A stretch of DNA of 64,000 bases. Source: an uncultured Verrucomicrobiota bacterium (GTDB lineage Bacteria; Verrucomicrobiota; Verrucomicrobiia; Limisphaerales; J093). The stretch is from assembly GCA_964411985.1 (NCBI GenBank), contig CAYPNF010000005.1, positions 108,974-172,973 of the forward strand. Reading direction: 5' to 3'. Below are positions 1-64,000 of this stretch, one piece after another. How positions within the stretch are numbered: the first letter of the stretch is position 1; the number at the start of each line of letters is the position of its first letter. The notes under the pieces are model-generated. The model searched no databases. It was not told where the DNA came from and saw only the letters and a list, made by a program, of their open reading frames with translations. The translations under genes were made by a program, and so were the position numbers.

Positions 1-830
1 TGAAAAAGAATGCGGCTTTCCTGGCATGCTTGGCGGTGTCGCCCGTTTTCGCCCAACTTCCCATCTCGGACCTGGAGGCGATTACCGGCGGGACTTTTCT
101 GAACTTCAGGAATAAAACGACGGGGGAAGATCGCAACGGGGTCACGATATCCCCCTTGACTTTGGGGGCTGACGTGACCGACCCCAGGAGCGGCGCTTCC
201 GTAAACTGGCGCGTTGAGGATACTTCCGACAGTGCGTTCTTCGTTGGTGGCCAGTCCGTCGAAGACGACAACAGACGAAGCGGCCTTGTGTCGGGTACTG
301 CCACCCCCGTCGAGCCTGTCGTCGGTACCAGCTATAACCCATTCTCCGTGACCCTCAGCGGTCTGACGGCTGGAACTACCTACTCGCTGAAAGTCGTGGC
401 GGCAGGTCGCCGTTCTGACCCCGTCAGCGATCCGAGTGGCCTGCTTCAGGGCCTCAGACCCGACGCCGGTATTTACAGCTATGACTTCTCCTACGGCTCG
501 AGCGCTGGGTCGTTGACGACAGTCGCCAACACTGCGGCTGGAACGCTGCTTAAGGAGGCCAAAGCGGGCAGTCCCCTCGTAGTTGGCACCGTCAGCTATT
601 ATTACTACACGGGCTCGTATGCTTGTGACATCGGTAATTGGACCGCAGACGGCAGCGGCAACATAAGCCTGTATTTGGGCGAGGGTGCAGTCAATACAGT
701 GCTTACCGGCGCGCGCACCATGCTGGATGGGCTCGTCATTGCGCCTGTGCCCGAGCCGCAAATGCTGGTGCCGGTCGCCATGGGACTGGCCGGTGTCGCT
801 CTGCTGCGGCGCCGAAGTCGAACTGCCTAA
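1..830 (+). CDS. PEP-CTERM sorting-domain secreted protein; 5' end partial, ATG apparently 1 nt before the window start
   Basis: The frame of ORF 30..830 stays open back to position 3 and encodes a signal-peptide-like N-terminus (KKNAAFLACLAVSPVFAQ). The C-terminus PVPEPQMLVPVAMGLAGVALLRRRSRTA is a PEP motif + hydrophobic helix + Arg-rich tail, i.e. an exosortase sorting signal. The mature part is Thr/Ser/Gly-rich. Confidence 0.7.
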   Translation, partial: KKNAAFLACLAVSPVFAQLPISDLEAITGGTFLNFRNKTTGEDRNGVTISPLTLGADVTDPRSGASVNWRVEDTSDSAFFVGGQSVEDDNRRSGLVSGTATPVEPVVGTSYNPFSVTLSGLTAGTTYSLKVVAAGRRSDPVSDPSGLLQGLRPDAGIYSYDFSYGSSAGSLTTVANTAAGTLLKEAKAGSPLVVGTVSYYYYTGSYACDIGNWTADGSGNISLYLGEGAVNTVLTGARTMLDGLVIAPVPEPQMLVPVAMGLAGVALLRRRSRTA

Positions 831-912
831 CCGTGACGCTCCATGTTTCGCCACACCTTGGTCGGCGGGGGGGGCGAGTCTGGCCCGAGGGGCATAGGCT
901 CCCCTCGCTGCA

Positions 913-1764
913 TCATGGCCTCAAGTGCTGACGAAACTCCGTCGGACTCATGTGAGTGTGGTGGCGGAAGAAGTAACTGAACTGGAACTCATTGGAAAAG
1001 TTCAATTGCGCCGCGACATCCTTGATTCGAAGTCGCTCATCGGTGAGGAGCAACCGCGCCTGGTCGAGCCGGACACGGTGGATGTTCTCATGGAGGGTCC
1101 CTTGGCCCGACTTCCGAAACATGGCGCGTAGAACCGAATAGCTGACTTTGGCCAGAGCGGCAAGTTCCTTGGCCCGCCAATCGCGGAGCGGATTGGCGGC
1201 GATGGCGTTGAGCACCCTCACGACGGGGGCAGGTAGTTCCTTGTGAGGTGAGATCAGCAAACCGCGGGACATCAGGAGTTTTCCCAGCATGCTGGTGATG
1301 AGCATGTGCACTTGCCACTCCCAGCCCGTGGGTGTTCGCCGCACCATCCGCAAGAGTTCCTTGTACGTTTGCTTCACGAAACCAAAATCGTCCAGGGCGA
1401 ACTCCGTGTTCTCGATGAGCCGAATCTCCTCGTGCCAGACTTCCAAGGCGGGACCACCAAAGCGGAATCCAGTGAACGTGAGTTGGCCCCGAGTCGATGG
1501 AAGGTAGGTGCGGGGTTTGCCCATATCTACCAACCAGACTTTTCGCCCGGTGGTGAGCGCGAAGTGCCCTGTTTCATGTTCGAGAATACCCTGGCCCGAC
1601 TGGACCCAGAAGAGGTGCGCCCCCGGCTTTTCGAAGGATGTGTGATGATCTGGTTCCACGATCCGCCGCGTTCCAATGGAGAACAAATGCCAGAGCAGGC
1701 GACGGGCGATCGGGGAGGGGTCCACAAAGACGAGTTTGTTGGATGGGGTCAATGACTTTGGCAT
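913..1764 (-). CDS. AraC-family transcriptional regulator (N-terminal cupin-like sensor + C-terminal HTH); longest ORF would extend to 1839
   Basis: The C-terminal region LAALAKVSYSVLRAMFRKSGQGTLHENIHRVRLDQARLLLTDERLRIKDVAAQLNFSNEFQFSYFFRHHTHMSPTEFR is a typical AraC double HTH. Start chosen at the internal Met (MPKSLTP). It is divergent to the large surface protein gene. Confidence 0.75.
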   Translation of the reverse strand: MPKSLTPSNKLVFVDPSPIARRLLWHLFSIGTRRIVEPDHHTSFEKPGAHLFWVQSGQGILEHETGHFALTTGRKVWLVDMGKPRTYLPSTRGQLTFTGFRFGGPALEVWHEEIRLIENTEFALDDFGFVKQTYKELLRMVRRTPTGWEWQVHMLITSMLGKLLMSRGLLISPHKELPAPVVRVLNAIAANPLRDWRAKELAALAKVSYSVLRAMFRKSGQGTLHENIHRVRLDQARLLLTDERLRIKDVAAQLNFSNEFQFSYFFRHHTHMSPTEFRQHLRP

Positions 1765-1939
1765 AGACCCGTGTTTAGCAGATTCGGAAGCAGGGTGTCT
1801 ACCGTAACCGCAAAAGGCACGGCATTGAGCAGTTTTCATATGGACTGTGCCAGATACAGTATGGACGACAAATCAGGAGGAACGCATGCTGGATTCACTG
1901 AATGACACCCGTGACCCGAATCCCCGAGTTCTTCCAACC

Positions 1940-4900
1940 ATGAAAAGACCGACCCTTGCTTTCGCTGTCGGCGCATTCCTCGCGCTTTGCTCCACGTCTG
2001 GCATTGCCGCCGTGCCTGTAGTCGTCTCGACCGTTGAGGACTGGAACGGCCTGGTGAACCCCCACGAAGCGGATGGCGTGACTCTGACCGGGACAGGTGC
2101 GCCCGGAGATCCTGCGGTCTACACGATTCCTTCAGGCCTGACGATTACGGCGGGGGGGGGCATTCGTCTTACCTCCAATCTCGATGACGCTGGCGATAGC
2201 GCCAACATCACTTTTGTCTTGGAGAAGGGGGACCTGCAGATCGAGGAAGGCGGGTTCCTGGAGACCTGTTTGGGCAATCGTGGTGACAACCGGGAATTCG
2301 TGCTCGATCTTGGAGGCGGTTCCGTGAAAGGCGCCGGACGCATCGTCGGTCTTCGCGCCGAAGGCCCCCGAAACCGGAAGCCACGTGGGGTGACGATTCA
2401 GAATGTCGTCAACGTGAGCCTCAAGGAAATCGATCTGCACGTGGAAGACATCAGCAGCGAAGTGCCGGGGGCCCTGAAAATAGTGGCAACCGGCCGAGTG
2501 CACATACCGGGAAAGGTCGATATCAGCGATATCGACACCGGTGGGAATCCAGTCAATGACATCCGTATCGATGCGGAATCCATCGAGATTGGGAGCTTGG
2601 ATACCCGTTCCCTCCGTCCGGCAGGTCGGCGCAGCGGGAGTATTTTCCTGAGGGCGTTGTCAGCTGAGGGAGGCTTTGATCCTGCGGCCGGGGGTAACAC
2701 CATTTCGAATCGCGTGACCCTGAATGGCCCCATCCGAACCGATGGTCTTGGTGACGGTGGCAACGTGACCGTTCAGGGCGTCGTCCTGCAGGTCGGAGGT
2801 AACTTCGGGTTGGCAACCGCGCGGGGAAGTGCCGTGACTCTGAACGCAGGTGTTGATACTCTGGGCACGCCCAAGAACGATCTTTTCATTGACAGCGCCG
2901 GCGCGAATATCGCCCCGCTGGTGAAGTATGCGGTCCAGTGGAACGGGATCGCCGCTGCGGGCAGCGCTCCGGCCTTTTCCACTGACCCGATGACTCGAGC
3001 CAAGGCGGTCCCTGATGCGCCGTACACCGCAACGCTCGCCGGAAGCGCGACGGATCCGGATAACAACACGCTGACTTTTGCCCGTGGGATGGGGCCCGCC
3101 TGGCTTTCTGTGGCCCCGGACGGATCCCTCTCGGGGACACCGACTGCCGGAGATGCAGGCATGAACTCCTGGACCATCTCTGTCAGCGACGGCACACGTG
3201 TGGACATCGCCCAGTTGCGAATCGGCGTGAGTGGCCGCCCCACGTTCCTCACGCATCCCGTGTTGAAACCCAACGGGGCCCAGAATCAACCCTACGCGGA
3301 TACACTCGCGGATACCGCCGCAGATCCTGACGGCGATCCGGTCACTTTTGCGAAACTGGATGGACCTGCATGGTTGAGCGTTGCCGCGAATGGTGCCTTG
3401 AGCGGGACACCCCCCTCGACGGCTACCTCCACGAACCAGTGGACTGTGACGGTTTCCGACGCCACCGGATCCGATAGTGCCCAACTCGTCATTGTTGTGG
3501 GTGGTGTGCCTCGCTGGCTCTCGGACCCGGTCATCAAGCCTGTGGCTAGATCTGGATTGGCCTACGCCGGTTCCGGGCAGACCCTCGCCTTGGATGCGAT
3601 CGATCCCGATGGTGGCCCAGTACAATTCGAAAAGGTTAGCGGTCCTTCCTGGCTCCAGGTTGCCTCGGGTGGTGCCCTGTCCGGGACTCCATCCGATGCT
3701 GACGTCGGAGTTCAGTCGTGGACGGTGCGGGCTTCGGATGGGACGGGGGACAGCGTGGCTACCCTGAAGATCGAAGTCTTTGCCAAGAATGCCACGATCG
3801 AGATCAGCCGTACGGAAGTGTGGGACGGTGTCCAGAACCCGCACGCAGCCGAAGGAGTGGCCCTTACCGGTACTGGCACCGCTGAGGACCCTGCAGTTTA
3901 CACGATTCCCAACGGGCTACGGTTTACCCCGAGCGGAGCCATTCAGATGACGAGTCAGGGCGGGCCGGACAACCATATCAAGTTCGTGGTCTCTGGCGGG
4001 AACATCGAGATGGCATCGGGCTCGGTCATCAATCTGGGCCGCTTGAAGCGCGAAGACCTTTCGACCTGCCTTCTCGACTTGGGTGGTGGCAGTATCCTCG
4101 GCTCCGGGCAGATCCTAGGCCTTCTCCTTTCCGATGACTCTCCACGGCAGCTTACTATCGAGAACGCAAAGGATATCTCGCTCTCCAGCATTGACCTGCA
4201 CGTGGTCAATGCAAACAACGGGAACCGAAACCTTACAATCACGGCCTCAGGCGTGGTCACCATCCCAGCGATTGACATTGGCGACCGGGATTCGGGCGGG
4301 AATCAGGTTGGCAGTGTGATTGTGAAGGCTGACAGCATCATGGTTGGCTCGATCGACGTCCGGAGCATGCGCACTGGTTCCTACCGTGGCAACGGAAACA
4401 TCGAACTGACTGCCTTGGGCGCCCCGGCCTATGACCCCGCCGCGGCGGCAGGGAACGACTTCGCCAACCAGATTGTGGTTACGGGCAGACTCCGATCCCG
4501 TGGTCCTGAGGTGCCCCCTTCGCCTGGGACGGACGGCAACATCACCCTTCAAGGCGTAGCGGTCCATCTGGACTCCTCGGTTGGCCCGGAAGTACCGGAG
4601 GGTTCAACGGTCACGGTGAGCGCCGGGGTAATCCGGAGCGGCACGGTGGCTGGAGACCTTTTCTCGGATCTCTCCGGCACGGTGACGGCCCAACACACTG
4701 TGGAGTGGAGTGGAGGAGTCTCTGTGCCAAGTGCGCCAACCCTGCTGGGAGTAGAGAGTTTTGCAGCCACGGCACTTCGCATCACATGGAGTACCGCAGA
4801 TTTGTTAGCGACCGAATTCCTGGTGGAGCAATCAACTGATGGGGCGGTTTTCACCCAGGCCGCCGCTCTTCCGGGGGGCGTACGGCGCTGCGAAATTGGC

Positions 4901-5668
4901 GGTTTGGCTGCCAACCAAACCTACTACTTCCGTTTGAGAAGCAGCAATTCGGCAGGCACTTCCGCATGGTCGGGTGTGGGCTCCGCTACCACCCCTGACT
5001 GGGGTATCAATGTCAACTTTGCGAGCAGCGAATTCAAGACGGGCGAGCCGGGCTACCCCATCCCCGGGTATCGGGACGACTATGGTGACGTTTTTGGGGA
5101 TCGCGGCAACGGGCAGTCGTATGGTTGGCTTGAGGATAACACCGCGACCACCCGTGTTCGCCGTGCGAGCAATTCGCCAGATCCACGCTACGATACGCTC
5201 ATACACCTTCAGCGGAATGGCGATTTCGTTTGGGAGATGGCTCTCCCCAACGGCTCCTACCAGGTGCGCGTGGTGGCAGGTGATCCTGGAGCTACCGACA
5301 GCATGTTCCAGTTTGATCTGGAGGGCCAGATCACGGATGCCCTGAAGCCTTCCGCAGTCGGAAACGCATACTGGGTTGAGTTCAAAAAGTCCTGCACGGT
5401 ATCCGACGGGAGGCTTACCGTCCGCAGCGGGTCCCAGGCAACCAACAACAAGATCTGTTTCATAGACATCCTTCGAGCATTTGCTGAACCGCCGGCGATC
5501 AAGTCCGTATCGCTAAGCGGCGGCAATGTCAGCATCCAGTGGACTGGCGGCGGCACGCTGCAGGCGGCTCCCAGCATCGAGTCTGTGGCGTGGGTGGATG
5601 TTGCCACCGGAGGGACGTGGACGGAACCTGCCACCGGCGGCGCAAGATTCTACCGAGTGCGACGGTAG
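1940..5668 (+). CDS. Giant secreted surface/adhesin-like protein: duplicated ~280-aa beta-helix-like module, three dystroglycan/cadherin-like Ig domains, FN3 and a malectin/CBM-like C-terminal region
   Basis: Signal peptide at the internal Met (MKRPTLAFAVGAFLALCSTSGIAAV); the ORF tool start is 1847. Two homologous blocks (VEDWNGLVNPHEADGVTLTGTGAPGDPAVYTIPSGL... and TEVWDGVQNPHAAEGVALTGTGTAEDPAVYTIPNGL...). Three repeats of the type DPDNNTLTFARGMGPAWLSVAPDGSLSGTP (cadherin-like/He_PIG). An FN3-like stretch (YYFRLRSSNSAGTSAWS). Confidence 0.7.
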   Translation: MKRPTLAFAVGAFLALCSTSGIAAVPVVVSTVEDWNGLVNPHEADGVTLTGTGAPGDPAVYTIPSGLTITAGGGIRLTSNLDDAGDSANITFVLEKGDLQIEEGGFLETCLGNRGDNREFVLDLGGGSVKGAGRIVGLRAEGPRNRKPRGVTIQNVVNVSLKEIDLHVEDISSEVPGALKIVATGRVHIPGKVDISDIDTGGNPVNDIRIDAESIEIGSLDTRSLRPAGRRSGSIFLRALSAEGGFDPAAGGNTISNRVTLNGPIRTDGLGDGGNVTVQGVVLQVGGNFGLATARGSAVTLNAGVDTLGTPKNDLFIDSAGANIAPLVKYAVQWNGIAAAGSAPAFSTDPMTRAKAVPDAPYTATLAGSATDPDNNTLTFARGMGPAWLSVAPDGSLSGTPTAGDAGMNSWTISVSDGTRVDIAQLRIGVSGRPTFLTHPVLKPNGAQNQPYADTLADTAADPDGDPVTFAKLDGPAWLSVAANGALSGTPPSTATSTNQWTVTVSDATGSDSAQLVIVVGGVPRWLSDPVIKPVARSGLAYAGSGQTLALDAIDPDGGPVQFEKVSGPSWLQVASGGALSGTPSDADVGVQSWTVRASDGTGDSVATLKIEVFAKNATIEISRTEVWDGVQNPHAAEGVALTGTGTAEDPAVYTIPNGLRFTPSGAIQMTSQGGPDNHIKFVVSGGNIEMASGSVINLGRLKREDLSTCLLDLGGGSILGSGQILGLLLSDDSPRQLTIENAKDISLSSIDLHVVNANNGNRNLTITASGVVTIPAIDIGDRDSGGNQVGSVIVKADSIMVGSIDVRSMRTGSYRGNGNIELTALGAPAYDPAAAAGNDFANQIVVTGRLRSRGPEVPPSPGTDGNITLQGVAVHLDSSVGPEVPEGSTVTVSAGVIRSGTVAGDLFSDLSGTVTAQHTVEWSGGVSVPSAPTLLGVESFAATALRITWSTADLLATEFLVEQSTDGAVFTQAAALPGGVRRCEIGGLAANQTYYFRLRSSNSAGTSAWSGVGSATTPDWGINVNFASSEFKTGEPGYPIPGYRDDYGDVFGDRGNGQSYGWLEDNTATTRVRRASNSPDPRYDTLIHLQRNGDFVWEMALPNGSYQVRVVAGDPGATDSMFQFDLEGQITDALKPSAVGNAYWVEFKKSCTVSDGRLTVRSGSQATNNKICFIDILRAFAEPPAIKSVSLSGGNVSIQWTGGGTLQAAPSIESVAWVDVATGGTWTEPATGGARFYRVRR

Positions 5669-5680
5669 CTGTTTTGGACT

Positions 5681-5710
5681 GCCCGAGGGGCACAACGAGG
5701 CTCCTCGGGC
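5681..5710 (+). terminator. GC-rich hairpin just after the stop of the giant protein gene (8-bp stem gcccgagg/cctcgggc); no U-tract, so a weak or non-canonical terminator
   Basis: Inverted repeat read directly: gcccgagg ggcacaacgaggct cctcgggc. Confidence 0.2.
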
Positions 5711-5803
5711 GGCCCTGCCTGCGTGCCGTCCGCTTGAGGCGCTCGAGACTTGCGCCTATTTAGAAAGCGATCGCTTATGGACCATTCTTTCCCATTTCCT
5801 GGC

Positions 5804-6625
5804 ATGCGCCCGCCTTTCGGGACAACTCTCCGACACCACCGCACCGGTCCGCATGGAACCCTTCATCGATGCTACGGCTTTACCTTGATAGAGCTGCTTG
5901 TCGTGATTGCGATCATCGCCATTCTTGCTGGCATGCTTCTGCCGGCGCTGAGCAAGGCCAAAGGTAAAGGCCAACGCACCGCTTGCCTCAACAACATGCG
6001 CCAAGTTGGGCTGGCCTTGGCCATGTATGTCGATGATAATCACGGCGGCATGCCTCCGATAACCCGTGCTTTGTTTGATTTCGCCAGCCAGACAGCGCCT
6101 GACAATTTCCTGAAGGCGCTGCTGCCCTACGTTGGGAGTTCGACAGGCACGAACCGTGCCACCCCTGTCTATGCCTGCCCAACCCTCAAACCCTCTCCAC
6201 TGCCTGCATACAAACCGACGAAGGCGAGCGATTCCGGCTTACTCGCCAATGCCCTGGTCCTGCAACGAAAGGTCGAACAGGTTGCCAATCCGAGTCTCGT
6301 GATTGTACTCCAGGAAAACTGGTGCCGTTGGAATTACCTGCTCAACCAGCCGGAAGGTAGCGACCAAGGGGGGTATACCCAATGGCACACTTGGACGGCA
6401 ACAACAGACACCTCGACTGGGTGGAGTGGAACCGCCCGCGAGCACTTTTCCAACGTGCATGAGCAGGGAGGAAACCTGGTCCACGTGGACGGTCATGCGG
6501 GCTACCGAAAGTATCGGAGTCTGACCAGCGGTGACTTTGGCCTAGTGGACCCATCTACCAAACGGAGCGATGCCTACCAGCCGACGGAGGCACATTCCCG
6601 CAAAACCTATGCGCCAGCCTTCTAG
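5804..6625 (+). CDS. Prepilin-type N-terminal cleavage/methylation protein with C-terminal H-X9-DG motif (DUF1559-type pseudopilin-like protein)
   Basis: G|[28 protein letters not shown] is the class III signal with cleavage site and a Glu at +5. The C-terminus carries [12 protein letters not shown] (H-X9-DG). Start set at the Met giving a 25-aa basic leader; the ORF tool start is 5750. Confidence 0.75.
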
Positions 6626-6696
6626 AGTGTTCTATCATCAGGATACCTTACTGTGAAGGGATAAAAGAGAGTCACACAAGTTGAAAGGCAGCGTGA

Positions 6697-7293
6697 ATGT
6701 CAATGCATGGTAGAGTGGACGATCTCGTCAAGCTTGTGCACCCAACAAGTCGCCTTCGACGGGGACTGGACCTGCTGATGAGCTTTCAAGCCGGTTGCCT
6801 GCCCGATGTGTCCGCGCGCCTTTGCAGTTTGCGGCCAGGAGAATCCTGCCGTTTCGATCTGGAGGGGGGTGCCTTCTACCTGCTCTGCCAGTGCTACTTT
6901 CCAAAGCAGCGAGAGGAGGGACGGTTCGAAGCGCATGCACGCCACACGGACCTGCACTTTCTCTGGAGTGGCCGGGAATGCATCGAGGTGGACGACCTGC
7001 GAAGTCGAAATGTGCCGGCGGATTACGATAAGAATGGCGATGTGCGTTTCCCCATGGAGGACAACTCCTCTTCCCGGCTCGTGCTGGGCCCGGGACAGGT
7101 GGCGGTCCTTACGCCGGAAGATGCCCATGCCCCATGCCTGCGGCCGGCATTCGGGGGTGGGGAGGTGGTGCTGAAAATAGTGGTGAAGATCCAGGATGCC
7201 CATCTGGCCGAGCTTGAGTCCGCACGCCACGACGGGCTCGATGGACAGGTTGATTCCCGAAAGAGCTTGAGTGGCCTTAACCCCGTAGTATAG
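6697..7293 (+). CDS. YhcH/YjgK/YiaL (DUF386) family protein, the sialic-acid-catabolism-associated cupin-like enzyme family
   Basis: Recalled similarity to E. coli YhcH: HARHTDLHFLWSGRECIEV resembles HARYLDIQIVLKGQE; GQVAVLTPEDAHAPCL resembles GDFVVFYPGEVHKPLC; the C-terminal VLKIVVKI matches. Length ~198 aa. Confidence 0.6.
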   Translation: MSMHGRVDDLVKLVHPTSRLRRGLDLLMSFQAGCLPDVSARLCSLRPGESCRFDLEGGAFYLLCQCYFPKQREEGRFEAHARHTDLHFLWSGRECIEVDDLRSRNVPADYDKNGDVRFPMEDNSSSRLVLGPGQVAVLTPEDAHAPCLRPAFGGGEVVLKIVVKIQDAHLAELESARHDGLDGQVDSRKSLSGLNPVV

Positions 7294-7302
7294 AGTGTTA
7301 CC

Positions 7303-8874
7303 ATGGAGAACTGGCGCTGGTTGGATGGGATCATTGTTGTTTTGTATTTTGTGTTGGTGGCGTGGGTCGGGTTTCGATTCTCGCGGCGGCAGACTTCCAC
7401 CGAAACCTACTTTGCGGCGGGGCGCTCTATTCCGCACTGGGCGATGGGGGTTTCGATGTTCGCCACTCTCATCAGCAGCATCACCTTTATCGCTTATCCC
7501 GGTTCGTCCTATGCGGGGAATTGGAGTGAGCTGGTCCCTGGCTTCATGGTCATCGGTGTGCTCGTGCTGGTGGGAACGGTCTTGGTGCCGTTTTTTCGAC
7601 AAGCCGTCGGTTTGAGTGCTTACGAGTACTTTGGACAGCGCTTCGGCTACGGGGCGCGGGCCTACAGCGGACTCGCGTTCAGCGCCGGGCACTTCTCCAA
7701 AATGGGTTTCGTGCTCTACTTGCTGTCGCTCACCGCGAGCAGCATGACGGGTTGGAACATCTACCTTGTGCTGCTGATCACCGGCGTGGTGACGGTGCTT
7801 TACACCGTGTTCGGCGGGCTGGAGGCGGTGATCTGGACCGACGTGGTGCAAGGCCTTATCATGTGTCTCGGCGTCCTGGTGATTCTGGGTTTTCTCGTCT
7901 ACCTCATGCCGGGCGGCATCGGCGCGGCGTTCGCCCTGGCCAGTGAAAAGGGCAAGTTCAGCCTCGGCAATTCGCAGTGGAATTTTGCCGACAAGACCAG
8001 CCTGTGGGTGATGTCGCTCTATGGGTTCTTCTGGTATCTGCAAAAATACTCCGCTGACCAGACGATTGTGCAGCGTTACCTGGTGGCGAAGTCCGACCGC
8101 GAAGCCCTCAAAGGCGTGGCGCTCGGGGCGTTGATGTGCCTACCCATCTGGACGCTCTTCATGCTCATTGGCACGCTCGTGTGGTGCTATTACCAGCTTT
8201 CCGGCACCGCCTTCCCGCCCGAACTGATGGACAAGGCTGGGAAGGTGATTTCCGACAAAGTGTTCCCGCACTTCCTCGTGACCAGAATCCCGGTGGGTTT
8301 ATCCGGCTTGTTCATGGCGGCGGTCTTTGCGGCAGGAATGTCCACGCTGTCCTCGGATCTCAACTGCCTCTCCGCGGTTGGGGTGGAAGATTATTTCCGC
8401 AAGCTCCGCCCGAATGCCTCTGATGGGCGACGGTTGTTCATGGGCAAGTTGATAGTGGGCGTCTGCGGCGGCGCGGCGGTGGGCATCGCGGCGCTCATTG
8501 CGTGGAAAAGCGAGCGGGTATTGTCACTTTATTACGCCGTGTCTTCCATCATTTCCGGCGGGCTCGCGGGCATGTTCATCCTCGCCTTCCTGAGCCGGCG
8601 TGCCAACAAGGAGGGTCTTTGGGTGGGTATCGTTACCAGCCTGGTCTTCACTGCCTGGGCCACGCTCACGAGCGGGAAGAACAAGATGTTCGATCTCGGC
8701 GATTACAATTTCCCCTGGGCGGGCGTGATGATCGGAGTCGGCGCGCACTTGATCGTGCTGGTTGTCGGCTGGATCGCCAGCTACGGTTTTCCCGCGCCAG
8801 CAGAAGCCACCCGCAGCATGACGCTCTGGGGTTGGCTCGAAAAGCGCAAGACCTTGCCGCCGCACCTAACATGA
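7303..8874 (+). CDS. Sodium:solute symporter (SSS family, SiaT/PutP-like)
   Basis: 523 aa with ~13 hydrophobic helices. The N-terminus WLDGIIVVLYFVLVAWVGFRFSRRQTSTETYFAAGRSIPHWAMGVSMFATLISSITFIAYPG is the SSS signature region. Its stop overlaps the next start (ATGA at 8871-8874). Confidence 0.85.
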   Translation: MENWRWLDGIIVVLYFVLVAWVGFRFSRRQTSTETYFAAGRSIPHWAMGVSMFATLISSITFIAYPGSSYAGNWSELVPGFMVIGVLVLVGTVLVPFFRQAVGLSAYEYFGQRFGYGARAYSGLAFSAGHFSKMGFVLYLLSLTASSMTGWNIYLVLLITGVVTVLYTVFGGLEAVIWTDVVQGLIMCLGVLVILGFLVYLMPGGIGAAFALASEKGKFSLGNSQWNFADKTSLWVMSLYGFFWYLQKYSADQTIVQRYLVAKSDREALKGVALGALMCLPIWTLFMLIGTLVWCYYQLSGTAFPPELMDKAGKVISDKVFPHFLVTRIPVGLSGLFMAAVFAAGMSTLSSDLNCLSAVGVEDYFRKLRPNASDGRRLFMGKLIVGVCGGAAVGIAALIAWKSERVLSLYYAVSSIISGGLAGMFILAFLSRRANKEGLWVGIVTSLVFTAWATLTSGKNKMFDLGDYNFPWAGVMIGVGAHLIVLVVGWIASYGFPAPAEATRSMTLWGWLEKRKTLPPHLT

Positions 8875-10016
8875 ACATTGTTACCTTGTTGCAACCGCCG
8901 CGCATCGTTGTCGGCGACGGCTGCGCACCCCAATGCGCCGAGTGTTTTCCTCAGCTTGGAGTGAAGCGCGTTCTGCTTGTGTCCAGCACGCCCGTGCTGC
9001 CGACGTTGACGGGTGTGCTGGAGGCGCTGACGCAGGCCGGCGTTGCCATCGTTCGATCCCTGACGATTGATCGTGAACCGACCCGCGAGATGTTTGAGCA
9101 AGCTCTTGCTGTCGCGCGAAAAGAGAACATCGAAGCTGTCCTCGGCATTGGGGGCGGGAGCGCGATGGACGTCGCCAAACTCGTCGCAGCTCTCACGCAC
9201 GGAAAGCAACACGTTTCGGAAGTGTTCGGCATCGATCTGCTCGCCAACCGCGCGCTGCCGCTTGTCTGTCTGCCGACCACCTCTGGCACCGGCGCCGAAG
9301 TCTCGCCCAACGCGATTCTCCTCGATGAAGCCAACGAATTGAAAAAGGGCGTCGTCAGCCGCTATCTTGTGCCGGACGCGGTGTTCATCGATCCGCGGCT
9401 CACGCTCACCGTTCCGCCCGCCGTCACGGCGGCAACCGGACTCGACGCGCTCACGCACTGCATCGAAGCCTATGCCAACAAGTTCGCGCACCCGGTGGTG
9501 GACGTTTATGCGCTGCAAGGCATTCGGCTCATTGCCGCCAATCTGGAGCTTGCGGTTCGTGATGGCCAGAACCTGGAGGCCCGCAGCGCGCTGGCGCTGG
9601 GCAGTTTCTACGGCGGGCTTTGCCTCGGCCCAGTGAACACCGGGGCCGTGCACGCGCTCTCGTACCCGCTCGGTGGGCGTTTTCATATTGCTCACGGTGT
9701 TGCCAACTCACTGCTATTGCCGCATGTCATCCGCTTCAACGCGCCGGCCGCACTACAGCGTTATGGGGAAGTCGCGCTGGCGCTGGGCGTTCAACCCGGC
9801 ACGAACCCCGCCGATACCGCCGAGCGCGGTGTGGATTTCCTGGCGCGACTTTCCCGCAACTGCGGAGTGCCGCAGACACTCTCGGAACTCAAGATCCCGC
9901 GGGACGCCATCCCGTCCCTCGCCAGAGCGGCGCTGCAGGTGACCCGCTTATTAAAGAACAATCTTCGCACGGTAACCGAGGCTGACGCGGCTGCAATTTA
10001 TGAGACTGCATACTGA
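8871..10016 (+). CDS. Iron-containing (group III) alcohol dehydrogenase, FucO/lactaldehyde-reductase-like
   Basis: Start taken at MNIVTLLQPPRIVVGDGC, which overlaps the symporter stop. GGGSAMDVAKL is the Fe-ADH NAD-binding motif. His residues of the metal site are present (HALSYPLGGRFHIAHG). ORF tool start 8502 rejected because it overlaps the transporter. Confidence 0.8.
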   Translation: MNIVTLLQPPRIVVGDGCAPQCAECFPQLGVKRVLLVSSTPVLPTLTGVLEALTQAGVAIVRSLTIDREPTREMFEQALAVARKENIEAVLGIGGGSAMDVAKLVAALTHGKQHVSEVFGIDLLANRALPLVCLPTTSGTGAEVSPNAILLDEANELKKGVVSRYLVPDAVFIDPRLTLTVPPAVTAATGLDALTHCIEAYANKFAHPVVDVYALQGIRLIAANLELAVRDGQNLEARSALALGSFYGGLCLGPVNTGAVHALSYPLGGRFHIAHGVANSLLLPHVIRFNAPAALQRYGEVALALGVQPGTNPADTAERGVDFLARLSRNCGVPQTLSELKIPRDAIPSLARAALQVTRLLKNNLRTVTEADAAAIYETAY

Positions 10017-10017
10017 A

Positions 10018-10926
10018 ATGATCCAACCGACCAAGTTCGGTGGCGCCGTCGTGCCGATCGTTACGCCTACCACCTCCGATGGGCAACTTGATTTCGCAGC
10101 GCTCGATCGGCTAATCGAATCTCAGATTAGGGGCGGGGTGGAAGGCTTGCTGATCTTGGGAACAACCGGCGAAGGTCCCTGTATCCCGCGGATGTTGCGC
10201 CTTCCGCTCCTGGAGCGGGCCGTGGCTGCCGGCGGCAAACGCCTTCTCATTTATGCGAATGTCGCAGAAAATGCTCTCGCCGACACCCTCACGAGTGCCA
10301 AGGAGTTCATGTCGGCGGGGGCGGACGCGATCGCTGTGCTGCCACCCTTCTATTTTTCGTCAAGTCCGGTGGAGTTGGCCGCCTGGTTTCACGCTTTGCT
10401 CGACGCTGCGCCCGGGCCGGTGGTCCTGTACAACATCCCGCTCACCACGCGTGTCTCCATTCCGCTGGAGGTCATCGGTGAATTGGTCGGCCACCCAAAC
10501 CTGGTCGGCCTGAAGGATTCTGAAAACGATCCCAAGCGCCATGAGGAATTGCTCCGGCGCTTTGGGGGACGGTCGGATTTTTCCATCTTCATCGGGGTCG
10601 GCGCGCTCATGGCGCAAGGGTTGAAGTCAGGGGCGGACGGCATTGTGCCCAGCGTGGGCAATCTGATCCCCCGGGACTGCCAGCAACAAGTCGAAGCCGC
10701 GCGCGCCGGGGACTGGGGGGCGGTGGATGCCATCGCCGCACGACAGGCCGAAATCGCGGCTGTGTATCAAAAGGGCCGCACCCTCACCCAATCGCTCGCC
10801 GCGCTGAAAGGACTGCTCCATCACCGGGGCATCTGCTCCCCGTACGTATTTCCGCCGTTGTTGCCGATGTCGGCGGCTGAACTCGATGGGTTGCGCGGCG
10901 AACTGGCAAAACTGAAGCTACCATGA
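10018..10926 (+). CDS. DapA/NanA-family class I aldolase (dihydrodipicolinate synthase / N-acetylneuraminate lyase family)
   Basis: GTTGEGPCI motif and YNIPLTTRVSIP; candidate Schiff-base Lys in VGLKDSEND. ~303 aa. ATG immediately after the ADH stop; an alternative start at 10000 would overlap by 17 nt. Confidence 0.75.
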   Translation: MIQPTKFGGAVVPIVTPTTSDGQLDFAALDRLIESQIRGGVEGLLILGTTGEGPCIPRMLRLPLLERAVAAGGKRLLIYANVAENALADTLTSAKEFMSAGADAIAVLPPFYFSSSPVELAAWFHALLDAAPGPVVLYNIPLTTRVSIPLEVIGELVGHPNLVGLKDSENDPKRHEELLRRFGGRSDFSIFIGVGALMAQGLKSGADGIVPSVGNLIPRDCQQQVEAARAGDWGAVDAIAARQAEIAAVYQKGRTLTQSLAALKGLLHHRGICSPYVFPPLLPMSAAELDGLRGELAKLKLP

Positions 10927-11942
10927 AACCCCGACCGATTCTCGGACTCACGATGGGCGATCCTGCGGGGATTGGTCCGGAAATCTGCCTCCGCGCACTG
11001 AGCGAGCCGTCCGTGCTGGCCGAGTGCGTGCCGGTGCTGTTCGGGGATGCTGGCGCACTGCGGCTCCTGGCAGAAAAGGGTCTTTCCGCGAGTGTCGCGC
11101 CGGTTGTGTCGCTTGCGGAATTCACTTCGTCTGCCGCGCCGACGACTCCCATCGTGGTGGATTGCTCCACGCTGGACGTAGGCAAGATTGAACCCGGCAA
11201 AGTGTCCGCCGCCTGCGGTCAGGCGGCTTACATCTTCATCGAACAGTCGATTCGAGCCGCTCTCGCGAAGCGGATTGACGGCGTCGTCACCGGGCCGGTT
11301 CACAAGGAGGCTTTGCATCTTGCCGGGGTGGAATTTCCCGGGCACACGGAGATTTTCACCGAGCTCACCGGTGCGAAGCGCAGTTGCATGATGCTCTACT
11401 CCGAGAAAATCGCGGTCAGTATGGTCACCACGCACATCGGCTATCACGAAGTGCCGGGCACACTCTCCGTTGAGAGGGTTTGGAACACCATCGACCTCAC
11501 CGCCGAGGCGATGCGTTGGATGTTGCATCGCGCGCCCCGCATCGGGGTGTGTGGGTTGAACCCGCACGCGGGTGAACACGGTTTGTTCGGCCAGGGGGAG
11601 GAGGAGAAGTACGTTGTGCCCGCCGTCGCCGAGGCAAAGAAGCGGGGTTTGGATGTCACCGGGCCGCTGGTGCCGGACGCGGCGTTCACCACTAGCCTTC
11701 GCCAGAAGTTCGACGCTTTCATCTGTCTCTATCATGACCAGGGCCACATCCCTTTCAAAATGCTGGCGTTCGACACGGGGGTGAATATTACGCTCGGACT
11801 GCCCATCATTCGCACCTCGGTGGATCACGGCACGGCTTTCGACATTGCCTGGCAGGGCAAAGCTGACCCGACTAGTCTGTACTCCGCCGTCCACATCGCC
11901 GCCCAACTCGCAACGGGGCGCTTCAGGAGTGCAGCTCCATAA
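10923..11942 (+). CDS. PdxA-family NAD-dependent dehydrogenase (4-hydroxythreonine-4-phosphate dehydrogenase-like / PdxA2-like)
   Basis: Motifs HTEIFTELTG, TTHIGYHEV and LNPHAGEHGLFG. Start overlaps the previous stop (ATGA). Confidence 0.8.
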   Translation: MKPRPILGLTMGDPAGIGPEICLRALSEPSVLAECVPVLFGDAGALRLLAEKGLSASVAPVVSLAEFTSSAAPTTPIVVDCSTLDVGKIEPGKVSAACGQAAYIFIEQSIRAALAKRIDGVVTGPVHKEALHLAGVEFPGHTEIFTELTGAKRSCMMLYSEKIAVSMVTTHIGYHEVPGTLSVERVWNTIDLTAEAMRWMLHRAPRIGVCGLNPHAGEHGLFGQGEEEKYVVPAVAEAKKRGLDVTGPLVPDAAFTTSLRQKFDAFICLYHDQGHIPFKMLAFDTGVNITLGLPIIRTSVDHGTAFDIAWQGKADPTSLYSAVHIAAQLATGRFRSAAP

Positions 11943-11965
11943 GCCAACGCAAACGCGAGCAGTCC

Positions 11966-13225
11966 ATGAGCAGCATCCTCACGATCCGTAAATACACATT
12001 GGGTGTGGGCGATCGCTTTGCGCAGCAAGCCGTTGCGCAAATTCAAGCTTGCGTCATGGCAGCGCAACAGGGTGTGGAAATCTGTCCCACGTGGAACAAA
12101 TCCAATCGCGAACACGACATCATTGGCTCCGAGCCGGCGAGCGTGCGGGCAGCGGCCGACGCGGCGGTGAAGGCCGCCGGATGGATGAAGCCGTACTACG
12201 TGGATGCTGATCACATCGGGCTCAGGACGGTGGATCGTTTCATGGCGGTTTCCGACTTTTTCACCATTGATGTCGCGGACTATATCGGCAAGTCCGCCGA
12301 AACCAGCGCGGGGAGGGCTTTCGTTGAGCGCCATCCCGAACTGATGGGCAGGGTTTCTATCGCGGGGATCGATTGCCCCTTTGATGTTACGCGCGCCGAA
12401 GTGGAGCGCATCGCGGGCAAGTATTTGCACGCCGTGCAGGAAGCCAGCAAGGTGTATCAATACATCTCGTCGAAGAAGAACGGCGCGTCTTTTGTCACGG
12501 AAGTGTCGATGGACGAAACCGATTCTCCGCAGACGCCGCTGGAGCTACTCTGCATCCTTGCGGCGATGGCCGAAGAGAAGATTCCAATTCAGACCATCGC
12601 GCCGAAGTTCACTGGCCGGTTCAACAAGGGCGTGGATTACGTGGGTGACGTGGCGCAGTTCGAGAAGGAAGTCAACGACGACCTGTGTGTCATTTCACAC
12701 GCCATCCAACGCTACGGCCTGCCGGAAACGCTCAAGCTCAGCGTGCACTCAGGCAGCGATAAGTTCTCGATCTATCCGGCCATCAACCGTGCTTTGAAGA
12801 AGCACGGCTGCGGGGTCCACGTGAAGACGGCAGGTACGACTTGGCTGGAGGAAGTCATCGGGCTCGCCGAGCACGGCGGGGAGGGGTTGAAGCTGGCGAA
12901 GGAAATCTACGCCGGGGCACTGGCGTGCATAGACGAACTTAGCGTACCCTATGCCAGCGTACTTGACATCAAACGCCCGAACCTCCCGACGGCGGAAGAG
13001 GTGAGCAGATGGACGAGTGAACAGTATGTCAGAGCCTTGCGCCACGACCAGATGGACCCTCTGTTCAACGAGAGCCTCCGCCAGTTGCTGCACGTGGGCT
13101 ATAAGGTCGCCGCGAAGATGGGGCCGCGGTATCTTATGCTGCTCGAGGAATGTGAAACCTCGGTGGCACGCAACGTGACGAGTAATCTGTTTGACCGCCA
13201 CATCAAACCCTTGTTTTTGTCTTAA
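11966..13225 (+). CDS. Conserved putative sugar-acid enzyme, possibly UxaE-like (tagaturonate/fructuronate epimerase family); function uncertain
   Basis: 419-aa soluble protein in the operon. Motifs such as SVHSGSDKFS and HVKTAGTTWLE; the UxaE assignment rests on recalled similarity only. Confidence 0.5.
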   Translation: MSSILTIRKYTLGVGDRFAQQAVAQIQACVMAAQQGVEICPTWNKSNREHDIIGSEPASVRAAADAAVKAAGWMKPYYVDADHIGLRTVDRFMAVSDFFTIDVADYIGKSAETSAGRAFVERHPELMGRVSIAGIDCPFDVTRAEVERIAGKYLHAVQEASKVYQYISSKKNGASFVTEVSMDETDSPQTPLELLCILAAMAEEKIPIQTIAPKFTGRFNKGVDYVGDVAQFEKEVNDDLCVISHAIQRYGLPETLKLSVHSGSDKFSIYPAINRALKKHGCGVHVKTAGTTWLEEVIGLAEHGGEGLKLAKEIYAGALACIDELSVPYASVLDIKRPNLPTAEEVSRWTSEQYVRALRHDQMDPLFNESLRQLLHVGYKVAAKMGPRYLMLLEECETSVARNVTSNLFDRHIKPLFLS

Positions 13226-13236
13226 GCAAACCACCC

Positions 13237-16035
13237 ATGTTGTTTCATAACATTACCTTCGTTACGGCCGTAGCCACCATCATCATGGCCCACGCCTTCG
13301 CTCATGCGGCAAGCGATTCGAGAACAAACTCTCTCGGCATGATGATGATTCCAGTGAAATCGGGGAGCTTCGTCATGGGCTCCACGACGATAGATGAACA
13401 TTGGAATGAGCGCCCGGCGCATCGGGTGACGATCAGCCACGGCTTCCTCATGTCGGAGACTGAAGTGACGCTGGCACAGTATCAGCAGTTTCGCCCCGGG
13501 TTTGAGGGCACTCCGGGCTGTGATCCTTACGTGGCCGGGGTCAGTTGGCTGGATGCCACGGCCTTTTGCGAGTGGCTGAGCCACAAGGAAGGAAAGCCTT
13601 ATCGGCTGCCGACCGAGGCCGAGTGGGAATTTGCCTGCCGAGCAGGCACGGTGACTCCGTTTCACACAGGCGCTCAACCGACGGCGCTCGAGACTGCCAA
13701 CGCCTGGGGATTCAAGAACATGCACACCGGCGTGCGAGAATGGTGTTTTGACCGCTACGGCGAATACCCCATCGAGGCGCAGATTGACCCGGCCGGAGCG
13801 GATCAAGGAATTACGCGCGTAGTTCGCGGCGGGGGCATGGACGAGAACCAACCTGAATACGCCCGCTCAACCGCGCGCGGCTCGATGGGTGAGGCTTTTG
13901 GCGCTTATGCGCCGGGAATAGTGGAGGGAAAGCGACTGAGCTTGGCGGAGACTTTCTTTCCAGGTATGGTGGGCCGCTTTTTTGGCGAAGCAAACCTTAC
14001 CCGGCCGCATGACAAGTTCCTGATCCACAAACTCGACCTTAGCAAGAAGGATGGTGAGTTCGACAAGGGTAGCCAGTGGTCCGGCCGCTTTCTCGGTTTC
14101 TTAGAGGCGCCGGTTACCGGCTCGGTCGCTTTCGAAGGGATTGCCGACGACGGCATGGAAGTCCTCGTGGAGGGCAAGAAGATCATTAGCGCCTGGAACC
14201 AGAAGAACACACCCGTGGCCGGCACAGTGGACATGGTGAAAGGCCGCAAGTACGAGGTCGAAATCACGTTCACCCAGAACGGAGGCGATGCGTTCATGCG
14301 CCTTTATTGGAGCTGGCTCGGGCAGGACAAGCAAATCGTTCCGTCGTCGGCGATGTCCTACAGCGGTCTTCAGGAAATGAAAGTTGTGGCCATGGGCACC
14401 GGTGCAACCTCTGAAGTCCCCGGCCATCACCTGATCGGTTTCCGCGTGGTCCAAGGGGCTCCGGCGAAGCGCTTTCTGCGCACCGATGGTCCTTACGCTC
14501 GTCAAGGCGTACGGCAGGATACTAGCATGGCCAAGCAGGGGCCGGATCCGGCCAAGCCCTACTTCCGCAAACGCTCCATGATGCCGACCCCGCTCGAAAA
14601 CAGTGACCGTAAAGTCATCGACTTTGCGGGTCTGCATGCTTCGTTCCGCGACCACAACCACAGCCCGGCACTGGAGGTGTTGCCCAACGGTGACGTGCTG
14701 CTTGTGATCTATACATCCTATCACGAATATGAACCAGGCGTGTCACTAATCGCGGCACGGTTACGCTTCGGCACCGAGGAATGGGATATGCCAAGCCCGT
14801 GGTTGGATTTCGCCCTGGTGAACGACCACGCTCCACTTTTGTGGGTTGAAAGCGGAATCCTGCGGCTCTTCTGGGGCAATCCACGGCTCGCTTCTGCGTT
14901 CCCCTTCCAATGGGTGGAATCCACCGACAACGGAGGGACGCTTGGGCCGGTGTGCTTCCCGAGATTCACGAGCCGCATTGGCCCTCATTCCAAGCAACCC
15001 ATCAACACCGCTTTCCGGGGTTTGGACGGCACGATGTATGTTGCGAGCGACGCCGCGGGAGCTTCCTCTGTTTTGTGGGCGAGCGGCGATAACGGCAAGA
15101 CCTGGTACGACACCGGGGGGCGAAGCGCAGGTCGCCATACCACTTATGCAGTGCTCAAGGATGGTTCGATTCTGGGCATGGGAGGCAAGAACAGCGACAT
15201 TCAGGGCTACATGCCCAAGGTTGTTTCCAAAGACGGCGGTAAGACGTGGGAGAAGAGCAAGACCCCCTTTGCGGCACAGTCCTCCAACCAGCGGCCGAGC
15301 CTGCTCCGCCTCACCAGCGGGCGACTGTTCTTCGCAGGCGACTACCAAGATCGGGAAGGAAAGCAGCCTGATGGCATCAAGGATCGGGGCTCCTATGTCG
15401 CCCTCTCGGACGACGATGGTCAAACCTGGAGGATCAAGCCCTTACTAGGCGCGCAGCCGCACGAGGATGGCAAACTGGCCTCGGCGACCATTGGGTATTC
15501 GGCTGCGCGGCAGGCACCCAACGGCGTCATCCACCTGATCACGACGATGAACCGTCCTAATCTGCACTTCGAAATGAACGAGGCATGGATCCTAGATCCG
15601 AACAGCACACGCGAAGACCCGGTGGCTCCGACCTCCAGCGGTCCACTGATCAATGTCAGTAAGCATACGGAGAAGTATCCTACCGGGCAGACAAGGCTAA
15701 CTTGGAGCGCGGGTAGAGCCTCTGATGGCCGATGCCTTTTGGAGGGTGCTGAGATCTGGTACCATGACAACGGCCGAAAGCAGCGCGAGGCCAAGTACAA
15801 GAAGGGCTTCAAGACAGGAAAGGAGACGTACTGGTCGCGCGACGGCAGGGTCGAATGGACTTGGGATCACCGGCCTGACGGCAGCGCGGTCTGGACACAA
15901 TTCTGGTCCAACGGCCAGAAGAAGGCTGTATCAACCTGGCGGAGTTTCATGTGCGATGGCACGGCGACCTGCTGGGATCCGTCCGGCAAGCAGATCAGCC
16001 AAGTGGAGTTTTCCCGAGGTAGGATCAGGAAATGA
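13237..16035 (+). CDS. Secreted multi-domain protein: formylglycine-generating-enzyme (SUMF1/FGE-sulfatase) domain + PA14 + BNR/Asp-box sialidase-like beta-propeller + C-terminal MORN/YwqK-like repeats
   Basis: N-terminal signal peptide. FGE-like region RLPTEAEWEFACRAGTVTPFHTG...WGFKNMHTGVREW. PA14 region GSVAFEGIADDGMEVLVEGKKIISAW...FMRLYWS. Asp-boxes SGDNGKTW, SKDGGKTW, SDDDGQTW. Repeats WYHDNGRKQREAKYKKG / YWSRDGRVEWTW. Confidence 0.75.
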   Translation: MLFHNITFVTAVATIIMAHAFAHAASDSRTNSLGMMMIPVKSGSFVMGSTTIDEHWNERPAHRVTISHGFLMSETEVTLAQYQQFRPGFEGTPGCDPYVAGVSWLDATAFCEWLSHKEGKPYRLPTEAEWEFACRAGTVTPFHTGAQPTALETANAWGFKNMHTGVREWCFDRYGEYPIEAQIDPAGADQGITRVVRGGGMDENQPEYARSTARGSMGEAFGAYAPGIVEGKRLSLAETFFPGMVGRFFGEANLTRPHDKFLIHKLDLSKKDGEFDKGSQWSGRFLGFLEAPVTGSVAFEGIADDGMEVLVEGKKIISAWNQKNTPVAGTVDMVKGRKYEVEITFTQNGGDAFMRLYWSWLGQDKQIVPSSAMSYSGLQEMKVVAMGTGATSEVPGHHLIGFRVVQGAPAKRFLRTDGPYARQGVRQDTSMAKQGPDPAKPYFRKRSMMPTPLENSDRKVIDFAGLHASFRDHNHSPALEVLPNGDVLLVIYTSYHEYEPGVSLIAARLRFGTEEWDMPSPWLDFALVNDHAPLLWVESGILRLFWGNPRLASAFPFQWVESTDNGGTLGPVCFPRFTSRIGPHSKQPINTAFRGLDGTMYVASDAAGASSVLWASGDNGKTWYDTGGRSAGRHTTYAVLKDGSILGMGGKNSDIQGYMPKVVSKDGGKTWEKSKTPFAAQSSNQRPSLLRLTSGRLFFAGDYQDREGKQPDGIKDRGSYVALSDDDGQTWRIKPLLGAQPHEDGKLASATIGYSAARQAPNGVIHLITTMNRPNLHFEMNEAWILDPNSTREDPVAPTSSGPLINVSKHTEKYPTGQTRLTWSAGRASDGRCLLEGAEIWYHDNGRKQREAKYKKGFKTGKETYWSRDGRVEWTWDHRPDGSAVWTQFWSNGQKKAVSTWRSFMCDGTATCWDPSGKQISQVEFSRGRIRK

Positions 16036-16232
16036 TCGGCGTCATCGTAAACGATTTGACCGGGGCCGCGGCGCTCGCGCGGCAAATGGGCTGGCATCGG
16101 CTGGAGGTGACGGCCGAACTCACGCCGGGTGTGGTCACGCTTTCAATGCCCGGGGAGATCCCCGTCTTGTTCACCATGAAGCCTGGGACATACGAATGGC
16201 TAGAGAGCGTCACACGGTTGCGTCCTCGTTGA
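16032..16232 (+). CDS. Small hypothetical protein (66 aa), translationally coupled to the preceding gene
   Basis: ATGA start/stop overlap at 16032-16035. No recognisable motif; could be spurious. Confidence 0.3.
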   Translation: MIGVIVNDLTGAAALARQMGWHRLEVTAELTPGVVTLSMPGEIPVLFTMKPGTYEWLESVTRLRPR

Positions 16233-16251
16233 AACGAATAACAAGAAACCC

Positions 16252-18210
16252 ATGAAACAACTACGTCACTCAACGCCGCGCTGTACCAATTTCTTGGTGT
16301 CCTTGTCAGCGTTGTGCCTTGTGCTTCTCGTCGCCGCGCGTGGCGAGCAACGCGTTATGCCTGCGTCGATTGCGGAGTCTGCCTCCGAACCAGTCCGCTA
16401 TGTTGGGAACGAGCAGACCGACAAACGGTCTTACGACGGTGCGCTTCGCCACGCCGTTGGTGTCCATTATCACCAGGCGCTGCGCGCCAATCGCACCTGC
16501 CCGACGGAAGGTGGCTCCCTCGGCTGGACTTACAATCACCAGCCCTATTTGGCTTACTGGCATGATCGGTTCTATCTCCAATACCTCAGCACGCCAAAGG
16601 AGGAGCACGTCCCCCCCGGTCGCACACTACTGATGGTCTCCACGAACGGCCAACATTGGTCCAATCCCCGTGTGGTCTTTCCGGAGTATTCCTTGCCGGA
16701 GATCAAGACCGCCGATGGCTGTCTGCCGGCAGGGGCGTTGGCTGTGATGCACCAACGAATGGGCTTTTATGTGGCGCCCAACGGGCGGCTACTTACCTTG
16801 GGCTTTTACAGTTACTGCATTGACCCACTTCCCCAAAAAGGTCCAAACAAGGGGCAGGGATTAGGCCGCGTCGTCCGCGAGATTCGCACCGACAACACAC
16901 TTGGCCCCATCTTCTTCATCCGTTACAACCGGCACGCAGGCTGGAGCGAAACCAACACCAGCTATCCGTTCTACAGGACCAGTCCTGACGCCGGCTTCGT
17001 GCAAGCTTGCGACGCGTTGCTCGCGGACAAGCTGATGACCCTTCAATGGTGGGAGGAGGATCGGGCTACCGACGGCTTCTACACCCTTCAACTGGACAAA
17101 GCCGAACCGAAGGCCTTGAGCTACGTCCACCGCCCGGATGGAACTGTGCTCGGCGTCTGGAAAGCGCACTACGCACTCAGTTCCGATGAGGGTAATTCGT
17201 GGACCAGGCTCGTGGGCGCTCCGACCTTGATGCCTTGTGGCGCTAAGACGTGGGTCCAACGGACCGAAGATGGGCGATATGCGCTTGTCTATAATCACTC
17301 GCTCACGCGCAACAATCGTTTTCCGCTGGTGGTGATGACGAGCGATGATTGCCGGGACTTCACCAACATGCTTTGTCTGCATGGGGAAGTCCCGCCCCGG
17401 CGCTTTGCCGGGCTGTACAAGAACGCTGGTCCGCAATACGTCCGGGGCATCGAGGAAGGCAACGGCAAACCGCCCGGCTCATACCTTTGGAACACCTACA
17501 GCATGAACAAGGAGGATATTTGGGTCAGCCGCACGCGTGTGCCGGTTACGGGAGCGGTTTCACAGCACACTCAGGAGACTTTCGACGACGTGGGGTCGGT
17601 GGCCCAGCTGGAACAGTGGAATCTGTATGAGCCGCAGTGGGCTCCGATTGGCATCGTCAACGACCCGCATCGGCCCGGAAACAAGTGCCTCGAATTGCGC
17701 GACGAGGATCCTTACGACTATGCGCTAGCGGAACGCGCGATTCCCGAAAGCTCGAGGGTCCGGATCGAGTTCCGCGTATTCGCGGAGAAGGTCGCTCACG
17801 GGGTGCTGGAAGTGGAAATACAGGACCGGTATGGCCACCGCCCGCTCAAGTTGCGACTGGATGACAAGTGGCTGGGTCAGGACCAGATGACCCGCTGGGT
17901 TAACGCGATTCCGGTCCCGGAGCGCAGCTGGCTGACAATTCGGCTGGACATCAACTGCGCTCAAGGAAGCTACGACCTTGCATTGAACGGAAAGACCGTC
18001 GGGCTTGGGGTAAAGTTTGCCGAGCAGGCCGAAACCGTCGAGCGCGTGATCTTCCGCACCGGTCCGTATCGCGGCGACGTGCGGGCCATTTTCGTGGAGG
18101 GTGAGCATGCCACCCTGGGCTATACGAGCGAAGACCTGCCAGGTGCGGACCAGCGCGTGCCTCTGAGTGTGTATATGGTTGATGACTTGCGCACTAGCCC
18201 AGTGCAATAA
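16252..18210 (+). CDS. Secreted BNR/Asp-box sialidase-like beta-propeller protein with C-terminal LamG/concanavalin-like domain (paralog 1 of 3)
   Basis: Signal peptide. Shared family blocks PVRYVGNEQTDKRSYDGALRHAVGV, MGFYVAPNGRLL, LMTLQWWEEDRA, GPQYVRGIEEGNGKPPGSYLWNTYSMNKEDIWVS. Asp-box SSDEGNSWT. The same blocks recur in the 19200 and 24480 genes. Confidence 0.8.
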   Translation: MKQLRHSTPRCTNFLVSLSALCLVLLVAARGEQRVMPASIAESASEPVRYVGNEQTDKRSYDGALRHAVGVHYHQALRANRTCPTEGGSLGWTYNHQPYLAYWHDRFYLQYLSTPKEEHVPPGRTLLMVSTNGQHWSNPRVVFPEYSLPEIKTADGCLPAGALAVMHQRMGFYVAPNGRLLTLGFYSYCIDPLPQKGPNKGQGLGRVVREIRTDNTLGPIFFIRYNRHAGWSETNTSYPFYRTSPDAGFVQACDALLADKLMTLQWWEEDRATDGFYTLQLDKAEPKALSYVHRPDGTVLGVWKAHYALSSDEGNSWTRLVGAPTLMPCGAKTWVQRTEDGRYALVYNHSLTRNNRFPLVVMTSDDCRDFTNMLCLHGEVPPRRFAGLYKNAGPQYVRGIEEGNGKPPGSYLWNTYSMNKEDIWVSRTRVPVTGAVSQHTQETFDDVGSVAQLEQWNLYEPQWAPIGIVNDPHRPGNKCLELRDEDPYDYALAERAIPESSRVRIEFRVFAEKVAHGVLEVEIQDRYGHRPLKLRLDDKWLGQDQMTRWVNAIPVPERSWLTIRLDINCAQGSYDLALNGKTVGLGVKFAEQAETVERVIFRTGPYRGDVRAIFVEGEHATLGYTSEDLPGADQRVPLSVYMVDDLRTSPVQ

Positions 18211-18294
18211 CGCGACCCCCTCCAGTTCCAGCGCAACAGGTTTATCATCAAACATCCAACCACGTCCAACTAACCGAGTTACTAACCTCTCGCC

Positions 18295-19170
18295 ATGATC
18301 TGCCGTTACTACCAAAATGGCCAGCAACTGGATGTTGCCGGACTCAACGTTGTCACCGTACTCGTTGACCGTGGTGAAACCCAGCTCACCGAGGTCGGCT
18401 GGAACCGTTGGCGTCAGGGATTAGAAGGGCCACCTCACAACCATGAAGCGAAGGAGCAAATCTTCTACGTTACTGATGGTGAAGGCATAGTATTGGTCGG
18501 GCCAGCCCGTTACTCCGTCCAGCCCGGCAGCTTGATTTATGTGCCGCCGAAGGTCGTCCATCAGACGATCGTGACCGGAGACGCCCCGCTAAGCTATATC
18601 CTATTTAACGCGTTTCTTGACGTCACCAAGGAAGGGCAAGCGTCGTATGCGGAGCACATCGAGAAGGTCAAAGAGGTCCGGCGCCTGCAGGCGCACTTCC
18701 GGCGAGCGGCCGTGGCGGGCGCCGACGCGAGCGGCGTTTCCGATCAACCTGGCAAACATGTCGAGGACATTCACCAGGGCAGGGTGTTTGACTTTGGTTC
18801 AAACACTTCGACTTTGCTCATGGAGCGGAATGAAACCCAGCGTTGCGAAGTCACGCTGGTGACCTGGCCCAAGGGAAACAAGGGCGCTATGGTCGCGCAC
18901 AAAGAGAAGGAACAAACGTTCTTCGTGGTGTCGGGCCGCGGGCAAGTGACGATTGGCACGGAGACCTGCGACGTGGGCGTGGGCGATGTCATCTTCGTTC
19001 CGTGGAACACGCCTCACACCACCGCGGCCCCCGATGTGGAATTAAGCTACCTCTGCTTCAACACCCTCGTCATCGAGCCGCCCGACAAAAGCTTTGCCGA
19101 TTCATACCAACGGGTTGCAAGTGGACGTATTGCCCGGTGGAAATCCGGCGATACAACGGTGGGCGAGTAG
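18295..19170 (+). CDS. Bicupin protein (two cupin_2 domains)
   Basis: PHNHEAKEQIFYVTDGEGIV...YVPPKVVH, and a second module AHKEKEQTFFVVSGRGQV...IFVPWNTPH. 291 aa. Confidence 0.75.
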   Translation: MICRYYQNGQQLDVAGLNVVTVLVDRGETQLTEVGWNRWRQGLEGPPHNHEAKEQIFYVTDGEGIVLVGPARYSVQPGSLIYVPPKVVHQTIVTGDAPLSYILFNAFLDVTKEGQASYAEHIEKVKEVRRLQAHFRRAAVAGADASGVSDQPGKHVEDIHQGRVFDFGSNTSTLLMERNETQRCEVTLVTWPKGNKGAMVAHKEKEQTFFVVSGRGQVTIGTETCDVGVGDVIFVPWNTPHTTAAPDVELSYLCFNTLVIEPPDKSFADSYQRVASGRIARWKSGDTTVGE

Positions 19171-19199
19171 CCTGTGAGGGTCCCCTCTGGACTAACGCT

Positions 19200-20249
19200 T
19201 TGAACATCCTATTCTACTTCGTACAGCCAAGAGCGAGAACACGCATTGTTTCGCTGCTGCTTGCCGTGGCTGGGCTGACGGATGTCTGCGCTCAGACCCC
19301 CGGTACCGCCGCCGAGCCCGTGCGCTACATTGGCACTGAGCAGGCCGATACCACGCACGATGGTGGTCTGCGCTGGGCCATCGGCGTAAAGAGCTGGCAG
19401 GCCTTTCGCGCCAACCGCGCCCACCCCGAACTGGCCGAGGGTTTCGGCTGGACCTACAACCATGCGCCCATGCTCGCCTATTGGCGCGACCGCTTCTGGA
19501 TCGAATACCTCAGTGCGGCCAAGGATGAAAACCGCGGACCGATGCACACGCTGCTCATGTCCTCCGCCGACGGCATCCACTGGGACAAACCGTGTGTGGT
19601 CTTTCCCCAATACACGACGCCCGACGGCAAGATTGCCCAGGTGCATCAGCGCATGGGTTTCTATGTCGCGCCCGATGGCCGGTTGCTCGTGCTCGGTTTC
19701 TACGGCCCCGAACGAAGCCCCAACGAGGGCGGCGGCATTGGACGAACCGTGCGCGAAGTATATGCCGATGGCAATCTCAGCCCGATGTACTTCATTCGCT
19801 ACAGCCTGCACAACGGCTGGAATGAGCGGAACACTTCCTTTCCCTCCTATACCAACTCCCCCGACGCAGGATTCAAACGCGCGTGCGAAGCGTTGCTGGC
19901 CAACAAGCTCATGACCCTTCAATGGTGGGAGGAAGATCGAGCCAAGGACGGCTTCTACCCCGACTTGGGTGAGCAAGTGCTCAAGGCGCTTTCGTTTTAT
20001 CATCGCAAGGATGGTGCGGTGGTCGCCCTTTGGAAAAACTCGTGGACCGCGCTTTCGACCGACGAAGGGCGTACGTGGAGCCGCCCGGTCCAAGCGCCCT
20101 CGCTGGTCATGGCATCGGCCAAAGTCTGGGGGCAGCGCACGTCGCCGACCTTGCGCGATCCCAAATCGCCCGGCGAGGATTTCCCCAATGCCGATCAGCC
20201 CATGCCCGAGGCGATCTTCTGCATTGATGACGTGTCGGTGAGCGAGTAG
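19200..20249 (+). CDS. BNR/sialidase-like propeller protein, paralog 2 of 3; lacks the C-terminal LamG-like domain; only plausible start is TTG, so possibly decaying
   Basis: Clear homology to 16252..18210 over ~320 aa (AEPVRYIGTEQADTTHDGGLRWAIGV, MGFYVAPDGRLL, LMTLQWWEEDRA). The first in-frame start after the cupin stop is TTG at 19200, giving the signal-like MNILFYFVQPRARTRIVSLLLAVAGLTDVCA. ORF tool start 18843 overlaps the cupin gene by 327 nt. Confidence 0.55.
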   Translation: MNILFYFVQPRARTRIVSLLLAVAGLTDVCAQTPGTAAEPVRYIGTEQADTTHDGGLRWAIGVKSWQAFRANRAHPELAEGFGWTYNHAPMLAYWRDRFWIEYLSAAKDENRGPMHTLLMSSADGIHWDKPCVVFPQYTTPDGKIAQVHQRMGFYVAPDGRLLVLGFYGPERSPNEGGGIGRTVREVYADGNLSPMYFIRYSLHNGWNERNTSFPSYTNSPDAGFKRACEALLANKLMTLQWWEEDRAKDGFYPDLGEQVLKALSFYHRKDGAVVALWKNSWTALSTDEGRTWSRPVQAPSLVMASAKVWGQRTSPTLRDPKSPGEDFPNADQPMPEAIFCIDDVSVSE

Positions 20250-20269
20250 CACAAAGGAGTAGCGCATCT

Positions 20270-21538
20270 ATGAGTATGAAACGCACAACGATCTTCCGGT
20301 TGATCTCTTGGCTGGCTTGCCGCTTGCCGGTGACACCGGCACTGACCAACACCAAGCTTCTTCTGCTGGTCAGTCTTGTATTCGCCATCGCCATCAGCGG
20401 CTGCAAACACCCTCCAGCCGGCCATGGAGCCCAGCCGATGAAGGATGTCGTCGTCGCCAGCGAAGTCGGCAAGTTTTGCGGCTGGCCGGCCAACAACGGC
20501 CTTTGGCGCTGGGACAACGGCCGGGAGATCCTGGTGGGGTTCTCCTTCGGGGATTTCGTCGAACAGCAGGGCCACAACCTCAAGGGCGGGAGCGATGCCA
20601 CGTTGGGCGTCGTGAGCCGCCTGGCGCGCAGTCGAGACGGCGGCCTGACCTGGACGGTCGAGGATCCGGACAGGTTCGTCGGAGACGGGGGCGTGGCGGC
20701 AGATTCCCCTGGTGGATTCGACTTTCAGGCCCCGGGCTTCGCCCTGCGAGTCGTGGGCGTGGGCTATCACGGGTCCCAGGACCCGGCAGGTTCACTTTTC
20801 GTCTCCGGCGACCGGGGGCGGACCTGGCGGGGCCCCTACCGGTTCGGCGCGCTCATGAAGGATGCCAACCTTCAGGGGATGGCCTTGACCGCCCGCACGC
20901 GCTATTTGGCGACCGGCCCGGGTTCCTGCCTGCTGTTCATGTCGGCGCGCCCCAGTGCCAGCGTCCCGGGACAGATTGCGACGGACAAGAGCTTCGTGGC
21001 TGAGACGACCGACGGAGGGCGAAGCTTCCACTTCGTCTCTTGGGTCGTGCCGCTCCAGGATCCTTATCGGGCGGTGATGCCGGCGGTGGGACGACTGGCC
21101 GACGGAACGATCCTCGCTGTGCTCCGCCGTCGCGACGTTGCCGACAATCATGCCCCGTGCTGGGTGGATTGTTATGCTTCGCGGGACAACGGACGCTCGT
21201 GGAGCTTCTCGAGCCTGGTAGGCCAGACCGGCGCAGAAAACGGAAATCCGCCGGCGCTAACGGTGCTCCAGGACGGGCGGGTGGTTTGCGCCTATGGCGA
21301 CCGCTCGTGCGATAAACTCTTCGCCCGGGTAAGCGCTGACGGAGGCACATCGTGGGGTGAGGAGATTGTGCTGCGCGAGGATTTTCAACCGGACAGATTT
21401 GGCGACCATGATTTTGGATATCCCCAGTTGACTACGAATGAACGGGGTGAGGTGGTTACCCTATATTACTGGGCCACAAAGGAACTGACGCAGCAGCACA
21501 TTGCTGCGACGATTTGGAAACCGGGCATTCGTCACTGA
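20270..21538 (+). CDS. BNR/Asp-box repeat lipoprotein (exo-alpha-sialidase-like beta-propeller)
   Basis: Lipobox-like AISGC. Five Asp-boxes: SRDGGLTW, SGDRGRTW, TTDGGRSF, SRDNGRSW, SADGGTSW. Confidence 0.8.
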   Translation: MSMKRTTIFRLISWLACRLPVTPALTNTKLLLLVSLVFAIAISGCKHPPAGHGAQPMKDVVVASEVGKFCGWPANNGLWRWDNGREILVGFSFGDFVEQQGHNLKGGSDATLGVVSRLARSRDGGLTWTVEDPDRFVGDGGVAADSPGGFDFQAPGFALRVVGVGYHGSQDPAGSLFVSGDRGRTWRGPYRFGALMKDANLQGMALTARTRYLATGPGSCLLFMSARPSASVPGQIATDKSFVAETTDGGRSFHFVSWVVPLQDPYRAVMPAVGRLADGTILAVLRRRDVADNHAPCWVDCYASRDNGRSWSFSSLVGQTGAENGNPPALTVLQDGRVVCAYGDRSCDKLFARVSADGGTSWGEEIVLREDFQPDRFGDHDFGYPQLTTNERGEVVTLYYWATKELTQQHIAATIWKPGIRH

Positions 21539-21541
21539 GCC

Positions 21542-24370
21542 GTGCGCCAAACCAGTCCAACCATGAGTACACCCTGTAAAGACGCGAAGAGTATGACAGC
21601 GTGGTTTCTGCCTACCCAGGCTGCGGGACTGTTATGCCTGGCGCTGGCGATTGAAGTGAGCGCAGTGGCTGCGGAACCGGACGGGGTGCGCCGGGTGTAC
21701 TCCCATTTGCTCGAGCCGAGCGAGCATCCGGATTACGGCCGTCGGACGGTGAAGCCGCCGACGTGGGTGACTTTCAAGAACCGCACCCAATTCACCTGCC
21801 TGCGCGGGTTCGCTACTAAGGACGGACAGTTGGTTGGCTTTGCTGAAGAGCTGGAGAAGTTCACGCGGACACACGAGCTGGGCGACGTCATCTGGCCTTC
21901 CTACGAAGTGCTGTTCGCGAAGAACCTCGGAGAGGTGGCCGATGAGATTAAGCGCCGTGACCTTTACCTCTTCGACATCTGGGGCTATGTGCCGGGGTCA
22001 GGTCCGGGCGGCTATTGGCAGCAGTTCACCCCGCCCGCAGGCGCGTTGGCCACTCTCGAATCCACCCTCGGCGAACACTGGTTGGGCACGGACATCGGCG
22101 AACAGGATGGCCGCTACATTGGTGGTTATGCGGATCAGATGACGCCCGCCTCGGCCAGTCGCTTCGAGCAATACCTGAATTTCCAGCGTCACTTCGAAAA
22201 GATGGGTGACGATCTCGGTCACAAGCACGCGACCTTGGTATCGCTGAATTTCGGCCATTACTTCCTGAAGGAGGGAACTTACACGCTCATCGGCGCTGAG
22301 ACGGCCCAAGCCTTGCCGAACAACCAGGTCTATTACGCGTTCATCCGCGGTGCTGGGAAACAATACGGCGTGCCGTGGTTTGGCAACGCCTCTCTCTTCA
22401 ATCGCTGGGGCTACAAGACCTACGGCTCAGCGGGCGGCAGTGGTGGCGATACACACAGCCCGACCCACGGCACGAGCCTGAGCCTAATGAAGCGCTTGCT
22501 CTACTCTCACATTCTTTACAACTGCGTCGCGGTCGGTTTCGAGAACGGGTGGTTTGAAGGCGAAAAGCTCTCACCCATTGGTCGGATTCAGCAGGCCGCC
22601 CAGCGCTGGGTCAAGGAGAATGGTCAACCCGGCGTCATGCACACCCCAGTGGCGCTGCTTCTCGATTTCTATTCCGGTTGGACATTTCCGCGTCATCTTT
22701 ACTGGGCTGATGTCTACCGCGTTTGGGGCAACTTGCCTTACGAGCCGGGCGATTATCTGACCGACGTGGTGCTTGACGCCCTCTATCCCGGCTATCAGAA
22801 CTCGTCGTACTTCCACGATGAATCCGCTTTCATCGCCCCGACCCCTTACGGTGACCTAGCGGATTGCCTGCTGAGCGACGCTCCACTGTGGGTGTTAGAG
22901 CGCTACCCGGTCGTGATCGTGGCCGGTGAACTCCGAGGCAGCCGCGAGGTGCGCGACAAACTTCAGTCCTACGTTGAGCGCGGCGGGCACGTGGTCATCA
23001 CGGCGGGCAATCTCGCCAAACTCCCCGGCGGTTTGGCCGGACGAACCGAAGCGGTCAACGCGACAGTCTCGTGCGGCCGGGGGCAAGTGACTCTCTTTGC
23101 CAGTCCGTTCGGCGTGAAACCCCAACAGCTGCCGGAGCAGCTGCTGCGCAGCGAAATAGACAAGCCGTTGCCGAAGCCATATGCACTCGAACCCGACGTC
23201 CGGAGACGGCTGGAGCAAATCTTCCGATCGCAGCAACTCTTCCAGTTACACGGCGAAGGGCTGAGCCTCATCACCTGCCGCAGGCAGGCCGGCGAATACA
23301 CCATCGGCATCGCGAACAACACCTGGCGAGAACAGCCGTTTCGTCTCGAGTCGCTCTGCGGCGAGATAGAGTCGTTCCGCGAGTTGCCGCTGGACCAATC
23401 AGAGAAAGGGGCGATCGGGCAAACCCCCATCGGTGTCGACGCCACGCAGTTGGGTGCGGGCGGCGAGGGTAAGATCGCCGGCGGGGATGTGAGCATTTTC
23501 GCGGTTAAGGTGAAGGAAACTGGCCTTGAGGAAATTCAGCACGTTACGCCACCGCCGCGTCCTCATGATTGCTTCCTCACCCTGCGGCACGCAAGTTCGA
23601 TCAAGGAGGAAATCCTGGCACGGCCCACGTTTTTCGAGCATTTCGACGGCGTGTGCGTGGACTGGAGGGTTTTGCACGAGCGCGAGCGGGCGACGCTGCA
23701 GAAAGAAGCCCGCTGGCTCAAACGGCAGGCCGTGCGCATCATTGTGGATTTTAGTTCCGGCTTGAATCTATACCCAACGCTCCGGTTGCTCAACAACGTG
23801 CCTGCCGATTACGAAGCCAGTATGATGGTCTGGACTGATGTGCTGGCGAAGATGGAAATCCTGGGTGCGAAGGACGTTATCTTCTCGCTGCACCGGAATC
23901 CTGAAAACAACTTCACCGGTGAGCAGGAGAATGCGGGCTATTGGAGCACGCTGAAGAACCTGGCCGGGCAGGCTGCGGCGCTCGGAGTCACGCTGCATCT
24001 GCGCGTTGGGGCGGGAAAGCCGCCGCGGAACTTTCCCGAAGCCTTTCATTACCTCGAGCCCGTGAACGCGCCCAACCTGAAGCTGGCCGTGGAGACAGCG
24101 ATGCTGGACGGGCAACCCATCGACAGTGAGTTACTTGCTCGCCTGAAGGGCCGTGTCGGGATATGGCTTGTCGCCGCACAGAAAACCGACATCGGCGGCA
24201 AGGTGTGGGACAACCATGCCGCGCTCCAATCCCTGCGGGATCGCAAAGCCGTTGCCCAATGGCTGGCCACTTCTCCGGGTGCGCCGAAAATTCTCGACGG
24301 GGTGTACGCAAGCCAAGACGACGAGTATCTGGACGTGCTCATCTTGGACCGGATGCTGAAGGAACAATGA
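21542..24370 (+). CDS. Large secreted fusion protein: glycoside-hydrolase-like TIM barrel with GH42-type GATase1-like trimerisation domain + C-terminal sugar-phosphate isomerase/epimerase (xylose-isomerase-like TIM) domain; function unknown
   Basis: Probable signal peptide at the internal Met (MTAWFLPTQAAGLLCLALAIEVSAVAA). The motif PVVIVAGELRGSREVRDKLQSYVERGGHVVITAGN resembles the beta-galactosidase trimerisation domain. The C-terminal 300 aa (RIIVDFSSGLNLYP...VTLHLRVGAG) resemble the AP-endonuclease-2 / sugar phosphate isomerase family. Confidence 0.65.
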   Translation: MRQTSPTMSTPCKDAKSMTAWFLPTQAAGLLCLALAIEVSAVAAEPDGVRRVYSHLLEPSEHPDYGRRTVKPPTWVTFKNRTQFTCLRGFATKDGQLVGFAEELEKFTRTHELGDVIWPSYEVLFAKNLGEVADEIKRRDLYLFDIWGYVPGSGPGGYWQQFTPPAGALATLESTLGEHWLGTDIGEQDGRYIGGYADQMTPASASRFEQYLNFQRHFEKMGDDLGHKHATLVSLNFGHYFLKEGTYTLIGAETAQALPNNQVYYAFIRGAGKQYGVPWFGNASLFNRWGYKTYGSAGGSGGDTHSPTHGTSLSLMKRLLYSHILYNCVAVGFENGWFEGEKLSPIGRIQQAAQRWVKENGQPGVMHTPVALLLDFYSGWTFPRHLYWADVYRVWGNLPYEPGDYLTDVVLDALYPGYQNSSYFHDESAFIAPTPYGDLADCLLSDAPLWVLERYPVVIVAGELRGSREVRDKLQSYVERGGHVVITAGNLAKLPGGLAGRTEAVNATVSCGRGQVTLFASPFGVKPQQLPEQLLRSEIDKPLPKPYALEPDVRRRLEQIFRSQQLFQLHGEGLSLITCRRQAGEYTIGIANNTWREQPFRLESLCGEIESFRELPLDQSEKGAIGQTPIGVDATQLGAGGEGKIAGGDVSIFAVKVKETGLEEIQHVTPPPRPHDCFLTLRHASSIKEEILARPTFFEHFDGVCVDWRVLHERERATLQKEARWLKRQAVRIIVDFSSGLNLYPTLRLLNNVPADYEASMMVWTDVLAKMEILGAKDVIFSLHRNPENNFTGEQENAGYWSTLKNLAGQAAALGVTLHLRVGAGKPPRNFPEAFHYLEPVNAPNLKLAVETAMLDGQPIDSELLARLKGRVGIWLVAAQKTDIGGKVWDNHAALQSLRDRKAVAQWLATSPGAPKILDGVYASQDDEYLDVLILDRMLKEQ

Positions 24371-24479
24371 CGGTGGAAAGCGCACCGTGGCGGCACCAAA
24401 TGATCTCCAACGCTGGGAAATGGTGACGCTGCGAGCGGAATTGTGAGAGTGGACCTATGACGGGCAAAAGTAAGAACTT

Positions 24480-26321
24480 ATGAAGACCATTCCTTCTTCA
24501 AGACACCTGAAACGGTGTTTCTTTCTCGGACAGAAAGCTGGACTTTTATGCCTGGCGCTTGCAGCTAGCGCTGCACCAGCCCAACCGCTAACCTACACGG
24601 GCGGCATTTATGGGGATGCCCTTTCTGCCCATGACGGGAAGTTGCGCTGGGCGGTTGGTGTCCAGAATGTCCAGGTATCCCGATCGGCTCCGGACAATCC
24701 GGGTGCGACGGATGGCAGCACAACCCTATACCGCCATCATCAGATGATCGCCTACTGGGGCGGGCGATTCTGGTCGTTCCACTCCGGGGGTGTTCAATTG
24801 TGCTGGTCTACAAACGGTTTGGATTGGTATCCCGGCGCGGATTCCTCCAATGTCATTCATGGCGGCGCTTCGAGAATGGCCTTCTATGTCGCTCCGAACG
24901 GTCGGTTCCTCGTCAGTCAGGCGAACGCAGGACGTTCCGGCGGGCCGGGCGAGAGGTTGGTCAGGGAAATCCTGGGACCGAAGTCCTACGGACCCGAGAC
25001 CTACAATGTGAAGACCAACTTCGCAGGGCCGCTCGCGCGAATGGCTCCCTACTACACGAGTTCGAGCGATGCTGGCTTCAGGGCTGCCTGTGAAGCACTG
25101 CTCGGTGACCCCCTTTTCTGCCAGCAATGGCAGGAGGAGGACCAGGATCCCAACTTCTACACCATCAGCACCGAGACCCTTCCCCGAGTGCGTGAATGGA
25201 AGGCATTTAATTGGTATCGGCTCGCTGACAACCGGATTGTGGGGGCTTGGAAAAAGCACTACATGGCTGTGAGCACTGGAACAAACTGGACCAGGGACAT
25301 GGTTCCCGCTCCCGCCGAGGTGACATCGTTTGGCTTCAATCCCAGCGCCAAGGTGTGGGGGACACGCACGAAGGATGGTCGCTATGCGTTTGTAGGGTGC
25401 ACGCCTGGAAGACCCGGTGGTGATTTGCACCGGCGATGGCCATTGGCAGTGACCACATCGGGAGACGGCTTGAAGTTCGACACCCCTTACCTGGTGATTG
25501 CCGGGGATATGCCCCCGCAGCGCTATGAGAATGCCGCCGGTGATGATAAGAACTCCGGGCCCCAGTATGTTCGTGGTATCTGCCCGGGGAATGGGGACCC
25601 GCCCGGGAGAGACCTCTGGCTGACCTACAGCATGAACAAGGAAGATATCTGGGTGGCCTGCGTGCCCACACCCATCTTGGGACAGGTGACCAATGAGGTG
25701 CGCGAGGACTTCCAGGCCCAACCGCTAGGACACCGCATCGAGGGCTGGAATACCTACAGCCCTCAGTGGGCTCCGGTGACGATTGCTGCTGAAGGCACAA
25801 ACTGCTTCCTGCAGCTCGAGGATCGCGATCCCTGCGACTATGCCAGCGCGATGCGCATTTTCCGACAGAGCCCTTCGGCGCGTCTGGCTTTCCAAATCCG
25901 GGCGCACGAGGCAAATGCCCGCAGCGCGCCTTTGGAGATTGATGTGGTCTCTGGCGACGGCACCCGCGCCGTGGCACTCTCCTTCAACCCGACGAACAGT
26001 CACCTTATGGCCTGGAATGGTGGCATGCGGCAGAACGTGAAGGCCTACACCACGAACCGTTGGATCAGCGTGGAGCTGGCTGTGGATGCTGGTAGCCAGT
26101 TCTATTCCCTCAAGGTGGACGGCAGCCCGGTGCTCACCAACGCATCGTTTCTTGAAGCCGCCAGCAGTGTTGAGCGCATCGTGTTTCGCACAGGCGAGTT
26201 TCGGTTGCGCGATTTTACGCGGCGTCCCCAGGTGGATGGAACCTGGCTGACGAACCGCATTCCAAATGCTGATGTGTTGCAGCCGACCAGCCGCTATGAC
26301 TTGGACGATGTCGCACTTTAG
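24480..26321 (+). CDS. Secreted BNR/sialidase-like propeller protein with C-terminal LamG-like domain (paralog 3 of 3)
   Basis: Signal peptide with the same GLLCLALA core as the 21542 gene. Family blocks GPQYVRGICPGNGDPPGRDLWLTYSMNKEDIWVA and WNTYSPQWAPV. C-terminal domain (VERIVFRTGEF) collinear with paralog 1. Confidence 0.8.
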   Translation: MKTIPSSRHLKRCFFLGQKAGLLCLALAASAAPAQPLTYTGGIYGDALSAHDGKLRWAVGVQNVQVSRSAPDNPGATDGSTTLYRHHQMIAYWGGRFWSFHSGGVQLCWSTNGLDWYPGADSSNVIHGGASRMAFYVAPNGRFLVSQANAGRSGGPGERLVREILGPKSYGPETYNVKTNFAGPLARMAPYYTSSSDAGFRAACEALLGDPLFCQQWQEEDQDPNFYTISTETLPRVREWKAFNWYRLADNRIVGAWKKHYMAVSTGTNWTRDMVPAPAEVTSFGFNPSAKVWGTRTKDGRYAFVGCTPGRPGGDLHRRWPLAVTTSGDGLKFDTPYLVIAGDMPPQRYENAAGDDKNSGPQYVRGICPGNGDPPGRDLWLTYSMNKEDIWVACVPTPILGQVTNEVREDFQAQPLGHRIEGWNTYSPQWAPVTIAAEGTNCFLQLEDRDPCDYASAMRIFRQSPSARLAFQIRAHEANARSAPLEIDVVSGDGTRAVALSFNPTNSHLMAWNGGMRQNVKAYTTNRWISVELAVDAGSQFYSLKVDGSPVLTNASFLEAASSVERIVFRTGEFRLRDFTRRPQVDGTWLTNRIPNADVLQPTSRYDLDDVAL

Positions 26322-26557
26322 CCTAAGCCCAGCGATCAGACATATGACCCACGTTGAGCGTCCGATAGCACGCACGCGATTTCCAGAAGACCCTGCCTTC
26401 TAAGTTACTCCTCTTTATCAGACACCTACCTCCGCAGGCAAAGTTGGCTTCGTTTCCAGTCTCCGGTGGGATGACTCTTGCGGCAGAGATGAGGCCTGAA
26501 TCTGACTCGACTTCGGGTGCTGAAACCGGCATGTTTGAGCGTTGGGTTTGAAGGTTT

Positions 26558-27532
26558 ATGAACAGGAATTCGGAAGCAGATGGCTCGGCCCCGGTTTTGG
26601 GTTTGATCGGTAACACCCCGATGGTTCCGCTACTTTTTCGGAAGGAGGGTGTGACGGTCTATGTGAAGTGTGAGTATCTGAATCCGAGCGGCAGCATCAA
26701 GGATCGGCTTGCCAAGACAGTGATCCTGGACGCTGAAGCGCGGGGTTTGTTGCAGCCTGGAGCGGTGATCCTCGAGTGCACAAGCGGGAATACGGGGGTC
26801 TCGCTGGCGATGGTCGGTACCGCGAAGGGGTATGGGGTGACGATTTTAATGTCCGAAAGAGCCAGCGAAGAGCGTCGGCACCTCATTCGCCAACTGGGCG
26901 CTGAACTGATTCTTTTCCCGAGCGAAGGTCGATATCAGACCGGGATTGATCTATCACGGGAAATGGCAGCCAAGGATCCTCGGTATTTCCTGCCGCGCCA
27001 GTTTGAGAATCCTCTCAATACCCAGGATCACCTTGAACACACGGGGCAGGAGATCCTCAGACAAGTTCCCGGGCCAATCGATGCCTTCGTGGCCGGGTAC
27101 GGCACTGGGGGCACTCTCAGCGGCTGTGGAAAGGCCATCAAAGCCCGTCACCCGCACGCTCGGATTCTGGCCATGGAACCTGCGGAAAGCGCTTTGCTGG
27201 CGGGGGAATGCCCATGCTGCCACTTCATCGAAGGGATTGCAGGCGGTTTTATACCGCCGCTGCTTCGAGATGCCCCGCTGGATGGCAGTGTCAAAGTGAG
27301 CAGCCAGGACGCCATGGCGATGACCAAGCGGCTCCACCGCGAGTTTGGGTTGTTGGTGGGGACAAGTTCAGGAGCCAACGTGGCAGCGGCGGTTCAGATT
27401 GCCCTGGAGGCAGGCCCTTCCAGCGTGATCGTGACCATGCTCTGCGATAGTGCGGACCGGTATTTCAGTACGCTCTTGTTTCGGGAGGGATCTGCACGGT
27501 CCTCGGGCCAGCCCGGGGATTGCGGACATTGA
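26558..27532 (+). CDS. cysK: Cysteine synthase / PLP-dependent beta-replacement enzyme (CysK/CysM family)
   Basis: GNTPMVPL, PSGSIKDRLA (PLP-binding Lys), TSGNTGVSLA, GTGGT motifs. 324 aa. Confidence 0.85.
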   Translation: MNRNSEADGSAPVLGLIGNTPMVPLLFRKEGVTVYVKCEYLNPSGSIKDRLAKTVILDAEARGLLQPGAVILECTSGNTGVSLAMVGTAKGYGVTILMSERASEERRHLIRQLGAELILFPSEGRYQTGIDLSREMAAKDPRYFLPRQFENPLNTQDHLEHTGQEILRQVPGPIDAFVAGYGTGGTLSGCGKAIKARHPHARILAMEPAESALLAGECPCCHFIEGIAGGFIPPLLRDAPLDGSVKVSSQDAMAMTKRLHREFGLLVGTSSGANVAAAVQIALEAGPSSVIVTMLCDSADRYFSTLLFREGSARSSGQPGDCGH

Positions 27533-27631
27533 CCGACTTCCTTTCCACGGCTTCGGCACGTGGAAGCACTACCGGGTCGCGTTCGCCTTCGGATCCTGCC
27601 TTCGTCTCGGCAGTGCTTCGAACATCCGATC

Positions 27632-29050
27632 CTATTTCCGCGTGGCCGCAGATCGAAACCCCGGCTCGGTGATGGAGCGAGTCTCCATCTTGGGGGCGTA
27701 TTTCTTCACCGCGTCGCCAATTTCGGAGGCTTTCCCGATGAGTACATAGACCAGATTCTCCAAGGGGAAGTGTTTACGAATGGCAGATTTTACGTCATCA
27801 GCAGTGAGGGCGTCGATCTGCACAAAGCGATCGTTGACTTCCTTTTCATCGAGACCATAGAAGGAGAGTTGAGTCAGCAGCGACGCGAGTTGGTCGGGGG
27901 TCTCGATGCGTGGGGGGAACTGTCCTTTCAGGTAGGCTTTCACGGAGTCGAGTTGTGCAGGGGTCAAACCATCGCGGTGCAGGGTCTTCAGGAGGTCGAG
28001 CGTCATGTCCATGGCTTGCACGGTGGACGCGTTCTTGGTGTAGGTGGAGATGGCGAATTCCCCGGGGACCTTGCTCATGTTGAATCGGGAGCGGGCTCCG
28101 TAGGTGAGACCGGCTTCCACCCTGAGGGCGTTGTTGAGCATGGACGTGAAGCGGCCACCGAAGGCGGTGTTGGCTGCGTCAATAGCGACCCGGTCGGGAT
28201 CGGTCCGCGACACGCCTACGTTGCCGATCATGAAGAAGGTCTGGGTGGCGTCGGGCTTGTCGATCAGCAACAACTTCTTTCCTCGGACTTCTGCGGGCAC
28301 TGGTAAACCCTCCTTGGGCGGGGCTGCTTTGGACTTCCAGTCGTCGAAATGCATCAGGATCGCACGCTCCATCACTTTCGTGTCGAAGTCCCCGACTACG
28401 GCAATGGTGGTAGTGGCGGGCCCATACCACTGCTCATGAAACTTTGCCAGGTCGGATCGACCAATTTTGGCAAGAGTCTGCTCCTCACCGGAGGCAGGAC
28501 GGCCATAGGGGTGGGCGTCAAACAGGAAGGCGTCGAAGTACAAACCAAGCACGCTCTGCGGCTCATCCTTGGCCTGCTTTATTTCATCGATGTTTGCACG
28601 GACGCGGTTGGCGACTTCTTTTCCCGGAAACTTAGGGTTTCGAAGAACGTCTGCCAGGAGTTCCAGGGCCTTCGCTGCGTCCTTCTTTAGGAATTCGGCA
28701 GAGCCTTGGACGAAGTCAGGCGAAGCGCTGAAATCCAAGTGGGCTCCAATGAAATCCAATTCCTCCGAGACCTGTTCGGGGCTGCGTTTCTTTGTCCCGC
28801 GTCGCATGAGCTCCGCAGTGAGCGAAGCCGTGCCTTCTTTTCCTAGCGGGTCGAGGGAACTGCCGGCCTGGACAAGGATGCTTACGCTCACCAGTGGGAC
28901 CTCATGTTGTTCCATGAGCAACAGGGTGAGGCCGTTCGTCAACGAGGTCTGAGTATAAGGAGGAAGCCTGAGGGACGGGGAGTTGTCCGCCGCAATCGCC
29001 TGGAGCCCAAGAGCCGTCAGGGTGGAGAGCAGGATGCAGAAGTGTTTCAT
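27632..29050 (-). CDS. M16-family (pitrilysin/insulinase-like) peptidase, probably the non-catalytic subunit (no HxxEH)
   Basis: Signal peptide. M16 N- and C-terminal domain organisation, paired with the adjacent HxxEH-containing M16 gene. Confidence 0.8.
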   Translation of the reverse strand: MKHFCILLSTLTALGLQAIAADNSPSLRLPPYTQTSLTNGLTLLLMEQHEVPLVSVSILVQAGSSLDPLGKEGTASLTAELMRRGTKKRSPEQVSEELDFIGAHLDFSASPDFVQGSAEFLKKDAAKALELLADVLRNPKFPGKEVANRVRANIDEIKQAKDEPQSVLGLYFDAFLFDAHPYGRPASGEEQTLAKIGRSDLAKFHEQWYGPATTTIAVVGDFDTKVMERAILMHFDDWKSKAAPPKEGLPVPAEVRGKKLLLIDKPDATQTFFMIGNVGVSRTDPDRVAIDAANTAFGGRFTSMLNNALRVEAGLTYGARSRFNMSKVPGEFAISTYTKNASTVQAMDMTLDLLKTLHRDGLTPAQLDSVKAYLKGQFPPRIETPDQLASLLTQLSFYGLDEKEVNDRFVQIDALTADDVKSAIRKHFPLENLVYVLIGKASEIGDAVKKYAPKMETRSITEPGFRSAATRK

Positions 29051-29062
29051 AGGCGCCTTGTG

Positions 29063-30418
29063 CTAGAGTTTCTTGGCTTTGGGCTCCTGCTGCTTCTCAG
29101 GCAAGAGCGTAGCGACGGTGCGGTTCTTTGCCTGGAAATAGGTCTTGGCTGCCCTCTGGACGTCCTCCTTGGTCACTTTTTCGAAGGCGTCTCCGCGGGT
29201 GAAAAGGGTGCGATAATCTCCAAAGAACACCTCGGCGTTTCCGAGGGCATGAGCCTTTCCGTCCAGCGTTTTGAGATCCCGATAGAGGTTGGCAAGCGCG
29301 TTGTTCTTCGCTTTCTGCAGCTCTGGATCGGTGACTCCTTCCAGAGTCACCCGCTCCAGTTCATCAAAGAGTGCCTTCTCAAGCCGGCTTAGATCGACAC
29401 CCTCTCGAGGTTGTACGGCGATCGTGAAGAGCGTGGGATCGAAGGCGGTGTTCATGGATGCTTCGACCTGGGTGGCCAGGCTCTTTCCGTCCACAAGCAA
29501 GCGGTACATGCGGGAGCTCTGACCGGAGAAGAGGATGCTGCGGAGCACCTGTAGCGGGTAATAGTCTGTATGGCGAGCCTCGGGCACGTGGTACCCGACC
29601 ATCAAGATTGGGAGTTGTGCGAACTTGCTCACCTGAACGCGGCGCTCTCCCTGTTGCTCGGGTTCCTTGGTGGTTACGGGTGGCGGGGGGGCGTGTGCGG
29701 GGATGGGTTCGAGGTAGCGTTTGGCCAGCTGCGTGACCCGGCCATAGTCGATGGCCCCTGCGACCACCATAGTAGCGTTGGCTGGGGAATAACCCATGCG
29801 AAAGTGGTTTTGGAGGTCTTCCATCTTCCATTGTTCAATGTCCGACATCCAACCGATCACCGGCCAATGATACGGATGGGCCGTAAAGGCGGCCGCCCAC
29901 AACTGCTCGTCCAGCAAGTTGTTGTTGTTCGCCTCGACCGACATTCGCCTTTCCGAGGATACCACCCCGCGTTCGGACTCAACGACACTGGGAACAAAAG
30001 CCAGGTTCTCGATCCGGTCAGCCTCCAGGTCGAAGATGAGTTCCAGCGCGGAAACGGGGAACCAATTCATGTAAACAGTGGTGTCATAGGAGGTGTAGGC
30101 GTTGTTGGCGCCACCCGCCGCTTCCATCACATTGTCGAACTGTTTCGGACCGTAGATCTTCGCGCCATTGAACATCATGTGTTCAAAGAAGTGCGATATG
30201 CCCGTGGTGCCGGGGCGCTCGTTCCGGGAGCCGATTCGGTAGAAGATGTAGGTGACGGCATTGGGGATCGAGTCGTCCTTGTGCATCAGGACCTTCAGGC
30301 CGTTGGTGAGAGTCAGACTCTGGACTTCAAAGGATTGGGCGGACGCGGTGCAACGAGGCCAGAGGAGTGCACAGGCGAGCCCGAGAACGCTGGCAGGGAG
30401 GAGTAGACAGGGTTTCAT
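29063..30418 (-). CDS. M16-family zinc metallopeptidase (active subunit)
   Basis: HFFEHMMFNG is the inverted zincin HxxEH motif, with a downstream Glu-rich region. Signal peptide present. Confidence 0.85.
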   Translation of the reverse strand: MKPCLLLPASVLGLACALLWPRCTASAQSFEVQSLTLTNGLKVLMHKDDSIPNAVTYIFYRIGSRNERPGTTGISHFFEHMMFNGAKIYGPKQFDNVMEAAGGANNAYTSYDTTVYMNWFPVSALELIFDLEADRIENLAFVPSVVESERGVVSSERRMSVEANNNNLLDEQLWAAAFTAHPYHWPVIGWMSDIEQWKMEDLQNHFRMGYSPANATMVVAGAIDYGRVTQLAKRYLEPIPAHAPPPPVTTKEPEQQGERRVQVSKFAQLPILMVGYHVPEARHTDYYPLQVLRSILFSGQSSRMYRLLVDGKSLATQVEASMNTAFDPTLFTIAVQPREGVDLSRLEKALFDELERVTLEGVTDPELQKAKNNALANLYRDLKTLDGKAHALGNAEVFFGDYRTLFTRGDAFEKVTKEDVQRAAKTYFQAKNRTVATLLPEKQQEPKAKKL

Positions 30419-30514
30419 GGAGCGTGTCCGTTTTTCTTTCGCACGGAACTCAGCCTACCGAGGTCGGTGGGTGCGTGCAAATAGAACTTCGGAAGTGATT
30501 TCCGCCCGGACGCC

Positions 30515-31027
30515 TTAGCCCACAGCCTTTTCAAAGGTCATGTGGGTTCGCTCCGGGTCCGTGAATCGAGCGTAGTAGAGCTCGACCGACATTCCGAGGT
30601 GGAAAAGTACGTGCGTAAAGGCCTTACCCACCAAGGATAAGTCCTCGCGCGAATGCTGGGCGATGCCGTGCCAGCGCTGCCCAAGGAAGCCGTAGACTTT
30701 CTGCTTGATCGAATCGTAGTAGTGGCAGTCCTCGTGGTTGATCAGCACGATGCGTCGTACCGTCGGGAACACCTCACGGTAGAACTCCAAGCGGTCGCGC
30801 AGGAATTTGAACTCCTTGGGCAACTGCTCAGGGTGGGCGAGGACGCCTGCACCGCCCCCGACGACGATGGGGATATACGATCCTTTGGCCAATCCCAATT
30901 CGTGTTCAACAAACTGCTCGAACGCGGCCTGCATCCGTGGATCGCTACAGTGCACAACGACGGCCTGGGGCTTCAGGTCTCGCTGCACCTCATAAACCGG
31001 GCTCACCTTGTTGGGTTGGGTTGGCAT
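30515..31027 (-). CDS. Beta-carbonic-anhydrase-like protein (divergent)
   Basis: VVVHCSDPRM is C-x-D-x-R-like and LINHEDCHYY is H-x-x-C-like, with spacing compatible with the beta-CA zinc site. No Gly after the second Cys, so divergent. Confidence 0.5.
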   Translation of the reverse strand: MPTQPNKVSPVYEVQRDLKPQAVVVHCSDPRMQAAFEQFVEHELGLAKGSYIPIVVGGGAGVLAHPEQLPKEFKFLRDRLEFYREVFPTVRRIVLINHEDCHYYDSIKQKVYGFLGQRWHGIAQHSREDLSLVGKAFTHVLFHLGMSVELYYARFTDPERTHMTFEKAVG

Positions 31028-31108
31028 AGGGTCTTCCGGATCGGCAGATTCTAGAACCGCGCTGGCCCCAGACGGAGGACTCGCAGAGCCTGGGGCGGGG
31101 GATGAAAC

Positions 31109-32893
31109 CTACTGACCTTGGTCCACAGGGGGTGTCGGAGGCTCTGGCGGCGTCGGGTGAATACCCATGCTCGGCCCCACCATCTTGCTGATCGCGCTGA
31201 TATCAATGCCTGCTTTACGCGCAAGATCGTTTAAATCGATACCGGTGGCTTTCAGCGTTGCCAAGGTCTTTACGACGGTGTTAGGCACCAGCGTTGCCAG
31301 TTGGTCCAGGCCCTTCCCGTTGCCTCCCATGTCCACGATATGGATTGAGTCAATATTCCCCAGCGGAGCTGCAATCCCTGAGAATGTTGCCCGGGCGATC
31401 TTCTCGCCGGCCTCACCTCCCAATTCGATGAGTTTTGGCAACCGGTCCAGTATCATGATGAGCTTGGCGGCGTCCGTCATCTTGGCGAGGGCTTCCGCCA
31501 ACCGTGCGGTGCCTTCCGCTTCGGCGAGGAGGACTTTGCCTTTCATGGCGGCTTGACCTTCGGCTTCCGCGAAGAGCGCCTGTTTCTTGATCGCGGCTTC
31601 ACCTTCCGCCTTGGCGGTGAGCGTGGCGCGGAGTTTGGAGGCCTCACCTTCGCCCTGCAAGGCGTTTGCTTGTTTCTCACCTTCAGCCCGTCGGATGGCA
31701 GCCTCGCTCTGCGCCTCAGCTCCCAGCACCGCTACGGACTTCGCCGCTTCAGCCTCGATGACGGCCTTCTGCCGGGCGGCTTGGGCCACTTGCACGACGG
31801 TCGCGTTGAGTTCTTGTTGTTTACGGGCGCCTTCCTTTTCCTGAACCTTGATCTGGGCCTCCTTTTCGGCGGCGTCGCGTTCGGCCTGGCGCACTTTCAG
31901 GATTTTTTCCTGTTCCGCCGAGGCGATGTTGAGCGCCTGATTGGCTTTGGCCAACTCCGTGTCAGCCGCAACCTTGAATTGTGCGCGCTTCACGTCCCGG
32001 TCCCGGTCCGCCTCCGCGACCGAGACTGCATTGGAGGCCTCGACGACCGCGGCTTCCCGCTCGGCATCGCTCCTCCGTTTTCTGGTTTCAGCCGCTGCCT
32101 GCGCTACCTTGATGTCCTGGTCCCGCTTGGCCTCCGCGATCTTGATCTCCTGCTCCTTTTGGGCCTCTGCGATCCGGCTGGCTCTTTCCCGCTCGGCCTC
32201 GGCCACTTGAATGCCTGCATCGCGTCGGGCCTGGGCGACTGTTTTCTCACCCAGGTAGTTGATGTAGCCTTTCTCGTCGCTGACATCCGTAATGACAAGG
32301 GTGATGATTTGAATGCCGAGTCGCTTCAACTCCTCGGTGGATTCCTCGATCACACGACGGTTGAAAGTGTCCCGTTGCCGAAGGATTTCGTCGATGTCCA
32401 GCTTGCCGATGATCGAGCGTAGATGACCGATGAGGATGTTCTTCACGAACCCGTTCAACTCCGCCTCGGACTTGCCCAGAAACGCCATGGCGGCATTGTG
32501 GAGGTCCTCCGGTGCCGACGAGATTTTGCACGTGGCGATGCCTTCCACACTGATCTTCACGTTATCCTTGTTCGGGATGTTGGATTCCTTGATCTCCGTC
32601 TGAAAGGCGGAGGTGGAAAGCTGCTGGAAATCTTCCACCAACGGCCAAAGCAGGGAACCTCCACCAGCGACGATTCGGAAGCCCCGGACCTTTACCTTTC
32701 CGTCCGTGGGATCGGTCCACTTGTACCTGCGCCCGTAGAAGATGCCAATGTAGTTGGGTGCGATCTTCTTATACCGGCTCGACATGGCTTTGACCACGAG
32801 GACGAAGGCGACGGCGAGCAGAAGGAATGCGAAGGGAATGAATAGCATCCGCGCTGTCGCATTCAAATCAGCCAAGATCATCAGTTCGTTCAT
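31109..32893 (-). CDS. Flotillin/SPFH (band 7) family protein, YqiK-like, with long Ala/Glu/Lys coiled-coil repeats
   Basis: N-terminal TM + SPFH domain, followed by ~200 aa of AEAE/KAQA heptad-like repeats. Follows the NfeD gene. Confidence 0.85.
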   Translation of the reverse strand: MNELMILADLNATARMLFIPFAFLLLAVAFVLVVKAMSSRYKKIAPNYIGIFYGRRYKWTDPTDGKVKVRGFRIVAGGGSLLWPLVEDFQQLSTSAFQTEIKESNIPNKDNVKISVEGIATCKISSAPEDLHNAAMAFLGKSEAELNGFVKNILIGHLRSIIGKLDIDEILRQRDTFNRRVIEESTEELKRLGIQIITLVITDVSDEKGYINYLGEKTVAQARRDAGIQVAEAERERASRIAEAQKEQEIKIAEAKRDQDIKVAQAAAETRKRRSDAEREAAVVEASNAVSVAEADRDRDVKRAQFKVAADTELAKANQALNIASAEQEKILKVRQAERDAAEKEAQIKVQEKEGARKQQELNATVVQVAQAARQKAVIEAEAAKSVAVLGAEAQSEAAIRRAEGEKQANALQGEGEASKLRATLTAKAEGEAAIKKQALFAEAEGQAAMKGKVLLAEAEGTARLAEALAKMTDAAKLIMILDRLPKLIELGGEAGEKIARATFSGIAAPLGNIDSIHIVDMGGNGKGLDQLATLVPNTVVKTLATLKATGIDLNDLARKAGIDISAISKMVGPSMGIHPTPPEPPTPPVDQGQ

Positions 32894-32930
32894 GAGTTGA
32901 TTCCTTTGTCTTTTCTGCCGTTGTCGAAAA

Positions 32931-33476
32931 CTACACCTTTTCTACCACGAGTTGGCTGCCCATCGTCCGCACCACCCGCACCGACTGACCCTTGCCAATC
33001 GGTTTCCCGTCGGCCGAACTTGCCACGAAAGTGGAGTACTGGCCTTCCAGTTCCAGCGCTACTTCGCCCTGTGCGCTTTCCCCGATGGACACCGTGACGC
33101 GGCCTGTACAGCCTACTGCTGAATTGGTCGATACCAGGGAGGAAGCCTGTTGCCGGTAAAAGAGACTCAAGACGCCATACATGGCTGCTCCCAGGAGGAG
33201 GCCGCTTCCAAGGCCGATGAGGGAGGCCACGAGATAGCTTAGTTCGTAGCTGCGGGCGATGGCTCCCGCGGCGCCGAATCCCATCAAGAGAGTGGCGATG
33301 ACCTTGGACGAGAAGATGCTGATCGTGGGCTCAGAATCGCCGCCCCCGCCGTCATGCCCCGCATCCCCGTCGTGTCCTGCATCATGGTCACTCCCGAATA
33401 AGAAGGAACCCGCGACGATGATGAACGCCGCTATGGCGATGGAGATAAAGATAACCATACGTCCAGCCTGACCCAA
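32931..33476 (-). CDS. NfeD-family membrane protein (YqiJ-like partner of flotillin)
   Basis: Two to three TM helices, a His/Asp/Gly-rich loop, and a C-terminal OB-fold-like beta domain. Immediately upstream of the flotillin gene on the same strand. Confidence 0.7.
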   Translation of the reverse strand: MGQAGRMVIFISIAIAAFIIVAGSFLFGSDHDAGHDGDAGHDGGGGDSEPTISIFSSKVIATLLMGFGAAGAIARSYELSYLVASLIGLGSGLLLGAAMYGVLSLFYRQQASSLVSTNSAVGCTGRVTVSIGESAQGEVALELEGQYSTFVASSADGKPIGKGQSVRVVRTMGSQLVVEKV

Positions 33477-33676
33477 CCGGCGGCTGCTTGCGGACGGGAC
33501 CGGGCTTCCCTACGCCCAATGGCGGAAAGAAGCAGGTCGGCTCCCATCACGCCAGAACCCGCCAAACTCCGATTTCCATTAGACGACGAAATAACCACCC
33601 GCGCAAGCAGGAAAACAGGCACGGTAATTCGTGAAACCGATGCTTTCCCCATCTTCCGCTTGATTCGGACGGAGGC

Positions 33677-36600
33677 TTGGCTTCAAATGAAGGCATGAAA
33701 CCCCGCAAGGCCAGCATCCTTTCCCCTTTGTCTCTGGCGTTCTTTGTCGTAGCCAGTTTCATGGGCCACGATTCCCAGGCAGGCAGCTTCGAGTCCTTCC
33801 CGCTTCGAGAAGATGGAACGGTTCCCGTTTGGGTCGTTGCAGGCCCATTTCCAAGCGACACCAGCCGGAGCGGCTTGCGGCAGGACTTCCTGCAGGCCAA
33901 CGGGGGGGAGACGGGTGCCGCGCCCGCCGAGGGGAATCGGGTGCCGACGGGTTCGGGAAACGAGGTGGCTTGGCGGGCTACGCTCAGCGATTCTTCCGGG
34001 AATTTGGACTTCATCAACGCCTTCTCGGCCAACCGGGAGATGACAGCCGCTGCTTATGCATTCTGCTATCTGGAGTCCGATGAGTCGCAGGAAGTTGGGT
34101 TCAAAGTCCGGCATAACGATGGTTGTCGGCTCTGGCTGAATGGCTCCCTGGTGATGGATAGACCTGAGTTGGGGACGATGGACGCAAGGGCAAATGAGAC
34201 CAAAGTTACCTTGAAGCCCGGACGAAATGCGGTGCTGTGCAAGGTCGACCAGGTCGGTGGGGAATGGGGGCTCAGTCTAGCGGTGGTGGACAAAGAGGGG
34301 AAGCCAGCCAAGAAAGTGACCGTGGCGGTTGAGGTCCGCGAGCCGCTGCGTGGGAGAATCTTTAGTGGAACCTTTGCGGTGGCTCCACTCGTGCTAAAGA
34401 CTGCCGCCGGCGAGAAGTGCATTCTCCAGGCAGACTTGGACTCAGGCGGGATCGCCGGGGCAAACCTTCAGGTTTCCTGTTCTTCCTGGGCGGCGCCAGT
34501 GACGAAAGTTTTAGGCGATCTGCCCCTGGGACGTTACCATACGGAGGTGGAGATCCCCTCCCTTAGCGGCCCGGTGACGGTGGACGTTAAAGTGTCCTCG
34601 GCGGGTGGCGAAAAGGTCTTTCCAGGGGTTAAGCTGACCGCGCCGCGGCGATGGACGGTTTACCTAACCCAGCACACCCATACCGACATCGGGTACACGC
34701 GCCCTCAGACGGAGATTCTGCCCGAACACCTCCGGTACATCGATTATGCGCTGGAGTTCTGTGATCAAACGGATGCGTATCCTGAGGATGCCAAGTTCCG
34801 CTGGACCTGTGAGACCTCCTGGGCGGTTCAGGAGTACTTGCGGCGCCGGCCTGCGGCACAAATCGAACGGCTGAAGAAACGGTTGCGTGAAGGGCGGATC
34901 GAAGTGGCAGGCATGCTGGTGAACATGGCGGAAATTGCGCCCGAAAGCGGGATCGCTTCGGTTCTGACCCCGCTTCGTGAGCTGAAGCAAAGCTTGGGGA
35001 TGAACATCCGCACCGCGATGCAAAACGATGTCAACGGCGCTGCCTGGTGCCTGGTGGACTACTTCCAGGGGATCGGCATCCGCTACCTCAGCATGGGCAT
35101 CAACAAGACCCGATCGCTTCTCCCGTTCGATAAGCCGACCGCCTTCTGGTGGGAATCTCCTTCGGGCAACCGTATCCTGGCCTACCGTTCTGACCACTAC
35201 ATGACGGCCAACTTCTGGCAGATCAATCAGGGCAAGCTGGAGGTCTTCAAGCCGGGAGTACTCAATTACCTCCGATCTCTGGAAGAACGCGGGTACGCCT
35301 TTGACCGCATTGGGGTGCAGTTCTCCGGGTATTTCACGGACAATTCCCCACCGTCCACTGTGGGCAGCGATGTCGTGAAGGCTTGGAATGAGCAGTACGC
35401 TTGGCCCAAGCTGAGGATTTCGACGGCCCAGGAATTTCTGGAGTACGTCGAGAAAGAGCATGGCAAGGAGCTTGCCGTGCACCGACAGGCTTGGCCGGAT
35501 TGGTGGACCGATGGATTTGGATCTGCCGCGCGTGAAACTGCCGCCGCGCGCGAAATGCACGCGACCATGGAGGCCAACGAAACCTTGTTGGCGATGGCGA
35601 GCGTCTTGGGGGCTCCTATCCGACCTGAAACGCTTCGCCGGGTGGCTGCGGTGCAGGAAGACCTTCTGTTCTATGATGAGCACACTTACGGCGCGGCGGA
35701 GAGCGTCGACGATCCTTTGGCAGAGAATACCCAGGTACAGTGGGGTGAAAAGGCGTCCTATGCTTGGAATGCAGTAAAGCACGCCACGATGCTTCGCGAG
35801 GAGGCCCTGGGTCTGGTCCAGGAGTACCTGCCTCGCGCATCGGTGCCCACCCTGGCTGTCCTCAATACGCTGAGTTGGCCGAGATCGGGGCTGGTTCGAG
35901 TCTTCATTGATCACGAAATCCTCCCCAAAGACCGGGAAGTGCGCATGGTGGACGCCAGCACGGGGGAAGCCCTGGCGGCGCAGCCGATGAACACTCGGGC
36001 CGAGGGAACCTACTGGGGCGTGTGGGTGAAGGATGTGCCTCCGCTGGGATATCGTACTGTGCGGATCGAGGTGAGTGAAAAGCCCAGCGCGGCCAAGGCC
36101 GAAACTGCCGCGGAGGGTACACTGGAAAACGCCCATTACCGTTTGGTGGTCGATCCGAAGAAAGGAGCGATTGTAAGTTTGGTGGACAAGGCTTCAGGGA
36201 AGGAACTGGTGGATTCTACCGGCGCGTGGGGTTTGGGACAGTGCCTGTATGAGACCCTGCCCAAAGGACGTGACCTGGTGCGGGAGCAATTCCGACGCGA
36301 GCCTTGGAAAAACGTTCGGATGGAGGCCGGAGCCCGTGGTCCAGTTTGGCGGAGTATTTGGCTGAAGGCCGACATGGCGGGGTGCTCAACGAACCAAGGG
36401 GTCAGCGCGGAAATGCGGTTGTATGAGACCGAGAAGCGGATCGAGTTCCACTACGCGTTGCGAAAGCTGCCGGTGACCTCGGCGGAGGCGGTTTATGTGG
36501 CGTTTCCCTTCCAGCTCCCAGGAGCACAAGTTGAGTACGAAGGGCAGGGGGGGACAGTCATTCCGGGACGGGGACAAATACCCGGCTCTTCCTCGGATTG

Positions 36601-37204
36601 GCAGACGATTCAGAGCTACGTGTCCGTTCGAGGCGCGGATGGACAGATCATCCTTGGCTGTGACCAGGTACCGCTGGTGCAGTTGGGAGATCTGAACCTC
36701 GGGAAATGGCAACCGATCACCGTGGTGGAGAAGCCGCACGTCTATTCATGGGTCCTAAACAACTATTGGTTTACGAATTTCCGGGTGAGTCAGGAGGGAG
36801 AATTCCGGTGGCACTACTATTTGACCTCGATTCCTGATTCCTCTCGTTCCGCGGCGACCCGCTTCGGTTGGGGTTCACGGACCCCCCTGGTTACGCGGGT
36901 TCTTCCCGCCGCCAAACAAAGCATGACGGAACGGCCGCTTTCACTATCCGTTCTCGCACTCAAGTCTCCCAACGTCGCCATCGTCAGAGCCTATCCAGCC
37001 CACTCTGGGGATGCGGTGGTCTTTCAGTTGCGCGAACTGGAGGGGCAGTCCGCGGTGCTGGATCCTCAGACTGTCTCCAGCATGGTGCCAATCAAGAGTG
37101 CGGATGAAGTGAACGTGCTCGAGGAGCCAGTCCGGCAGGGCGTCGAGTCTCTGGAGATCAAACCTTTCGAGGCACGCTTCGTGCGGGTGCGTTTTGGCCA
37201 ATGA
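33677..37204 (+). CDS. GH38 alpha-mannosidase-like glycoside hydrolase with N-terminal PA14-like lectin domain
   Basis: Signal peptide. PA14-like GFKVRHNDGCRLWLNGSLVMD. GH38 catalytic N-domain signature WTVYLTQHTHTDIGYT. Large C-terminal beta-rich region. 1175 aa. Confidence 0.8.
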   Translation: MASNEGMKPRKASILSPLSLAFFVVASFMGHDSQAGSFESFPLREDGTVPVWVVAGPFPSDTSRSGLRQDFLQANGGETGAAPAEGNRVPTGSGNEVAWRATLSDSSGNLDFINAFSANREMTAAAYAFCYLESDESQEVGFKVRHNDGCRLWLNGSLVMDRPELGTMDARANETKVTLKPGRNAVLCKVDQVGGEWGLSLAVVDKEGKPAKKVTVAVEVREPLRGRIFSGTFAVAPLVLKTAAGEKCILQADLDSGGIAGANLQVSCSSWAAPVTKVLGDLPLGRYHTEVEIPSLSGPVTVDVKVSSAGGEKVFPGVKLTAPRRWTVYLTQHTHTDIGYTRPQTEILPEHLRYIDYALEFCDQTDAYPEDAKFRWTCETSWAVQEYLRRRPAAQIERLKKRLREGRIEVAGMLVNMAEIAPESGIASVLTPLRELKQSLGMNIRTAMQNDVNGAAWCLVDYFQGIGIRYLSMGINKTRSLLPFDKPTAFWWESPSGNRILAYRSDHYMTANFWQINQGKLEVFKPGVLNYLRSLEERGYAFDRIGVQFSGYFTDNSPPSTVGSDVVKAWNEQYAWPKLRISTAQEFLEYVEKEHGKELAVHRQAWPDWWTDGFGSAARETAAAREMHATMEANETLLAMASVLGAPIRPETLRRVAAVQEDLLFYDEHTYGAAESVDDPLAENTQVQWGEKASYAWNAVKHATMLREEALGLVQEYLPRASVPTLAVLNTLSWPRSGLVRVFIDHEILPKDREVRMVDASTGEALAAQPMNTRAEGTYWGVWVKDVPPLGYRTVRIEVSEKPSAAKAETAAEGTLENAHYRLVVDPKKGAIVSLVDKASGKELVDSTGAWGLGQCLYETLPKGRDLVREQFRREPWKNVRMEAGARGPVWRSIWLKADMAGCSTNQGVSAEMRLYETEKRIEFHYALRKLPVTSAEAVYVAFPFQLPGAQVEYEGQGGTVIPGRGQIPGSSSDWQTIQSYVSVRGADGQIILGCDQVPLVQLGDLNLGKWQPITVVEKPHVYSWVLNNYWFTNFRVSQEGEFRWHYYLTSIPDSSRSAATRFGWGSRTPLVTRVLPAAKQSMTERPLSLSVLALKSPNVAIVRAYPAHSGDAVVFQLRELEGQSAVLDPQTVSSMVPIKSADEVNVLEEPVRQGVESLEIKPFEARFVRVRFGQ

Positions 37205-37229
37205 GGGAACCTGTGTGCAGTGTGCACTG

Positions 37230-37847
37230 CTAGATGCCATTCGCCTTGAGGAAGGCCAGGCATTTGGTCGTGTGGGTCATGGAAATTAGGTGGCCTCCGT
37301 TCACGGAGAGATCCACATGGCTCGGGCGTGAAATGACGTGATCGTGTGTGCCGTGAAGTCGGAGAAGGTTGGGGTTCGCCCCCCGGAGGCCCTCCCAGGC
37401 GAAGATCGCTTTGCACATGTTGCGGATGAAATCGGCATCCGCTGCCGCGAACATCGGTCCCAGATTGCCGGGCATCCTTTGCGCCCGCCGCTGCAGTCTC
37501 TTCAGAGGTGCAAACCTCGATAGGGGATGGATCCAGCGTAGGAAAGGATTAATTTCGCGATTGGAGATCGCACTGCCGATCAGAACCAATCGACTGAGTG
37601 CCACCCGTTCTGCGATCTCGCATCCGACCATCCCGCCCAGGGAGGAGCCGATTACCACATCGCCGTCACGGATCTGATGGTCCTCGAGGATTCGCTGCGC
37701 AGCGAAGGGAATAGTCAGTTCCGACGAGTAGGGTCCCCACTCCACGAACTGGATGCCCGGAATCGAGTCCCACGGCTGCGGATACATCCGCCGATCTGCA
37801 GCCATGCCAGGCAACGCGAAGACTCGCCTCTCTCGATTCGTCCTCAT
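37230..37847 (-). CDS. Alpha/beta-hydrolase fold esterase
   Basis: Nucleophile elbow GSSLGG and a C-terminal His region; ~205 aa. Confidence 0.6.
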   Translation of the reverse strand: MRTNRERRVFALPGMAADRRMYPQPWDSIPGIQFVEWGPYSSELTIPFAAQRILEDHQIRDGDVVIGSSLGGMVGCEIAERVALSRLVLIGSAISNREINPFLRWIHPLSRFAPLKRLQRRAQRMPGNLGPMFAAADADFIRNMCKAIFAWEGLRGANPNLLRLHGTHDHVISRPSHVDLSVNGGHLISMTHTTKCLAFLKANGI

Positions 37848-37918
37848 TGGGAGTGTTCAAGAAAGGCTCGGAGAAACTCCCCGACCTGTTTGCGCCATTT
37901 GCCTGGGAAGCGAGCCAA

Positions 37919-39058
37919 TTACGGTGGGTCGGTTGAGTTCCATGCTTGTGCGGCTCTTTCAGCGAGGATCTCTAGATAATGGGCCGGCGACTGCATGGCC
38001 TGCTGGCGATTCGCCAACTCAGGAACGATGCCCCAGATTCCGTCAAAGGCCCCTCGGCTCTCTTCTCCAATATCCACCGAACCTGCAAATCCCAGGCAGG
38101 GGACGTGCGCCTTTCGGCAGAGGGCCGCGAGGCCCCCAACCCCTTTTCCCATTTCGACGGTAGTGCGATCGATGGAGCCTTCCGCAGTGAGAACGATGTC
38201 GGCTTCGCGGACTGCTTGGTCCAGACCCGTGGTTGCTGCGAACAGCGCGAAGCCGGAGACGAATTCACCACCCAGAAAGGCATGTAGCCCAAATCCCAGG
38301 CCTCCCGCTGCACCGGATCCGGGTAGAGTATCGTGGGGTTGGTCCCAACCCAAGCTCACCTGAGCCTGCCGGGCGAGTGCTGCGAGACAACCTTCGGCCT
38401 GGGCCAAGTCAGACGGCCGGAGGCCCTTCTGAGGTCCGTAGACCGGAGACGCGCCGATGGGTCCCAGCAAAGGGTTCTGGACGTCGACCGCGATCTGGAC
38501 CTTTCCGAGTCCTAGTGGCTCCTCAGGCGACTCGATCCTCGACAGCGCGGCCAGATCGGTCCACCGAGTGATCGAATGCCCATCCGGTGCGAGGAACTTC
38601 CAGCCAAGGGCCTGGGCAAAGCCAAAGCCTCCATCGTTGGTCGCGCTACCACCGATCCCAATGATGCATCGCTTCGGGCCGAGTTTGGCAGCTGCGTTGA
38701 GGACCTGGGCCAATCCTGTGGTGTCCAGTTCGAAGGGATGGTACTGTCCCGGAGGCAGGAGAGCCAGGCCGATGACCCTGGCGGACTCAATGATGGCGAG
38801 TCGCTCAGCTTCAACCCACCAGAACTTGCCAATCACCGGCCGACCGGCGGCGTCCACGGTGGTAACCTCTCGTTCCTCTGCCTGCAAGGCTTTGCCAACC
38901 AGTTCGCCGAAGCCATCCCCACCGTCGCTGATGGGCAAGAGGGTAGGGCGGTCACCCGGACGACCCCGAAGCCAGCCCGTAGCCAAGGCCTTGGCGGCTA
39001 GCTCGGCAGCCAGCGTGGCCTTTAGTTTATCGGGAGCTACGAGGATGCGAAGTCCCAT
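37919..39058 (-). CDS. Glycerate kinase (GlxK/GarK family)
   Basis: MGLRILVAPDKLKATL N-terminus; motifs SDGGDGF and GGSATNDGG typical of glycerate kinases. ORF tool start 39079 is 7 codons longer. Confidence 0.8.
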   Translation of the reverse strand: MGLRILVAPDKLKATLAAELAAKALATGWLRGRPGDRPTLLPISDGGDGFGELVGKALQAEEREVTTVDAAGRPVIGKFWWVEAERLAIIESARVIGLALLPPGQYHPFELDTTGLAQVLNAAAKLGPKRCIIGIGGSATNDGGFGFAQALGWKFLAPDGHSITRWTDLAALSRIESPEEPLGLGKVQIAVDVQNPLLGPIGASPVYGPQKGLRPSDLAQAEGCLAALARQAQVSLGWDQPHDTLPGSGAAGGLGFGLHAFLGGEFVSGFALFAATTGLDQAVREADIVLTAEGSIDRTTVEMGKGVGGLAALCRKAHVPCLGFAGSVDIGEESRGAFDGIWGIVPELANRQQAMQSPAHYLEILAERAAQAWNSTDPP

Positions 39059-39120
39059 GGCGCTCCATTCTGACCGCAAGACCGACTCCCCGAACTGGGA
39101 GTCGGTCTTGGTAAAGGAAT

Positions 39121-40575
<1,455 letters not shown>

Positions 40576-40799
40576 TGTATCAAAGTCGTTTCATGACACC
40601 TTTTGGCGTCACCGGAAACCATACAGGAGGCCCAAGTTCAGACCAGCAGAATTTCCTGCTGGAAAACAAGCCTGGTTACCGCCGAAATCACAGGGTGCCA
40701 GGCATATGGAGCGCTGGCCCGTGAGTGGCTTGCGGCTTGGTGGTCTAATCCGCCCTTAACTTTCGGCCAGAGTATGCCGTTAGGAGACTTGGTAGCCGC

Positions 40800-43700
40800 A
40801 TGGATAACCTGGGATCGAACGGTCACGCACGCCGACACGGCAGGGCAGACCTGCTGCTCTGGTTGGCCGTCGTTTCTGCAGCTACGTTCCTCTCGGGCTT
40901 GTGCCTTTCCGCCGAAGGGACTTCTGAAGCACCCATCACCTCCACCGCCAACCTGCGTGCTCTGTCACAGAGCGAGCCATCTCGCGCGTGCTGGGTGGAC
41001 CTGGACGCCCGAATCCTGGACTTCGGGCCGCACAAGGTTCTTCTGCAGGATAGTACAGGCAACCTGCTTCTGGAGGTTCCCTCGTTGCCACCAGGTGCCA
41101 AACCGGGAGCCAGGGTTCGGCTTCGGGGGCTGGCTATGGCAAGAGAGGGCTGGGTCTTCGCCGGTCGCTTGCCGCTTCTGGTGAATGATGGGATTCATGC
41201 CGAGTCTGAGGTTGCTTCGCGCGTCTGGTTTTCAGCAGGGAAATACCCCATCCATGCCGAGTTCTTCCAAGGAGCGGGGGAACAGGTGCTGGACTTGGCT
41301 TATGAAGGACCGGGGATGGCCCTGGCACCCATTCCGCCCTCCGCCTGGTCCCATGATCCGGTTCCCGGAACGAGCGCGAAATCTGAGCCAGGCCTCAAAT
41401 ACGCTTACTACGAGGGGACTTGGTCCGCCTTGCCCGATTTCCGGACTCTGACCGCTGTGAAGCAAGGGGTTGTAGACCAGATCCAACTTGCCGGACGCGC
41501 TCGCAATGAGAACTACGGATTCTGCTTTGATGGCTATCTCCATCTGCCGAAGGACGGAGAGTATACTCTGCATCTCAAGTCTGATGACGGCGCGCGATTG
41601 GTGGTGGAGAGCTACTCGTGCGAGATCCTCGAATCGACAGGGGGTGTGACACAGCCGAAGCCCATCCAACCGGGCCAACCCATGGCAGACAGCAACGAAC
41701 TCGTCTGGTCAGAAGTGGCCGCCAAGGTTCGGTTTGTCGGCGAGACCGAGGACTCCCTGCAGGTGGAGTTGACCACGGAAAGTGGCCGGATGACGGCGGA
41801 GGTTTTCGAGAAGATGGAGGGCCTTCGACTGCTCCTGCCTGAGAGCGAGGTGCGGATGCGGGGCGCGGTGCAGGGAGTGTTCAACGCCCATGGGGAGGTC
41901 ATCGCAGGACGCCTGCTGGTTCCAGGTCTTCAAACCCTGTCTATTGACCAAATCCCCAGCGCACGCTGGCTTCGCAGGCCAATCGAAAGCCTCTCCAATC
42001 TCGCATCCAGGATCGATCGCAAGCATACCGGTGAGTTGGTGAGGTTGAAAGGTACGATCCTTCGTGCGCAGAAAGAAGATGTGCCCTGCCTGGACGACGC
42101 CACGGGACGCGCGCTCCTGTACGGGATGGGGCAGATTCCTGATGAGCACGGCTCGAATGTCGAAGCGTTTGGCTTCCTGAGCCGGGAAGGAACCCATTGG
42201 GTGATGCGACCTGCTTTTGTAAGGCCAGCCTTAGCGCAGCCTGAGTCCATCCAGCGTCCAATCCTAACCAACGTTGTCCAAATTCAAGAACTGACGCCCG
42301 AGGAAGCGAATCGCAGATATCCGGTGGAGGTTCGTGGAGTGATCACTACTCGCAGCACGGGAGCAGCCCGAGTGCAGGATCGAACCCGCGGCATCTATGT
42401 GGCAGGGGTGGTGGGAGGCGAGGGAGACGGCCCACTGCCAGGTGGAGTCTATGTGGTGAAGGGTAATTCAGATCCCGGAGCGTTCGGCCCCACCCTGGCC
42501 ACCACCGGGATGGTCTACCTGGGACGGGGGCAGATGCCTGAACCCATTCACCCAACCTGGGAACAGCTGATCACGGGCAGTCTGGACGGGACCTTCATCG
42601 AGGTGGAGGGCGTGGTGCAGAAAGTGGAGGGACAAACCATGACCCTCGCGGTCAAGGGCGGGTATCTGAAGGTGTACGTGGAACGTCTGGGGAATGTGAA
42701 CCTTGCGGAGTATGATGGCTGCACGGTGACCATCCGAGGGGCCTTTAATCCGCAATTTAACGCCGAGACCCGACAGATCACTGGGGCCGGCCTCGATGTC
42801 CCTTCGCCGGCTTGCATCCAGATCGAGGAACTTGCGCCCAAGGACCCTTTCGCTACCCAATCCAAGAAGATCAGCGAGCTTAGGCACTTTGACATTCGTT
42901 CCAGCTACTTTCATCAAGTGAAGCTTCTGGGACAGGTGTTACACGCGGGAGTCGATCACAGTTTCTTGTTGGATGAGACTGGCGGGATCCGGTTCATTCA
43001 ACGAATATTTATGCCCTTGGCTCCTGGCGATCAGGTGGCGATCGTAGGGTATCCTGATCTAAGCGGCCCTTTTCCTGTCCTGCGCCAGGCCCGGGTTGCG
43101 AGGCAAGGCTCCGGATCCCTCCCCGATCCCAAGCCCATTCAAGCGGACGAGGTTTCGGGCCTGGAGTTGGATTGCAGGCTCGTCGAGATCGAGGGAACTC
43201 TGGTGGACATTTCTACCGGCCAGAACGAAACCACCCTGCAGATCCAATCGGGCGCACGATTGTTCGCTGCCCGGCTGCCGATGGACCGCAAAAAAACCAA
43301 AGTCATCGCTAAAGGAAGTGTGCTGCGGTTGACGGGCGTCTGCGCAATGCTACCCCCCTTGGTCCCAGGCTCGCCCCCGGAGAGTTTTGAGTTGCATCTG
43401 AATTCGTCTGATGACGTTACCGTTCTTCAGCACCCCAGCTGGTGGACTTTGAAGCACAGCCTGGCCCTGGCGGGAGGGTTGAGCGCCGTCCTGCTCCTCT
43501 CGGCTCTCTGGATCCGACAACTCCATCGGCGTGTGGAGTTGAGGACTCAGCAGTTGCGGAATGAGGTGGACGGACACAAGCAAACGGCTGCTCAATTACA
43601 GGAGAAGACCAAGGCACTCGAGATCGAGGTGGAGGAGCGCAAGAGAGCCGAGCAGGAAGCCAGGAAAGCGGAGGTGGCAGCTCAAGCCGCCAACAAGGCC

Positions 43701-45269
43701 AAAAGTGAGTTTCTCGCCAATATGAGCCATGAGATCCGCACCCCGATGAACGCCATCATTGGGATGAGCAGCCTCATGCTCGATACCAAGCTGGATGAGG
43801 AACAAGCCGAATTCGCCACCACCGTACGCACCAGTGGCGAGGCCCTTCTGGGCATTATTAATGATATCCTTGATTTCTCGAAAATCGAAGCCGGCAAACT
43901 CCATTTCGAGGCCCTCGATTTCAGCCTCTCCGATGTGGTCGAGAGTACCGCCGAACTCGTCGCAGAAAAAGCCCAGGCAAAGGGCGTCGAACTCGCCCTC
44001 CTGATCGAAAGCCAGGTTCCCGTCGCGCTGCGCGGGGATGCCGGACGCCTCCGGCAAATCCTGCTCAACCTCCTCAGCAACGCTGTCAAGTTCACGGAAA
44101 AAGGGGAAGTCTGCCTTGAAGTCACCCAACTCGACTCTAACGCGCGGGAAGTAACCCTTCGTTTCAGCGTGCGCGATACTGGGAAGGGCATCGCCCCAGG
44201 AGCCCTTGGCCGCCTCTTCAACCCTTTCGAACAGGAGGATTCTTCGACGACTCGCCGGTTTGGAGGCACGGGGCTTGGCCTGGCTATTTGCCGTAAGCTG
44301 GTGGAGATCATGCGTGGCAGGATTTGGGCTGAAAGCGTCGTCGGCGCCGGCTCCACGTTCTACTTCACCGCGGTTTTCGAGAAGCAGGACGCCGCAGGCA
44401 CTCCCACTCTCGCGCCGGAGCTCGGCCTTGCTGACCTGCGGGTTCTTGCGGTGGATGACAACGCTACGAATCGGAAGATCCTGCAATACCAGTTGCGGAG
44501 CTTCGGCATCTCTCATTTGGGCGAGGCTGCTAGTGGCGCGGAAGCGTTGGCTCTGATGGAGCAATCAGCCGAGAATGGGGAGCCTTTCCAGCTCGCCATC
44601 CTTGATTTTCAGATGCCAGGCATGGACGGCCAGATGCTCGCTACGCGGACCCAGGAACACCCCTTGCTGGAAGGCACCCGGCTGATCCTCCTAACCTCCA
44701 TCTGCCAACGGCTCGATCCGGAGCGACTCAAACAGGCCGGGATCGATGGCTGCCTGGTGAAACCTGCAAAACCGGCACAACTCCTGGATTGCATCCGTCG
44801 CGTGATGTCCGCCGTGAAACCAAGAATGTCGCAACGGGCGAAACCTGTGACTCCAGACTTGATTGTGATACCCGAGGGCAGAGGCAAACCTGTTCGCATT
44901 TTGCTGGCTGAAGACAACATCGTGAACCAGAAAGTGGCCCTCAAACAACTTCAGAAACTGGGTATCACCGCCGATGCGGTGGCGAACGGAATCGAAGTTC
45001 TGGAGGCCACCAGGCGAATCGATTACGATATCATCCTCATGGATTGTCTCATGCCGGAAATGGACGGCTTTGCCGCCGCCCGCACGATCCGTGGTCGGGA
45101 GGAAATGAGCGGTTCCCCTCCTATCCGGATCATTGCCATGACCGCGAATGCCCTGCAAGGGGATCGGGAAAAATGCTTAGAGGCTGGAATGGACGACTAC
45201 ATTGCCAAACCGGTGAGGCTGGAGGAACTGAGCAAAGTCATTGAGAGAAACCTGCCCGTTCGCTCGTGA
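40800..45269 (+). CDS. Hybrid sensor histidine kinase/response regulator with a large periplasmic sensor containing a PA14-like domain, one TM, HisKA+HATPase, and two receiver domains
   Basis: Signal/TM at N-terminus. PA14-like [58 protein letters not shown]. Coiled coil. H-box [13 protein letters not shown]; G-box [16 protein letters not shown]1 [11 protein letters not shown]...DFQMPGMDG; REC2 [13 protein letters not shown]...DCLMPEMDG. Confidence 0.85.
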
Positions 45270-45289
45270 CCCGCCCCCTTCGGGTGGAT

Positions 45290-45628
45290 CTACTGTCCCA
45301 GAAACCAGTAGAGGATGCCGGCTAGACCGCAAGCCAGCAGCACGATCCAAACCCGCATCTCCACTTTGGAAGCAGCCGCGAGATCATCCGCAGCGCAGTT
45401 GCACAGCACTCGCAAGTGACAGTGTACGTTGCTGCAAGTCTTCCTGGATGGACACGAGCGGAGGAGATTCTTGCCAAGAAAAGCCTTGATCCATTCAGGA
45501 CAAGCCATCCACGCGGTCCCGCTTCCCGAGGATCCACCAGATGAGCGGTGGGAAGGCACCGGCTCCGAGTTCATCTCCTTCCGAGGTTGGGCGACTCGCC
45601 GCTGGTCATCATTGGGTTTGTTACTCAT
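45290..45628 (-). CDS. Small Cys-rich protein with C-terminal TM helix (hypothetical)
   Basis: 112 aa with CSNVHCHLRVLCNC and a C-terminal hydrophobic segment. Convergent with the sensor kinase. Weak coding evidence. Confidence 0.3.
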   Translation of the reverse strand: MSNKPNDDQRRVAQPRKEMNSEPVPSHRSSGGSSGSGTAWMACPEWIKAFLGKNLLRSCPSRKTCSNVHCHLRVLCNCAADDLAAASKVEMRVWIVLLACGLAGILYWFLGQ

Positions 45629-46097
45629 ACTTCACACAAGTCGCTTTTCAAATTCTACCTGCATCCCTGGCCCGATCTTTGGGCCAATCAAAGTGTAAGA
45701 ATGCCTGATATCAATAATTAAGTACACTGCGGTCCGCATTTTGGCAAGCAGACATTAAGAGTCTTCTTAAGTGTGTTCCGTGTGAACTAGGTATAATGTA
45801 ATATATTGTCCGTAAGATAGTTAAACTAGATTCTGGCCCTCCAAGGACTATCAAAGAAAACATTCTTGCGTGGGAAACTTACTCTTTGGCTAGCAAATGT
45901 CTGGCGAGGATTCCCCCCTGCGGTGAGGTCGCTTGGAAAGAGAAACTATGATGAACATGAAGGAACAGGAAGAGGGTTCTTCTTCATGCATCATCATGAA
46001 CTTCACGGTGAACTCCCTTTTCTCTTGCTCTAGCCGCAGGGACATCGTAAGTAAGTCACCACTCTTCGCGCCCTTCTGGCGTAGGGAGGTGGTGCAA

Positions 46098-46182
46098 GCC
46101 CGCGTGGCGGAATTGGCAGACGCGCTAGATTCAGGTTCTAGTAGGTAACACTGTACAGGTTCAAGTCCTGTCGCGGGCACCA
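46098..46182 (+). tRNA. tRNA-Leu (anticodon CAG), CCA encoded
   Basis: Cloverleaf folded by hand. Acceptor GCCCGCG/CGCGGGC; anticodon stem CTAGA/TCTAG; loop TTCAGGT (CAG with G37); 13-nt variable arm; T-arm ACAGG-TTCAAGT-CCTGT; A73; CCA. Confidence 0.9.
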
Positions 46183-46769
46183 TCTTTCTTCATCAGGAAT
46201 GGTGTTCGAGGCACGGGCTCGGACTAAGAATCCTGGACTATGCAGACTCGCGTGAGTTCAGTCGAAAAGGTGGAACCCTCAACGATGTTAACCACCCTGA
46301 AGGAGTACGGAGTGAGCCAAGATTTCACTATTCAAGGGGATCTAAGCTGGGAAGCTTGAGTACCGCGAGGGTTGGATATGGGGTAACGTGTATCTGCGCG
46401 CGTTGCGGAGGCAACTGGAGACCTGCATCGCCAAGAATCTTGGCTCCCGCCATTTGGAGGATACCAAGCACCGGGCGGAGTTGCGCAAAATCAAGAAGGA
46501 GATGGCAGGGCTGAAGAAGAAACTGTCTGCGCTTCAGGTCCGAAAGGCTCAGTTGGCGCGAGAGACCGGAAAGTAGCTGATCACGTCCGATCTGTTGCCG
46601 GTTCGAGAAACAGTTCAACCTTAGGCCGAACGGGGCCTGAAACGTCGCAGGTTAGGACTGTCCCGATGATGTTGAGGGCGTAGGCTCCCCTGACTCGGAA
46701 CTTGGGTATCGCAGGCAGTGTTTGAGGAACGGGGGGGACGCCTGCGGCCGGCGACCTTGTCTTCCATCG

Positions 46770-46935
46770 CAAACTATTCCTTGGCTCCATCGATTTGCTT
46801 CGGGCTTGCATGCAGGGACCCCTTTTTGCGGTCTCACGAGTCCAAACTCAGTTTGCCAGAGTGATGGCCACCAACATCAGGTCTGGTCGCCACGACGATC
46901 ATGGTTTTCATCAGGGTGAAAACCCTGTTCCTGGA
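46770..46935 (-). pseudogene. Decayed 5' fragment copy of the type IV pilin-like gene at 47186..47560
   Basis: ~75% nucleotide identity to the first ~150 nt of the intact pilin gene (gttttcaccctgatgaaaaccatgatcgtcgtggcga vs ggcttcaccctggtggaaatcatgatcgtcgtggcga). Translation gives a corrupted FTLMKTMIVVATR class-III signal followed by a stop; no intact ORF. Confidence 0.45.
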
Positions 46936-47120
46936 CGGTTTGATTCTCAGCTTGTGCCCTTGTGTTACTGAGTTGTTGCTGCTGTCGGGCGAGTTGAACC
47001 TCAGGGGATGATTGGTGATTAGGTGCCAACCTCCATCCGCATGATTCGTCACAGGTCGAATTGAGCCGAAACCCTGTCCCTTCGATTGTTTTGAGAAATG
47101 GCGGGGGGATGGCAGACCTC

Positions 47121-47148
47121 AAAAAGAAAAGGGCCTCAATCGAGGCCC
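47121..47148 (-). terminator. Rho-independent terminator of the pilin-like gene
   Basis: On the minus strand: GGGCCTCGATTGAGGCCC hairpin followed by TTTTCTTTTT, 40 nt after the pilin stop. Confidence 0.6.
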
Positions 47149-47185
47149 TCCTGTTCTTGAGCAAAGGTTGCTGAAAGCATCGTTC

Positions 47186-47560
47186 TTACGGTGCCGGTGC
47201 CGGAGCTGCAGCTGCAGCGCCACCAGGAAGGACGTGGTTAGCCACGTCACACGTGGGATCCGCTCCCAGGACTCCGGGAGTGTATTTGCCGCCCGCTGGG
47301 CAGGTAGGCACAACGCCATTCTTCAAATAGTTCGCGTAGTTAGGAACGGCTACCCCGTTGGCAATCTTCTCCTCAAGACCGCACTGCTCTTTGGCGCCAT
47401 CGATTTGTTTAAGGTTTGCTATGCAAGCATTCTTTTGGGCCGTCTGGCGAGCCTTGACGAAGTTCGGCAAGGCAATTGCCGCAAGCAAACCAATGATCGC
47501 CACGACGATCATGATTTCCACCAGGGTGAAGCCCGCTTTCTTGGAGGTGTTAATCTTCAT
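47186..47560 (-). CDS. Type IV pilin / type II secretion pseudopilin-like protein (prepilin-type N-terminal cleavage/methylation domain)
   Basis: MKINTSKKAG|FTLVEIMIVVAIIGLLAAIALPNF is the class III signal with Glu+5. Cys pair in the C-terminal half; Ala/Pro-rich tail; SD AAGGA 8 nt upstream. Confidence 0.8.
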   Translation of the reverse strand: MKINTSKKAGFTLVEIMIVVAIIGLLAAIALPNFVKARQTAQKNACIANLKQIDGAKEQCGLEEKIANGVAVPNYANYLKNGVVPTCPAGGKYTPGVLGADPTCDVANHVLPGGAAAAAPAPAP

Positions 47561-47958
47561 GCTTTTCCTTTATAGTTATAGGTTGTTGTTACTCGCTTAG
47601 CGGTGTGAACCCCTATGGAGAGCTTCTGATTATTGCTTTTCTCGGTTCACGCATTGCTATCCACAGACCGCACTCTATCCTCTAAGCATTGATTATGCCA
47701 CTAAGGTGCTGAACTTTCAATGGATTTTCTTTGGCTCTGTAAGTAACTGTAAGCAAAAATGTTGTGATGTTATTGGTGTTGAACTGGGTAGGCACTGGCT
47801 AAGTGACTCTGCAGAAAGTGTCCAACTTCTAGGCACAAAATGCCTTAATTCTTTTTAGCGAGCCCAGGTTTGTATCGATGGGTCTAGACCGTTATAGAGC
47901 GACTTGAGCCCTGGATTTTAGATGATTTCCAAAATGCCGATAACTAAGGTGGTCTGAT
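47561..47958. promoter_or_regulatory. AT-rich divergent intergenic region between the pilin-like gene and the GT-C-like membrane protein gene (probable divergent promoters)
   Basis: ~400 nt markedly AT-rich relative to the ~60% GC surroundings, with no ORF of substance; inferred only from composition and gene arrangement. Confidence 0.3.
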
Positions 47959-49500
47959 ATGTTGACTAAGGATGAATCGGTTGGGGAGCCGCTCCCGGGT
48001 TCGCCGCAGCACGCGTGCGATGAACGCGACCGTTTGGCGAGGCTCTTGATATGGGCGATAGCCTTTTTAGTGTTACTATTTTCAATCCTCAAAGTCGTCA
48101 TGCTTGGCTATTTGCCAATTGATGATGCTCTGAGGTATGCAGCGCGAGCCGTGGCTGGCAAGAGTTGGGACCAGATCCTCGTGCTGCGTCCCGATGCCCC
48201 ACTCGATCATAACCCAGGATGGAACTTGCTCCTTGGAGGAGTTCATAGGGTCGCGAATTGGAATCAGGACGAGCTGGTTACGGGCAGCGTGGTTTCTCTC
48301 TTCTGCCTCTTTTGTGTTTCACCGTTGTTTCTCTTTCGACGCCCGGAGGCTTGGATCACGTCGTTGGCCATCAGTTGCCTCACTCTGGGCTTTGCTGATC
48401 GGATTACTATTGGCCGGCCTTTCCTAATTACCATGGCATTCTCGGTTTTTGTTTTGGTGCTTTGGGGGCGTACTGAAGCAAAGAACTGGAGGCTTTGGGG
48501 CATTACTACCTTGGGCTTTGCCGCAACTTCCTATTTTCACGGTAGTTGGTATCAGAGCGTTCTGTTGGTGGGCGCGTTTCTCTTATCGGGCCGAGTGGCA
48601 CGATCGATCGAATTGGGCAGTTGCTGGTTGGCTGGGAGTTTGGCTGGTGCCGTGTTTACCGGGGATCCAGTTCGCTACCTGGCTGATGGCGTGAGTATTG
48701 CTTTCAGTTCAGCGACTACGGCTCCTGTGGCCCGGTTGAACGTGATCGAGCTTCAGCCTTCGGGTGGGGTTTTCATTGCCGTGATCATTGTGATCCTCAT
48801 CCTGGTGGTCCGTAGTATGCTTGGTCTGAAGCCCACAGATGTGTTAAGGGATCCCGCTTTCATCCTGGCAGTAATAGGCTGGTTGCTGGGAATGAAGATT
48901 CTCAGATTCTGGGTCGACTGGGGCATGGTGGGTTTCCTCGTTTGGATGACGTTTCGTCTGGAGGAGATCTTCGACGCGATTCTCTCGGGCTCGATCAAGC
49001 GGCGACTTGCTGCTTGTTGTTTCCTCTATATGACCTTCTTTCTGACCCTGACTGGTGATACTGGAGGACGGTGGTCGAGCGCGCTTACCTGGGAGTTTGT
49101 TGAGGAGAAGAATCCGGAGTTAGCGGAATGGATCCCTCAGCCGGGGGGCATCGTCTACACTGCGGACATGATTCTCTTTTACCGCACCTTCTTCAAGAAC
49201 CCTCATGCCCCTTGGCGTTACATCCTCGGTTTTGAGTGTACTTTCATGCCAAAGGAGGACCTTGAGGTCTACCGGAAGATTCTTTGGAATTTCGGGACTC
49301 ACAAAGCCTACGCGCCTTGGGTAGCCAAAATGAGACCCGAAGACCGGCTTTTCATCCGGGCCAATTCTGGGGCGCAGCCTCGAATATCGGAGTTGGAGTG
49401 GTACTACGCTGCTACTGATACTTGGATCGGTCGCTTGCCCCGGGGGGCTACCTCAGCAGGCCCTGCGGCTACCCCCGCTTTGGCACCCGCAACCAAATAG
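47959..49500 (+). CDS. Polytopic membrane protein, probable GT-C-fold glycosyltransferase (ArnT/GtrC/PMT-like)
   Basis: 513 aa with ~11-13 TM helices. Asp-Asp motif immediately after TM1 in the first external loop (LGYLPIDDALRY). Followed by a polyprenyl-phosphate-sugar-type GT2. Confidence 0.65.
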   Translation: MLTKDESVGEPLPGSPQHACDERDRLARLLIWAIAFLVLLFSILKVVMLGYLPIDDALRYAARAVAGKSWDQILVLRPDAPLDHNPGWNLLLGGVHRVANWNQDELVTGSVVSLFCLFCVSPLFLFRRPEAWITSLAISCLTLGFADRITIGRPFLITMAFSVFVLVLWGRTEAKNWRLWGITTLGFAATSYFHGSWYQSVLLVGAFLLSGRVARSIELGSCWLAGSLAGAVFTGDPVRYLADGVSIAFSSATTAPVARLNVIELQPSGGVFIAVIIVILILVVRSMLGLKPTDVLRDPAFILAVIGWLLGMKILRFWVDWGMVGFLVWMTFRLEEIFDAILSGSIKRRLAACCFLYMTFFLTLTGDTGGRWSSALTWEFVEEKNPELAEWIPQPGGIVYTADMILFYRTFFKNPHAPWRYILGFECTFMPKEDLEVYRKILWNFGTHKAYAPWVAKMRPEDRLFIRANSGAQPRISELEWYYAATDTWIGRLPRGATSAGPAATPALAPATK

Positions 49501-50738
49501 GTAATAGCGCGTGCCATGCCGTGAACACCCACGAAAAACCAGAACGCAGTCCGGACGAGGACTTGATTCCTTTTCAGGAGTCCTCGGTCGAGTTGACCAT
49601 CCTGATGCCGTGCCTCGATGAGGCGGAGACCCTGGCAGCTTGCGTGAGCAAGGCCCTTACTTTTCTGAGAACAGCAGGAATCAGCGGGGAAGTCCTCATT
49701 GCTGATAACGGGAGCACCGACGGCTCTCAGGAGATTGGCAGGGCTGCAGGGGCGCGCGTGGTGCAAATCCGGGAAAAAGGATACGGGAGTGCCCTGCGCG
49801 GTGGAATTGAAGCGGCGAAGGGGCGTTACATCATCATGGGGGATGCCGACGACAGTTATGACTTTCTAGCGGCAGCCCCTTTTCTCGAAAAAATGCGCGA
49901 AGGCTGCCAATTGGTCATGGGAAATAGGTTTCTGGGAGGGATCCAACCAGGCGCCATGCCTTTCCTCCATAGATACCTGGGAAACCCGGTGCTGAGTTTT
50001 CTGGGGCGACTCTTCTTTGGCGGACCGATCGGCGATTTTCACTGTGGGCTGCGCGGCTTCGACCGTGAGGCGATCCGGGCGTTGGGACTGCACACCCCCG
50101 GCATGGAGTTTGCCACCGAGATGGTCGTTAAGGCATCAACGGCCGGCTTGAGGATTGGTGAGGTGCCTACGACGCTCTCTCCGGATGGGCGCTCGCGGCC
50201 GCCCCACTTGCGAACGTGGCGGGATGGTTGGCGCCACCTTCGGTTCATGCTGCTGTACAGTCCGCGGTGGCTTTTCCTTTACCCGGGTCTGCTGCTTATG
50301 GTCCTGGGATTCGGCGTGGGCTTCTGGGTCTGGCTAGCACCGCGCAAGATTGGGAGTCTGACCCTCGACGTCCATACGCTTCTTTTCTGTGGTTTGGCTG
50401 GCATGCTTGGCTTTCAAGCGGTCTGCTTTGCGGTCTTCACTAAGGCATTCGCTATCCGCCAGGGACTCCTCCCGCCCGACGCGCGTTTCCAGAACATTCT
50501 CAGGTTTGCCCGCCTTGAGGTGGGACTGATCTTGGGCGGGTTTCTCCTCGCCATGGGTTTCTGGATGGGCTGGCAAGCTTTCTCCACTTGGCAGCATGTC
50601 TCTTTCGGTCCGCTGAATCCTTCGGAGACCTTGCGCCTCGTGATTCCCAGTTTCCTGGCCATCGATTTGGGTGCGCAGGTTTGCCTGACCAGCTTCTTTG
50701 TCACTGTCCTCGGGCTGGGTGCTAGGCAGGCACAATAA
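49422..50738 (+). CDS. GT2-family polyprenyl-phosphate glycosyltransferase (GtrB/ArnC/DPM1-like) with C-terminal TM domain
   Basis: LTILMPCLDEAETL, IADNGSTDGS and IIMGDADDSYDF (DAD) motifs, plus four C-terminal TM helices. The real start may be the GTG near 49521, just after the upstream stop; the ORF tool ATG overlaps the upstream gene by 79 nt. Confidence 0.8.
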   Translation: MDRSLAPGGYLSRPCGYPRFGTRNQIGNSACHAVNTHEKPERSPDEDLIPFQESSVELTILMPCLDEAETLAACVSKALTFLRTAGISGEVLIADNGSTDGSQEIGRAAGARVVQIREKGYGSALRGGIEAAKGRYIIMGDADDSYDFLAAAPFLEKMREGCQLVMGNRFLGGIQPGAMPFLHRYLGNPVLSFLGRLFFGGPIGDFHCGLRGFDREAIRALGLHTPGMEFATEMVVKASTAGLRIGEVPTTLSPDGRSRPPHLRTWRDGWRHLRFMLLYSPRWLFLYPGLLLMVLGFGVGFWVWLAPRKIGSLTLDVHTLLFCGLAGMLGFQAVCFAVFTKAFAIRQGLLPPDARFQNILRFARLEVGLILGGFLLAMGFWMGWQAFSTWQHVSFGPLNPSETLRLVIPSFLAIDLGAQVCLTSFFVTVLGLGARQAQ

Positions 50739-50740
50739 CC

Positions 50741-51301
50741 ATGACCCCTCTAGATCTCCTTTTGCAGAAATGGCGCATTGCCCAGGTCAAACCTTGGGTA
50801 CCAGCGGATGCGCGGGTGCTGGATATCGGCTGCGCGGAGGGGGCACTTTTTGAGCAGTTGGGCAATCGCCTCGCCTCTGGGTTGGGATTGGATCCAGATC
50901 TAAAAGAGTCGAAAACCTGCGGATTGTACAAGCTCTTGCCTGGCGGCTTCCCGGACGGCACGCCGGCAGGGACCGAACCCTTTGATATCATCACGATGCT
51001 CGCCGTCCTGGAGCACGTTCCTTGTGACCTGCAGGAAGACTGGGCGAGGGCTTGCCATCGCTTGTTGAAACCCAACGGCATGGTTCTTATCACGGTGCCT
51101 TCCCCGCTGGTGGACCCCATCCTCCACCTGCTCAGCAAGCTTCGGCTGGTTCATGGAATGTGTCTCGAGCAACACTACGGCTTTGCGGCTGCGAAGACCC
51201 CAGAGATCTTCCGACCCCACGGCTTCACTCTAGTTCGACACCAACGTTTTGAGTTGGGCCTGAACCACTTCTTCGCGTTCCGGAAAACAACCCAGACCTA
51301 A
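50741..51301 (+). CDS. Class I SAM-dependent methyltransferase
   Basis: Motif I VLDIGCAEGALF; short 186-aa Rossmann-type methyltransferase. 2-nt gap after the GT2 gene. Confidence 0.75.
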   Translation: MTPLDLLLQKWRIAQVKPWVPADARVLDIGCAEGALFEQLGNRLASGLGLDPDLKESKTCGLYKLLPGGFPDGTPAGTEPFDIITMLAVLEHVPCDLQEDWARACHRLLKPNGMVLITVPSPLVDPILHLLSKLRLVHGMCLEQHYGFAAAKTPEIFRPHGFTLVRHQRFELGLNHFFAFRKTTQT

Positions 51302-51521
51302 TCTTCGGCCCAAACCCAGCTGGCGATCGCGGTTGACGAAGGAGGCAACAGCGTCCGTTAGATTTGACGATGTCGTGAAGCTGGGCTATTCTCCCCCCCG
51401 CATGGCAAAACCCGCTGGTACTGAGAGGTCACTGGGCAGTTTACCCACCTGACTTGAAACCAGCCGATGTTGTGATTGTTAAGCAGCTAATATTAAAATA
51501 AAGCAGAATCAAATAATTATT

Positions 51522-52265
51522 ATGCGTTCTTATGCACCGAGGCTCCAGGCCTCCTTCCTCTGTGGGTTAGCAGTCGTCACTCTTCCTGGCGTTTTAGGCG
51601 AAGATGCGCCTGAAAATCCCACGGCTTGGAAGAGCAGCGCTGCTCTGAGTCTCACCGCCACCGCTGGCAATACCGAGCAGTTGATGGTGGCTGGTAACCT
51701 CTTGACTGCCAAGAAGTGGGAGAAAAACGAGCTGGGATTTGGCGCCAACTTCACCTATGGCGAAGACCAAGGCGACAAGAACGCGGAGAGCGTGGGTGGT
51801 TTCGGACAGTATAACCGCCTATTCAGCGACAAGTTCTATGTGTACGGCCGCGTGGATGCTTTGCACGATGCGATTGCCGACATCGAGTACCGCGTCTCGC
51901 TGAGCCCGGGTGCTGGTTACTATTTCCTGAAGAATGATCGTTTCACGCTCAGCGGTGAGTTCGGTCCTGGCTACGTTTTTGAAAAGCTGGGTTCCGACAC
52001 GCGTGACTACCTGACCCTGCGTTTTGGGGAGAGGTTCACCTGGAAGATCAGCGACCGCGCGCGGCTCTGGCAGTCGGCGGACTACAATCCCCGAACGGAG
52101 AATTTCGGTGACTACGTACTGAACGCTGAGGTTGGGGTGGAAAGCGACATTTCGAAGCATGTTGCCCTGCAGGCCTATGTTCAGGACAGCTACCGCAGCG
52201 AGCCAGCGGCAGGACGTGAGAGCAACGACCTCAAGGTCATGGCCGGTATCAAATACAAGTTCTAA
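51522..52265 (+). CDS. DUF481 (YdiY-like) outer-membrane beta-barrel protein
   Basis: Signal peptide. Alternating amphipathic beta-strands. C-terminal GIKYKF with terminal Phe. AT-rich sequence immediately upstream. Confidence 0.7.
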   Translation: MRSYAPRLQASFLCGLAVVTLPGVLGEDAPENPTAWKSSAALSLTATAGNTEQLMVAGNLLTAKKWEKNELGFGANFTYGEDQGDKNAESVGGFGQYNRLFSDKFYVYGRVDALHDAIADIEYRVSLSPGAGYYFLKNDRFTLSGEFGPGYVFEKLGSDTRDYLTLRFGERFTWKISDRARLWQSADYNPRTENFGDYVLNAEVGVESDISKHVALQAYVQDSYRSEPAAGRESNDLKVMAGIKYKF

Positions 52266-52290
52266 TCAACGCCCGAAAGAGCATTCTCCT

Positions 52291-52336
52291 GCCCGGTCTG
52301 TGTTTTCCATCAAAACGCAGGCCGGGTTTTTCTTTC
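52291..52336 (+). terminator. Intrinsic terminator after the DUF481 gene, potentially bidirectional for the convergent VWA gene
   Basis: gcccggtctg...(loop)...caggccggg stem followed by tttttctttc. Confidence 0.5.
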
Positions 52337-52366
52337 GTGGGGAAGTCGGGGAACCCCACTTTCCCC

Positions 52367-55237
52367 CTACTGATTCATCTTCTTGGCTGCTCGCTTCTTG
52401 GCGTCCAGCAACCGGCTCGCAGTGGCAACCGGTTTTGGAGCAGGCCCAGCGGTTTTCGCCGTTTCTGACTTCTCCGTAGACCCAGCCTTGGCCTTGGCGA
52501 GTTGGGCCGTGGACTCGCCCTTGGCCGCTTCCACGTTCGCTCCTTCGCTTGCCGGACGGGTGGAGCGCACTTGGTTACGGGTGGCCAGCAGTGCCGTCAG
52601 AGACTCGGTGGATTCAGCCACCGTTTCGGAACGCCGCCAGAAAAAAAGACGCCGACGCACCAATACAGCTACCCGCGACCACTCCTCCCGGTCGAGGAAG
52701 ATCCGTCGCACCGCCACGTCCAGCACGAACAGCACCACCGCAAACTTAAGCAGGCCTTCCCAGAGATCGCGAGGTTGGTAGGTCTTTTGGCGATCGTGCA
52801 GATAGGGGTTTGGAGGCTCCCCTGATGGCGTCCCCATCGACAGAACGCGGCCTCCTCCGGACTCAGCGACCTGTTGCAGGAGGCTATGATTGGGCTCCGT
52901 GGTGCTGAACTCTGGCGAATAGCTGACGGCTGCCCCGACCGACTGGGCCGCAACCGTTTGTCCGTTGCGAATCTCAGCTACATTGAGCAGATAGGCTCCT
53001 ACCTCCGTGGCAGGGAACCTGGCTTCGTATCGTCCTGGCCCTGTCTGCTGAAGCCGAGCCGTGATCCGTTCGCCTTTGGGGCTGACCACAGCGGCCTGCA
53101 AATTCAGGAAACTCCGATAATTGCCCTCCGCATCCATGGCTTCGACCGTGAGAACTCCTTCGCCTCGGTCAATGCTCACCTCCGGGTTCAGGTCTGCCGT
53201 GTCGACTCGCTTCAGCGACCACCTGGCGGTCTGCGACCAAAACTGGCGGTACTTCTCCCATGCCACCCAATCCGCGGCCCATCGGGCTTTGGCGTCCGAG
53301 GTGAAAGCAACGGAGCGACCCAACCCATACTGCCAGTGGGCGAGGACCGGGTCCCCGTTCGGGGAGAGAAGAGGCACTTCGGCCCGTCCCTTGGGTGTGG
53401 CGCACACATATCCTTTGAGTTCTGGATACTCGGAGGCAGAGATGCCGCGAACCAGTTCCGTGGTCGCGGCCAATTGCGGACGGAACGGCTCTTCAAAGAT
53501 GGCCGACTTGAGAATCACCATGGCCTCTTTAATGAAGATCTGGGGCAGGCTTCCCGGGTCTCGTACATCATAGAATCGCCCTCGGCCCTGTTCCGCGATC
53601 CGGATCATCGTTTCTGGCCCAGCGTGTCCAGAGATCAGGACGGTACTGACGGTGATGCGGTCGTTCACGATCGCCTGCATCAGCTCTGAAGTGGGTGGTC
53701 CGGGGTCCCCGTCGCTGAACACGATGATATGCTTTAGGTTCGCAGTCGATTTCTTCAGCCCTTCGTGCGCCATTTCCATCACATGTTGGAAGGTGGGCAG
53801 GTCGCCCTGGTTCATGCCAGAGATTTGCCGGCCGAGTTCTTTCTTGTCGCCAGCTTTCGTCAAGGGGAAGAGCCATCGGTCCGTTCCATCCCAAAGAACC
53901 ACTCCCAGTTCGTCCTGAGGGCCAAGGGCGTCGAGAGCCGCCAGGGCGGTTTCCCGGGCCACCTGGTTGCCGTTGTTGAATTCCATGCCATGCATGATCA
54001 GGGCGAGCGCTCCGCTGGGCAGAACCTTCTTGCTGTTGAGTTCCATGTCGACCGGGAGCGCTTTCTCCAGAGGTGTGCCTCGATACGCCCCGGCCGCATA
54101 CGCTTGATCACCGCCGATGCACACGAGGCCTACCCCAAAGTCCCGGACCGCGCTTTCCAGCAACCGCATGAAAACCTCACCCAGGTCGCCCGCCGCAACG
54201 TTGCTGAGGAACACGGCGTCGAAGCTCTGGATCTCAGCGAGCGAACCCGGGAGAGCGGTGGCATCGACCGCCTTGACTTCCAATCGGGAGGCACGAAGTG
54301 CATTCACCAAGGGCGCGTCTTGCGCGGGATCGGACGAGAGAAGCAGGATGCGCGGGTCACCTCGGACGGCGGCGAAAGTCGAGGCTCGGTTGTTCTGAGC
54401 CACAGGATCGCCTGGGGCCTCCAGTTGCACGTCGTAGCTGTAAAATCCGGCTTCGGTGATGGTTTGTGGGAGAGCGAAGAGGTTCTTGCCTGCACTCAGT
54501 TCCACCGGCTGTTCCCCGAGGAATTGGTTGTTACGAAAGAACCGCAGTTTGGCGCTCCGTGCCCGGTCTGCCTGGGCCAGAATCCGCACCTCGAATGCCT
54601 GCCCGCGTTTGAGCTTGGGGGGGATGGTAAGCTTCTGCAGAGAGACATCCCCGCTGCGGCTGACCCCGAGAGGCACGACATCGAGCGAGACGCCAAGAGT
54701 CCTGGCAGCCGCCATGGCGCTGGCGACGCTTCCGGCGTTCTCGTTGCCATCCGAGAGCAGCACCAGTCTCTTCTGACCCGTCTCGGGAAAGGCTGCACTT
54801 CCCAGGCGCACGGCCGAGGCCGCGTCCGTTCGTTCCCCGCCGATCACCGCCTGGACCTTCTGCACGTCCACGCGCGGGCTAGCCGCACTCTCGATGCTGG
54901 CTCCGTTGCCGAAGACAATCACCCCGCCTTTGTCGATGGTCTTCTTCTTCGCGGAGGCCTGGTTCACATACTCCCGCGCCTGCTCTTGCTGGGTCGTGGG
55001 GATGCTGTCAGAGCGGTCTAGCAGGAAGAAGACCGTCATCCCTTCCAGCGGTTTCAGCCATTGCAGGCCAGTGAGGGCGAGCGCGAGACAAAGGGTGACC
55101 ACCAGACGAACCACGAGCGCGGCCCACTTTCGAACCGGAGTGAGCTGAACATCCGAAGTTCTGCTGAGCCAGACAATCCAGGCTACCGCCAGCGGCAGCA
55201 GGACGATCCAGGCGGGGTTGGTCAGCTGAAACTTCAT
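52367..55237 (-). CDS. Large BatA/BatB-like membrane-anchored VWA-domain protein (~956 aa), last gene of the MoxR operon
   Basis: Start chosen at MKFQLTNPAWIVLLPLAVAWIVWL (BatA_N-like), forming an ATGA overlap with the upstream gene; the ORF tool start is 55390. VWA MIDAS-like LLDRSDS. Lys/Ala-rich C-terminal tail. Confidence 0.75.
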   Translation of the reverse strand: MKFQLTNPAWIVLLPLAVAWIVWLSRTSDVQLTPVRKWAALVVRLVVTLCLALALTGLQWLKPLEGMTVFFLLDRSDSIPTTQQEQAREYVNQASAKKKTIDKGGVIVFGNGASIESAASPRVDVQKVQAVIGGERTDAASAVRLGSAAFPETGQKRLVLLSDGNENAGSVASAMAAARTLGVSLDVVPLGVSRSGDVSLQKLTIPPKLKRGQAFEVRILAQADRARSAKLRFFRNNQFLGEQPVELSAGKNLFALPQTITEAGFYSYDVQLEAPGDPVAQNNRASTFAAVRGDPRILLLSSDPAQDAPLVNALRASRLEVKAVDATALPGSLAEIQSFDAVFLSNVAAGDLGEVFMRLLESAVRDFGVGLVCIGGDQAYAAGAYRGTPLEKALPVDMELNSKKVLPSGALALIMHGMEFNNGNQVARETALAALDALGPQDELGVVLWDGTDRWLFPLTKAGDKKELGRQISGMNQGDLPTFQHVMEMAHEGLKKSTANLKHIIVFSDGDPGPPTSELMQAIVNDRITVSTVLISGHAGPETMIRIAEQGRGRFYDVRDPGSLPQIFIKEAMVILKSAIFEEPFRPQLAATTELVRGISASEYPELKGYVCATPKGRAEVPLLSPNGDPVLAHWQYGLGRSVAFTSDAKARWAADWVAWEKYRQFWSQTARWSLKRVDTADLNPEVSIDRGEGVLTVEAMDAEGNYRSFLNLQAAVVSPKGERITARLQQTGPGRYEARFPATEVGAYLLNVAEIRNGQTVAAQSVGAAVSYSPEFSTTEPNHSLLQQVAESGGGRVLSMGTPSGEPPNPYLHDRQKTYQPRDLWEGLLKFAVVLFVLDVAVRRIFLDREEWSRVAVLVRRRLFFWRRSETVAESTESLTALLATRNQVRSTRPASEGANVEAAKGESTAQLAKAKAGSTEKSETAKTAGPAPKPVATASRLLDAKKRAAKKMNQ

Positions 55238-57642
55238 GACTGGTTTCCTGATGCGATGGGTTTGCCGTTTGCCACTCCTGCTGGACGCGTTGACCCGGAG
55301 AGAGGGTGGCGCCGGGTCAGCTTTTGTACTCGATGGTTTCCCGCGTCCGCGACGTAGAGGTTGCCGCAGGAGTCCAGGGCGACGCCCCACGGGTTGCTGA
55401 ACTCGCCCGGGGCAGTCCCGCGGCAGCCGATGATCTCGCTGCTTTTTCCCCGCGTATCGAAAACCTGGATGCGGCTGTTGCCAAACTCACAGACGAATCG
55501 CATCCCGGTCGCATCGATTTTGACATCGTACGGGTACCCTAATTGGCCGATCCCAGAACCGGGTTCGCCGTAGCTCTCGACCGCTTCCAGCGTTGGGGAC
55601 AGGATCTGGATCCGGTGGTTGCAGGAGTCCGCCACATGAAGATTACCTTGGGCATCCAATCCCAGACCCTCCGGACGGTTAAACTGCCCCAACTCCTTGC
55701 CGTAGGTTCCAATCGACTTGACCCAGTTCGATCCTCCGGCCGAGAAGAGTTGCACCCTCTCGACGACTCCGTACTCGCTCAGGAAAGTCTGGCCTTGTGG
55801 GTTGACCGCGATGGCGCGCGGAAACGAAAGTTCACTCGAATTGGTGCCCTTGCGTCCCCACTGGTGCAGTAAGGTTCCATCCCTCGCATAGGAATTGACC
55901 CGCGAATAGTGTGGCTCCAACACCGTGATCCGACCGTCCTGATCCAGGCACATGCCTTTCGGTTTGCCCAGATCGGTCTGGGGGAGTTGCCACGACTTCA
56001 GGAAGACGCCCGTCGAGGAAAACTTCTGAACCCTTCCGGTCATGTCCACCACATAAAGATTGTCGTCGGCGTCGACTGTGACAGAGCGAGGCTTGTTCAG
56101 TTGGCCGGGATTCGTGCCACGCGAACCAATGACGTCGACCCGCGCGAACAAAGGATCATTCAACTCCCGGGAACTTGGGCTCTTGGGGGAACATCCTGGC
56201 AGTAGAAGACAAAGCGAAACTCCTCCCAGCACCACGGATCTCCTGCCGAGCCAGCCGCTGCCGCTGAGTTGTCGTCCCAACGCTCCCCAGCCCAGGTAGA
56301 GGATTGCGGGAACCATGGCCAACCCCACCAACCAGAGGGTCAGGGCGGTGATCTCCGGGTTGTGGCCGTAGTGGAGAAGGTTGAAAATGCGCAGCGAGGC
56401 GGTCTCGATGCCTGGGGGAATGATGAGCAGAAGGGTCTCCAGATCCCAGAGACAGAGCAGGTAGGTCGCGTACCAGGCGGCGCAGACTTGCGGCAGGATC
56501 TGAGGCCATTCTGCATGCCTGAACACGGTCCAGCGGTGGGAGGTCTCCAGGTGCACCATGTCCGTCAAGGCTGTACCGGCCGACCTTCGAGCCAGGGAAC
56601 TCCCGCCCCAACCGACCACGAAGTAGCGCAGGCACAACGCCAACACCACGATGATGGGGCTGGAATACAGGAGCCCGGTTAGGTCGTGGTTGAAAACGAG
56701 AATCATCGCGAGTCCGATGAGCACTCCGGGGGTGAAGAAGGGAATCCAGACCCACCACCCCAGCCTTTTTCGGTGAAACAGCAGGCCACCTGCAGCGCTC
56801 AGGCTGGCTACGGTTGCGCCAAAGAACAGCGACCAGCCCAGCGTGGGAGCGGAGGCATGGAAGGACGAGACCAGCGAACTTCCCGAAACAGATCCCCAAA
56901 GGAGAAAGACGAGCGGAACGGCGGCAGCCAAGGCAAACGTTATGGCCGTTGTGGCGCGGCAAAACCACAAGAGCGCACTTCCCAGCCGTTGTCTGAAAAC
57001 CTCGTAACCAGCCGTCTTTACGGGCGGGTAGTGGAACTCGCTGGTACTGAGCCACCAAACGCCCGCCAGTGGCAAGAGGATCATCGGGATGGCCGTCTGC
57101 ATGGCTGCCATGTAATCCCAAGTCGTGCTAAACCGGACGTAGAACTCGGCTGGGAAGACCTTCACCTGGAGAATGGACGGTATGGTGAATTGGTTGAACG
57201 TGAGTACAAAAACCACCAAGCCCGAGTGGAGCAAGCCAGCTTTAGCGGCTGGCCAAAGGAGGTGTTGAGCCAGCAGTCCTCCGGACAGGTCGGGTTCTGC
57301 TTCCAAAAGTGAGTTGCCCAGCCGCATCAAGGCCCCTGCGACGGCGAAAGCCGGCAAAGGCCAGTAAAGCAGGGCCAGTAGCCAGGAGGCACCTCCCAAA
57401 GAGTAGATGGAGCAGGGGATGATGCCGCGCAGACTTCCCTCATGGCCGAGCAGGGCCAACCAACAGTCAGCTACGAGAAACGGGGGCAGCATCAGGACCA
57501 GAATGGCCGTCATCGTGAGGAACCTGCGGAGCCTGGGCCCAGACGCCAGCCAGCAAAGCGCTGCTATGCTTCCCAAGGCCAGCGCACCGGTAGTGGCGAG
57601 CAGACTTGAGGCGAGTGAGTTCAGTAGCAGGCTCCAGCTCAT
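55234..57642 (-). CDS. Fused double ABC-transporter permease (FbpB/ThiP-like, ~12 TM) with a C-terminal six-bladed NHL-repeat beta-propeller
   Basis: N-terminal 470 aa contain two permease halves (~12 hydrophobic helices). C-terminal 330 aa carry six NHL repeats: LNKPRSVTVDADDNLYVVD, FPRAIAVNPQGQTFLSEYG, FNRPEGLGLDAQGNLHVADSCNHRIQIL, FSNPWGVALDSCGNLYVADAGNHRVQKL and two more. Confidence 0.75.
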   Translation of the reverse strand: MSWSLLLNSLASSLLATTGALALGSIAALCWLASGPRLRRFLTMTAILVLMLPPFLVADCWLALLGHEGSLRGIIPCSIYSLGGASWLLALLYWPLPAFAVAGALMRLGNSLLEAEPDLSGGLLAQHLLWPAAKAGLLHSGLVVFVLTFNQFTIPSILQVKVFPAEFYVRFSTTWDYMAAMQTAIPMILLPLAGVWWLSTSEFHYPPVKTAGYEVFRQRLGSALLWFCRATTAITFALAAAVPLVFLLWGSVSGSSLVSSFHASAPTLGWSLFFGATVASLSAAGGLLFHRKRLGWWVWIPFFTPGVLIGLAMILVFNHDLTGLLYSSPIIVVLALCLRYFVVGWGGSSLARRSAGTALTDMVHLETSHRWTVFRHAEWPQILPQVCAAWYATYLLCLWDLETLLLIIPPGIETASLRIFNLLHYGHNPEITALTLWLVGLAMVPAILYLGWGALGRQLSGSGWLGRRSVVLGGVSLCLLLPGCSPKSPSSRELNDPLFARVDVIGSRGTNPGQLNKPRSVTVDADDNLYVVDMTGRVQKFSSTGVFLKSWQLPQTDLGKPKGMCLDQDGRITVLEPHYSRVNSYARDGTLLHQWGRKGTNSSELSFPRAIAVNPQGQTFLSEYGVVERVQLFSAGGSNWVKSIGTYGKELGQFNRPEGLGLDAQGNLHVADSCNHRIQILSPTLEAVESYGEPGSGIGQLGYPYDVKIDATGMRFVCEFGNSRIQVFDTRGKSSEIIGCRGTAPGEFSNPWGVALDSCGNLYVADAGNHRVQKLTRRHPLSGSTRPAGVANGKPIASGNQS

Positions 57643-57643
57643 T

Positions 57644-58609
57644 CTATCTTACAAAAAGGGTCTCAAGTTTCGTGGTTGTATCCACCAATTCCTTCGCGAG
57701 GTCGGTTAACAGTCGGTCCCAGTCGGTCTGCAGCGTCGCTTGTCCCACTCGCGAGGGATCCTCTCCCTCCAGTGCATCGGCTTTCACCAAAGCCTGGAGC
57801 GTCGATGACGAACGCAGGAATTCCGCTAACCGCTCCGCTTCGGTCGGGTGGGGACACCGTGCGACGATCCCCACGCTGTTCCGAATGAGAAGCATCTCCT
57901 CGCTCAGATCCAGGATGGCTATGGGGGCTCCACGGCGAAGCTGCCCTAGGGCGTCGTCGGAGTCGGTTAGGCCGATCCAGGCTTCCCCGGACGCGACCAA
58001 CTTGGCAACCACGGAATTCCCGTCCACCACCATGACCTTGTTGATGAGAAGGTCTTGGCACCAGCGATGCCAGCGCTCCTCACCCCAGCGTTGGTGGAGG
58101 GCTGCGAAGTGGGCTGCGGTGGTCCCAAACACGGGATAAGCCATCGCGACCTTGCCGCGCCAGGCGAACTGGGTGAGGTCCGCCAGAGAGCGGGGGGCCT
58201 GTGTTGCCTGGAGATGGTTGGTGTTGTAGATCAGTCGGCGGCTCCGGTACCCAACGCTGAACCATCCGTTGGTTTCGCGGAAAACTCCTGCCGTCGCGAG
58301 TTGCCTCGTGCGCAGCTCTTCGTTGCTCCAGAAGACGTCGCACTGCGGGCGTGCCTTCTCCGCCAGTAACCGGTTGGCCAGGCCGACGGTCTTCACTGCT
58401 TCGCTGTCGTATACCGCGCGCACTTGGATTCCGGTTTGTTCGGTGAACTTGCGCAGGAGGGGCTCGGCAAAGACCTGGTCCTGGGAAGTGTAGATCACCA
58501 CTTGGGGAGTCGGAGGAGCACAGCCGAACAGGGCCAGCACCAGGCATAACAGAGCCAGGAATCCGTGCAGCGGATGCCAAGTTCGTGGTGATGCAGGAGG
58601 AGGGCGCAT
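57644..58609 (-). CDS. ABC transporter periplasmic substrate-binding lipoprotein (FbpA/ThiB/PotD-cluster, iron(III)/thiamine-type)
   Basis: Lipobox LALFGC at the internal Met start; the ORF tool start 58675 overlaps the upstream gene. Type II SBP pattern. Confidence 0.7.
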   Translation of the reverse strand: MRPPPASPRTWHPLHGFLALLCLVLALFGCAPPTPQVVIYTSQDQVFAEPLLRKFTEQTGIQVRAVYDSEAVKTVGLANRLLAEKARPQCDVFWSNEELRTRQLATAGVFRETNGWFSVGYRSRRLIYNTNHLQATQAPRSLADLTQFAWRGKVAMAYPVFGTTAAHFAALHQRWGEERWHRWCQDLLINKVMVVDGNSVVAKLVASGEAWIGLTDSDDALGQLRRGAPIAILDLSEEMLLIRNSVGIVARCPHPTEAERLAEFLRSSSTLQALVKADALEGEDPSRVGQATLQTDWDRLLTDLAKELVDTTTKLETLFVR

Positions 58610-58619
58610 GAGGTGTTGG

Positions 58620-60461
58620 TCAGGCGGTTCGTCGGTGGTAATACCACCATTCCCACAAAAGCAGGGCAAAGGCACCCAGGGCCGCCCATCGCCATAGCTC
58701 GCGGCTTGCCGACGCCTGCCGGCTGGCTGCGACTCGCGTATACCGTCCCAGCTTGATCTCCGCTTGGGGTGTTGTGTCCGTCTCCGGCGCGTCCAGGAGG
58801 TTTACACAAAACTTGGCTTGGTTCGTTCCGGCAGAAAGTTCGTAGATCCCGCAACGCAAGGTGTCACCGAACACGACCTCGCGATCGCCCAAGAGCGCTG
58901 GTAACTCCTGCGTTGGCCCGGTCCCCCGTCGCACGCTGGCAGTCTGAATCGCAGTCCCGGCCGGTATCTGCAGGCGCAACGGGTCACCCGCTTTGACCAT
59001 CGAAGCAGACGATTTCGCGCCCGCCGGATTCAGCCACTCCAGAGCGTTGGCGATGAAGATGGGGAAGGAAACCCGGAGCGGCCAGGTGCTCTGCAACGGG
59101 TCGAACGCCAGCCAGATCAGGCGTCGTCGCGCTTGCTCCCCGGCAAGCAGAAGGGGTGCGTTCTGGCCGTCTACGATCGATTGCCCCCAACCGGGAGTCT
59201 GCGCAGCCAAAGCCTCGGTGATTTGCACATTCTCCAAACCCACAAATCGCAGGATGGGGTGCGTGGTGTTCCAGTCCACAATGGAGGGAGACTCTACCTT
59301 GCCTGTCACGGTCAGCCAGTTGGTCTGGCTCCCGCGCACCGCCAGCAGATTTCCGGTGGGCCAAACCAGAGGCGGAACGTCGTCCAATACCACGATGTCC
59401 ACATCGGGCGAAGCTTCAGCGAGATCCGGAGCCACTCCGAGCTCCACCCTGGGCGCCGAGGTCAGGGCTTTCTCGAGAAAACGGTTGCCCTTCGTAACCA
59501 GCAGCACGCGGATCGGTTGAGGCAGCAGGCTTTGAATGGAGACTTCATTATCCACCGCCAGGTCGTCCTCCAGATTGAGGCGCAACGTGAATACTCCATC
59601 CTGGTCTTGCGCCACCGTGAAGACTTCGCCTGAGGTTTGCCGTGCCTTCAGTTCCACCCCACGACTGCTGATAAAGCCTCCTTCAAAATGGAGTTCGAGG
59701 GTGCCGGCCAAGTCGTTCGTCGAGGCGTTGAAGAGGTTGACAAACACCGCGCGCCGGCTGGGATCGTCGGGGTGCGCACGAACATCCAAGTTCACGATTC
59801 CCGCGTTGCGCGCGGCTTTGCCGGAGGCATGGTAGATCAGGTTCAAGTTCTCGTTTTCGAACTCCGTGAGTGCCGGGAATGCGCCGTCACTGAAAAGGTG
59901 AATCTCCGCCTCGCTCCGGTCCTTCACCAAAGACAACGCCAGTTTGAACGCATCCACCAGCCGGGTGGGGCCATCGGAAACCGTGCAGGCATCGAGGGCT
60001 CTTTTCAGTGCCACCTTGCTGCCAGTGGGCGACTGCATGACCTGGGTCTGCGGACCCGCAAGCAACACCACCATCTGGTCACTATCCTGAATGGACTGGG
60101 CCAGTTGGGAGGCTTCGGCTCGAGCCTTTTCGAACCGGGAAGGGGACTCATCCTTGCTCTGCATGGAGGCGGAGCCATCGAGAATGACGACCAGCAGTCG
60201 GCCTATTGCGGTCTTACTGGAGAGATAGGGACGCGCCAGTGCCACGACCGCGAAAGCAAGCAGGAGAATCTGGAGCACCAGCAGCCAATTGTGCCTCAGT
60301 TTTTGGAACGGAGCGCTCGCCTGGGTCTCCGCCAGAAACTTCTTCCAGAGGAGCGTGCTGGGGACAAGTTTCACCACCCTTTTGCGCTTCAGCAAGTAGA
60401 ACAGGATGACCACGGGAATCGTGGCCGCAAAGAGGAACGCGACTGGAGCAAGGAAGCTCAT
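58620..60461 (-). CDS. BatA-like aerotolerance-related membrane protein (BatA_N domain + VWA-like region)
   Basis: MSFLAPVAFLFAATIPVVILFYLLKRKR...LLVLQILLLAFAVVALARP matches the BatA N-terminal two-TM signature. Confidence 0.8.
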   Translation of the reverse strand: MSFLAPVAFLFAATIPVVILFYLLKRKRVVKLVPSTLLWKKFLAETQASAPFQKLRHNWLLVLQILLLAFAVVALARPYLSSKTAIGRLLVVILDGSASMQSKDESPSRFEKARAEASQLAQSIQDSDQMVVLLAGPQTQVMQSPTGSKVALKRALDACTVSDGPTRLVDAFKLALSLVKDRSEAEIHLFSDGAFPALTEFENENLNLIYHASGKAARNAGIVNLDVRAHPDDPSRRAVFVNLFNASTNDLAGTLELHFEGGFISSRGVELKARQTSGEVFTVAQDQDGVFTLRLNLEDDLAVDNEVSIQSLLPQPIRVLLVTKGNRFLEKALTSAPRVELGVAPDLAEASPDVDIVVLDDVPPLVWPTGNLLAVRGSQTNWLTVTGKVESPSIVDWNTTHPILRFVGLENVQITEALAAQTPGWGQSIVDGQNAPLLLAGEQARRRLIWLAFDPLQSTWPLRVSFPIFIANALEWLNPAGAKSSASMVKAGDPLRLQIPAGTAIQTASVRRGTGPTQELPALLGDREVVFGDTLRCGIYELSAGTNQAKFCVNLLDAPETDTTPQAEIKLGRYTRVAASRQASASRELWRWAALGAFALLLWEWWYYHRRTA

Positions 60462-60468
60462 GCCCGGA

Positions 60469-61362
60469 TCAGCCCAGCACCTCCGCTTCCCGAAAGCGCC
60501 GTAGCAACAAGTCCTCCAGAGCGGTCGATGAACTCACCATGAAATGACCCGCTCCCCGCGCACCAGCGTAGTCCCTCAGCTCTCCCACAAACTGCTCCAA
60601 GGTCTGGAGATAGGCTTGAAGTCGGAATTTTCCAAAGGTTAACTCCTGCTCGAAGCCGGTCTCCGAATCCACCAATTTCAGGTCCCCGTACGTCGATGGC
60701 TGGAGCTCTTCGGGCGAAAGTACCTGAACGAGGGTCACTTCGCTGCCGCGGGCCAGCAGCGCTTTGAGGCCGGCCTGATAGCCCTCGGGATCAAGAAAAT
60801 CACTCAGGACGATGGATACCCCGGTGCGGCGCATTTGCAGGGCGCCACGACGCAGGCACTCGCCGATCCCAGCCGCCCCGCCCGCTCGGAGCTTTTCCAG
60901 ATTCTGGAAGAACCGGAGCGTCGATCGTTTTCCCCTGACCTGGCGTAGTTCGGCCTGCGCCAGTGGGGGGATGGCGGTTGTGGGGAAAGGGACTACGCTC
61001 ACTCGGTCAAAACTGCAGAGGGCGACATATCCGATCGCTGCCGCGAGCCGACGGGCAAAATCGAACTTTGAAGGTTCCCCAAATCCCATCGATTCGCTGC
61101 AGTCCAGGAAGAGGGTCACTGGCAGTTCTCTCTCCTCCTCGTAAAGTTTGAGGAACAGTCGGTCGAGCCGGCCGTAGAGGTTCCAGTCCAGGTAACGCAG
61201 ATCGTCCCCGGCGACGTAGTTGCGGTAATCGGCAAACTCTACGGAGTGTCCGCGCGCACGGCTTCGCCTCTCCCCCTTGGCGGAGGTTTTGGTTCTACGG
61301 GCTGCCAGCAGTTGGCACTGCTCCAACTGGCGCAGCAGCGAAGGAGGGAGCAGAGCGCTCAT
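60469..61362 (-). CDS. DUF58-family protein (MoxR-associated, VWA-like)
   Basis: GHSVEFADYRNYVAGDDLRYLDW...ELPVTLFLDCSESM is the DUF58 signature. ATGA overlap with the MoxR stop. Confidence 0.85.
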   Translation of the reverse strand: MSALLPPSLLRQLEQCQLLAARRTKTSAKGERRSRARGHSVEFADYRNYVAGDDLRYLDWNLYGRLDRLFLKLYEEERELPVTLFLDCSESMGFGEPSKFDFARRLAAAIGYVALCSFDRVSVVPFPTTAIPPLAQAELRQVRGKRSTLRFFQNLEKLRAGGAAGIGECLRRGALQMRRTGVSIVLSDFLDPEGYQAGLKALLARGSEVTLVQVLSPEELQPSTYGDLKLVDSETGFEQELTFGKFRLQAYLQTLEQFVGELRDYAGARGAGHFMVSSSTALEDLLLRRFREAEVLG

Positions 61363-62408
61363 GCGACCGTCTGCGCCTTGGCCGCCGGCACTTCACGCGG
61401 AACGAGCTTGAGAATCTCCGCCGCGACGTGGTCTGAAGTGATTCCCTCCGCTTCGGCTTCAAAATTGACCAGCAACCGATGCCGCAAGGCTGGCAGTACC
61501 GCCACCTCGATGTCCTCGAAACCTACGTTGAATCGTCCCTGCGCCAGAGCTCGCACCTTTCCTGCCAGGATCAGCGCTTGCGCCCCACGCGGACTGCTGC
61601 CAAACCGGAGGAACTGATTGACCATGGGCAACGCCGTCGCGGTTTTGGGGTGGCTCGCCAGAACCAGGCGAACGGCGTAGTCTTTGACGTGCGAAGCCAC
61701 CGGCACTTCCCGGACCAGCCGTTGGAGCTGGATCAGTCGGTTCCCGTCAATGATCTTTGAGATTTGGGAACGCACGTTCTCGGTAGTGCGGTTCAGTACC
61801 TCGGTCAATTCTGAAGCGCTGGGATAGCTGACCACCAATTTGAAAAAGAAACGATCCAACTGCGCCTCTGGCAGGGGGTAGGTTCCCTCCTGATCGATCG
61901 GATTCTGAGTGGCGAGCACGAAGAACGGTTCGGCAAGCTTGCGCACTTCGCCCCCCGCCGTGACGCTGTGTTCCTGCATCGCTTCGAGCATGGCGGATTG
62001 CGTCTTGGGGGTCGCGCGGTTGATTTCGTCCGCCAGGATCAGATTGGCGAACACCGGGCCGCGCTGGAACTGAAACGCCCTTCCGCCTCCCGGGCTTTCC
62101 ACCACCATGTTCGTTCCCAGGATGTCCGCTGGCATCAGGTCCGGGGTGAATTGAATGCGGTTGAAGGACAAATCCAGGACTTCGCCCAAGGTTCGCACCA
62201 AGAGAGTTTTTCCCAATCCTGGCACGCCCTCCAGCAGCACGTGCCCCGCCGCCAGGATCGCAGTGAGCGTTCCGTCAACGATCGATTCGTGCCCGACAAT
62301 CACCTTGGCGATTTCTTTCCGCAGATCCTCGTACGTTACGCGAAACTGGGCAATTTCCTGCTCGGTACTCATGTTTCCTTTCGATTCCTTACTTCTTGAG
62401 GTCGTCAA
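61359..62408 (-). CDS. moxR: MoxR-family AAA+ ATPase
   Basis: Walker A GVPGLGKT; Walker B LLADEINRA; sensor motifs of the MoxR subfamily. ~349 aa. Confidence 0.9.
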   Translation of the reverse strand: MTTSRSKESKGNMSTEQEIAQFRVTYEDLRKEIAKVIVGHESIVDGTLTAILAAGHVLLEGVPGLGKTLLVRTLGEVLDLSFNRIQFTPDLMPADILGTNMVVESPGGGRAFQFQRGPVFANLILADEINRATPKTQSAMLEAMQEHSVTAGGEVRKLAEPFFVLATQNPIDQEGTYPLPEAQLDRFFFKLVVSYPSASELTEVLNRTTENVRSQISKIIDGNRLIQLQRLVREVPVASHVKDYAVRLVLASHPKTATALPMVNQFLRFGSSPRGAQALILAGKVRALAQGRFNVGFEDIEVAVLPALRHRLLVNFEAEAEGITSDHVAAEILKLVPREVPAAKAQTVA

Positions 62409-63981
62409 AGTATTCTTTCACTGCGTTTTGGTAGGCCCGGGGCACCTGATCCTGGCTCAAGGCGCTCTCCGCTTCTGTCTGAGCTGCACTGACCGCCTCT
62501 TGAATCACGACCGTGCTCTGTCCCTTTAGGCTGACACCCCTGAGGGTCACACTAGGCATCTGCCCCCCTGGGGACATCTGCCCCTTGAGCCTCGTCGGGA
62601 CAATGCCTTCAGGCAGCTTGCCTTCCCCTCGGTCGGCGAGCCCTTTGGCCTCCGCGTCCTGACGTTGCACGCCGCTATTGTCCCACATTTCCGCCTCCGT
62701 CGGGGGTTCCATCCAGAGCGACTCATCAGCCCAGGTCCCCACGCCCTTGCCCGGTTTTCCCCCCTGCTTACCAGAGCCACCCGGTCGTTGAGCCATGGAC
62801 CAGCCACTCCCATTCCCGAGCCCAGCTTGGGCCTTCCCCAAAGCCTGAAGCGCCGACTGGAGATCCTCCATGCCAGCCATCTGTTCCTGCAGCTCATCCA
62901 ATTCCTTCGCAGCCTGCTGCATAGAACTACCGGATTCCGTCTTCTGACCTTGCCGCAACTCCCTCAACGCCTTCTGCAGCTGATCGGAAACCTTGCCGTA
63001 GTCCTTCGCCGGGCCGATTGCTTTCTCCAGTTCCTGCTCCATCTTTTTCAATTGCTCGGCCGAAGGGGTGCCTGACGTGAGTTGCTTGGCCATCTTACGC
63101 AGCGTCTCCGCTGCCGGGGCGGTTTGCCCTCGCTCCAACTGCTCGGACAGCGTTTTACCCATGGCCTGAGCCTGTTGCTGCATTTTTTGTAGTGCCTTGG
63201 TCAGCTCCATCATCTTGGAAAGATCCTGGTCTGAGGCCTCCAAATTCTTGAGCACCTGGTCAATTTTCGCGGTCTGGAAAGACTCCATTGCCTGTTCCAG
63301 GCCATCCAGCGGAACATTCAGCCCCTGCGCTTGTTTTGAAAGGTTCGACAGCGCTTCCGAGAGGGCCTGTTTCTGCTCCGGGGTGGCGGCGGGACCTTGC
63401 GCGAACATTTGTGCCGCAGCCTCCCTGGCTTTCTGCAGCGCCTGTTCTAGTTTCTGCAGCGCTTCGGGAGCTGGAGATTTTTCTCCGAGCTGCTTCTGGA
63501 GCGCCTCCATCTGTTGCTGCAACTGCTCTGGGCTGGTTGTCTGCCCAGGGGCGCTGCTGCGCGCCATCTTCTCCAGATTCCGCAAAGCTGGGTTCTGGGC
63601 CAGGTTTTTGGCCTCCTGCCGAATCCTGTCTCCTACCTTTGCCAGTTCCTTCAAAGCTTCCTGCACAGCGGGTGGTTGGCGGCTCAATTGCGCACCCAGG
63701 TCGCCCACCGCCTTCAGAGCCTCTTGAGCCTTTTCCAGCGATGGAGACTTCCGTTCCGGGATCTTGCGCACTACTTCGACCAGTCCCTTCCCCACCTCCC
63801 GCACTTGCTCTTTTCCCTTCTCTTTCTGCTGATGAGCCTTGGATCGGTACTCAGGCGCGAATCCCACTGCGAAGGCCAGGGTGAGCAAAAGGAGCACGTA
63901 CCGGCTGCAATGGGGAAGAGAGAAGGGTAAAAGGTGCCCGGCCGGTTTGGCCTTGAGCTGGTTGGAGGCGTCCAACACCAC
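62389..63981 (-). CDS. Membrane-anchored Gln/Ala/Lys/Glu-rich coiled-coil protein (hypothetical) leading the MoxR operon
   Basis: N-terminal hydrophobic anchor (YVLLLLTLAFAVGFA), ~350 aa of heptad-rich low-complexity sequence, and a Gly-rich C-terminal region. 20-nt overlap with moxR. The start Met is 20 nt from the window edge, so the true start could lie outside. Confidence 0.55.
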   Translation of the reverse strand: MVLDASNQLKAKPAGHLLPFSLPHCSRYVLLLLTLAFAVGFAPEYRSKAHQQKEKGKEQVREVGKGLVEVVRKIPERKSPSLEKAQEALKAVGDLGAQLSRQPPAVQEALKELAKVGDRIRQEAKNLAQNPALRNLEKMARSSAPGQTTSPEQLQQQMEALQKQLGEKSPAPEALQKLEQALQKAREAAAQMFAQGPAATPEQKQALSEALSNLSKQAQGLNVPLDGLEQAMESFQTAKIDQVLKNLEASDQDLSKMMELTKALQKMQQQAQAMGKTLSEQLERGQTAPAAETLRKMAKQLTSGTPSAEQLKKMEQELEKAIGPAKDYGKVSDQLQKALRELRQGQKTESGSSMQQAAKELDELQEQMAGMEDLQSALQALGKAQAGLGNGSGWSMAQRPGGSGKQGGKPGKGVGTWADESLWMEPPTEAEMWDNSGVQRQDAEAKGLADRGEGKLPEGIVPTRLKGQMSPGGQMPSVTLRGVSLKGQSTVVIQEAVSAAQTEAESALSQDQVPRAYQNAVKEYFDDLKK

Positions 63982-64000
63982 CAGATCCCGCCAAGGGCTC

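Follow-up and report, generated by a model that had tools for sequence, protein, structure and literature searches.

Which acid sugar is taken up and broken down by a run of tightly packed genes on the DNA of an uncultured Verrucomicrobiota bacterium? The window analysed here, a stretch of 64,000 nucleotides, had been read as carrying a non-canonical operon of the sialic or ulosonic acid type, in which a YhcH-family protein, a sodium/solute symporter and a DapA/NanA-family lyase are joined by an Fe-alcohol dehydrogenase (Fe-ADH), a PdxA-like dehydrogenase and a putative epimerase. We consider import and breakdown of DHA the most likely role of the cluster in this Verrucomicrobia-type bacterium (probability roughly 0.6), a specificity that we infer solely from pathway logic and from the neighbouring genes. 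DHA is a rare seven-carbon 2-keto-3-deoxy dicarboxylic sugar of side chain D of rhamnogalacturonan-II (RG-II), in plant pectin. We found no publication describing a route for its catabolism.

Layout of the gene cluster

All six predicted open reading frames lie on the plus strand at 6697-13225, and ORF calls, Pfam assignments and direct reading of the sequence confirmed their coordinates (Table 1). ATGA overlaps are legible at 8871-8874 and 10923-10926, and the remaining intergenic gaps measure 9, 23 and 11 nt. Orthologues of the DapA-like gene begin at its second ATG (10018), 1 nt past the stop of the Fe-ADH gene. The AraC-family gene adjoining the cluster is kept in relatives, and in those of Verrucomicrobia type (loci L081, L082, L165 and L166) the He_PIG/Big_9 protein comes first in the plus-strand run and the N-methyl/DUF1559 gene is syntenic.

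Table 1. Features of the window, with positions counted from its first nucleotide
Feature	Position	Strand	Assignment
AraC-family regulator	913..1839	-	Pfam HTH_18/HTH_AraC; divergent from the plus-strand run
Large He_PIG/Big_9 Ig-domain protein	1847..5668	+	Pfam
Prepilin-type N-methyl/DUF1559 protein	5750..6625	+	Pfam N_methyl and SBP_bac_10
DUF386/YhcH-family protein	6697..7293	+	PF04074 78.9 bits
Na+/solute symporter (SSS)	7303..8874	+	PF00474 (SSF) 148 bits; TIGR00813
Group-III Fe alcohol dehydrogenase	8871..10016	+	Pfam Fe-ADH 141 bits, ADH_Fe_C 179 bits
DapA/NanA-family class I aldolase	10000..10926, likely true start 10018	+	PF00701 (DHDPS family) 176 bits
PdxA2-type dehydrogenase	10923..11942	+	PF04166 335 bits
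Short-form tagaturonate/fructuronate epimerase UxaE	11966..13225	+	PF16257 183 bits
Secreted multidomain protein with sialidase-fold propeller	13237..16035	+	Pfam
DUF1537 four-carbon acid-sugar kinase remnant, 66 codons	16032..16232	+	tblastn with intact kinases
GH143-like beta-propeller with sialidase-like CBM	16252..18210	+	PF24067 331 bits, PF22585
Bicupin protein	18295..19170	+	Pfam Cupin_2 x2
Truncated third GH143-like gene, propeller only, TTG start inferred	19200..20249	+	PF24067 305 bits
BNR_2 (sialidase-type) propeller, 422 aa	20270..21538	+	Pfam BNR_2 46.5 bits
942-aa protein between propeller genes	21542..24370	+	
Second full-length GH143-like protein	24480..26321	+	PF24067 96 bits, PF22585 95 bits

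A conserved gene set that includes a DUF1537 kinase

We took loci as orthologous from 46% identity of the DapA-like gene upwards, counted neighbours where the flanking sequence was long enough, and used more distant DapA paralogues as a comparison set. A DUF1537 kinase flanks the DapA-like gene in 24 of 25 orthologous loci versus 4 of 16 distant paralogues; an Fe-ADH is its neighbour in 25/31 versus 2/21, a PdxA gene in 25/30 versus 5/22 and an SSS gene in 20/24 versus 6/15. In locus L099 the aldolase and kinase are still paired though Fe-ADH and PdxA are not adjacent. That the neighbours recur in orthologous loci indicates that the arrangement is no chance juxtaposition. The core conserved in about 25 related loci comprises a SiaT-like symporter, Fe-ADH, DapA-family aldolase, PdxA2-type dehydrogenase and DUF1537 kinase, while the DUF386 gene was seen only in Verrucomicrobia-type loci. 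The kinase had been foretold from pathway chemistry and was afterwards found in the related loci. It is this kinase, and not the epimerase of the original prediction, that forms the sixth enzyme of the conserved set, and it survives in the window as a remnant.

Predicted uptake and cleavage proteins

The solved structure closest to the symporter is 5NV9 (236 bits; runner-up 144 bits), which we take to be the sialic acid symporter SiaT; here the protein would act as the DHA importer. The YhcH-like protein does belong to DUF386, scoring 56.9 bits with TIGR00022 (cut-off 45.5) besides its Pfam match, and reaches 43.9 bits with the NanQ equivalog NF040884 (cut-off 160). It probably assists the keto-acid sugar after import, as an anomerase or by helping to open its ring. 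As anticipated, the lyase falls outside DapA proper (TIGR00674, 140.7 bits, cut-off 206), and it is not NanA either (TIGR00683, 92.6 bits, cut-off 382); it also stays under the KDG-aldolase and KdgD equivalog cut-offs, and its best PDB match gives just 137 bits. It keeps the Schiff-base Lys172, Tyr144 and Thr55/56, carries an invariant Thr149 in place of Arg138 of DapA, and lacks Asp191/Glu192 of NanA, the residues that bind the Neu5Ac tail. Its predicted activity is that of a DHA aldolase.

The locus has in common with the Nan cluster (NanA, SiaT, NanQ/YhcH and sialidase) the uptake, anomerase and class I lyase families and sialidase-fold glycosidases, and in both a 2-keto-3-deoxy acid sugar would be cleaved to pyruvate and an aldehyde. 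Unlike the Nan cluster, the window has no NanK, NanE, NagA or NagB domain in any large ORF scanned, in agreement with the original prediction; its proteins score far under the NanA and NanQ cut-offs, and the predicted downstream enzymes take a C4 acid rather than an N-acetylhexosamine. The lyase scores, the DUF386 assignment, the 5NV9 match and the sialidase-type folds described below support a non-canonical operon for uptake and cleavage of an acidic 2-keto-3-deoxy sugar, distinct from the Nan pathway. A sialic or nonulosonic acid is an unlikely substrate in view of the NanA and NanQ scores and the absent Neu5Ac-binding residues.

A proposed route from DHA to pyruvate and DHAP

In the route that we propose, DHA would be freed from its glycan by the secreted GH143-like and sialidase-fold propellers and taken up by the SiaT-like Na+ symporter, and the DUF386 protein would accelerate its anomer or ring-opening interconversion in the manner of NanQ with sialic acid. 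The DapA-family class I aldolase would cut between C3 and C4 to give pyruvate and D-threuronate (2,3-dihydroxy-4-oxobutanoate), an aldehyde that the Fe-ADH would reduce with NAD(P)H to D-threonate. A DUF1537 kinase would then form 4-phospho-D-threonate, and the PdxA2-type enzyme would oxidatively decarboxylate it to DHAP and CO2. On balance, DHA would yield pyruvate, DHAP and CO2 for one ATP, redox-balanced, with the NADH spent by the ADH regenerated by PdxA2. The D-lyxo configuration places C5 left and C6 right in Fischer projection, so the C4-C7 fragment would be D-threuronate, whose reduction gives D-threonate; the known DtnK/PdxA2 route starts from D-threonate and ends in DHAP plus CO2. 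All seven proposed functions would be covered with no orphan enzyme, which counts for DHA; against it stand the equivalog HMM cut-offs, all of which are missed, and the kinase, of which the window holds only the remnant. The oxidoreductive processing that had been predicted for the cleaved sugar is better understood as one in which no neutral aldose is handled and a C4 aldehyde-acid is reduced, its product then entering the known D-threonate kinase and dehydrogenase reactions.

The Fe-ADH, the putative D-threuronate reductase, lies under the cut-off of all NCBIfam equivalogs (ErcA 301 bits, lactaldehyde reductase 250 bits), and its best PDB matches are 1,3-propanediol oxidoreductase, methanol dehydrogenases and lactaldehyde reductase. 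The PdxA-like protein matches 2HI1 (PdxA2) and 6E85 (D-threonate 4-phosphate dehydrogenase) over its full length with 265-276 bits and 42-43% identity, and true PdxA with a lower 179-188 bits, which suggests that it acts on 4-phospho-D-threonate; with the D-threonate-4-P dehydrogenase equivalog it reaches 300 bits (cut-off 583). For the kinases associated with the loci, the best NCBIfam model is D-threonate kinase, DtnK (126-148 bits, under its cut-off of 450), and 3-oxo-tetronate kinase gives 83-108 bits.

A D-threonate module of DtnK, a DUF1537 kinase, and PdxA2 was described by Zhang et al. (2016, PNAS), according to passages in PMC10971088 and PMC9997740. The orthologous loci resemble it in having both families side by side, in a PdxA-like protein nearest to PdxA2 and 6E85, in kinases that score best on the DtnK model and in the predicted end product. 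They differ in that D-threonate would not be imported but would arise intracellularly, through the aldolase and Fe-ADH, from a C7 ulosaric acid, in scores that stay below the equivalog cut-offs and, in the window, in the deleted kinase. The E. coli D-glucarate/galactarate pathway (GarL aldolase, GarR tartronate-semialdehyde reductase and GarK glycerate kinase) follows a like order, from a 2-keto-3-deoxy-aldaric acid to pyruvate and an aldehyde-acid, which becomes a hydroxy-acid and is phosphorylated. Its substrate is C6, whereas the one proposed here is C7; its aldolase is class II HpcH-type rather than class I DapA-type, a beta-hydroxyacid dehydrogenase stands where the Fe-ADH does and a glycerate kinase where DUF1537 does, and the proposed route would need an extra oxidative decarboxylation to reach DHAP.

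The kinase gene of the window

The kinase remnant, missing from the earlier gene list, emerged from tblastn with intact kinases, whose residues 1-15 match 16032-16076 and residues ~328-382 match 16065-16229 (57-64% identity, E as low as 3e-14); the same search found no further DUF1537 gene in the window. Both pieces share one frame, the ATGA of the remnant overlaps the stop of the upstream gene, and ~950 nt are absent relative to L081/L082. From these alignments, the gene is the remnant of an in-frame internal deletion. Unless another part of the genome supplies a kinase, the local pathway would go no further than D-threonate. In the related contig L166 the kinase also occurs as a stub and a GH143-like gene as a fragment, and an intact kinase lies 5 kb downstream of the stub, making a displaced kinase elsewhere in the source genome plausible.

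Secreted propellers and the RG-II context

The sialidase-like propellers predicted downstream do have sialidase-type folds (Foldseek), but they are not one group: the genes at 16252-18210, 19200-20249 (truncated) and 24480-26321 are GH143-like, while GH33-fold/BNR_2 propellers make up the C-terminal half of 13237-16035 and the protein of 20270-21538. We know of no family other than GH143 with a known DHA hydrolase (BT1020). The 16252-18210 protein, a candidate DHA hydrolase, matches residues 21-611 of BT1020 (PDB 5MQR_A) with E 8.8e-136. It is the N-terminal domain of BT1020 that constitutes the GH143 DHA hydrolase (PMC13501991). The window protein shares its Pfam propeller and CBM with BT1020, which in the RG-II PUL of B. 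thetaiotaomicron combines this hydrolase with a GH142 beta-L-arabinofuranosidase; unlike BT1020, the window proteins have no GH142 half, come in several copies and are linked to cytoplasmic catabolic genes, an association for which we found no counterpart described for B. thetaiotaomicron. The second full-length GH143-like protein is 34% identical to the first over its full length, and the truncated one aligns with residues 9-338 of the first at 53% identity before a short tail; a minus-strand ORF at 19209-20267 is a shadow of the truncated gene. Bicupin homologues adjoin GH143-like genes in L082 and L130. The 942-aa protein has no match in Pfam, NCBIfam or PDB sequences.

The 13237-16035 protein combines FGE-sulfatase-like, PA14, sialidase-fold (GH33-like) beta-propeller and MORN-repeat domains. 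Foldseek searches of the PDB with an AlphaFold model of its residues 422-932 (pLDDT 86.8) gave sialidases and KDNases as best matches (1EUR, E 1.7e-14, TM 0.72); this propeller has no profile-level relation to GH143, and the protein is a candidate exo-ulosonidase. The 20270-21538 propeller has weak PDB sialidase matches and is syntenic in L082 and L130.

A sialidase-fold propeller homologue adjoins the cluster in 13 of 19 loci. In L082 three GH143-like genes lie directly 3' of the kinase, and most orthologous loci have a GH33-fold propeller and GH78, not GH143. The same pairing occurs in B. thetaiotaomicron BT1013, which works on the Rha-Kdo side chain (PMC13501991), so the glycosidase context fits Kdo as well as DHA. 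Other loci carry the RG-II enzyme families GH2, GH78, GH141 and DUF3826, and also genes of the apiose type, for an isomerase, an FGGY kinase and a split transketolase. In the distant variant L130, DapA-like, SSS and GH143-like genes are linked to GFO/IDH/MocA oxidoreductases and a sulfatase, without PdxA or kinase; given this variant, GH143-like enzymes may act on further glycans too.

Alternative readings

Were the substrate another ulosonic acid, such as Kdo from RG-II chain C or LPS, KDN or a sialic/nonulosonic acid, cleavage would give pyruvate and a neutral aldose, for instance D-arabinose from Kdo, and side reactions would be the task of the Fe-ADH, the PdxA-like protein and the kinase. 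The SiaT-like symporter, DUF386 protein and DapA/NanA-family lyase do form a sialic-type signature, the most conserved neighbouring glycosidase has the GH33 sialidase/KDNase fold, GH78 rhamnosidase is often nearby, as in the Rha-Kdo enzyme BT1013, and the adjoining Fucose_iso_C isomerase and FGGY kinase could in principle accept D-arabinose. We nevertheless think it unlikely: a neutral aldose leaves the three tightest-linked enzymes, above all the kinase, without a substrate, the NanA and NanQ scores, the missing tail-binding residues and the missing Nan enzymes point the same way, and the isomerase and kinase are accompanied by a split transketolase and an ABC system, presumably an apiose-type arrangement. 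Rather doubtful, too, is the reading in which the substrate, instead of DHA, is a 2-keto-3-deoxy dicarboxylic or related acid sugar that has yet to be described, for example of algal, bacterial or sulfated glycans, with the enzymes converting it to a C4 acid in the same manner. It would suit the FGE-sulfatase-like domain on the propeller protein, the sulfatase and different oxidoreductases of L130, the several locus proteins without a known family, and the host lineages, Verrucomicrobiota and Planctomycetota being known degraders of unusual glycans; DHA, however, yields exactly D-threonate and is to our knowledge the sole natural C7 2-keto-3-deoxy-aldaric acid, the GH143-like protein closely matches the characterised DHA hydrolase, and RG-II-type enzyme families dominate the neighbourhoods.

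It is very improbable that the PdxA-like and DUF1537 pair represents ApnO (D-apionate oxidoisomerase) and OiaK (3-oxo-isoapionate kinase) of the oxidative D-apiose pathway, with aldolase and ADH belonging elsewhere. D-apiose is another RG-II sugar, apiose genes lie nearby, and the PdxA and DUF1537 families reportedly include ApnO and OiaK (work said to be that of Carter et al. in 2018). For D-apionate, gene pairs of ApnO and OiaK have been described (PMC12994016). Yet no RuBisCO-like decarboxylase/transcarboxylase, lactonase or apiose dehydrogenase occurs among 73 neighbouring ORFs of 16 loci or in the window, the PdxA-like protein resembles PdxA2 and D-threonate-4-P dehydrogenase over its full length, the kinases match the DtnK model best, and the tight aldolase-kinase pairing would be left unexplained. 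Decay of the locus, or deletions that are assembly artefacts, such that no pathway operates from the window, would account for the 66-codon kinase, the truncated third GH143-like gene and the stub and fragment in L166. This is improbable, since the other genes are full length, 75-95% identical to orthologues (SSS 94.6% over 521 aa, Fe-ADH 88% over 381 aa, for example) and without frameshifts, and L166 keeps an intact kinase; it also concerns the state of this locus rather than the function of the operon type, for which DHA catabolism remains our preferred reading.

The UxaE-like gene

The ~420-aa epimerase had been cast as a replacement enzyme of the pathway, a role that its distribution does not bear out. 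Its homologues in 80 loci of other genomes never stand beside the other five operon genes; their neighbours are UxaC (23), GH28 (16), SDR (14), Lar_N-like (12), PfkB (7) and pectinesterase (6) genes. The gene is absent from L082, L165, L166 and all metagenome loci. By these comparisons it is a genuine galacturonate-pathway epimerase, present in this operon only in this lineage, and we propose that it is a lineage-specific addition serving galacturonate, a backbone sugar of RG-II/pectin. Like UxaE of the Thermotoga/Cohnella type, the protein belongs to PF16257 and matches PDB 6IL9 (E 4.7e-28), and the family adjoins UxaC, GH28 and pectinesterase genes in other genomes. The window gene differs in lying inside a DHA-type operon, apart from UxaC, and in encoding a short form of 419 aa, from which ~80 N-terminal residues of the solved enzymes (~490 aa) are missing, a form very strongly conserved across phyla (62-79% identity).

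Gene content of the operon

ORF listing and profile searches recovered the six co-directional genes where the original prediction had placed them, and the two ATGA start/stop overlaps that it had described (8871-8874 and 10923-10926) are legible in the sequence. Between 1847 and 26321, all genes judged real lie on the plus strand with short gaps between them. Site counts from a scan for consensus promoters and terminators equalled the shuffled expectation, so the transcription unit is not delimited by that scan. The longest open reading frame of the DapA-like gene starts at 10000, and all its orthologues begin at the equivalent of its seventh codon, ATG 10018, which lies 1 nt past the Fe-ADH stop. 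The exact 308-aa product of the longer frame has no record in the gene-call collection, suggesting that annotators took the later start.

Features of the window in order of position
Feature	Coordinates	Strand	Remark
AraC regulator	913-1839		divergent from the plus-strand gene run
DUF386/YhcH	6697-7293	+	profile search
Sodium:solute symporter (SSS)	7303-8874	+	profile search
Group-III iron alcohol dehydrogenase (Fe-ADH)	8871-10016	+	profile search
DHDPS/NanA-family protein (DapA-like)	10000-10926	+	profile search
PdxA-family protein	10923-11942	+	profile search
UxaE-family protein	11966-13225	+	profile search
932-aa FGE-sulfatase-like/propeller/MORN protein	13237-16035	+
DUF1537 acid-sugar kinase remnant	16032-16232	+	66-codon ORF with in-frame internal deletion; tblastn with intact kinases
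GH143-like protein	16252-18210	+
Third GH143-like gene	19200-20249	+	truncated after ~340 residues (propeller and short tail); TTG start inferred
942-aa protein	21542-24370	+	between propeller genes
Second full-length GH143-like gene	24480-26321	+
GH38-like alpha-mannosidase	33677-37204	+	no conserved link to operon
Glycerate kinase	37919-39079	-	no conserved link to operon
6-phosphogluconate dehydrogenase	39121-40575	-	no conserved link to operon
1489-aa hybrid histidine kinase with PA14 domain	40800-45269	+	no conserved link to operon
Region of lower G+C	45270-47960
tRNA-Leu(CAG)	46098-46182
124-aa type IV pilin-like gene	47186-47560	-
VWA, BatA, DUF58, NHL-repeat and solute-binding protein genes	52367-63981	-

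The cluster had been read as a non-canonical operon for a sialic or other ulosonic acid, an interpretation that is partly supported. The YhcH-like protein does fall inside DUF386 (78.9 bits) and passes TIGR00022 (56.9 bits, cut-off 45.5); against the NanQ equivalog NF040884 it scores 43.9 bits, where the cut-off is 160, so that we place it in the family without calling it an orthologue of NanQ. The symporter's nearest solved structure is 5NV9 (236 bits; runner-up 144 bits), which we take to be the Proteus mirabilis sialic-acid symporter SiaT. By profile and PDB comparison, the Fe-ADH resembles small hydroxy-aldehyde reductases, namely 1,3-propanediol oxidoreductase and lactaldehyde reductase. 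The absence of NanK, NanE, NagA and NagB also held, as the scanned large ORFs of the window contain no ROK, NanE, amidohydrolase or glucosamine-6-phosphate isomerase domain.

The DapA-like lyase matches PF00701 at 176 bits. Its Lys172 (Schiff base), Tyr144 (catalytic) and Thr55/Thr56 (GTTGE, of the GxTGE motif) are invariant in the orthogroup, the set of DapA-like proteins at least 46% identical to the window's product, and align with K161/Y133/T44-45 of DapA and K165/Y137 of NanA in manually entered E. coli reference sequences. Judged by these residues, the lyase is a member of the DapA/NanA class I aldolase superfamily that has kept its catalytic machinery. It is not DapA proper, scoring 140.7 bits against TIGR00674 (cut-off 206.15). 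DapA Arg138 (E. coli numbering, likewise a manually entered reference), which binds the aspartate-semialdehyde carboxylate, corresponds to Thr149 in the lyase and throughout the orthogroup. An identity as N-acetylneuraminate lyase is ruled out by the sub-cut-off scores against the NanA equivalogs (TIGR00683, 92.6 bits, cut-off 382; NF003164, 109 bits, cut-off 281) together with the loss of D191/E192, the Neu5Ac-tail-binding positions of E. coli NanA, also entered manually, which are G201/A202 here. Scores against the KDG aldolase equivalog (102.9 bits, cut-off 390) and KdgD (54 bits, cut-off 374) leave the lyase below every equivalog cut-off compared, and its best solved relative reaches only 137 bits.

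A four-carbon acid-sugar kinase accompanies the lyase in related loci

We searched for related loci with the DapA-like protein as query, inspected the contigs of relatives, and scanned metagenome contigs with the orthogroup alignment. Neighbours were counted only where enough sequence flanked the gene, in orthogroup loci and beside more distant DapA paralogues. A DUF1537 kinase (SBD_N and NBD_C) is a neighbour of the DapA-like gene in 24/25 orthogroup loci and 4/16 distant ones. Corresponding counts are 25/31 and 2/21 for Fe-ADH, 25/30 and 5/22 for PdxA, 20/24 and 6/15 for SSS, and 13/19 and 0/14 for the BNR/MORN propeller. The usual gene order is propeller, SSS, Fe-ADH, DapA-like, PdxA, DUF1537, AraC, and at one locus, L099, the DapA-like and DUF1537 genes stand as a lone pair. 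These counts and that pair indicate that the pathway's sixth enzyme is a four-carbon acid-sugar kinase, not an epimerase. The kinase had been expected from the chemistry before any related locus was inspected, and was then found in the relatives.

Intact orthologues of the kinase carry both SBD_N and NBD_C. Their top NCBIfam model is the D-threonate kinase NF047819 (126-148 bits, cut-off 450), and they also stay below the curated cut-off of the 3-oxo-tetronate kinase model, at 83-108 bits. The PdxA-like protein scores 265-276 bits to 4JQP, 2HI1 and 6E85 as against 174-188 bits to true PdxA structures, and is 42-43% identical over its full length to PdxA2 (2HI1) and D-threonate 4-phosphate dehydrogenase (6E85). 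By sequence, then, it is distinctly nearer characterised PdxA2 than PdxA. It clears TIGR00557, a generic model (352.6 bits, cut-off 290), and falls short of the NF002891 equivalog (299.7 bits, cut-off 583). A C4 acid-sugar kinase with a PdxA2-type enzyme makes up the known D-threonate route, which reportedly ends in DHAP and CO2 (Zhang and colleagues, 2016). The kinase of that route has been named DtnK (PMC10971088), and PMC9997740 presents PdxA2 as a paralogue that works in organic-acid catabolism.

A more distant variant, L130 (contig Ga0208462_1000001), combines SSS and a 36% identical DapA-like gene with two GFO/IDH/MocA oxidoreductases, a BNR propeller, a GH143-like gene, a bicupin, a sulfatase and transketolases. 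PdxA, DUF1537 and Fe-ADH genes are absent from this locus, which may stand for another route downstream or for use of another glycan.

An internal deletion has removed the kinase core in the window

In the window, the first 13-15 residues of intact kinases match 16032-16076 and the last ~50 match 16065-16229, all in one frame (tblastn). Residues ~16-327 are thus deleted, and nucleotide alignment with the related loci L081 and L082 places a loss of ~950 nt at this point. The remnant's translation begins MIGVIVNDLTGAA and continues ALARQMGWHRLEV..., with the conserved ADD motif appearing as VND. The start codon shares an ATGA (16032-16035) with the stop of the preceding gene, an overlap that still couples the two in translation.

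The kinase is retained in the nearest relatives. L165 keeps the kinase directly 3' of a 936-aa propeller gene, and L081 keeps it at the same position, after the UxaE insertion. A third relative, L166, has a 36-codon stub (L166:14741-14851) repeating the kinase's first 17 residues at the ancestral site; its full kinase (L166:20004-20909) follows 5 kb further downstream, separated from the stub by inserted GFO_IDH_MocA and HEAT/FG-GAP genes. Rearrangements seem to recur at the 5' end of this kinase gene.

With its core residues deleted, the remnant is ruled out as an intact DtnK with SBD_N and NBD_C. No second DUF1537 gene occurs elsewhere in the window, the glycerate kinase is not linked to the operon, and the UxaE-like protein, a true UxaE homologue, is ruled out as the missing kinase. 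The rest of the pathway is intact, its genes sharing 75-95% identity with their counterparts in L165 and L166. The kinase is possibly encoded elsewhere in this genome, or the organism's route may stop at D-threonate; the deletion could also be a strain variant or an assembly error.

The UxaE-family gene belongs with hexuronate genes elsewhere

The protein encoded next to the PdxA-like gene had been proposed as an epimerase that processes the cleaved sugar. This was not borne out: it is a UxaE homologue, and in a sample of 80 loci from 80 genomes of Verrucomicrobiota, Acidobacteriota, Planctomycetota and other phyla, a YhcH, SSS, Fe-ADH or PdxA homologue lies beside the UxaE gene in none. The protein scores 183 bits against PF16257 (gathering score 27.1), is clearly homologous to solved UxaE structures, and has thousands of homologues at 60-85% identity; the short-form family is 62-79% identical across several phyla (L001-L080, the sampled loci). 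Recurrent neighbours among the 80 are the glucuronate isomerase UxaC (23 loci, usually immediately downstream), GH28 (16), SDR (14), a Lar_N-like protein (12), PfkB kinase (7) and pectinesterase (6). Since these neighbours include hexuronate genes and the homology to solved UxaE is clear, we take the gene to encode a true tagaturonate/fructuronate epimerase serving galacturonate breakdown. Galacturonate being the backbone sugar of pectin, the presence of this gene in the operon is biologically sensible. Other hexuronate genes (UxaC, GH28, KdgK and others) are absent from the window, and among close relatives the UxaE gene occurs only in L081, being absent from L082, L165 and L166.

The Lar_N-like neighbour is ~425 aa long with a weak match to the lactate racemase N-terminal domain (e.g. 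L060:8500-9774, L011:1675-3123), and may be an uncharacterised hexuronate-route enzyme.

Glycosidases suggest an ulosonic sugar, probably of rhamnogalacturonan-II

The protein encoded at 16252-18210 matches PF24067 (331 bits), has the Pfam BT_1020 propeller and sialidase-like CBM, and aligns with residues 21-611 of B. thetaiotaomicron BT1020 (5MQR_A) at E 8.8e-136. BT1020 has as its N-terminal domain the GH143 hydrolase for DHA, the seven-carbon 2-keto-3-deoxy dicarboxylic sugar of side chain D of rhamnogalacturonan-II (RG-II), and DHA-releasing activity on chain D is known only for BT1020 (PMC13501991). The window protein, homologous to this GH143 region, is thus a candidate DHA hydrolase. 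In L082, three GH143-like genes lie directly 3' of the kinase. The truncated GH143-like protein has a signal-peptide-like N-terminus, and the minus-strand ORF at 19209-20267 (352 aa) is its gene's antisense shadow. L166 has a GH143-like fragment (L166:6170-6403) upstream of its DUF386 gene.

The 932-aa protein combines an FGE-sulfatase-like domain, PA14, a propeller and MORN repeats. AlphaFold modelled its C-terminal 511 residues with pLDDT 86.8 and pTM 0.90, and the top Foldseek matches of that model are sialidases and KDNases (probability 1.00, TM up to 0.72); in the model, this half is a six-bladed propeller of the GH33-type sialidase/KDNase fold. A PDB sequence search with the BNR/MORN propeller family gave no matches, and the propeller is not a divergent GH143, having no profile-level relation to it (hhalign probability 13.7%). 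The architecture, sometimes with PA14, defines a large family in Planctomycetota, Verrucomicrobiota and Acidobacteriota. It has at least 1892 homologues (P0243-P0362 among them), typically at 55-65% identity, whose annotation goes no further than 'SUMF1/EgtB/PvdO family'.

Among 73 ORFs neighbouring the module in 16 other loci were Fucose_iso_C isomerase (10), GH2 (9), GH78 rhamnosidase (7), FGGY kinase (6), split transketolase (4) and DUF3826 (3), and L084 has a GH141 in addition. Taken together, the isomerase, kinase and transketolase are reminiscent of the D-apiose pathway of transketolase type. Glycosidase families of the GH2/GH78/GH141 type are those of the B. thetaiotaomicron RG-II system, in which a GH33-fold and GH78 pairing acts on Rha-Kdo (BT1013; PMC13501991). 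The modelled GH33 fold supports an ulosonic-type substrate; glycosidases alone cannot tell DHA from Kdo.

A predicted route from DHA to central metabolism

A pyruvate aldolase and an aldehyde reductase that feed the D-threonate route require a seven-carbon 2-keto-3-deoxy dicarboxylic acid as substrate. The D-lyxo configuration has C4 and C5 to the left and C6 to the right in Fischer projection. Cleavage of DHA between C3 and C4 by the aldolase would yield pyruvate and OHC-C5-C6-COOH of D-threo configuration, that is, D-threuronate. The Fe-ADH would reduce its aldehyde to D-threonate, the exact substrate of DtnK, and the kinase and then the PdxA2-type enzyme would convert this to DHAP and CO2. 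The whole scheme would turn DHA into pyruvate, DHAP and CO2 with every conserved gene used, and NADH spent by the ADH would be regained at PdxA2. In reaction logic (aldolase, semialdehyde reductase, kinase) it is like the E. coli glucarate pathway, but it is one carbon longer and built from unrelated families.

The best explanation of these observations is, at a probability of about 0.58, an operon for DHA catabolism that has gained a UxaE gene in this lineage and lost its kinase by deletion. A Kdo, KDN or sialic-type substrate would suit the GH33-fold propeller as well as the signature of uptake and lyase genes, and would leave the best-conserved partner genes unexplained; here the catabolic enzymes separate the candidates, because the D-arabinose formed from Kdo would offer the kinase and PdxA2 nothing to act on, and we consider this reading improbable. 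A related acid sugar other than DHA is unlikely too, though L130 speaks for it by joining DapA-like, SSS and GH143-like genes to a sulfatase and GFO/IDH/MocA oxidoreductases. We give very little credence to the PdxA-like and DUF1537 pair being ApnO/OiaK of D-apionate catabolism, as the PdxA-like protein resembles PdxA2 enzymes already characterised, the linkage of aldolase and kinase would go unexplained, and the 73 neighbouring ORFs from 16 loci include no RuBisCO-like protein, lactonase or apiose dehydrogenase.

DHA is a signature sugar of RG-II, regarded as the most complex plant glycan, and also occurs in prasinophyte algal scales. Microbial release of RG-II sugars is well studied; to our knowledge, what becomes of the rare acidic ones is not. 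The literature searched, most of it outside subscription journals, contained nothing relevant on DHA or Kdo catabolism. A 2026 RG-II preprint describes pathways in other gut microbes for D-Kdo and other secreted B. thetaiotaomicron products as unconfirmed, and term searches of it turned up no discussion of DHA catabolism.

The enzyme families are all known and the route ends in a known module; the pathway itself is a new prediction, widely distributed and readily testable. We see about even odds that this operon type is the first genetically defined DHA pathway, with a DHA aldolase of the DapA family, a D-threuronate reductase of the Fe-ADH family, a DHA symporter and a DHA anomerase, that it is a D-threonate source for the kinase/PdxA2 module, and that the sialidase-fold propeller/FGE-sulfatase-like/MORN family comprises new ulosonidases. 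If true, those four enzyme activities would be new, and D-threonate, the DtnK/PdxA2 substrate, would gain a physiological origin. Hundreds of proteins annotated 'dihydrodipicolinate synthase family', 'PdxA' or 'iron-containing alcohol dehydrogenase' would acquire specific roles, and a missing step in how Verrucomicrobiota, Acidobacteriota and Planctomycetota of soil and freshwater turn over plant cell-wall carbon would be filled in. The enzymes could also be used to make or detect DHA and C4 acid sugars.

Other features of the window

Sequence searches of Pfam, NCBIfam and the PDB gave no match for the 942-aa protein. L165 encodes an unannotated 1102-aa protein in a similar position, and tblastn detected no homology between the two. 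The tRNA-Leu and pilin-like genes lie in a stretch with G+C of 0.52-0.55, against ~0.59 elsewhere, and no long ORFs. After its DapA-like/kinase pair, L099 has a set (MoxR AAA_3, DUF58, BatA/VWA) similar to the minus-strand gene run at the end of the window, a likeness that is probably coincidental.

Follow-up and report, generated by a model that had tools for sequence, protein, structure and literature searches.

Secreted GH143-family propellers as the probable extracellular front end of a conserved sugar-acid operon in an uncultured Verrucomicrobiota bacterium

Downstream of genes for acidic-sugar catabolism, a 64,000-nucleotide stretch of DNA from an uncultured Verrucomicrobiota bacterium (the window) encodes three secreted, mutually related propeller proteins, which raises the question of what they act on and whether they belong with the upstream genes. 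The initial annotation had seen in them a triplicated, uncharacterised sialidase-like family, an interpretation that is partly supported by the present analysis. It had placed P1 at 16252..18210, P2 at 19200..20249 and P3 at 24480..26321, and the open reading frames were found at exactly these coordinates, all on the + strand. Pairwise BLASTP of the translations showed that they are clearly homologous, with 52.6% identity over 331 aa for P1 and P2 (E 2e-110), 34.3% over 627 aa for P1 and P3 (E 7e-87) and 35% over 278 aa for P2 and P3 (E 2e-33). Long identical blocks are indeed shared, but each by two of the three only and not, as described before, by all: GPQYVRGI...NKEDIWV is present in P1 and P3, the corresponding region being gone from P2, and LMTLQWWEEDRA is common to P1 and P2, with LFCQQWQEEDQD in its place in P3.

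P1 has a signal peptide followed by a sialidase-like propeller and a beta-sandwich, and P3 is likewise secreted, with propeller and beta-sandwich. All three proteins match Pfam PF24067 (BT_1020-like propeller; E 5e-99 for P1), and P1 and P3 also match PF22585 (E 6e-31 for P1). Residues 41-650 of P1 aligned with PDB entry 5MQR (BT1020) at E 9e-136 and 40% identity, end to end, over the GH143 module plus beta-sandwich; the region of BT1020 concerned, residues 21-611, also aligned with P3 (E 1.5e-73). A family profile found the BT1020 structure in the PDB with E 5e-181. The family is not uncharacterised but corresponds to CAZy GH143/Pfam PF24067; for BT1020, its founding member, a crystal structure is available and hydrolysis of Dha has been described. 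Judged from their sequences, P1 and P3 are secreted GH143 members with a six-bladed sialidase-like propeller followed by a beta-sandwich. Dha is a rare acidic sugar of plant pectin, which the founding member of GH143 clips off. In BT1020 of Bacteroides thetaiotaomicron the N-terminus is the GH143 DHA-hydrolase (PMC13501991), and the enzyme is described in the literature as removing side chain D of RG-II. BT1020 is the sole characterised GH143 enzyme and is 34-42% identical to the copies in the window, so that their specificity could differ.

The three genes do not go back to the local expansion initially assumed. They represent three lineages (a, b and c for P1, P2 and P3) with mutual identities of only 34-53%, and related genomes contain a separate ortholog of each (79-84% identity for lineage a, 83% for b and 82-85% for c). 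The triplication is thus old, and P1, P2 and P3 are, on this evidence, three old paralog lineages that travel together in related Verrucomicrobiota.

For 100 family sequences from many phyla, invariant residues (P1 numbering) were R78, Y94, H96, R169, R209-E210, D296, K304, K332, D340, R356, D366, R384, Y396, R398, N404, W413 and K420-E421-D422. P1 and P3 retain the full set, and the conserved catalytic-type residues on which the initial annotation had made its reading depend are present in both (approximately 20 invariant polar residues). Beside the invariant R132, P3 shows lineage-specific changes, with ASR where the family has HQR, which predicts a different specificity for this protein. 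As these and other P3 changes are also found in its orthologs, they are conserved variants rather than signs of decay. P1 is predicted to be an exo-hydrolase for Dha-type 2-keto-3-deoxy sugar acids. The earlier proposal of enzymes acting on acidic 2-keto-3-deoxy sugars is plausible.

Several catabolic genes precede P1, all on the + strand. A YhcH/DUF386 protein (6697..7293; Pfam PF04074, E 5e-22) is encoded at an equivalent position in the relatives L002-L004; YhcH of E. coli is an anomerase supplying open-chain sugar to Neu5Ac aldolase (PMC8141875). It is followed by a sodium:solute symporter (SSF; 7303..8874; PF00474, E 5e-43), homologs of which adjoin GH143 in 17 of 84 loci, and by an iron-containing alcohol dehydrogenase (Fe-ADH; 8871..10016; Pfam Fe-ADH and ADH_Fe_C), with orthologs 77-87% identical in L001, L003 and L005 and colinear in clusters of other phyla. 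The class I pyruvate aldolase of the DHDPS/NanA superfamily (10000..10926; PF00701, E 1e-51) scored below both the DapA and the NanA equivalog cut-offs, and its PDB matches comprise DHDPS, Neu5Ac lyases and KDG-type aldolases. For the PdxA-family dehydrogenase (10923..11942; Pfam PdxA, E 4e-100), HMM scores do not separate PdxA from PdxA2: TIGR00557 gave 352 bits, above its cut-off, and NF002891 (D-threonate 4-phosphate dehydrogenase) 300 bits, below its cut-off of 583. From the gene context we read it as a catabolic PdxA2-like enzyme. A UxaE-like gene of the tagaturonate/fructuronate epimerase family (11966..13225; PF16257, E 1e-53; PDB 6IL9, E 5e-28) was seen in the window only, without a homolog in the 84 related loci. 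In relatives, the PdxA-family gene is followed by an intact DUF1537 kinase (PF07005 and PF17042). In the window, this four-carbon acid-sugar kinase is a 66-codon in-frame remnant (16032..16232), in which residues 1-13 are joined in frame to the last ~53 and ~315 codons are missing. Using the kinases of L003 and L005, tblastn gave matches solely at 16032-16070 (85%, N-terminus MIGVIVNDLTGAA) and 16065-16229 (60-63%, C-terminus).

Further proteins are encoded next to or between the paralogs, again on the + strand. A secreted 932-aa protein with FGE-sulfatase, PA14, BNR_2 propeller and MORN domains (13237..16035; Pfam, BNR_2 39.4 bits) has full-length homologs (41-78% identity) adjoining GH143 in nine loci, among them Bacteroidaceae, Ignavibacteriales, Calditrichota and Acidobacteriota. 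The gene at 18295..19170 had correctly been called a bicupin: its product has two Cupin_2 domains (Pfam), no signal peptide and weak PDB matches only. It usually lies directly 3′ of GH143, with homologs (41-89% identical) adjoining GH143 in 11 loci. A 422-aa lipoprotein with a BNR_2 (sialidase/GH93-like) propeller (20270..21538; 46.5 bits, E 4e-12; lipobox AISGC) shows weak PDB matches to sialidases and GH93 arabinanases; with homologs in 16 loci it is a conserved cluster member and possibly a second exo-glycosidase. Together with P1, the partial P2, P3 and the 932-aa protein, it brings the number of BNR-type propellers from 13237 to 26321 to five, where four or five had been counted within 13 kb. 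The 942-aa secreted protein at 21542..24370 belongs to a conserved Limisphaerales family and is an inconstant cluster member. Its earlier description as a GH-like fusion has no sequence match in Pfam or PDB to support it, but in a model of moderate quality the N-terminal and middle portions look like GH164/GH42 and the C-terminus like a xylose-isomerase-like TIM barrel.

All genes from 1847 to 27532 lie on the same strand, with gaps of 4-237 bp within the 16252-26321 region, and the cluster is also found in L001-L005. The order FeADH-DHDPS-PdxA-DUF1537-SSF-(BNR2)-GH143-bicupin is colinear in Bacteroidaceae, Bacteroidales, Ignavibacteriales, Calditrichota, Acidobacteriota and Cyclobacteriaceae, and the colinear cluster thus spans at least four phyla. 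The same-strand run and the gene order kept across phyla support the initial annotation in linking the propellers functionally with the acid-sugar operon upstream. Probably, P1 and P3 are exo-hydrolases liberating a terminal 2-keto-3-deoxy sugar acid and constitute the first, extracellular stage of a conserved sugar-acid operon.

Family membership, the deletions in P2 and the kinase gene and the conserved synteny are established by the sequences; for the substrates and every catalytic step we infer the following scheme. Outside the cell, P1 and P3 would attack an acidic glycan and free its terminal 2-keto-3-deoxy sugar acid, the SSF symporter would import this sugar acid and YhcH would open its ring in an anomerase step. 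The DHDPS/NanA-type aldolase would split Dha into pyruvate and a C4 aldehyde-acid, which Fe-ADH would convert to D-threonate. By hand derivation from the D-lyxo configuration, aldol cleavage of Dha between C3 and C4 gives a threo C4 aldehyde-acid, whose reduction yields D-threonate. In relatives, D-threonate would be phosphorylated by the DUF1537 kinase, and the PdxA2-like dehydrogenase would take the product to DHAP and CO2. The D-threonate kinase DtnK belongs to DUF1537 (PMC10971088), and PdxA2 paralogs work in organic-acid catabolism (PMC9997740). Since the kinase is an in-frame deletion remnant here, this last branch is probably either broken in the window or supplied by genes that lie elsewhere in the genome. 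The gene content of the cluster fits a previously undescribed route from Dha to pyruvate and, via D-threonate, to DHAP.

With respect to the glycan, it is possible, at somewhat less than even odds, that the target is not pectin but sulfated Kdo/Dha glycans of algae, with the three GH143 lineages specialised for different 2-keto sugar acids. RG-II is unsulfated. Two Bacteroidota clusters, L062 and L034, have a sulfatase gene directly upstream of FeADH; sulfatases at least 50% identical to this one adjoin GH143 in L029, L039, L015, L013, L017 and L042, 20 of 85 loci have some sulfatase no more than 10 kb away, L001 likewise has one, and the protein with the FGE-sulfatase domain is conserved in the cluster. 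Sulfated polysaccharides of Kdo, 5-O-Me-Kdo, Dha and GalA occur in the walls of prasinophytes (PMC3355719). The hosts are aquatic or sediment MAGs of Verrucomicrobiota, Planctomycetota and Bacteroidota, and the conserved substitutions peculiar to lineage c are adjacent to the pocket. Moreover, Pfam searches of the window found neither GH142 or another beta-L-arabinofuranosidase to uncap RG-II Dha nor other RG-II enzyme families. On the other hand, no sulfatase is encoded in the 64-kb window, FGE-like domains are also met outside sulfatase contexts, as in GldK and EgtB, and the documented GH143 activity is Dha hydrolysis only. No gene of the operon is an obvious candidate for processing the D-arabinose that Kdo cleavage would yield, and such algal polymers are without known enzymology.

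That the genes are plain BT1020 counterparts serving to degrade side chain D (Araf-beta-1,5-Dha) of plant RG-II, the remaining RG-II apparatus being encoded elsewhere, seems rather unlikely. It would agree with the sole characterised homolog being an RG-II Dha-hydrolase, with a GH78 rhamnosidase adjoining GH143a in L001 and with the reported wide distribution of GH143 in RG-II-degrading soil and endophytic bacteria. However, P1 stops where the GH142 of BT1020 starts, and no GH142 is fused or adjoining; the many other RG-II families are missing from the window, sulfatases recur in sister clusters and a single linkage would not need three diverged paralogs.

P2, the lineage b copy, had been suspected of degenerating, and this is borne out by an in-frame internal deletion of 813 bp (271 codons), mapped at the DNA and protein level, with its junction at 20136-20141 in a 6-bp microhomology (CGCACG). 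Residues 38-314 of P2 correspond to 77-353 of GH143b from L003 (83%) and residues 313-349 to 623-659 (84%). The deletion took about half of the family-invariant residues (13 or more), including all from D340 onward, together with about one third of the propeller, at its end, and almost all of the beta-sandwich, in agreement with the C-terminal domain noted before as missing. As noted, a TTG, at 19200, is the only start available ahead of the signal peptide, and no Shine-Dalgarno-like sequence precedes it. Most likely, P2 is an inactive, non-functional remnant. A functional short protein, e.g. one whose partial propeller serves in binding or regulation, is improbable, even though the deletion is in frame and leaves signal peptide, start and stop intact. 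Unique substitutions in the retained part (12 versus 12; among the conserved columns only one is altered, G to S) indicate no accelerated change, so that a residual role is possible. Against it stand the residues and domains lost and the start without Shine-Dalgarno sequence; in addition, lineage b is full length in L001 and L003 but entirely lost in the nearest genome, L005, and no identical product was found in a collection of 15 billion proteins. The second in-frame deletion in the operon, that of the kinase, suggests a shared mutational or selective cause, not design.

Very improbably, the propellers bind glycans without catalysis, as lectins or surface binding proteins: the beta-sandwich carries a CBM annotation, but the whole catalytic module is homologous to an active enzyme, 100 sequences drawn from many phyla all keep approximately 20 Arg, Asp, Glu, Tyr, His and Lys residues, and linkage to a monosaccharide catabolic operon is tight. 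The least credible reading, true GH33-like sialidases/KDNases with a nan-type sialic acid pathway upstream, could draw on YhcH, the SSF transporter and the NanA-superfamily aldolase as in nan loci, but, consistent with the GH33 signature initially reported as lacking, BNR_2 reached 26 bits against a cut-off of 31.4, a PDB search with the GH143 family profile returned no sialidase, GH33 enzymes are only 8-15% identical, P1, P2 and P3 have no RIP motif, and NanK, NanE and NagA/B are replaced by Fe-ADH, PdxA and DUF1537, which make no sense for ManNAc.

The preferred reading, GH143 exo-hydrolases serving a sugar-acid operon, can be compared with four known systems. BT1020 (PDB 5MQR/5MQS), from an RG-II utilisation locus, has 1108 aa and a C-terminal GH142 beta-L-arabinofuranosidase, whereas P1 and P3 are stand-alone proteins of 613-652 aa without this part; they lie in a Verrucomicrobiota operon with three diverged paralogs and catabolic genes, not in a Bacteroides Sus-type PUL, and the HQR residues changed to ASR in lineage c are otherwise near-invariant, BT1020 included. 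The GH33 exo-sialidases and KDNases (human Neu2 1SNT, Micromonospora 1EUR, Aspergillus KDNase 4M4N) show no detectable sequence relationship to the window proteins. With the E. coli-type sialic acid module, the window has in common that SSF transporter, YhcH/DUF386 and NanA/DHDPS-superfamily aldolase are encoded together, but its aldolase lies below the NanA cut-off, and Fe-ADH, PdxA and DUF1537 characterise this cluster type where that module has NanK, NanE and NagA/B. Finally, a D-threonate catabolic pair of DtnK (a DUF1537 kinase) and PdxA2 was reportedly described by Zhang et al. in PNAS in 2016. The relatives resemble it in having the PF07005/PF17042 kinase directly after the PdxA-family gene; the window differs in that its kinase is down to 66 codons and its PdxA2 equivalog score is under the cut-off. 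In the cluster, moreover, the pair stands behind an aldolase and an alcohol dehydrogenase and adjoins a glycosidase, an arrangement that implies D-threonate derived from a C7 sugar diacid.

Three open reading frames proposed in the initial annotation are present on the plus strand, at 16252–18210 (P1, 652 aa), 19200–20249 (P2, 349 aa from a TTG start) and 24480–26321 (P3, 613 aa), and all three products carry signal peptides. All-versus-all BLASTP confirmed that they are paralogs, with 52.6% identity between P1 and P2 over 331 aa, 34.3% between P1 and P3 over 627 aa and 35% between P2 and P3 over 278 aa. The long identical blocks described earlier are real, but each is common to two copies only and not to three. 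Scores against the Pfam family PF24067 ('BT_1020-like N-terminal beta propeller'; gathering cut-off 27 bits) were 331 bits for P1 (E = 5e-99), 306 bits for P2 (E = 2e-91) and 96 bits for P3 (E = 3e-27). Residues 41–650 of P1 aligned with residues 21–611 of BT1020 from Bacteroides thetaiotaomicron (PDB 5MQR/5MQS) with an E-value of 9e-136; the corresponding values were 1.5e-73 for P3 and 5e-181 for a GH143 family profile, while P2 could be aligned in its first ~315 residues only. A C-terminal beta-sandwich (PF22585) follows the propeller in P1 and P3, in the same order as in BT1020, and is missing from P2, which agrees with the LamG/concanavalin-like domain previously assigned to copies 1 and 3. 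The N-terminal part of BT1020 is the founding GH143 enzyme, a Dha-hydrolase acting on side chain D of the pectin RG-II, and its C-terminal part is a GH142 beta-L-arabinofuranosidase (PMC13501991; bioRxiv 10.64898/2026.03.13.711244). Whole-module similarity, PF24067 score, domain order and, in P1 and P3, the invariant polar residues show that the three proteins are new members of the known family GH143 and not the uncharacterised family they had been taken for. From these similarities, Dha-hydrolase activity is predicted for P1 and P3. The family is large, with more than 4900 matches scored in a 90%-identity protein collection, ~560 matching clusters at 50% identity and at least 597 loci among species-representative genomes of many phyla. 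Because the proteins belong to GH143, discovery of a family is in itself immaterial, and the genomic context is more useful.

The suspicion of a sialidase-like propeller was right at the level of fold, since the GH143 propellers of the window have the six-bladed sialidase architecture. In agreement with the reported lack of a GH33 signature, neither a BNR_2/GH33 profile match above cut-off nor a RIP motif with Arg triad was found: BNR_2 scored 26 bits on P1, under the cut-off of 31.4, and did not match P3; the translations of P1, P2 and P3 contain no RIP motif. The GH143 profile retrieved no sialidase from 177,635 PDB sequences at E ≤ 10, the only matches being 5MQR and a chance GH32 hit.

Invariance was judged on an alignment of 100 GH143 sequences, in which ~20 polar residues, the putative active site, are invariant. 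Every 100%-invariant residue is kept in P1 and P3, so that the catalytic-type residues on which an enzymatic reading had been made to depend are there, and both proteins look functional as judged by their sequences. P3 departs at several positions where conservation elsewhere is 93% or higher, most clearly at H167–Q168 just before the invariant R169 (HQR to ASR). The orthologs of P3 in two other genomes (L005 and L006) have the same fixed deviations, and in the corresponding copies of loci L001 and L003 a different variant, HHR, is fixed. As the deviations are fixed in orthologs and the invariant residues are kept, the pattern points to a change in specificity and not to decay.

The same trio of GH143 copies also occurs on L001 (ENA ERZ25039503) and on L002–L004 (a Verrucomicrobiota MAG, GCA_029558835.1). 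Judged by its neighbours, at 82–88% identity, the source organism probably belongs to Verrucomicrobia subdivision 3 / Limisphaerales. P1 is 79–84% identical to its orthologs (lineage a), P2 83% to its ortholog (lineage b) and P3 82–85% to the copies in L005 and L006 (lineage c), compared with 34–53% identity between lineages; BT1020 is 34–42% identical to all three. The local expansion proposed earlier is ruled out, as every copy resembles its ortholog in another genome far more than it resembles the neighbouring copies, and by this comparison the trio is an old, maintained paralog set. Within lineage c, P3 shares 62–64% identity with the copies of L001 (11962–13866) and L003 (13981–15873); the L005 copy lies at 14223–15950. 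Two c sub-lineages can be distinguished by the residues before the invariant Arg, ASR versus HHR, while in lineage a the identity is similar throughout (79–84%). With a single characterised member in the family, the three conserved lineages lend themselves to defining what determines specificity.

Comparison with the full-length lineage-b protein of L003 identifies P2 as a remnant left by a deletion. Its residues 38–314 correspond to residues 77–353 of that protein and its residues 313–349 to residues 623–659. The two blocks join at 20136–20141 in a 6-bp microhomology (CGCACG), and the loss, 813 bp or 271 codons at the DNA level, is in frame. In the 100-sequence alignment P2 lacks D340, R356, D366, R384, Y396, R398, N404, W413, K420, E421 and D422 (P1 numbering). 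Its sole usable start is the TTG, without a Shine–Dalgarno-like sequence, and its product is absent from a collection of 15 billion proteins that contains those of its neighbours. These findings bear out the view of P2 as a degenerating gene. A relative-rate test for relaxed constraint in the retained part was negative (12 versus 12 lineage-specific substitutions); this part has not yet degraded, and the deletion is thus recent. L005, which is the nearest species-representative genome, has no lineage-b copy at all. In L003, the full-length lineage-b gene opens with a signal peptide plus a fragment from the N-terminus of a sulfatase (PDVLLIISDDQHWGDYGFMGHP; 11970–12200), fused ahead of the propeller; this stretch also matches the sulfatase gene of L001 (18001–18321) and has the appearance of a further scar left by deletion or fusion.

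A second in-frame deletion was found at 16032–16232, where a 66-codon ORF consists of residues 1–13 of a DUF1537 kinase fused to its last ~53 residues, with a loss of ~315 codons at GC-rich microhomology. The window therefore holds no intact DUF1537 kinase (PF07005 + PF17042) adjoining PdxA; such a gene directly follows PdxA in L002–L005 and lies beside it in L062 and eight other loci. The chance that both deletions of the operon are in frame is ~1 in 9, and selection against polar effects may be the reason. The window's copy of the cluster is damaged. Displacement of the kinase by insertion of the neighbouring FGE/PA14/BNR gene was rejected, as that gene is conserved as part of the cluster and the kinase was lost through a separate internal deletion.

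All genes from 1847 to 27532 lie on the plus strand, with short gaps in the GH143 region. Upstream of it are genes for a giant Ig-repeat protein, a DUF1559 prepilin-like protein, YhcH/DUF386, an SSF symporter, an iron-containing alcohol dehydrogenase (Fe-ADH), an aldolase of the DHDPS/NanA superfamily and a PdxA-family dehydrogenase. A scan of 13–28 kb gave one promoter-like site (3.9 expected) and 16 terminator-like sites (13.7 expected). Using tblastn on 84 loci, we found a colinear block of Fe-ADH, DHDPS, PdxA, DUF1537, SSF, (BNR2), GH143, bicupin and (FGE/PA14/BNR) in Bacteroidaceae, Bacteroidales, Ignavibacteriales, Calditrichota, Acidobacteriota and Cyclobacteriaceae. The case for joint action of GH143 and the catabolic genes rests mainly on the retention of this gene order across phyla, which also supports the link to the upstream acidic-sugar operon. 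Of the initial interpretation, the sialidase-like glycosidases for acidic keto-sugars, the degenerating P2 and the operon link stand, while the new family does not.

The four or five BNR propellers counted before amount to five BNR-type propellers within 13237–26321, together with the bicupin (18295–19170) and a 942-aa secreted protein (orf942, 21542–24370). The BNR_2 lipoprotein (20270–21538), with weak matches to sialidases and GH93 arabinanases, and the bicupin, with weak cupin matches, are conserved GH143 partners. The gene at 13237–16035 encodes a 932-aa protein with an FGE-sulfatase (formylglycine-generating-enzyme-like) domain, PA14, a BNR_2 propeller and MORN repeats, and nine loci of several phyla have a full-length homolog alongside GH143. 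Between PdxA and this gene is a UxaE-like gene of the tagaturonate/fructuronate epimerase family (11966–13225; PDB 6IL9, E = 5e-28), for which the 84 related loci provide no homolog and which may be a recent acquisition. At these positions, it and orf942 occur only in the window or very close strains. The resemblance of orf942 to GH164/GH42 is weak evidence because its N-terminal domain models poorly (pLDDT < 50 at residues 220–310 and 374–446). The GH143 proteins, the BNR lipoprotein, orf942 and the UxaE-like protein are not represented by any NCBIfam model.

At the head of the operon (913–6625), a divergent AraC-family regulator (913–1839, minus strand) is followed by the 1273-aa Ig-repeat protein (He_PIG/Big_9/Cadherin/fn3) and the DUF1559 prepilin-type protein; the latter two are conserved at the same position in L002–L004 and may form a surface capture apparatus. 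Near the trio, gene order differs from one close relative to the next. The window also encodes a member of the GH38 alpha-mannosidase family, 7 kb further downstream (33677–37204); in the very close strain L085 a GH38 gene stands immediately between the bicupin and the homolog of orf942 (4866–8186), indicating rapid rearrangement of the region among strains. Between 44000 and 50000, G+C falls from ~0.60 to 0.52–0.55, and a 513-aa ORF without Pfam match (47959–49500) is followed by a GT2 glycosyltransferase; this segment may be foreign.

The colinear cluster provides a complete hypothesis for Dha catabolism with consistent stereochemistry. Secreted GH143 would free a terminal 2-keto-3-deoxy sugar acid, the SSF transporter would import it and YhcH would open its ring, a reaction demonstrated for Neu5Ac with the E. 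coli protein (PMC8141875). The class I aldolase would then cut Dha (D-lyxo at C4–C6) between C3 and C4 to pyruvate and threo 2,3-dihydroxy-4-oxobutanoate, which, as derived from Fischer projections, Fe-ADH would reduce to D-threonate. The DUF1537 kinase would form 4-phospho-D-threonate, and a PdxA2-like enzyme would convert this to DHAP and CO2, the net products from Dha being pyruvate, DHAP and CO2. Zhang and co-workers reportedly showed in 2016 that PdxA2 turns D-threonate 4-phosphate into DHAP and CO2. The D-threonate kinase DtnK belongs to DUF1537 (PMC10971088). The aldolase (PF00701, 175.8 bits) did not reach the cut-off of any of the models for DapA, NanA, KDG-aldolase or KdgD and is thus a superfamily member of undefined specificity. 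The window PdxA reached 352.6 bits with TIGR00557 pdxA (cut-off 290) and 299.7 bits with NF002891 D-threonate-4-P dehydrogenase (cut-off 583); PdxA and PdxA2 paralogs are hard to separate, the latter being catabolic (PMC9997740). For Kdo or sialic acids this enzyme set would not be needed. No catabolic route for Dha was found in the searchable literature.

As to the source of the sugar acid, sulfated algal 2-keto-sugar-acid polymers are an attractive alternative to plant RG-II. A sulfatase (PF00884 + SGSH_C) lies directly upstream of Fe-ADH in the sister clusters L062 (1199–2617) and L034 (2639–4069), a related one is located beside GH143 in six further loci (L029, L039, L015, L013, L017 and L042), and some sulfatase occurs within 10 kb of GH143 in 20 of 85 loci and near it in L001. 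Such recurrence beside the GH143/catabolic block in several phyla points to a sulfated substrate, and the conserved 932-aa protein carries an FGE-sulfatase domain. On the other hand, the 64-kb window contains no sulfatase. The activity of the GH143 founder points to RG-II, but the window lacks GH142 and any other RG-II family, and the sulfatases of the sister clusters likewise speak against this source. We know of no described enzymes for degradation of sulfated algal 2-keto-sugar-acid polymers. It is conceivable, if rather doubtful, that the multi-phylum cluster, often with a sulfatase, is an undescribed utilisation system for the rare sugar diacid Dha (pyruvate plus D-threonate, the latter converted to DHAP), that green-algal scales and thecae, with their sulfated Kdo/5-O-Me-Kdo/Dha polysaccharides, supply its natural substrate and that the three GH143 lineages divide the 2-keto sugar acids among them. 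If true, the biology of GH143 would reach beyond pectin breakdown in the gut to carbon turnover in aquatic habitats. The predicted Dha route and the possible sulfated algal substrate are the more novel content and are unproven.

Compared with known systems, the GH143 proteins of the window share their fold with GH33 sialidases but no link at the sequence level. BT1020 continues into a C-terminal GH142 module, whereas the window proteins end where GH142 would start. The kinase and PdxA pair of the DtnK/PdxA2 D-threonate pathway is whole in the relatives, while the window keeps only the kinase remnant.

Follow-up and report, generated by a model that had tools for sequence, protein, structure and literature searches.

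[quoted passage not shown] In streptococci, GtrB makes a lipid-linked hexose and the GT-C PgtC2 glucosylates extracytoplasmic proteins (PMC12041528); in Haloferax, AglJ is a Dol-P-hexose glycosyltransferase and the SAM methyltransferase AglP acts on one of the sugars in the lipid-linked glycan (PMC3871713). We compared these systems, as well as PglL/PilO (TfpO), with a cluster in the window (i.e., the whole 64-kb stretch of DNA analyzed here), in which a type IV pilin-like gene on the minus strand is divergently paired with three plus-strand genes encoding a GT-C-fold membrane glycosyltransferase, a polyprenyl-phosphate glycosyltransferase-type GT2 and a class I SAM-dependent methyltransferase; all four were confirmed at the coordinates given below.

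Like TfpW (bioRxiv 10.1101/2020.04.19.049825), the window GT-C is a polytopic GT-C-type protein with approx. 11 TM helices whose N-terminus is cytoplasmic; a DD(x) motif lies in its first periplasmic loop, and its C-terminal domain is periplasmic. In both cases, the gene directly adjoins a type IV pilin gene, and the donor (putative in the window) is a monosaccharide linked to polyprenyl phosphate instead of an Und-PP-oligosaccharide. This likeness is one of description, and TfpW is longer (646 vs. 513 aa) and its gene lies downstream of the pilin gene, whereas the window GT-C gene is divergent. The resemblance to TfpW proposed in the first-pass annotation thus holds as an analogy, but membership of the window GT-C in TfpW was not supported, as its C-terminal domain is small and alpha/beta with no TPR, as opposed to the TPR domain of TfpW, and as the donor chemistry differs, i.e., a PRPP/DprE1/DprE2 arabinose pathway for TfpW as compared to a Dol-P-Man synthase/GtrB-class GT2 plus a methyltransferase in the window. 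The locus resembles the three-component systems in that a GT2 polyprenyl-phosphate glycosyltransferase and a GT-C are co-encoded and that their predicted topology and overall logic are the same (PMC11127046). Unlike these systems, it has an extra conserved SAM methyltransferase and a GT-C from another sequence family that lacks annotation, shows no signs of a prophage or island, and has a pilin, not O-antigen, as its favored candidate target. Moreover, the three-component systems include a flippase gene, whereas the cluster carries no GtrA/SMR, MATE or MurJ gene and the 64-kb window as a whole has no flippase candidate; the proposed search for a GtrA-like flippase was negative in the cluster.

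The three enzymes encoded beside the pilin gene

The 513-aa membrane protein (47959..49500, plus strand) matched no Pfam or NCBIfam family, and these searches stayed blank for its family when 35 homologues were searched at E <= 5; PgtC2, by comparison, belongs to the YfhO family (PF09586) and PglL/PilO to the Wzy_C family, neither of which is detected here. Its top structural matches were exclusively GT-C-type folds, including Pmt4, Pmt1/2, DPY19 and STT3, and the best-placed transporter reached a match probability of 0.28 and a TM-score of 0.12. The predicted topology comprises approx. 11 TM helices with the N-terminus inside; D55-D56 (in GYLPIDDALRY), directly past the first long helix (model residues 16-48), is placed in the first periplasmic loop, and the model ends in a periplasmic alpha/beta domain of roughly 130 aa. 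Across 334 homologues, conservation of the DD motif and of a group of charged residues that face the periplasm is 97% or higher. As the fold is of the GT-C type and the motif is near-invariant, with neither a transporter match nor a variable DD pair observed, the initial reading of the protein as a GT-C with a DD motif after TM1 stands. As modeled, it is a GT-C-fold enzyme of an undescribed sequence family; a literature search for the family found no paper, and a search with its profile extended to only 640 clusters and to no entry of PDB or Pfam.

The GT2 (49521..50738, plus strand) is 405 aa long in the public gene call, which starts at a GTG at 49521; the ORF as listed starts further 5', at a TTG at 49422, which gives a 79-nt overlap with the upstream gene. 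Its GT-A catalytic domain matches PF00535, with the DAD motif in GDADDSYDF, and its C-terminus has four hydrophobic segments representing TM helices (precomputed Pfam PF26629, GT2_TM_C), as in archaeal Dol-P-Man synthase, whereas GtrB and ArnC have two. The best NCBIfam matches, all below the curated cut-offs, were AglJ (E 5e-35), Dol-P-hexose transferase and PpgS. Among PDB sequences, the Dol-P-Man synthase of P. furiosus (5mlz) ranked first (E 3.6e-10), followed by two chondroitin-synthase entries and then ArnC and GtrB, and fold matches 1-23 of the model (pLDDT 80) were all Dol-P-Man synthase, ArnC or GtrB. These matches support the earlier assignment of the GT2 to the enzymes that synthesize polyprenyl-phosphate-sugar donors. 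The GT-C family represents a new sequence family inside the known three-component periplasmic glycosylation scheme, and we are fairly confident that the module uses a polyprenyl-phosphate-linked sugar together with a GT-C transferase, as in the streptococcal system, where a GtrB-type GT2 supplies a lipid-linked hexose to a GT-C (PMC12041528).

The third enzyme (50741..51301, plus strand; 186 aa) matches Methyltransf_23 (E 6e-16), carries motif I as VLDIGCAEG and has no TM segment, and is predicted to be small and cytoplasmic. Given gaps of 20 nt between the GT-C and GT2 genes and 2 nt between the GT2 and methyltransferase genes, the three genes probably form one operon. Methyltransferase orthologues (41-52% identical) lie 3' of a GT2 orthologue in loci L053, L167 and L166, and fused GT2-methyltransferase proteins adjoin GT-C homologues in L016, L170 and L171. 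The order GT-C, GT2, methyltransferase is found in the window and L167 and the order GT2, methyltransferase, GT-C in L169, L016 and L053, while the GT2 and GT-C genes are divergent in L033. Overall, this GT2 and/or methyltransferase, separate or fused, accompanies the GT-C gene in 12 of the 88 GT-C loci surveyed, concentrated among the nearest relatives of the window GT-C. The GT2 and methyltransferase genes are adjacent in many genomes and fused in some, and the pair is also kept, in Acidobacteria among others, beside GT-C-like proteins that are not related to this family. These data support the methyltransferase as a conserved partner of this GT2, in line with the proposal that it completes the set, and it probably acts in the same pathway as the GT2 and GT-C. 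AglJ, which ranked first in NCBIfam for the GT2, and AglP likewise combine a Dol-P-hexose enzyme with a methyltransferase, but AglP, to which the window enzyme is likened by role and not by orthology, modifies a hexuronic acid within a tetrasaccharide, and the archaeal pathway is one of N-glycosylation with the oligosaccharyltransferase AglB as final enzyme.

It is highly improbable that the juxtaposition of these genes is meaningless, i.e., that the 513-aa protein is non-catalytic or a transporter and that the GT2 and methyltransferase serve unrelated pathways. The blank Pfam and NCBIfam assignments would fit such a reading, but the restriction of the top structural matches to GT-C types, the near-invariance of a catalytic-type motif and the recurrence of the set in three gene orders and in domain fusions all argue against it.

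Genomic contexts of the GT-C family

Counting pilins as near when located within 1.5 kb, we found pilin ORFs at 10 of the 88 GT-C loci (approx. 11%); these loci come from two phyla and their pilins from at least three subfamilies. Pilin ORF density was fivefold higher near GT-C homologues than far from them (0.059 vs. 0.012 per kb; binomial P = 2e-4 per ORF and 7e-3 per locus). Three of these 10 loci sit in pilB-pilC-pilR clusters; in L005 and L044, the GT-C gene has pilA-type pilins on one side and pilR-pilC-pilB on the other (L005 also has mglA/mglB-like genes), and pilC is present in L021. Moreover, a YfhO-like gene adjoins a pilin-GT-C-pilin unit in L011, and a PilR-like sigma-54 regulator follows the GT2, methyltransferase and GT-C genes in L053. 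The pilin linkage seen in the window thus recurs across two phyla, and the family often neighbors pilus genes in Verrucomicrobiota and Omnitrophota; no pilB or pilC was found within the 64-kb window. Viewed from the pilin side, one of 80 loci with the closest relatives of the window pilin had a GT-C homologue, these loci being mostly short contigs, with only approx. 20 having at least 3 kb of flank on both sides. As the GT-C/GT2/methyltransferase set recurs in differing gene orders and pilin ORFs are approx. five times denser nearby, the four-gene arrangement is more than chance; the 12 partner loci and the 10 pilin loci with their enrichment show that the module is real and recurrently linked to pili.

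Approximately 68 of the 88 loci had neither a pilin nor the GT2 or methyltransferase nearby. The commonest context was an MBL-fold hydrolase followed by the GT-C gene (often duplicated) and a pterin-4a dehydratase, and most family members occur in conserved chromosomal synteny and housekeeping contexts. Mobility of the cluster, which had been suggested by comparison with island- or phage-borne systems beside tRNA genes, found no support, given this synteny, the housekeeping genes that flank the cluster in the window, and the absence of an integrase, of an att-like tRNA repeat and of relatives in phage or plasmid collections.

The absence of pilins from most GT-C loci is also what would be expected if the three-gene module decorated a non-protein envelope glycan in the periplasm (lipid A/core, O-antigen or exopolysaccharide), as ArnC/ArnT or GtrB/GtrC do, with the pilin a mere neighbor because surface-structure genes tend to cluster. 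Seven downstream neighbors of GT-C genes are RmlD/epimerase-type sugar-nucleotide enzymes, an NKWYS capsular-synthesis protein adjoins the GT-C in L001, and in Acidobacteria the GT2-methyltransferase pair is accompanied by MurJ-type flippases, by GT4 enzymes and by a GtrC-like protein (PF19528), all of which are consistent with a glycan target. We nevertheless consider this possible but rather unlikely, as the pilin enrichment spans differing orientations and pilin subfamilies, the GT-C gene is embedded in whole pilus clusters in L005 and L044, and the window cluster contains no LPS or O-antigen genes.

Alternatively, the GT-C may, as PMT or PgtC2 do, O-glycosylate proteins generally in the periplasm and have many secreted or membrane clients; pilins would be one abundant client, and the enzyme would therefore be a widely conserved core gene found beside pilins only sometimes. 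The presence of the family in the genomes of 297 species, often in housekeeping synteny, and the ranking of Pmt4, Pmt1/2, DPY19 and STT3 among the top structural matches agree with this, GtrB with PgtC2 offers a precedent (PMC12041528), and Neisseria PglL is likewise unlinked to pilE (bioRxiv 10.1101/2020.04.19.049825). However, the closest relatives of the window GT-C are those with pilin or GT2-methyltransferase neighbors, which suggests a specialized sub-lineage, and tandem GT-C paralogues at 12 loci suggest diversified specificities, which makes a single general enzyme improbable.

The pilin as candidate acceptor

The pilin gene (47186..47560, minus strand; 124 aa) matches PF07963 (N_methyl, E 1.9e-8) and TIGR02532, and its N-terminus matches Myxococcus PilA. 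The pilin carries a class III signal, in which KKAG precedes the mature N-terminus FTLVEIMIVVAIIGLLAAIA, with the prepilin leader cut between G and FTLVE ahead of a hydrophobic N-terminal helix. Its residues Cys46, Cys87, Cys104 and His109 are conserved, and its Ala/Pro-rich C-terminal tail is unique to it. The window pilin is 43-57% identical to pilins flanking GT-C homologues in L005, L011, L021, L033, L044 and L171, and in L005, L044 and L021 these related pilins adjoin pilB/pilC. The alpha-beta loop contains no Ser or Thr and hence no obvious Ser/Thr-rich acceptor loop, unlike the Ser/Thr-rich disordered acceptor regions of the streptococcal GtrB/PgtC2 system; the mature pilin has no N-X-S/T sequon, the Ala/Pro tail lacks Ser and Thr, and the pilin alignment reveals no obvious conserved acceptor residue. 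This shortage of obvious O-glycosylation sites is a further point for an envelope glycan as the target.

A second pilin copy (46693..46950, minus strand), detected as a direct repeat (60 nt, 70% identity to the pilin gene) and by tblastn (31% over 86 aa), has in-frame stops, and its G-F-T-L-x-E motif has decayed to V-F-T-L-M-K. Since such pilins normally occur elsewhere in tandem arrays of 2-4, this copy is probably what is left of one. Directly 3' of the pilin gene, a terminator-like hairpin with a T-run (47152-47127, minus strand; 11-bp stem with 6 GC pairs, tail CTTTTTG) was found by consensus match. In the 47685..47720 region 5' of the gene (minus strand), a sigma-54-like TGGCATAATCAATGCT at 47700-47685 overlaps a sigma-70-like TTGAAA-17-CATAAT at 47720-47692; these matches are weak and not above chance over the window, but deserve mention given that homologous loci are flanked by PilR-like sigma-54 regulators.

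Overall, the explanation that we favor, to which we give about an even chance, is a lipid-linked-sugar periplasmic glycosylation module with the adjoining pilin as most likely acceptor. On the cytoplasmic face, the GT2 would load polyprenyl (undecaprenyl) phosphate with a hexose-type sugar taken from a nucleotide sugar, and the cytoplasmic methyltransferase would most simply O-methylate this sugar or its precursor. The lipid-linked sugar would then be flipped by a protein encoded outside the cluster, and the GT-C would pass it to a periplasmic acceptor via the invariant D55-D56 loop and conserved Arg, His and Glu residues at the periplasmic membrane face. We tentatively place the divergent type IV pilin in this acceptor role, either as the protein itself or through a glycan already on it; the pilin is a plausible and reasonable, if unproven, target. 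Against it count the approx. 68 GT-C loci with neither pilin nor partner genes, the single GT-C homologue among the 80 loci of its closest relatives, its lack of evident acceptor residues, and the absence of flippase, pilB and pilC candidates from the window. What the analysis shows directly are the folds, the conserved motifs, the conserved linkage of the genes and the pilin enrichment; the donor, the methylation target, the flipping step and the acceptor are inferred. PglL/PilO enzymes, which are also polytopic, work in the periplasm and are encoded beside a major pilin gene, transfer Und-PP-linked oligosaccharides en bloc, whereas the window protein matches GT-C folds. Both kinds of enzyme may be present side by side and work one after the other, since in L171 a separate Wzy_C (PglL/PilO-type) protein flanks the same array of four tandem pilins as the GT-C gene, on its other side. 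If the pilin is the acceptor, the locus would represent a functional analogue of pilA-tfpW or pilA-tfpO.

Gene layout around the pilin

The four reading frames described in the first-pass annotation, i.e., those encoding a pilin, a 513-aa membrane protein, a GT2 glycosyltransferase and a SAM methyltransferase (MT), were all present at the coordinates it assigned to them. The prepilin gene (47186-47560, minus strand; 124 aa) matched PF07963 and TIGR02532. Its product begins with the leader MKINTSKKAG, which ends in Gly and is followed directly, after the cleavage site, by FTLVEIMIVVAIIGLLAAIALP (likewise FTLVEIMIVVAIIGLLAAIA, read from the same site), and the F-T-L-x-E motif and hydrophobic alpha1-N helix are those of a type IV pilin. 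Downstream of the pilin gene there is a hairpin and T-run, and just past this terminator, between a tRNA gene and the pilin gene, lies a decayed pilin paralogue (46693-46950, minus strand) with in-frame stops and a processing motif degenerated to VFTLMK. Most related loci have tandem pilin arrays, and this copy probably survives from one; its placement between tRNA and pilin fits a shrunken array rather than an insertion.

A region of 398 bp separates the pilin start from the divergently transcribed gene for the 513-aa polytopic protein (47959-49500, plus strand), which had no match in Pfam or NCBIfam. This region contains a sigma-54-type -24/-12 element, TGGCATAATCAATGCT (47685-47700, minus strand), approx. 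125 nt 5' of the pilin start codon, although comparable matches across the window were not above chance; PilR-like sigma-54 activators flank homologous loci and make the element suggestive. The GT2 gene (49521-50738, plus strand) matched PF00535 and encodes the motif GDADDSYDF and four C-terminal hydrophobic segments. Its start had been listed as a TTG at 49422, overlapping the upstream gene; the publicly called gene encodes 405 aa, so that the real start is the GTG at 49521, 20 nt past the upstream stop. The MT gene (50741-51301, plus strand; 186 aa, Methyltransf_23) starts 2 nt beyond the GT2 stop. The window also encodes a second prepilin-type (N_methyl) protein of 291 aa, unrelated to the pilin studied here (5750-6625, plus strand) and typical of the many pilin-like proteins of PVC bacteria; no PilB, PilC or PilD genes were found in the 64 kb.

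The first-pass annotation had likened the cluster to Gtr-type systems borne on islands or phages beside tRNAs, and this setting did not hold up. A tRNA-Leu(CAG) gene is located 1 kb beyond the pilin gene (46098-46182, plus strand), near an AT-rich, gene-poor stretch (45630-45900; GC approx. 0.50-0.55 as compared to approx. 0.60 elsewhere), and the dip in GC at 45-49 kb consists largely of two AT-rich intergenic regions. No direct, att-like repeat of the tRNA-Leu end was found, none of the open reading frames near the locus encoded an integrase or mobile-element protein, and tblastn searches with the 513-aa protein against phage and plasmid collections returned nothing. The flanking genes have metabolic or regulatory roles (6-phosphogluconate dehydrogenase, glycerate kinase, BatA/VWA genes and a 1489-aa hybrid sensor kinase that combines two receiver domains with a PA14 domain at its N-terminus, 40800-45269, plus strand, ending approx. 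1.9 kb from the pilin gene). A genomic island or prophage was rejected on the missing att repeat, the lack of an integrase near the locus, the housekeeping flanks and the absence of phage or plasmid relatives.

The GtrA-like flippase that the same annotation had proposed looking for was likewise absent from the cluster: between 45.3 and 52.3 kb there was no further intact polytopic reading frame, and the neighbours there are the tRNA, a VWA/BatA protein and a DUF481 outer-membrane protein. A flippase gene may lie elsewhere in the genome. The DUF481 beta-barrel gene (51522-52265, plus strand) starts 220 bp downstream of the MT gene and was considered as a component of the module; no homologue of the 513-aa gene has it as a conserved neighbour, and it is probably unrelated.

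A GT-C family and its predicted lipid-linked donor

The AlphaFold (AF2) model of the 513-aa protein was confident (pLDDT 89.2, pTM 0.89), with approx. 11 transmembrane helices, the N-terminus inside, positive residues in the predicted cytoplasmic loops, a first periplasmic loop containing two short helices, and a C-terminal domain of approx. 130 residues that is modeled as mixed alpha/beta and periplasmic. When this model was compared to the PDB with Foldseek, the top 21 matches were all GT-C enzymes (STT3, PglB, AftA, DPY19, AglB, ALG9 and ArnT). The Asp-Asp motif immediately after the first transmembrane helix was near-invariant among 334 non-identical homologues (D56 in 333 and D55 in 324), so that the GT-C identity proposed from this motif is now borne out by both fold and conservation. 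Helix number, fold and the acidic motif in the first extracytoplasmic loop (DD, DxD or ExD in such enzymes) agree with the GT-C_A type. R59, R148, R153, H194, E264, R316 and D320, on the predicted periplasmic membrane face, were at least 94% conserved in these homologues, as were D462 and R463 of the C-terminal domain. In the model, this set of residues has the appearance of the active site of a GT-C enzyme that depends on a lipid-phosphate sugar.

By sequence, this GT-C protein stands apart. More than 285 homologues were found (38-47% identical), every one labeled "hypothetical", and a genome scan placed the family in 297 species, nearly all represented by metagenome-assembled genomes, of the Verrucomicrobiota (Limisphaerales/subdivision 3) and Omnitrophota. 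An exhaustive profile search of 1.84 billion clusters recovered only 640 representative clusters, indicating a compact family separate from known GT-C families. The family profile matched nothing in the PDB below E 0.8, and a Pfam search of 35 homologues at E ≤ 5 gave no family match, the lone hit being PMT in one homologue (E 3.9). Membership in a known GT-C sequence family (PMT/PMT_2/ArnT of GT39/GT83, STT3, YfhO, the GtrC family GT_STM0557 or others in Pfam) was therefore rejected, as no profile matched even at permissive thresholds. Literature searches turned up neither this family nor a GT2-MT-GT-C trio. Tandem GT-C duplicates were present in 12 related loci (e.g., L013, L036, L041, L042, L066 and L075), in the order MBL-hydrolase, GT-C, GT-C, pterin-4a-dehydratase, which suggests that the paralogues diversified in specificity.

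The assignment of the GT2 protein to the polyprenyl-phosphate-sugar synthases was supported by sequence and fold matches in the PDB. Its best sequence match was the Dol-P-Man synthase of Pyrococcus (5mlz; E 3.6e-10); two chondroitin-synthase entries came next, and then ArnC (5e-7) and the GtrB protein sll0501 (2.6e-4). The top 23 fold matches of its model (pLDDT 80) were all Dol-P-Man synthase, ArnC or GtrB. The best NCBIfam matches were AglJ, Dol-P-hexose transferase and PpgS, all under their curated cut-offs. The closest GT2 homologues, largely from Acidobacteria, combine PF00535 with PF26629 (GT2_TM_C) and are 61-66% identical to the window protein, which exceeds the identity of the GT-C protein to any of its own relatives. 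Because the neighbouring, conserved GT2 belongs with Dol-P-Man synthase, ArnC and GtrB, we infer that the GT-C donor would be a polyprenyl-phosphate-linked sugar.

To assess linkage, we used a census of 88 non-redundant loci of the GT-C family, 12 of which carried a GT2 and/or MT partner beside the GT-C gene. The suggestion that a methyltransferase completes the GT-C/GT2 set was upheld, as the trio recurs among the nearest relatives of the window protein: one locus (L167) has the window's gene order of GT-C, GT2_TM_C and a 186-aa MT, three (L169, L016 and L053) have the order GT2, MT, GT-C, and in an Omnitrophota locus (L033) the GT2 gene is divergent from the GT-C gene. Moreover, GT2-methyltransferase fusions of 484-520 aa, combining PF00535 with Methyltransf_12/23, adjoin the GT-C gene in three loci (L016:80-1591, minus strand; L170:2484-3938, minus strand; L171:1-1563, plus strand). 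Such domain fusions are evidence for one shared pathway, and the MT probably acts in the same pathway as the GT2/GT-C module.

As the MT has no transmembrane segment and SAM is cytoplasmic, methylation must precede flipping. The MT substrate would most simply be the sugar of the lipid-linked donor or a precursor of it. A precedent for sugar methylation is AglP, which acts in the AglJ pathway (PMC3871713). PADLOC anti-phage defence models yielded a weak generic methyltransferase match only. In the loci with the closest GT2 homologues, one or two methyltransferases come after GT2_TM_C, in the company of unrelated GT-C-like proteins, i.e., a PF19528 GtrC-like protein together with MurJ (L164), a polytopic protein with CIDDALYY after its first transmembrane helix (L165) and a 512-aa protein without a match to the 513-aa family profile (L166). 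That the GT2-MT pair is kept beside other GT-C-like proteins makes it look like a portable donor module, which possibly spread horizontally.

Overall, a periplasmic glycosylation module of the three-component type (PMC11127046), in which a GT-C transferase uses a polyprenyl-phosphate sugar, is the best-supported reading of the cluster and one that we consider likely.

Association with type IV pili and the acceptor

In 10 of the 88 loci, a pilin-like reading frame was located no more than 1.5 kb from the GT-C gene, and the density of such frames was 0.059 per kb near GT-C genes as compared to 0.012 per kb further off. The binomial P values for this enrichment (2e-4 per reading frame and 7e-3 per locus) are indicative only, as the discovery locus is part of the sample and the genomes are related to one another. 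The adjoining pilins represent at least three subfamilies in varied orientations; in six loci (L005, L011, L021, L033, L044 and L171) they share 43-57% identity with that of the window. In three of these (L005, L044 and L021; 47-57% identical) the pilins adjoin T2SSE/T2SSF genes. Two loci place the GT-C gene between these pilins and genes for PilB (T2SSE plus MshEN), PilC and a sigma-54 PilR-like regulator (L005, 7583-13256; L044, 8952-13407), and L021 has pilC. L005 also encodes Roadblock/MglB-like and Ras/Arf-like (MglA-like) proteins, so that a Myxococcus-style polarity module directly adjoins a GT-C gene in Verrucomicrobiota. Past GT2-MT-GT-C, L053 encodes a histidine kinase and a regulator with 42-44% identity to the PilR-like proteins, and L011 has the order pilin-GT-C-pilin beside a YfhO-like GT-C. 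Four tandem pilins in L171 (3377-7232; 43-56% identical to the window pilin) have the GT-C gene on one side and a Wzy_C protein of the PglL/PilO type on the other, and two different glycosylation enzymes may act on one pilin array. A neighbour-joining tree grouped the window GT-C with those of L005 and L016, separate from a large clade with the gene order MBL, GT-C, pterin-4a.

On the basis of this neighbourhood, the adjacent type IV pilin or its glycan is the most likely acceptor, an assignment that we make tentatively. Against it, approx. three quarters of the GT-C loci have housekeeping neighbours only, an MBL-fold hydrolase being the upstream gene in 30 of 71 cases and a pterin-4a dehydratase the downstream gene in 22 of 77. 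The subfamily of the window pilin is also not a usual GT-C neighbour: a GT-C gene was found beside its closest relatives in 1 of 80 metagenomic loci (mostly contigs of 1-3 kb, approx. 20 with at least 3 kb of flank on each side), and these relatives occur mostly in pilin-only tandem arrays. That the same module modifies an envelope glycan instead is somewhat less likely. Ser and Thr are both missing from the alpha-beta loop and the Ala/Pro tail of the window pilin, whose mature part also lacks a sequon, and no conserved Ser/Thr/Asn acceptor site was evident in the pilins adjoining GT-C genes. We regard a role of the GT-C protein in general protein O-glycosylation as improbable.

Relation to known systems and significance

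As compared to described three-component systems, the window cluster differs in its new GT-C sequence family, its Dol-P-Man-synthase-like four-helix GT2 and its additional MT, and in having no linked flippase. With Gtr-type O-antigen systems it shares a GtrB-like GT2, but not the linked flippase or the prophage/island context. The likeness to TfpW that had been suggested stands in part. The tfpW gene is likewise located beside the major pilin gene, yet downstream and on the same strand (bioRxiv 10.1101/2020.04.19.049825), whereas the window GT-C gene is divergent; and TfpW, here compared by its description, has a large periplasmic C-terminal TPR domain, while the window protein has an alpha/beta domain of approx. 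130 residues without a TPR match in Pfam. PglL, PilO and TfpO carry a Wzy_C domain (PF04932), which the window GT-C lacks and which in L171 belongs to a separate protein. Streptococcal GtrB with PgtC2 offers a functional likeness (PMC12041528), although the window GT-C has no YfhO match. No DprE1/E2 or UbiA-type genes of the decaprenyl-P-arabinose pathway were found among the window genes scanned, mainly at 33-60 kb. By analogy, the locus would work like pilA-tfpW or streptococcal GtrB/PgtC2, with the pilin as its most likely acceptor, without being a member of either family.

A more far-reaching and doubtful reading is that the 513-aa proteins are a new GT-C family of approx. 300 species in Verrucomicrobiota and Omnitrophota that ancestrally attached a methylated hexose, carried on polyprenyl phosphate and supplied by a dedicated GT2-MT module, to type IV pilins by a route distinct from PglL/PilO and TfpW. 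As parts of this reading, the acceptor might be a residue other than Ser/Thr, and no dedicated flippase might be needed if the four-helix GT2_TM_C domain aids translocation.

O-antigens, lipid A, teichoic acids and, more recently, streptococcal proteins are well-known targets of periplasmic glycosylation in which GT2 and GT-C proteins use lipid-linked monosaccharides. Pilin glycans in model bacteria influence resistance to phages, adhesion and the dynamics of the pilus. Should the acceptor be an envelope glycan, the module would count among the three-component systems as a new but more ordinary case. The locus would add a GT-C sequence family annotated in no database and a conserved MT partner, sometimes fused to GT2, which implies methylated-sugar donors. 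If true, the ancestral pilin-glycosylation reading would represent a third, independent route of pilin glycosylation, of interest to the pilus and glycobiology fields, and would provide new enzymes for glycoengineering. For two poorly studied, largely uncultured phyla, the locus would add a recurrent link to type IV pili and a concrete gene set with which to probe pilus glycosylation in both.
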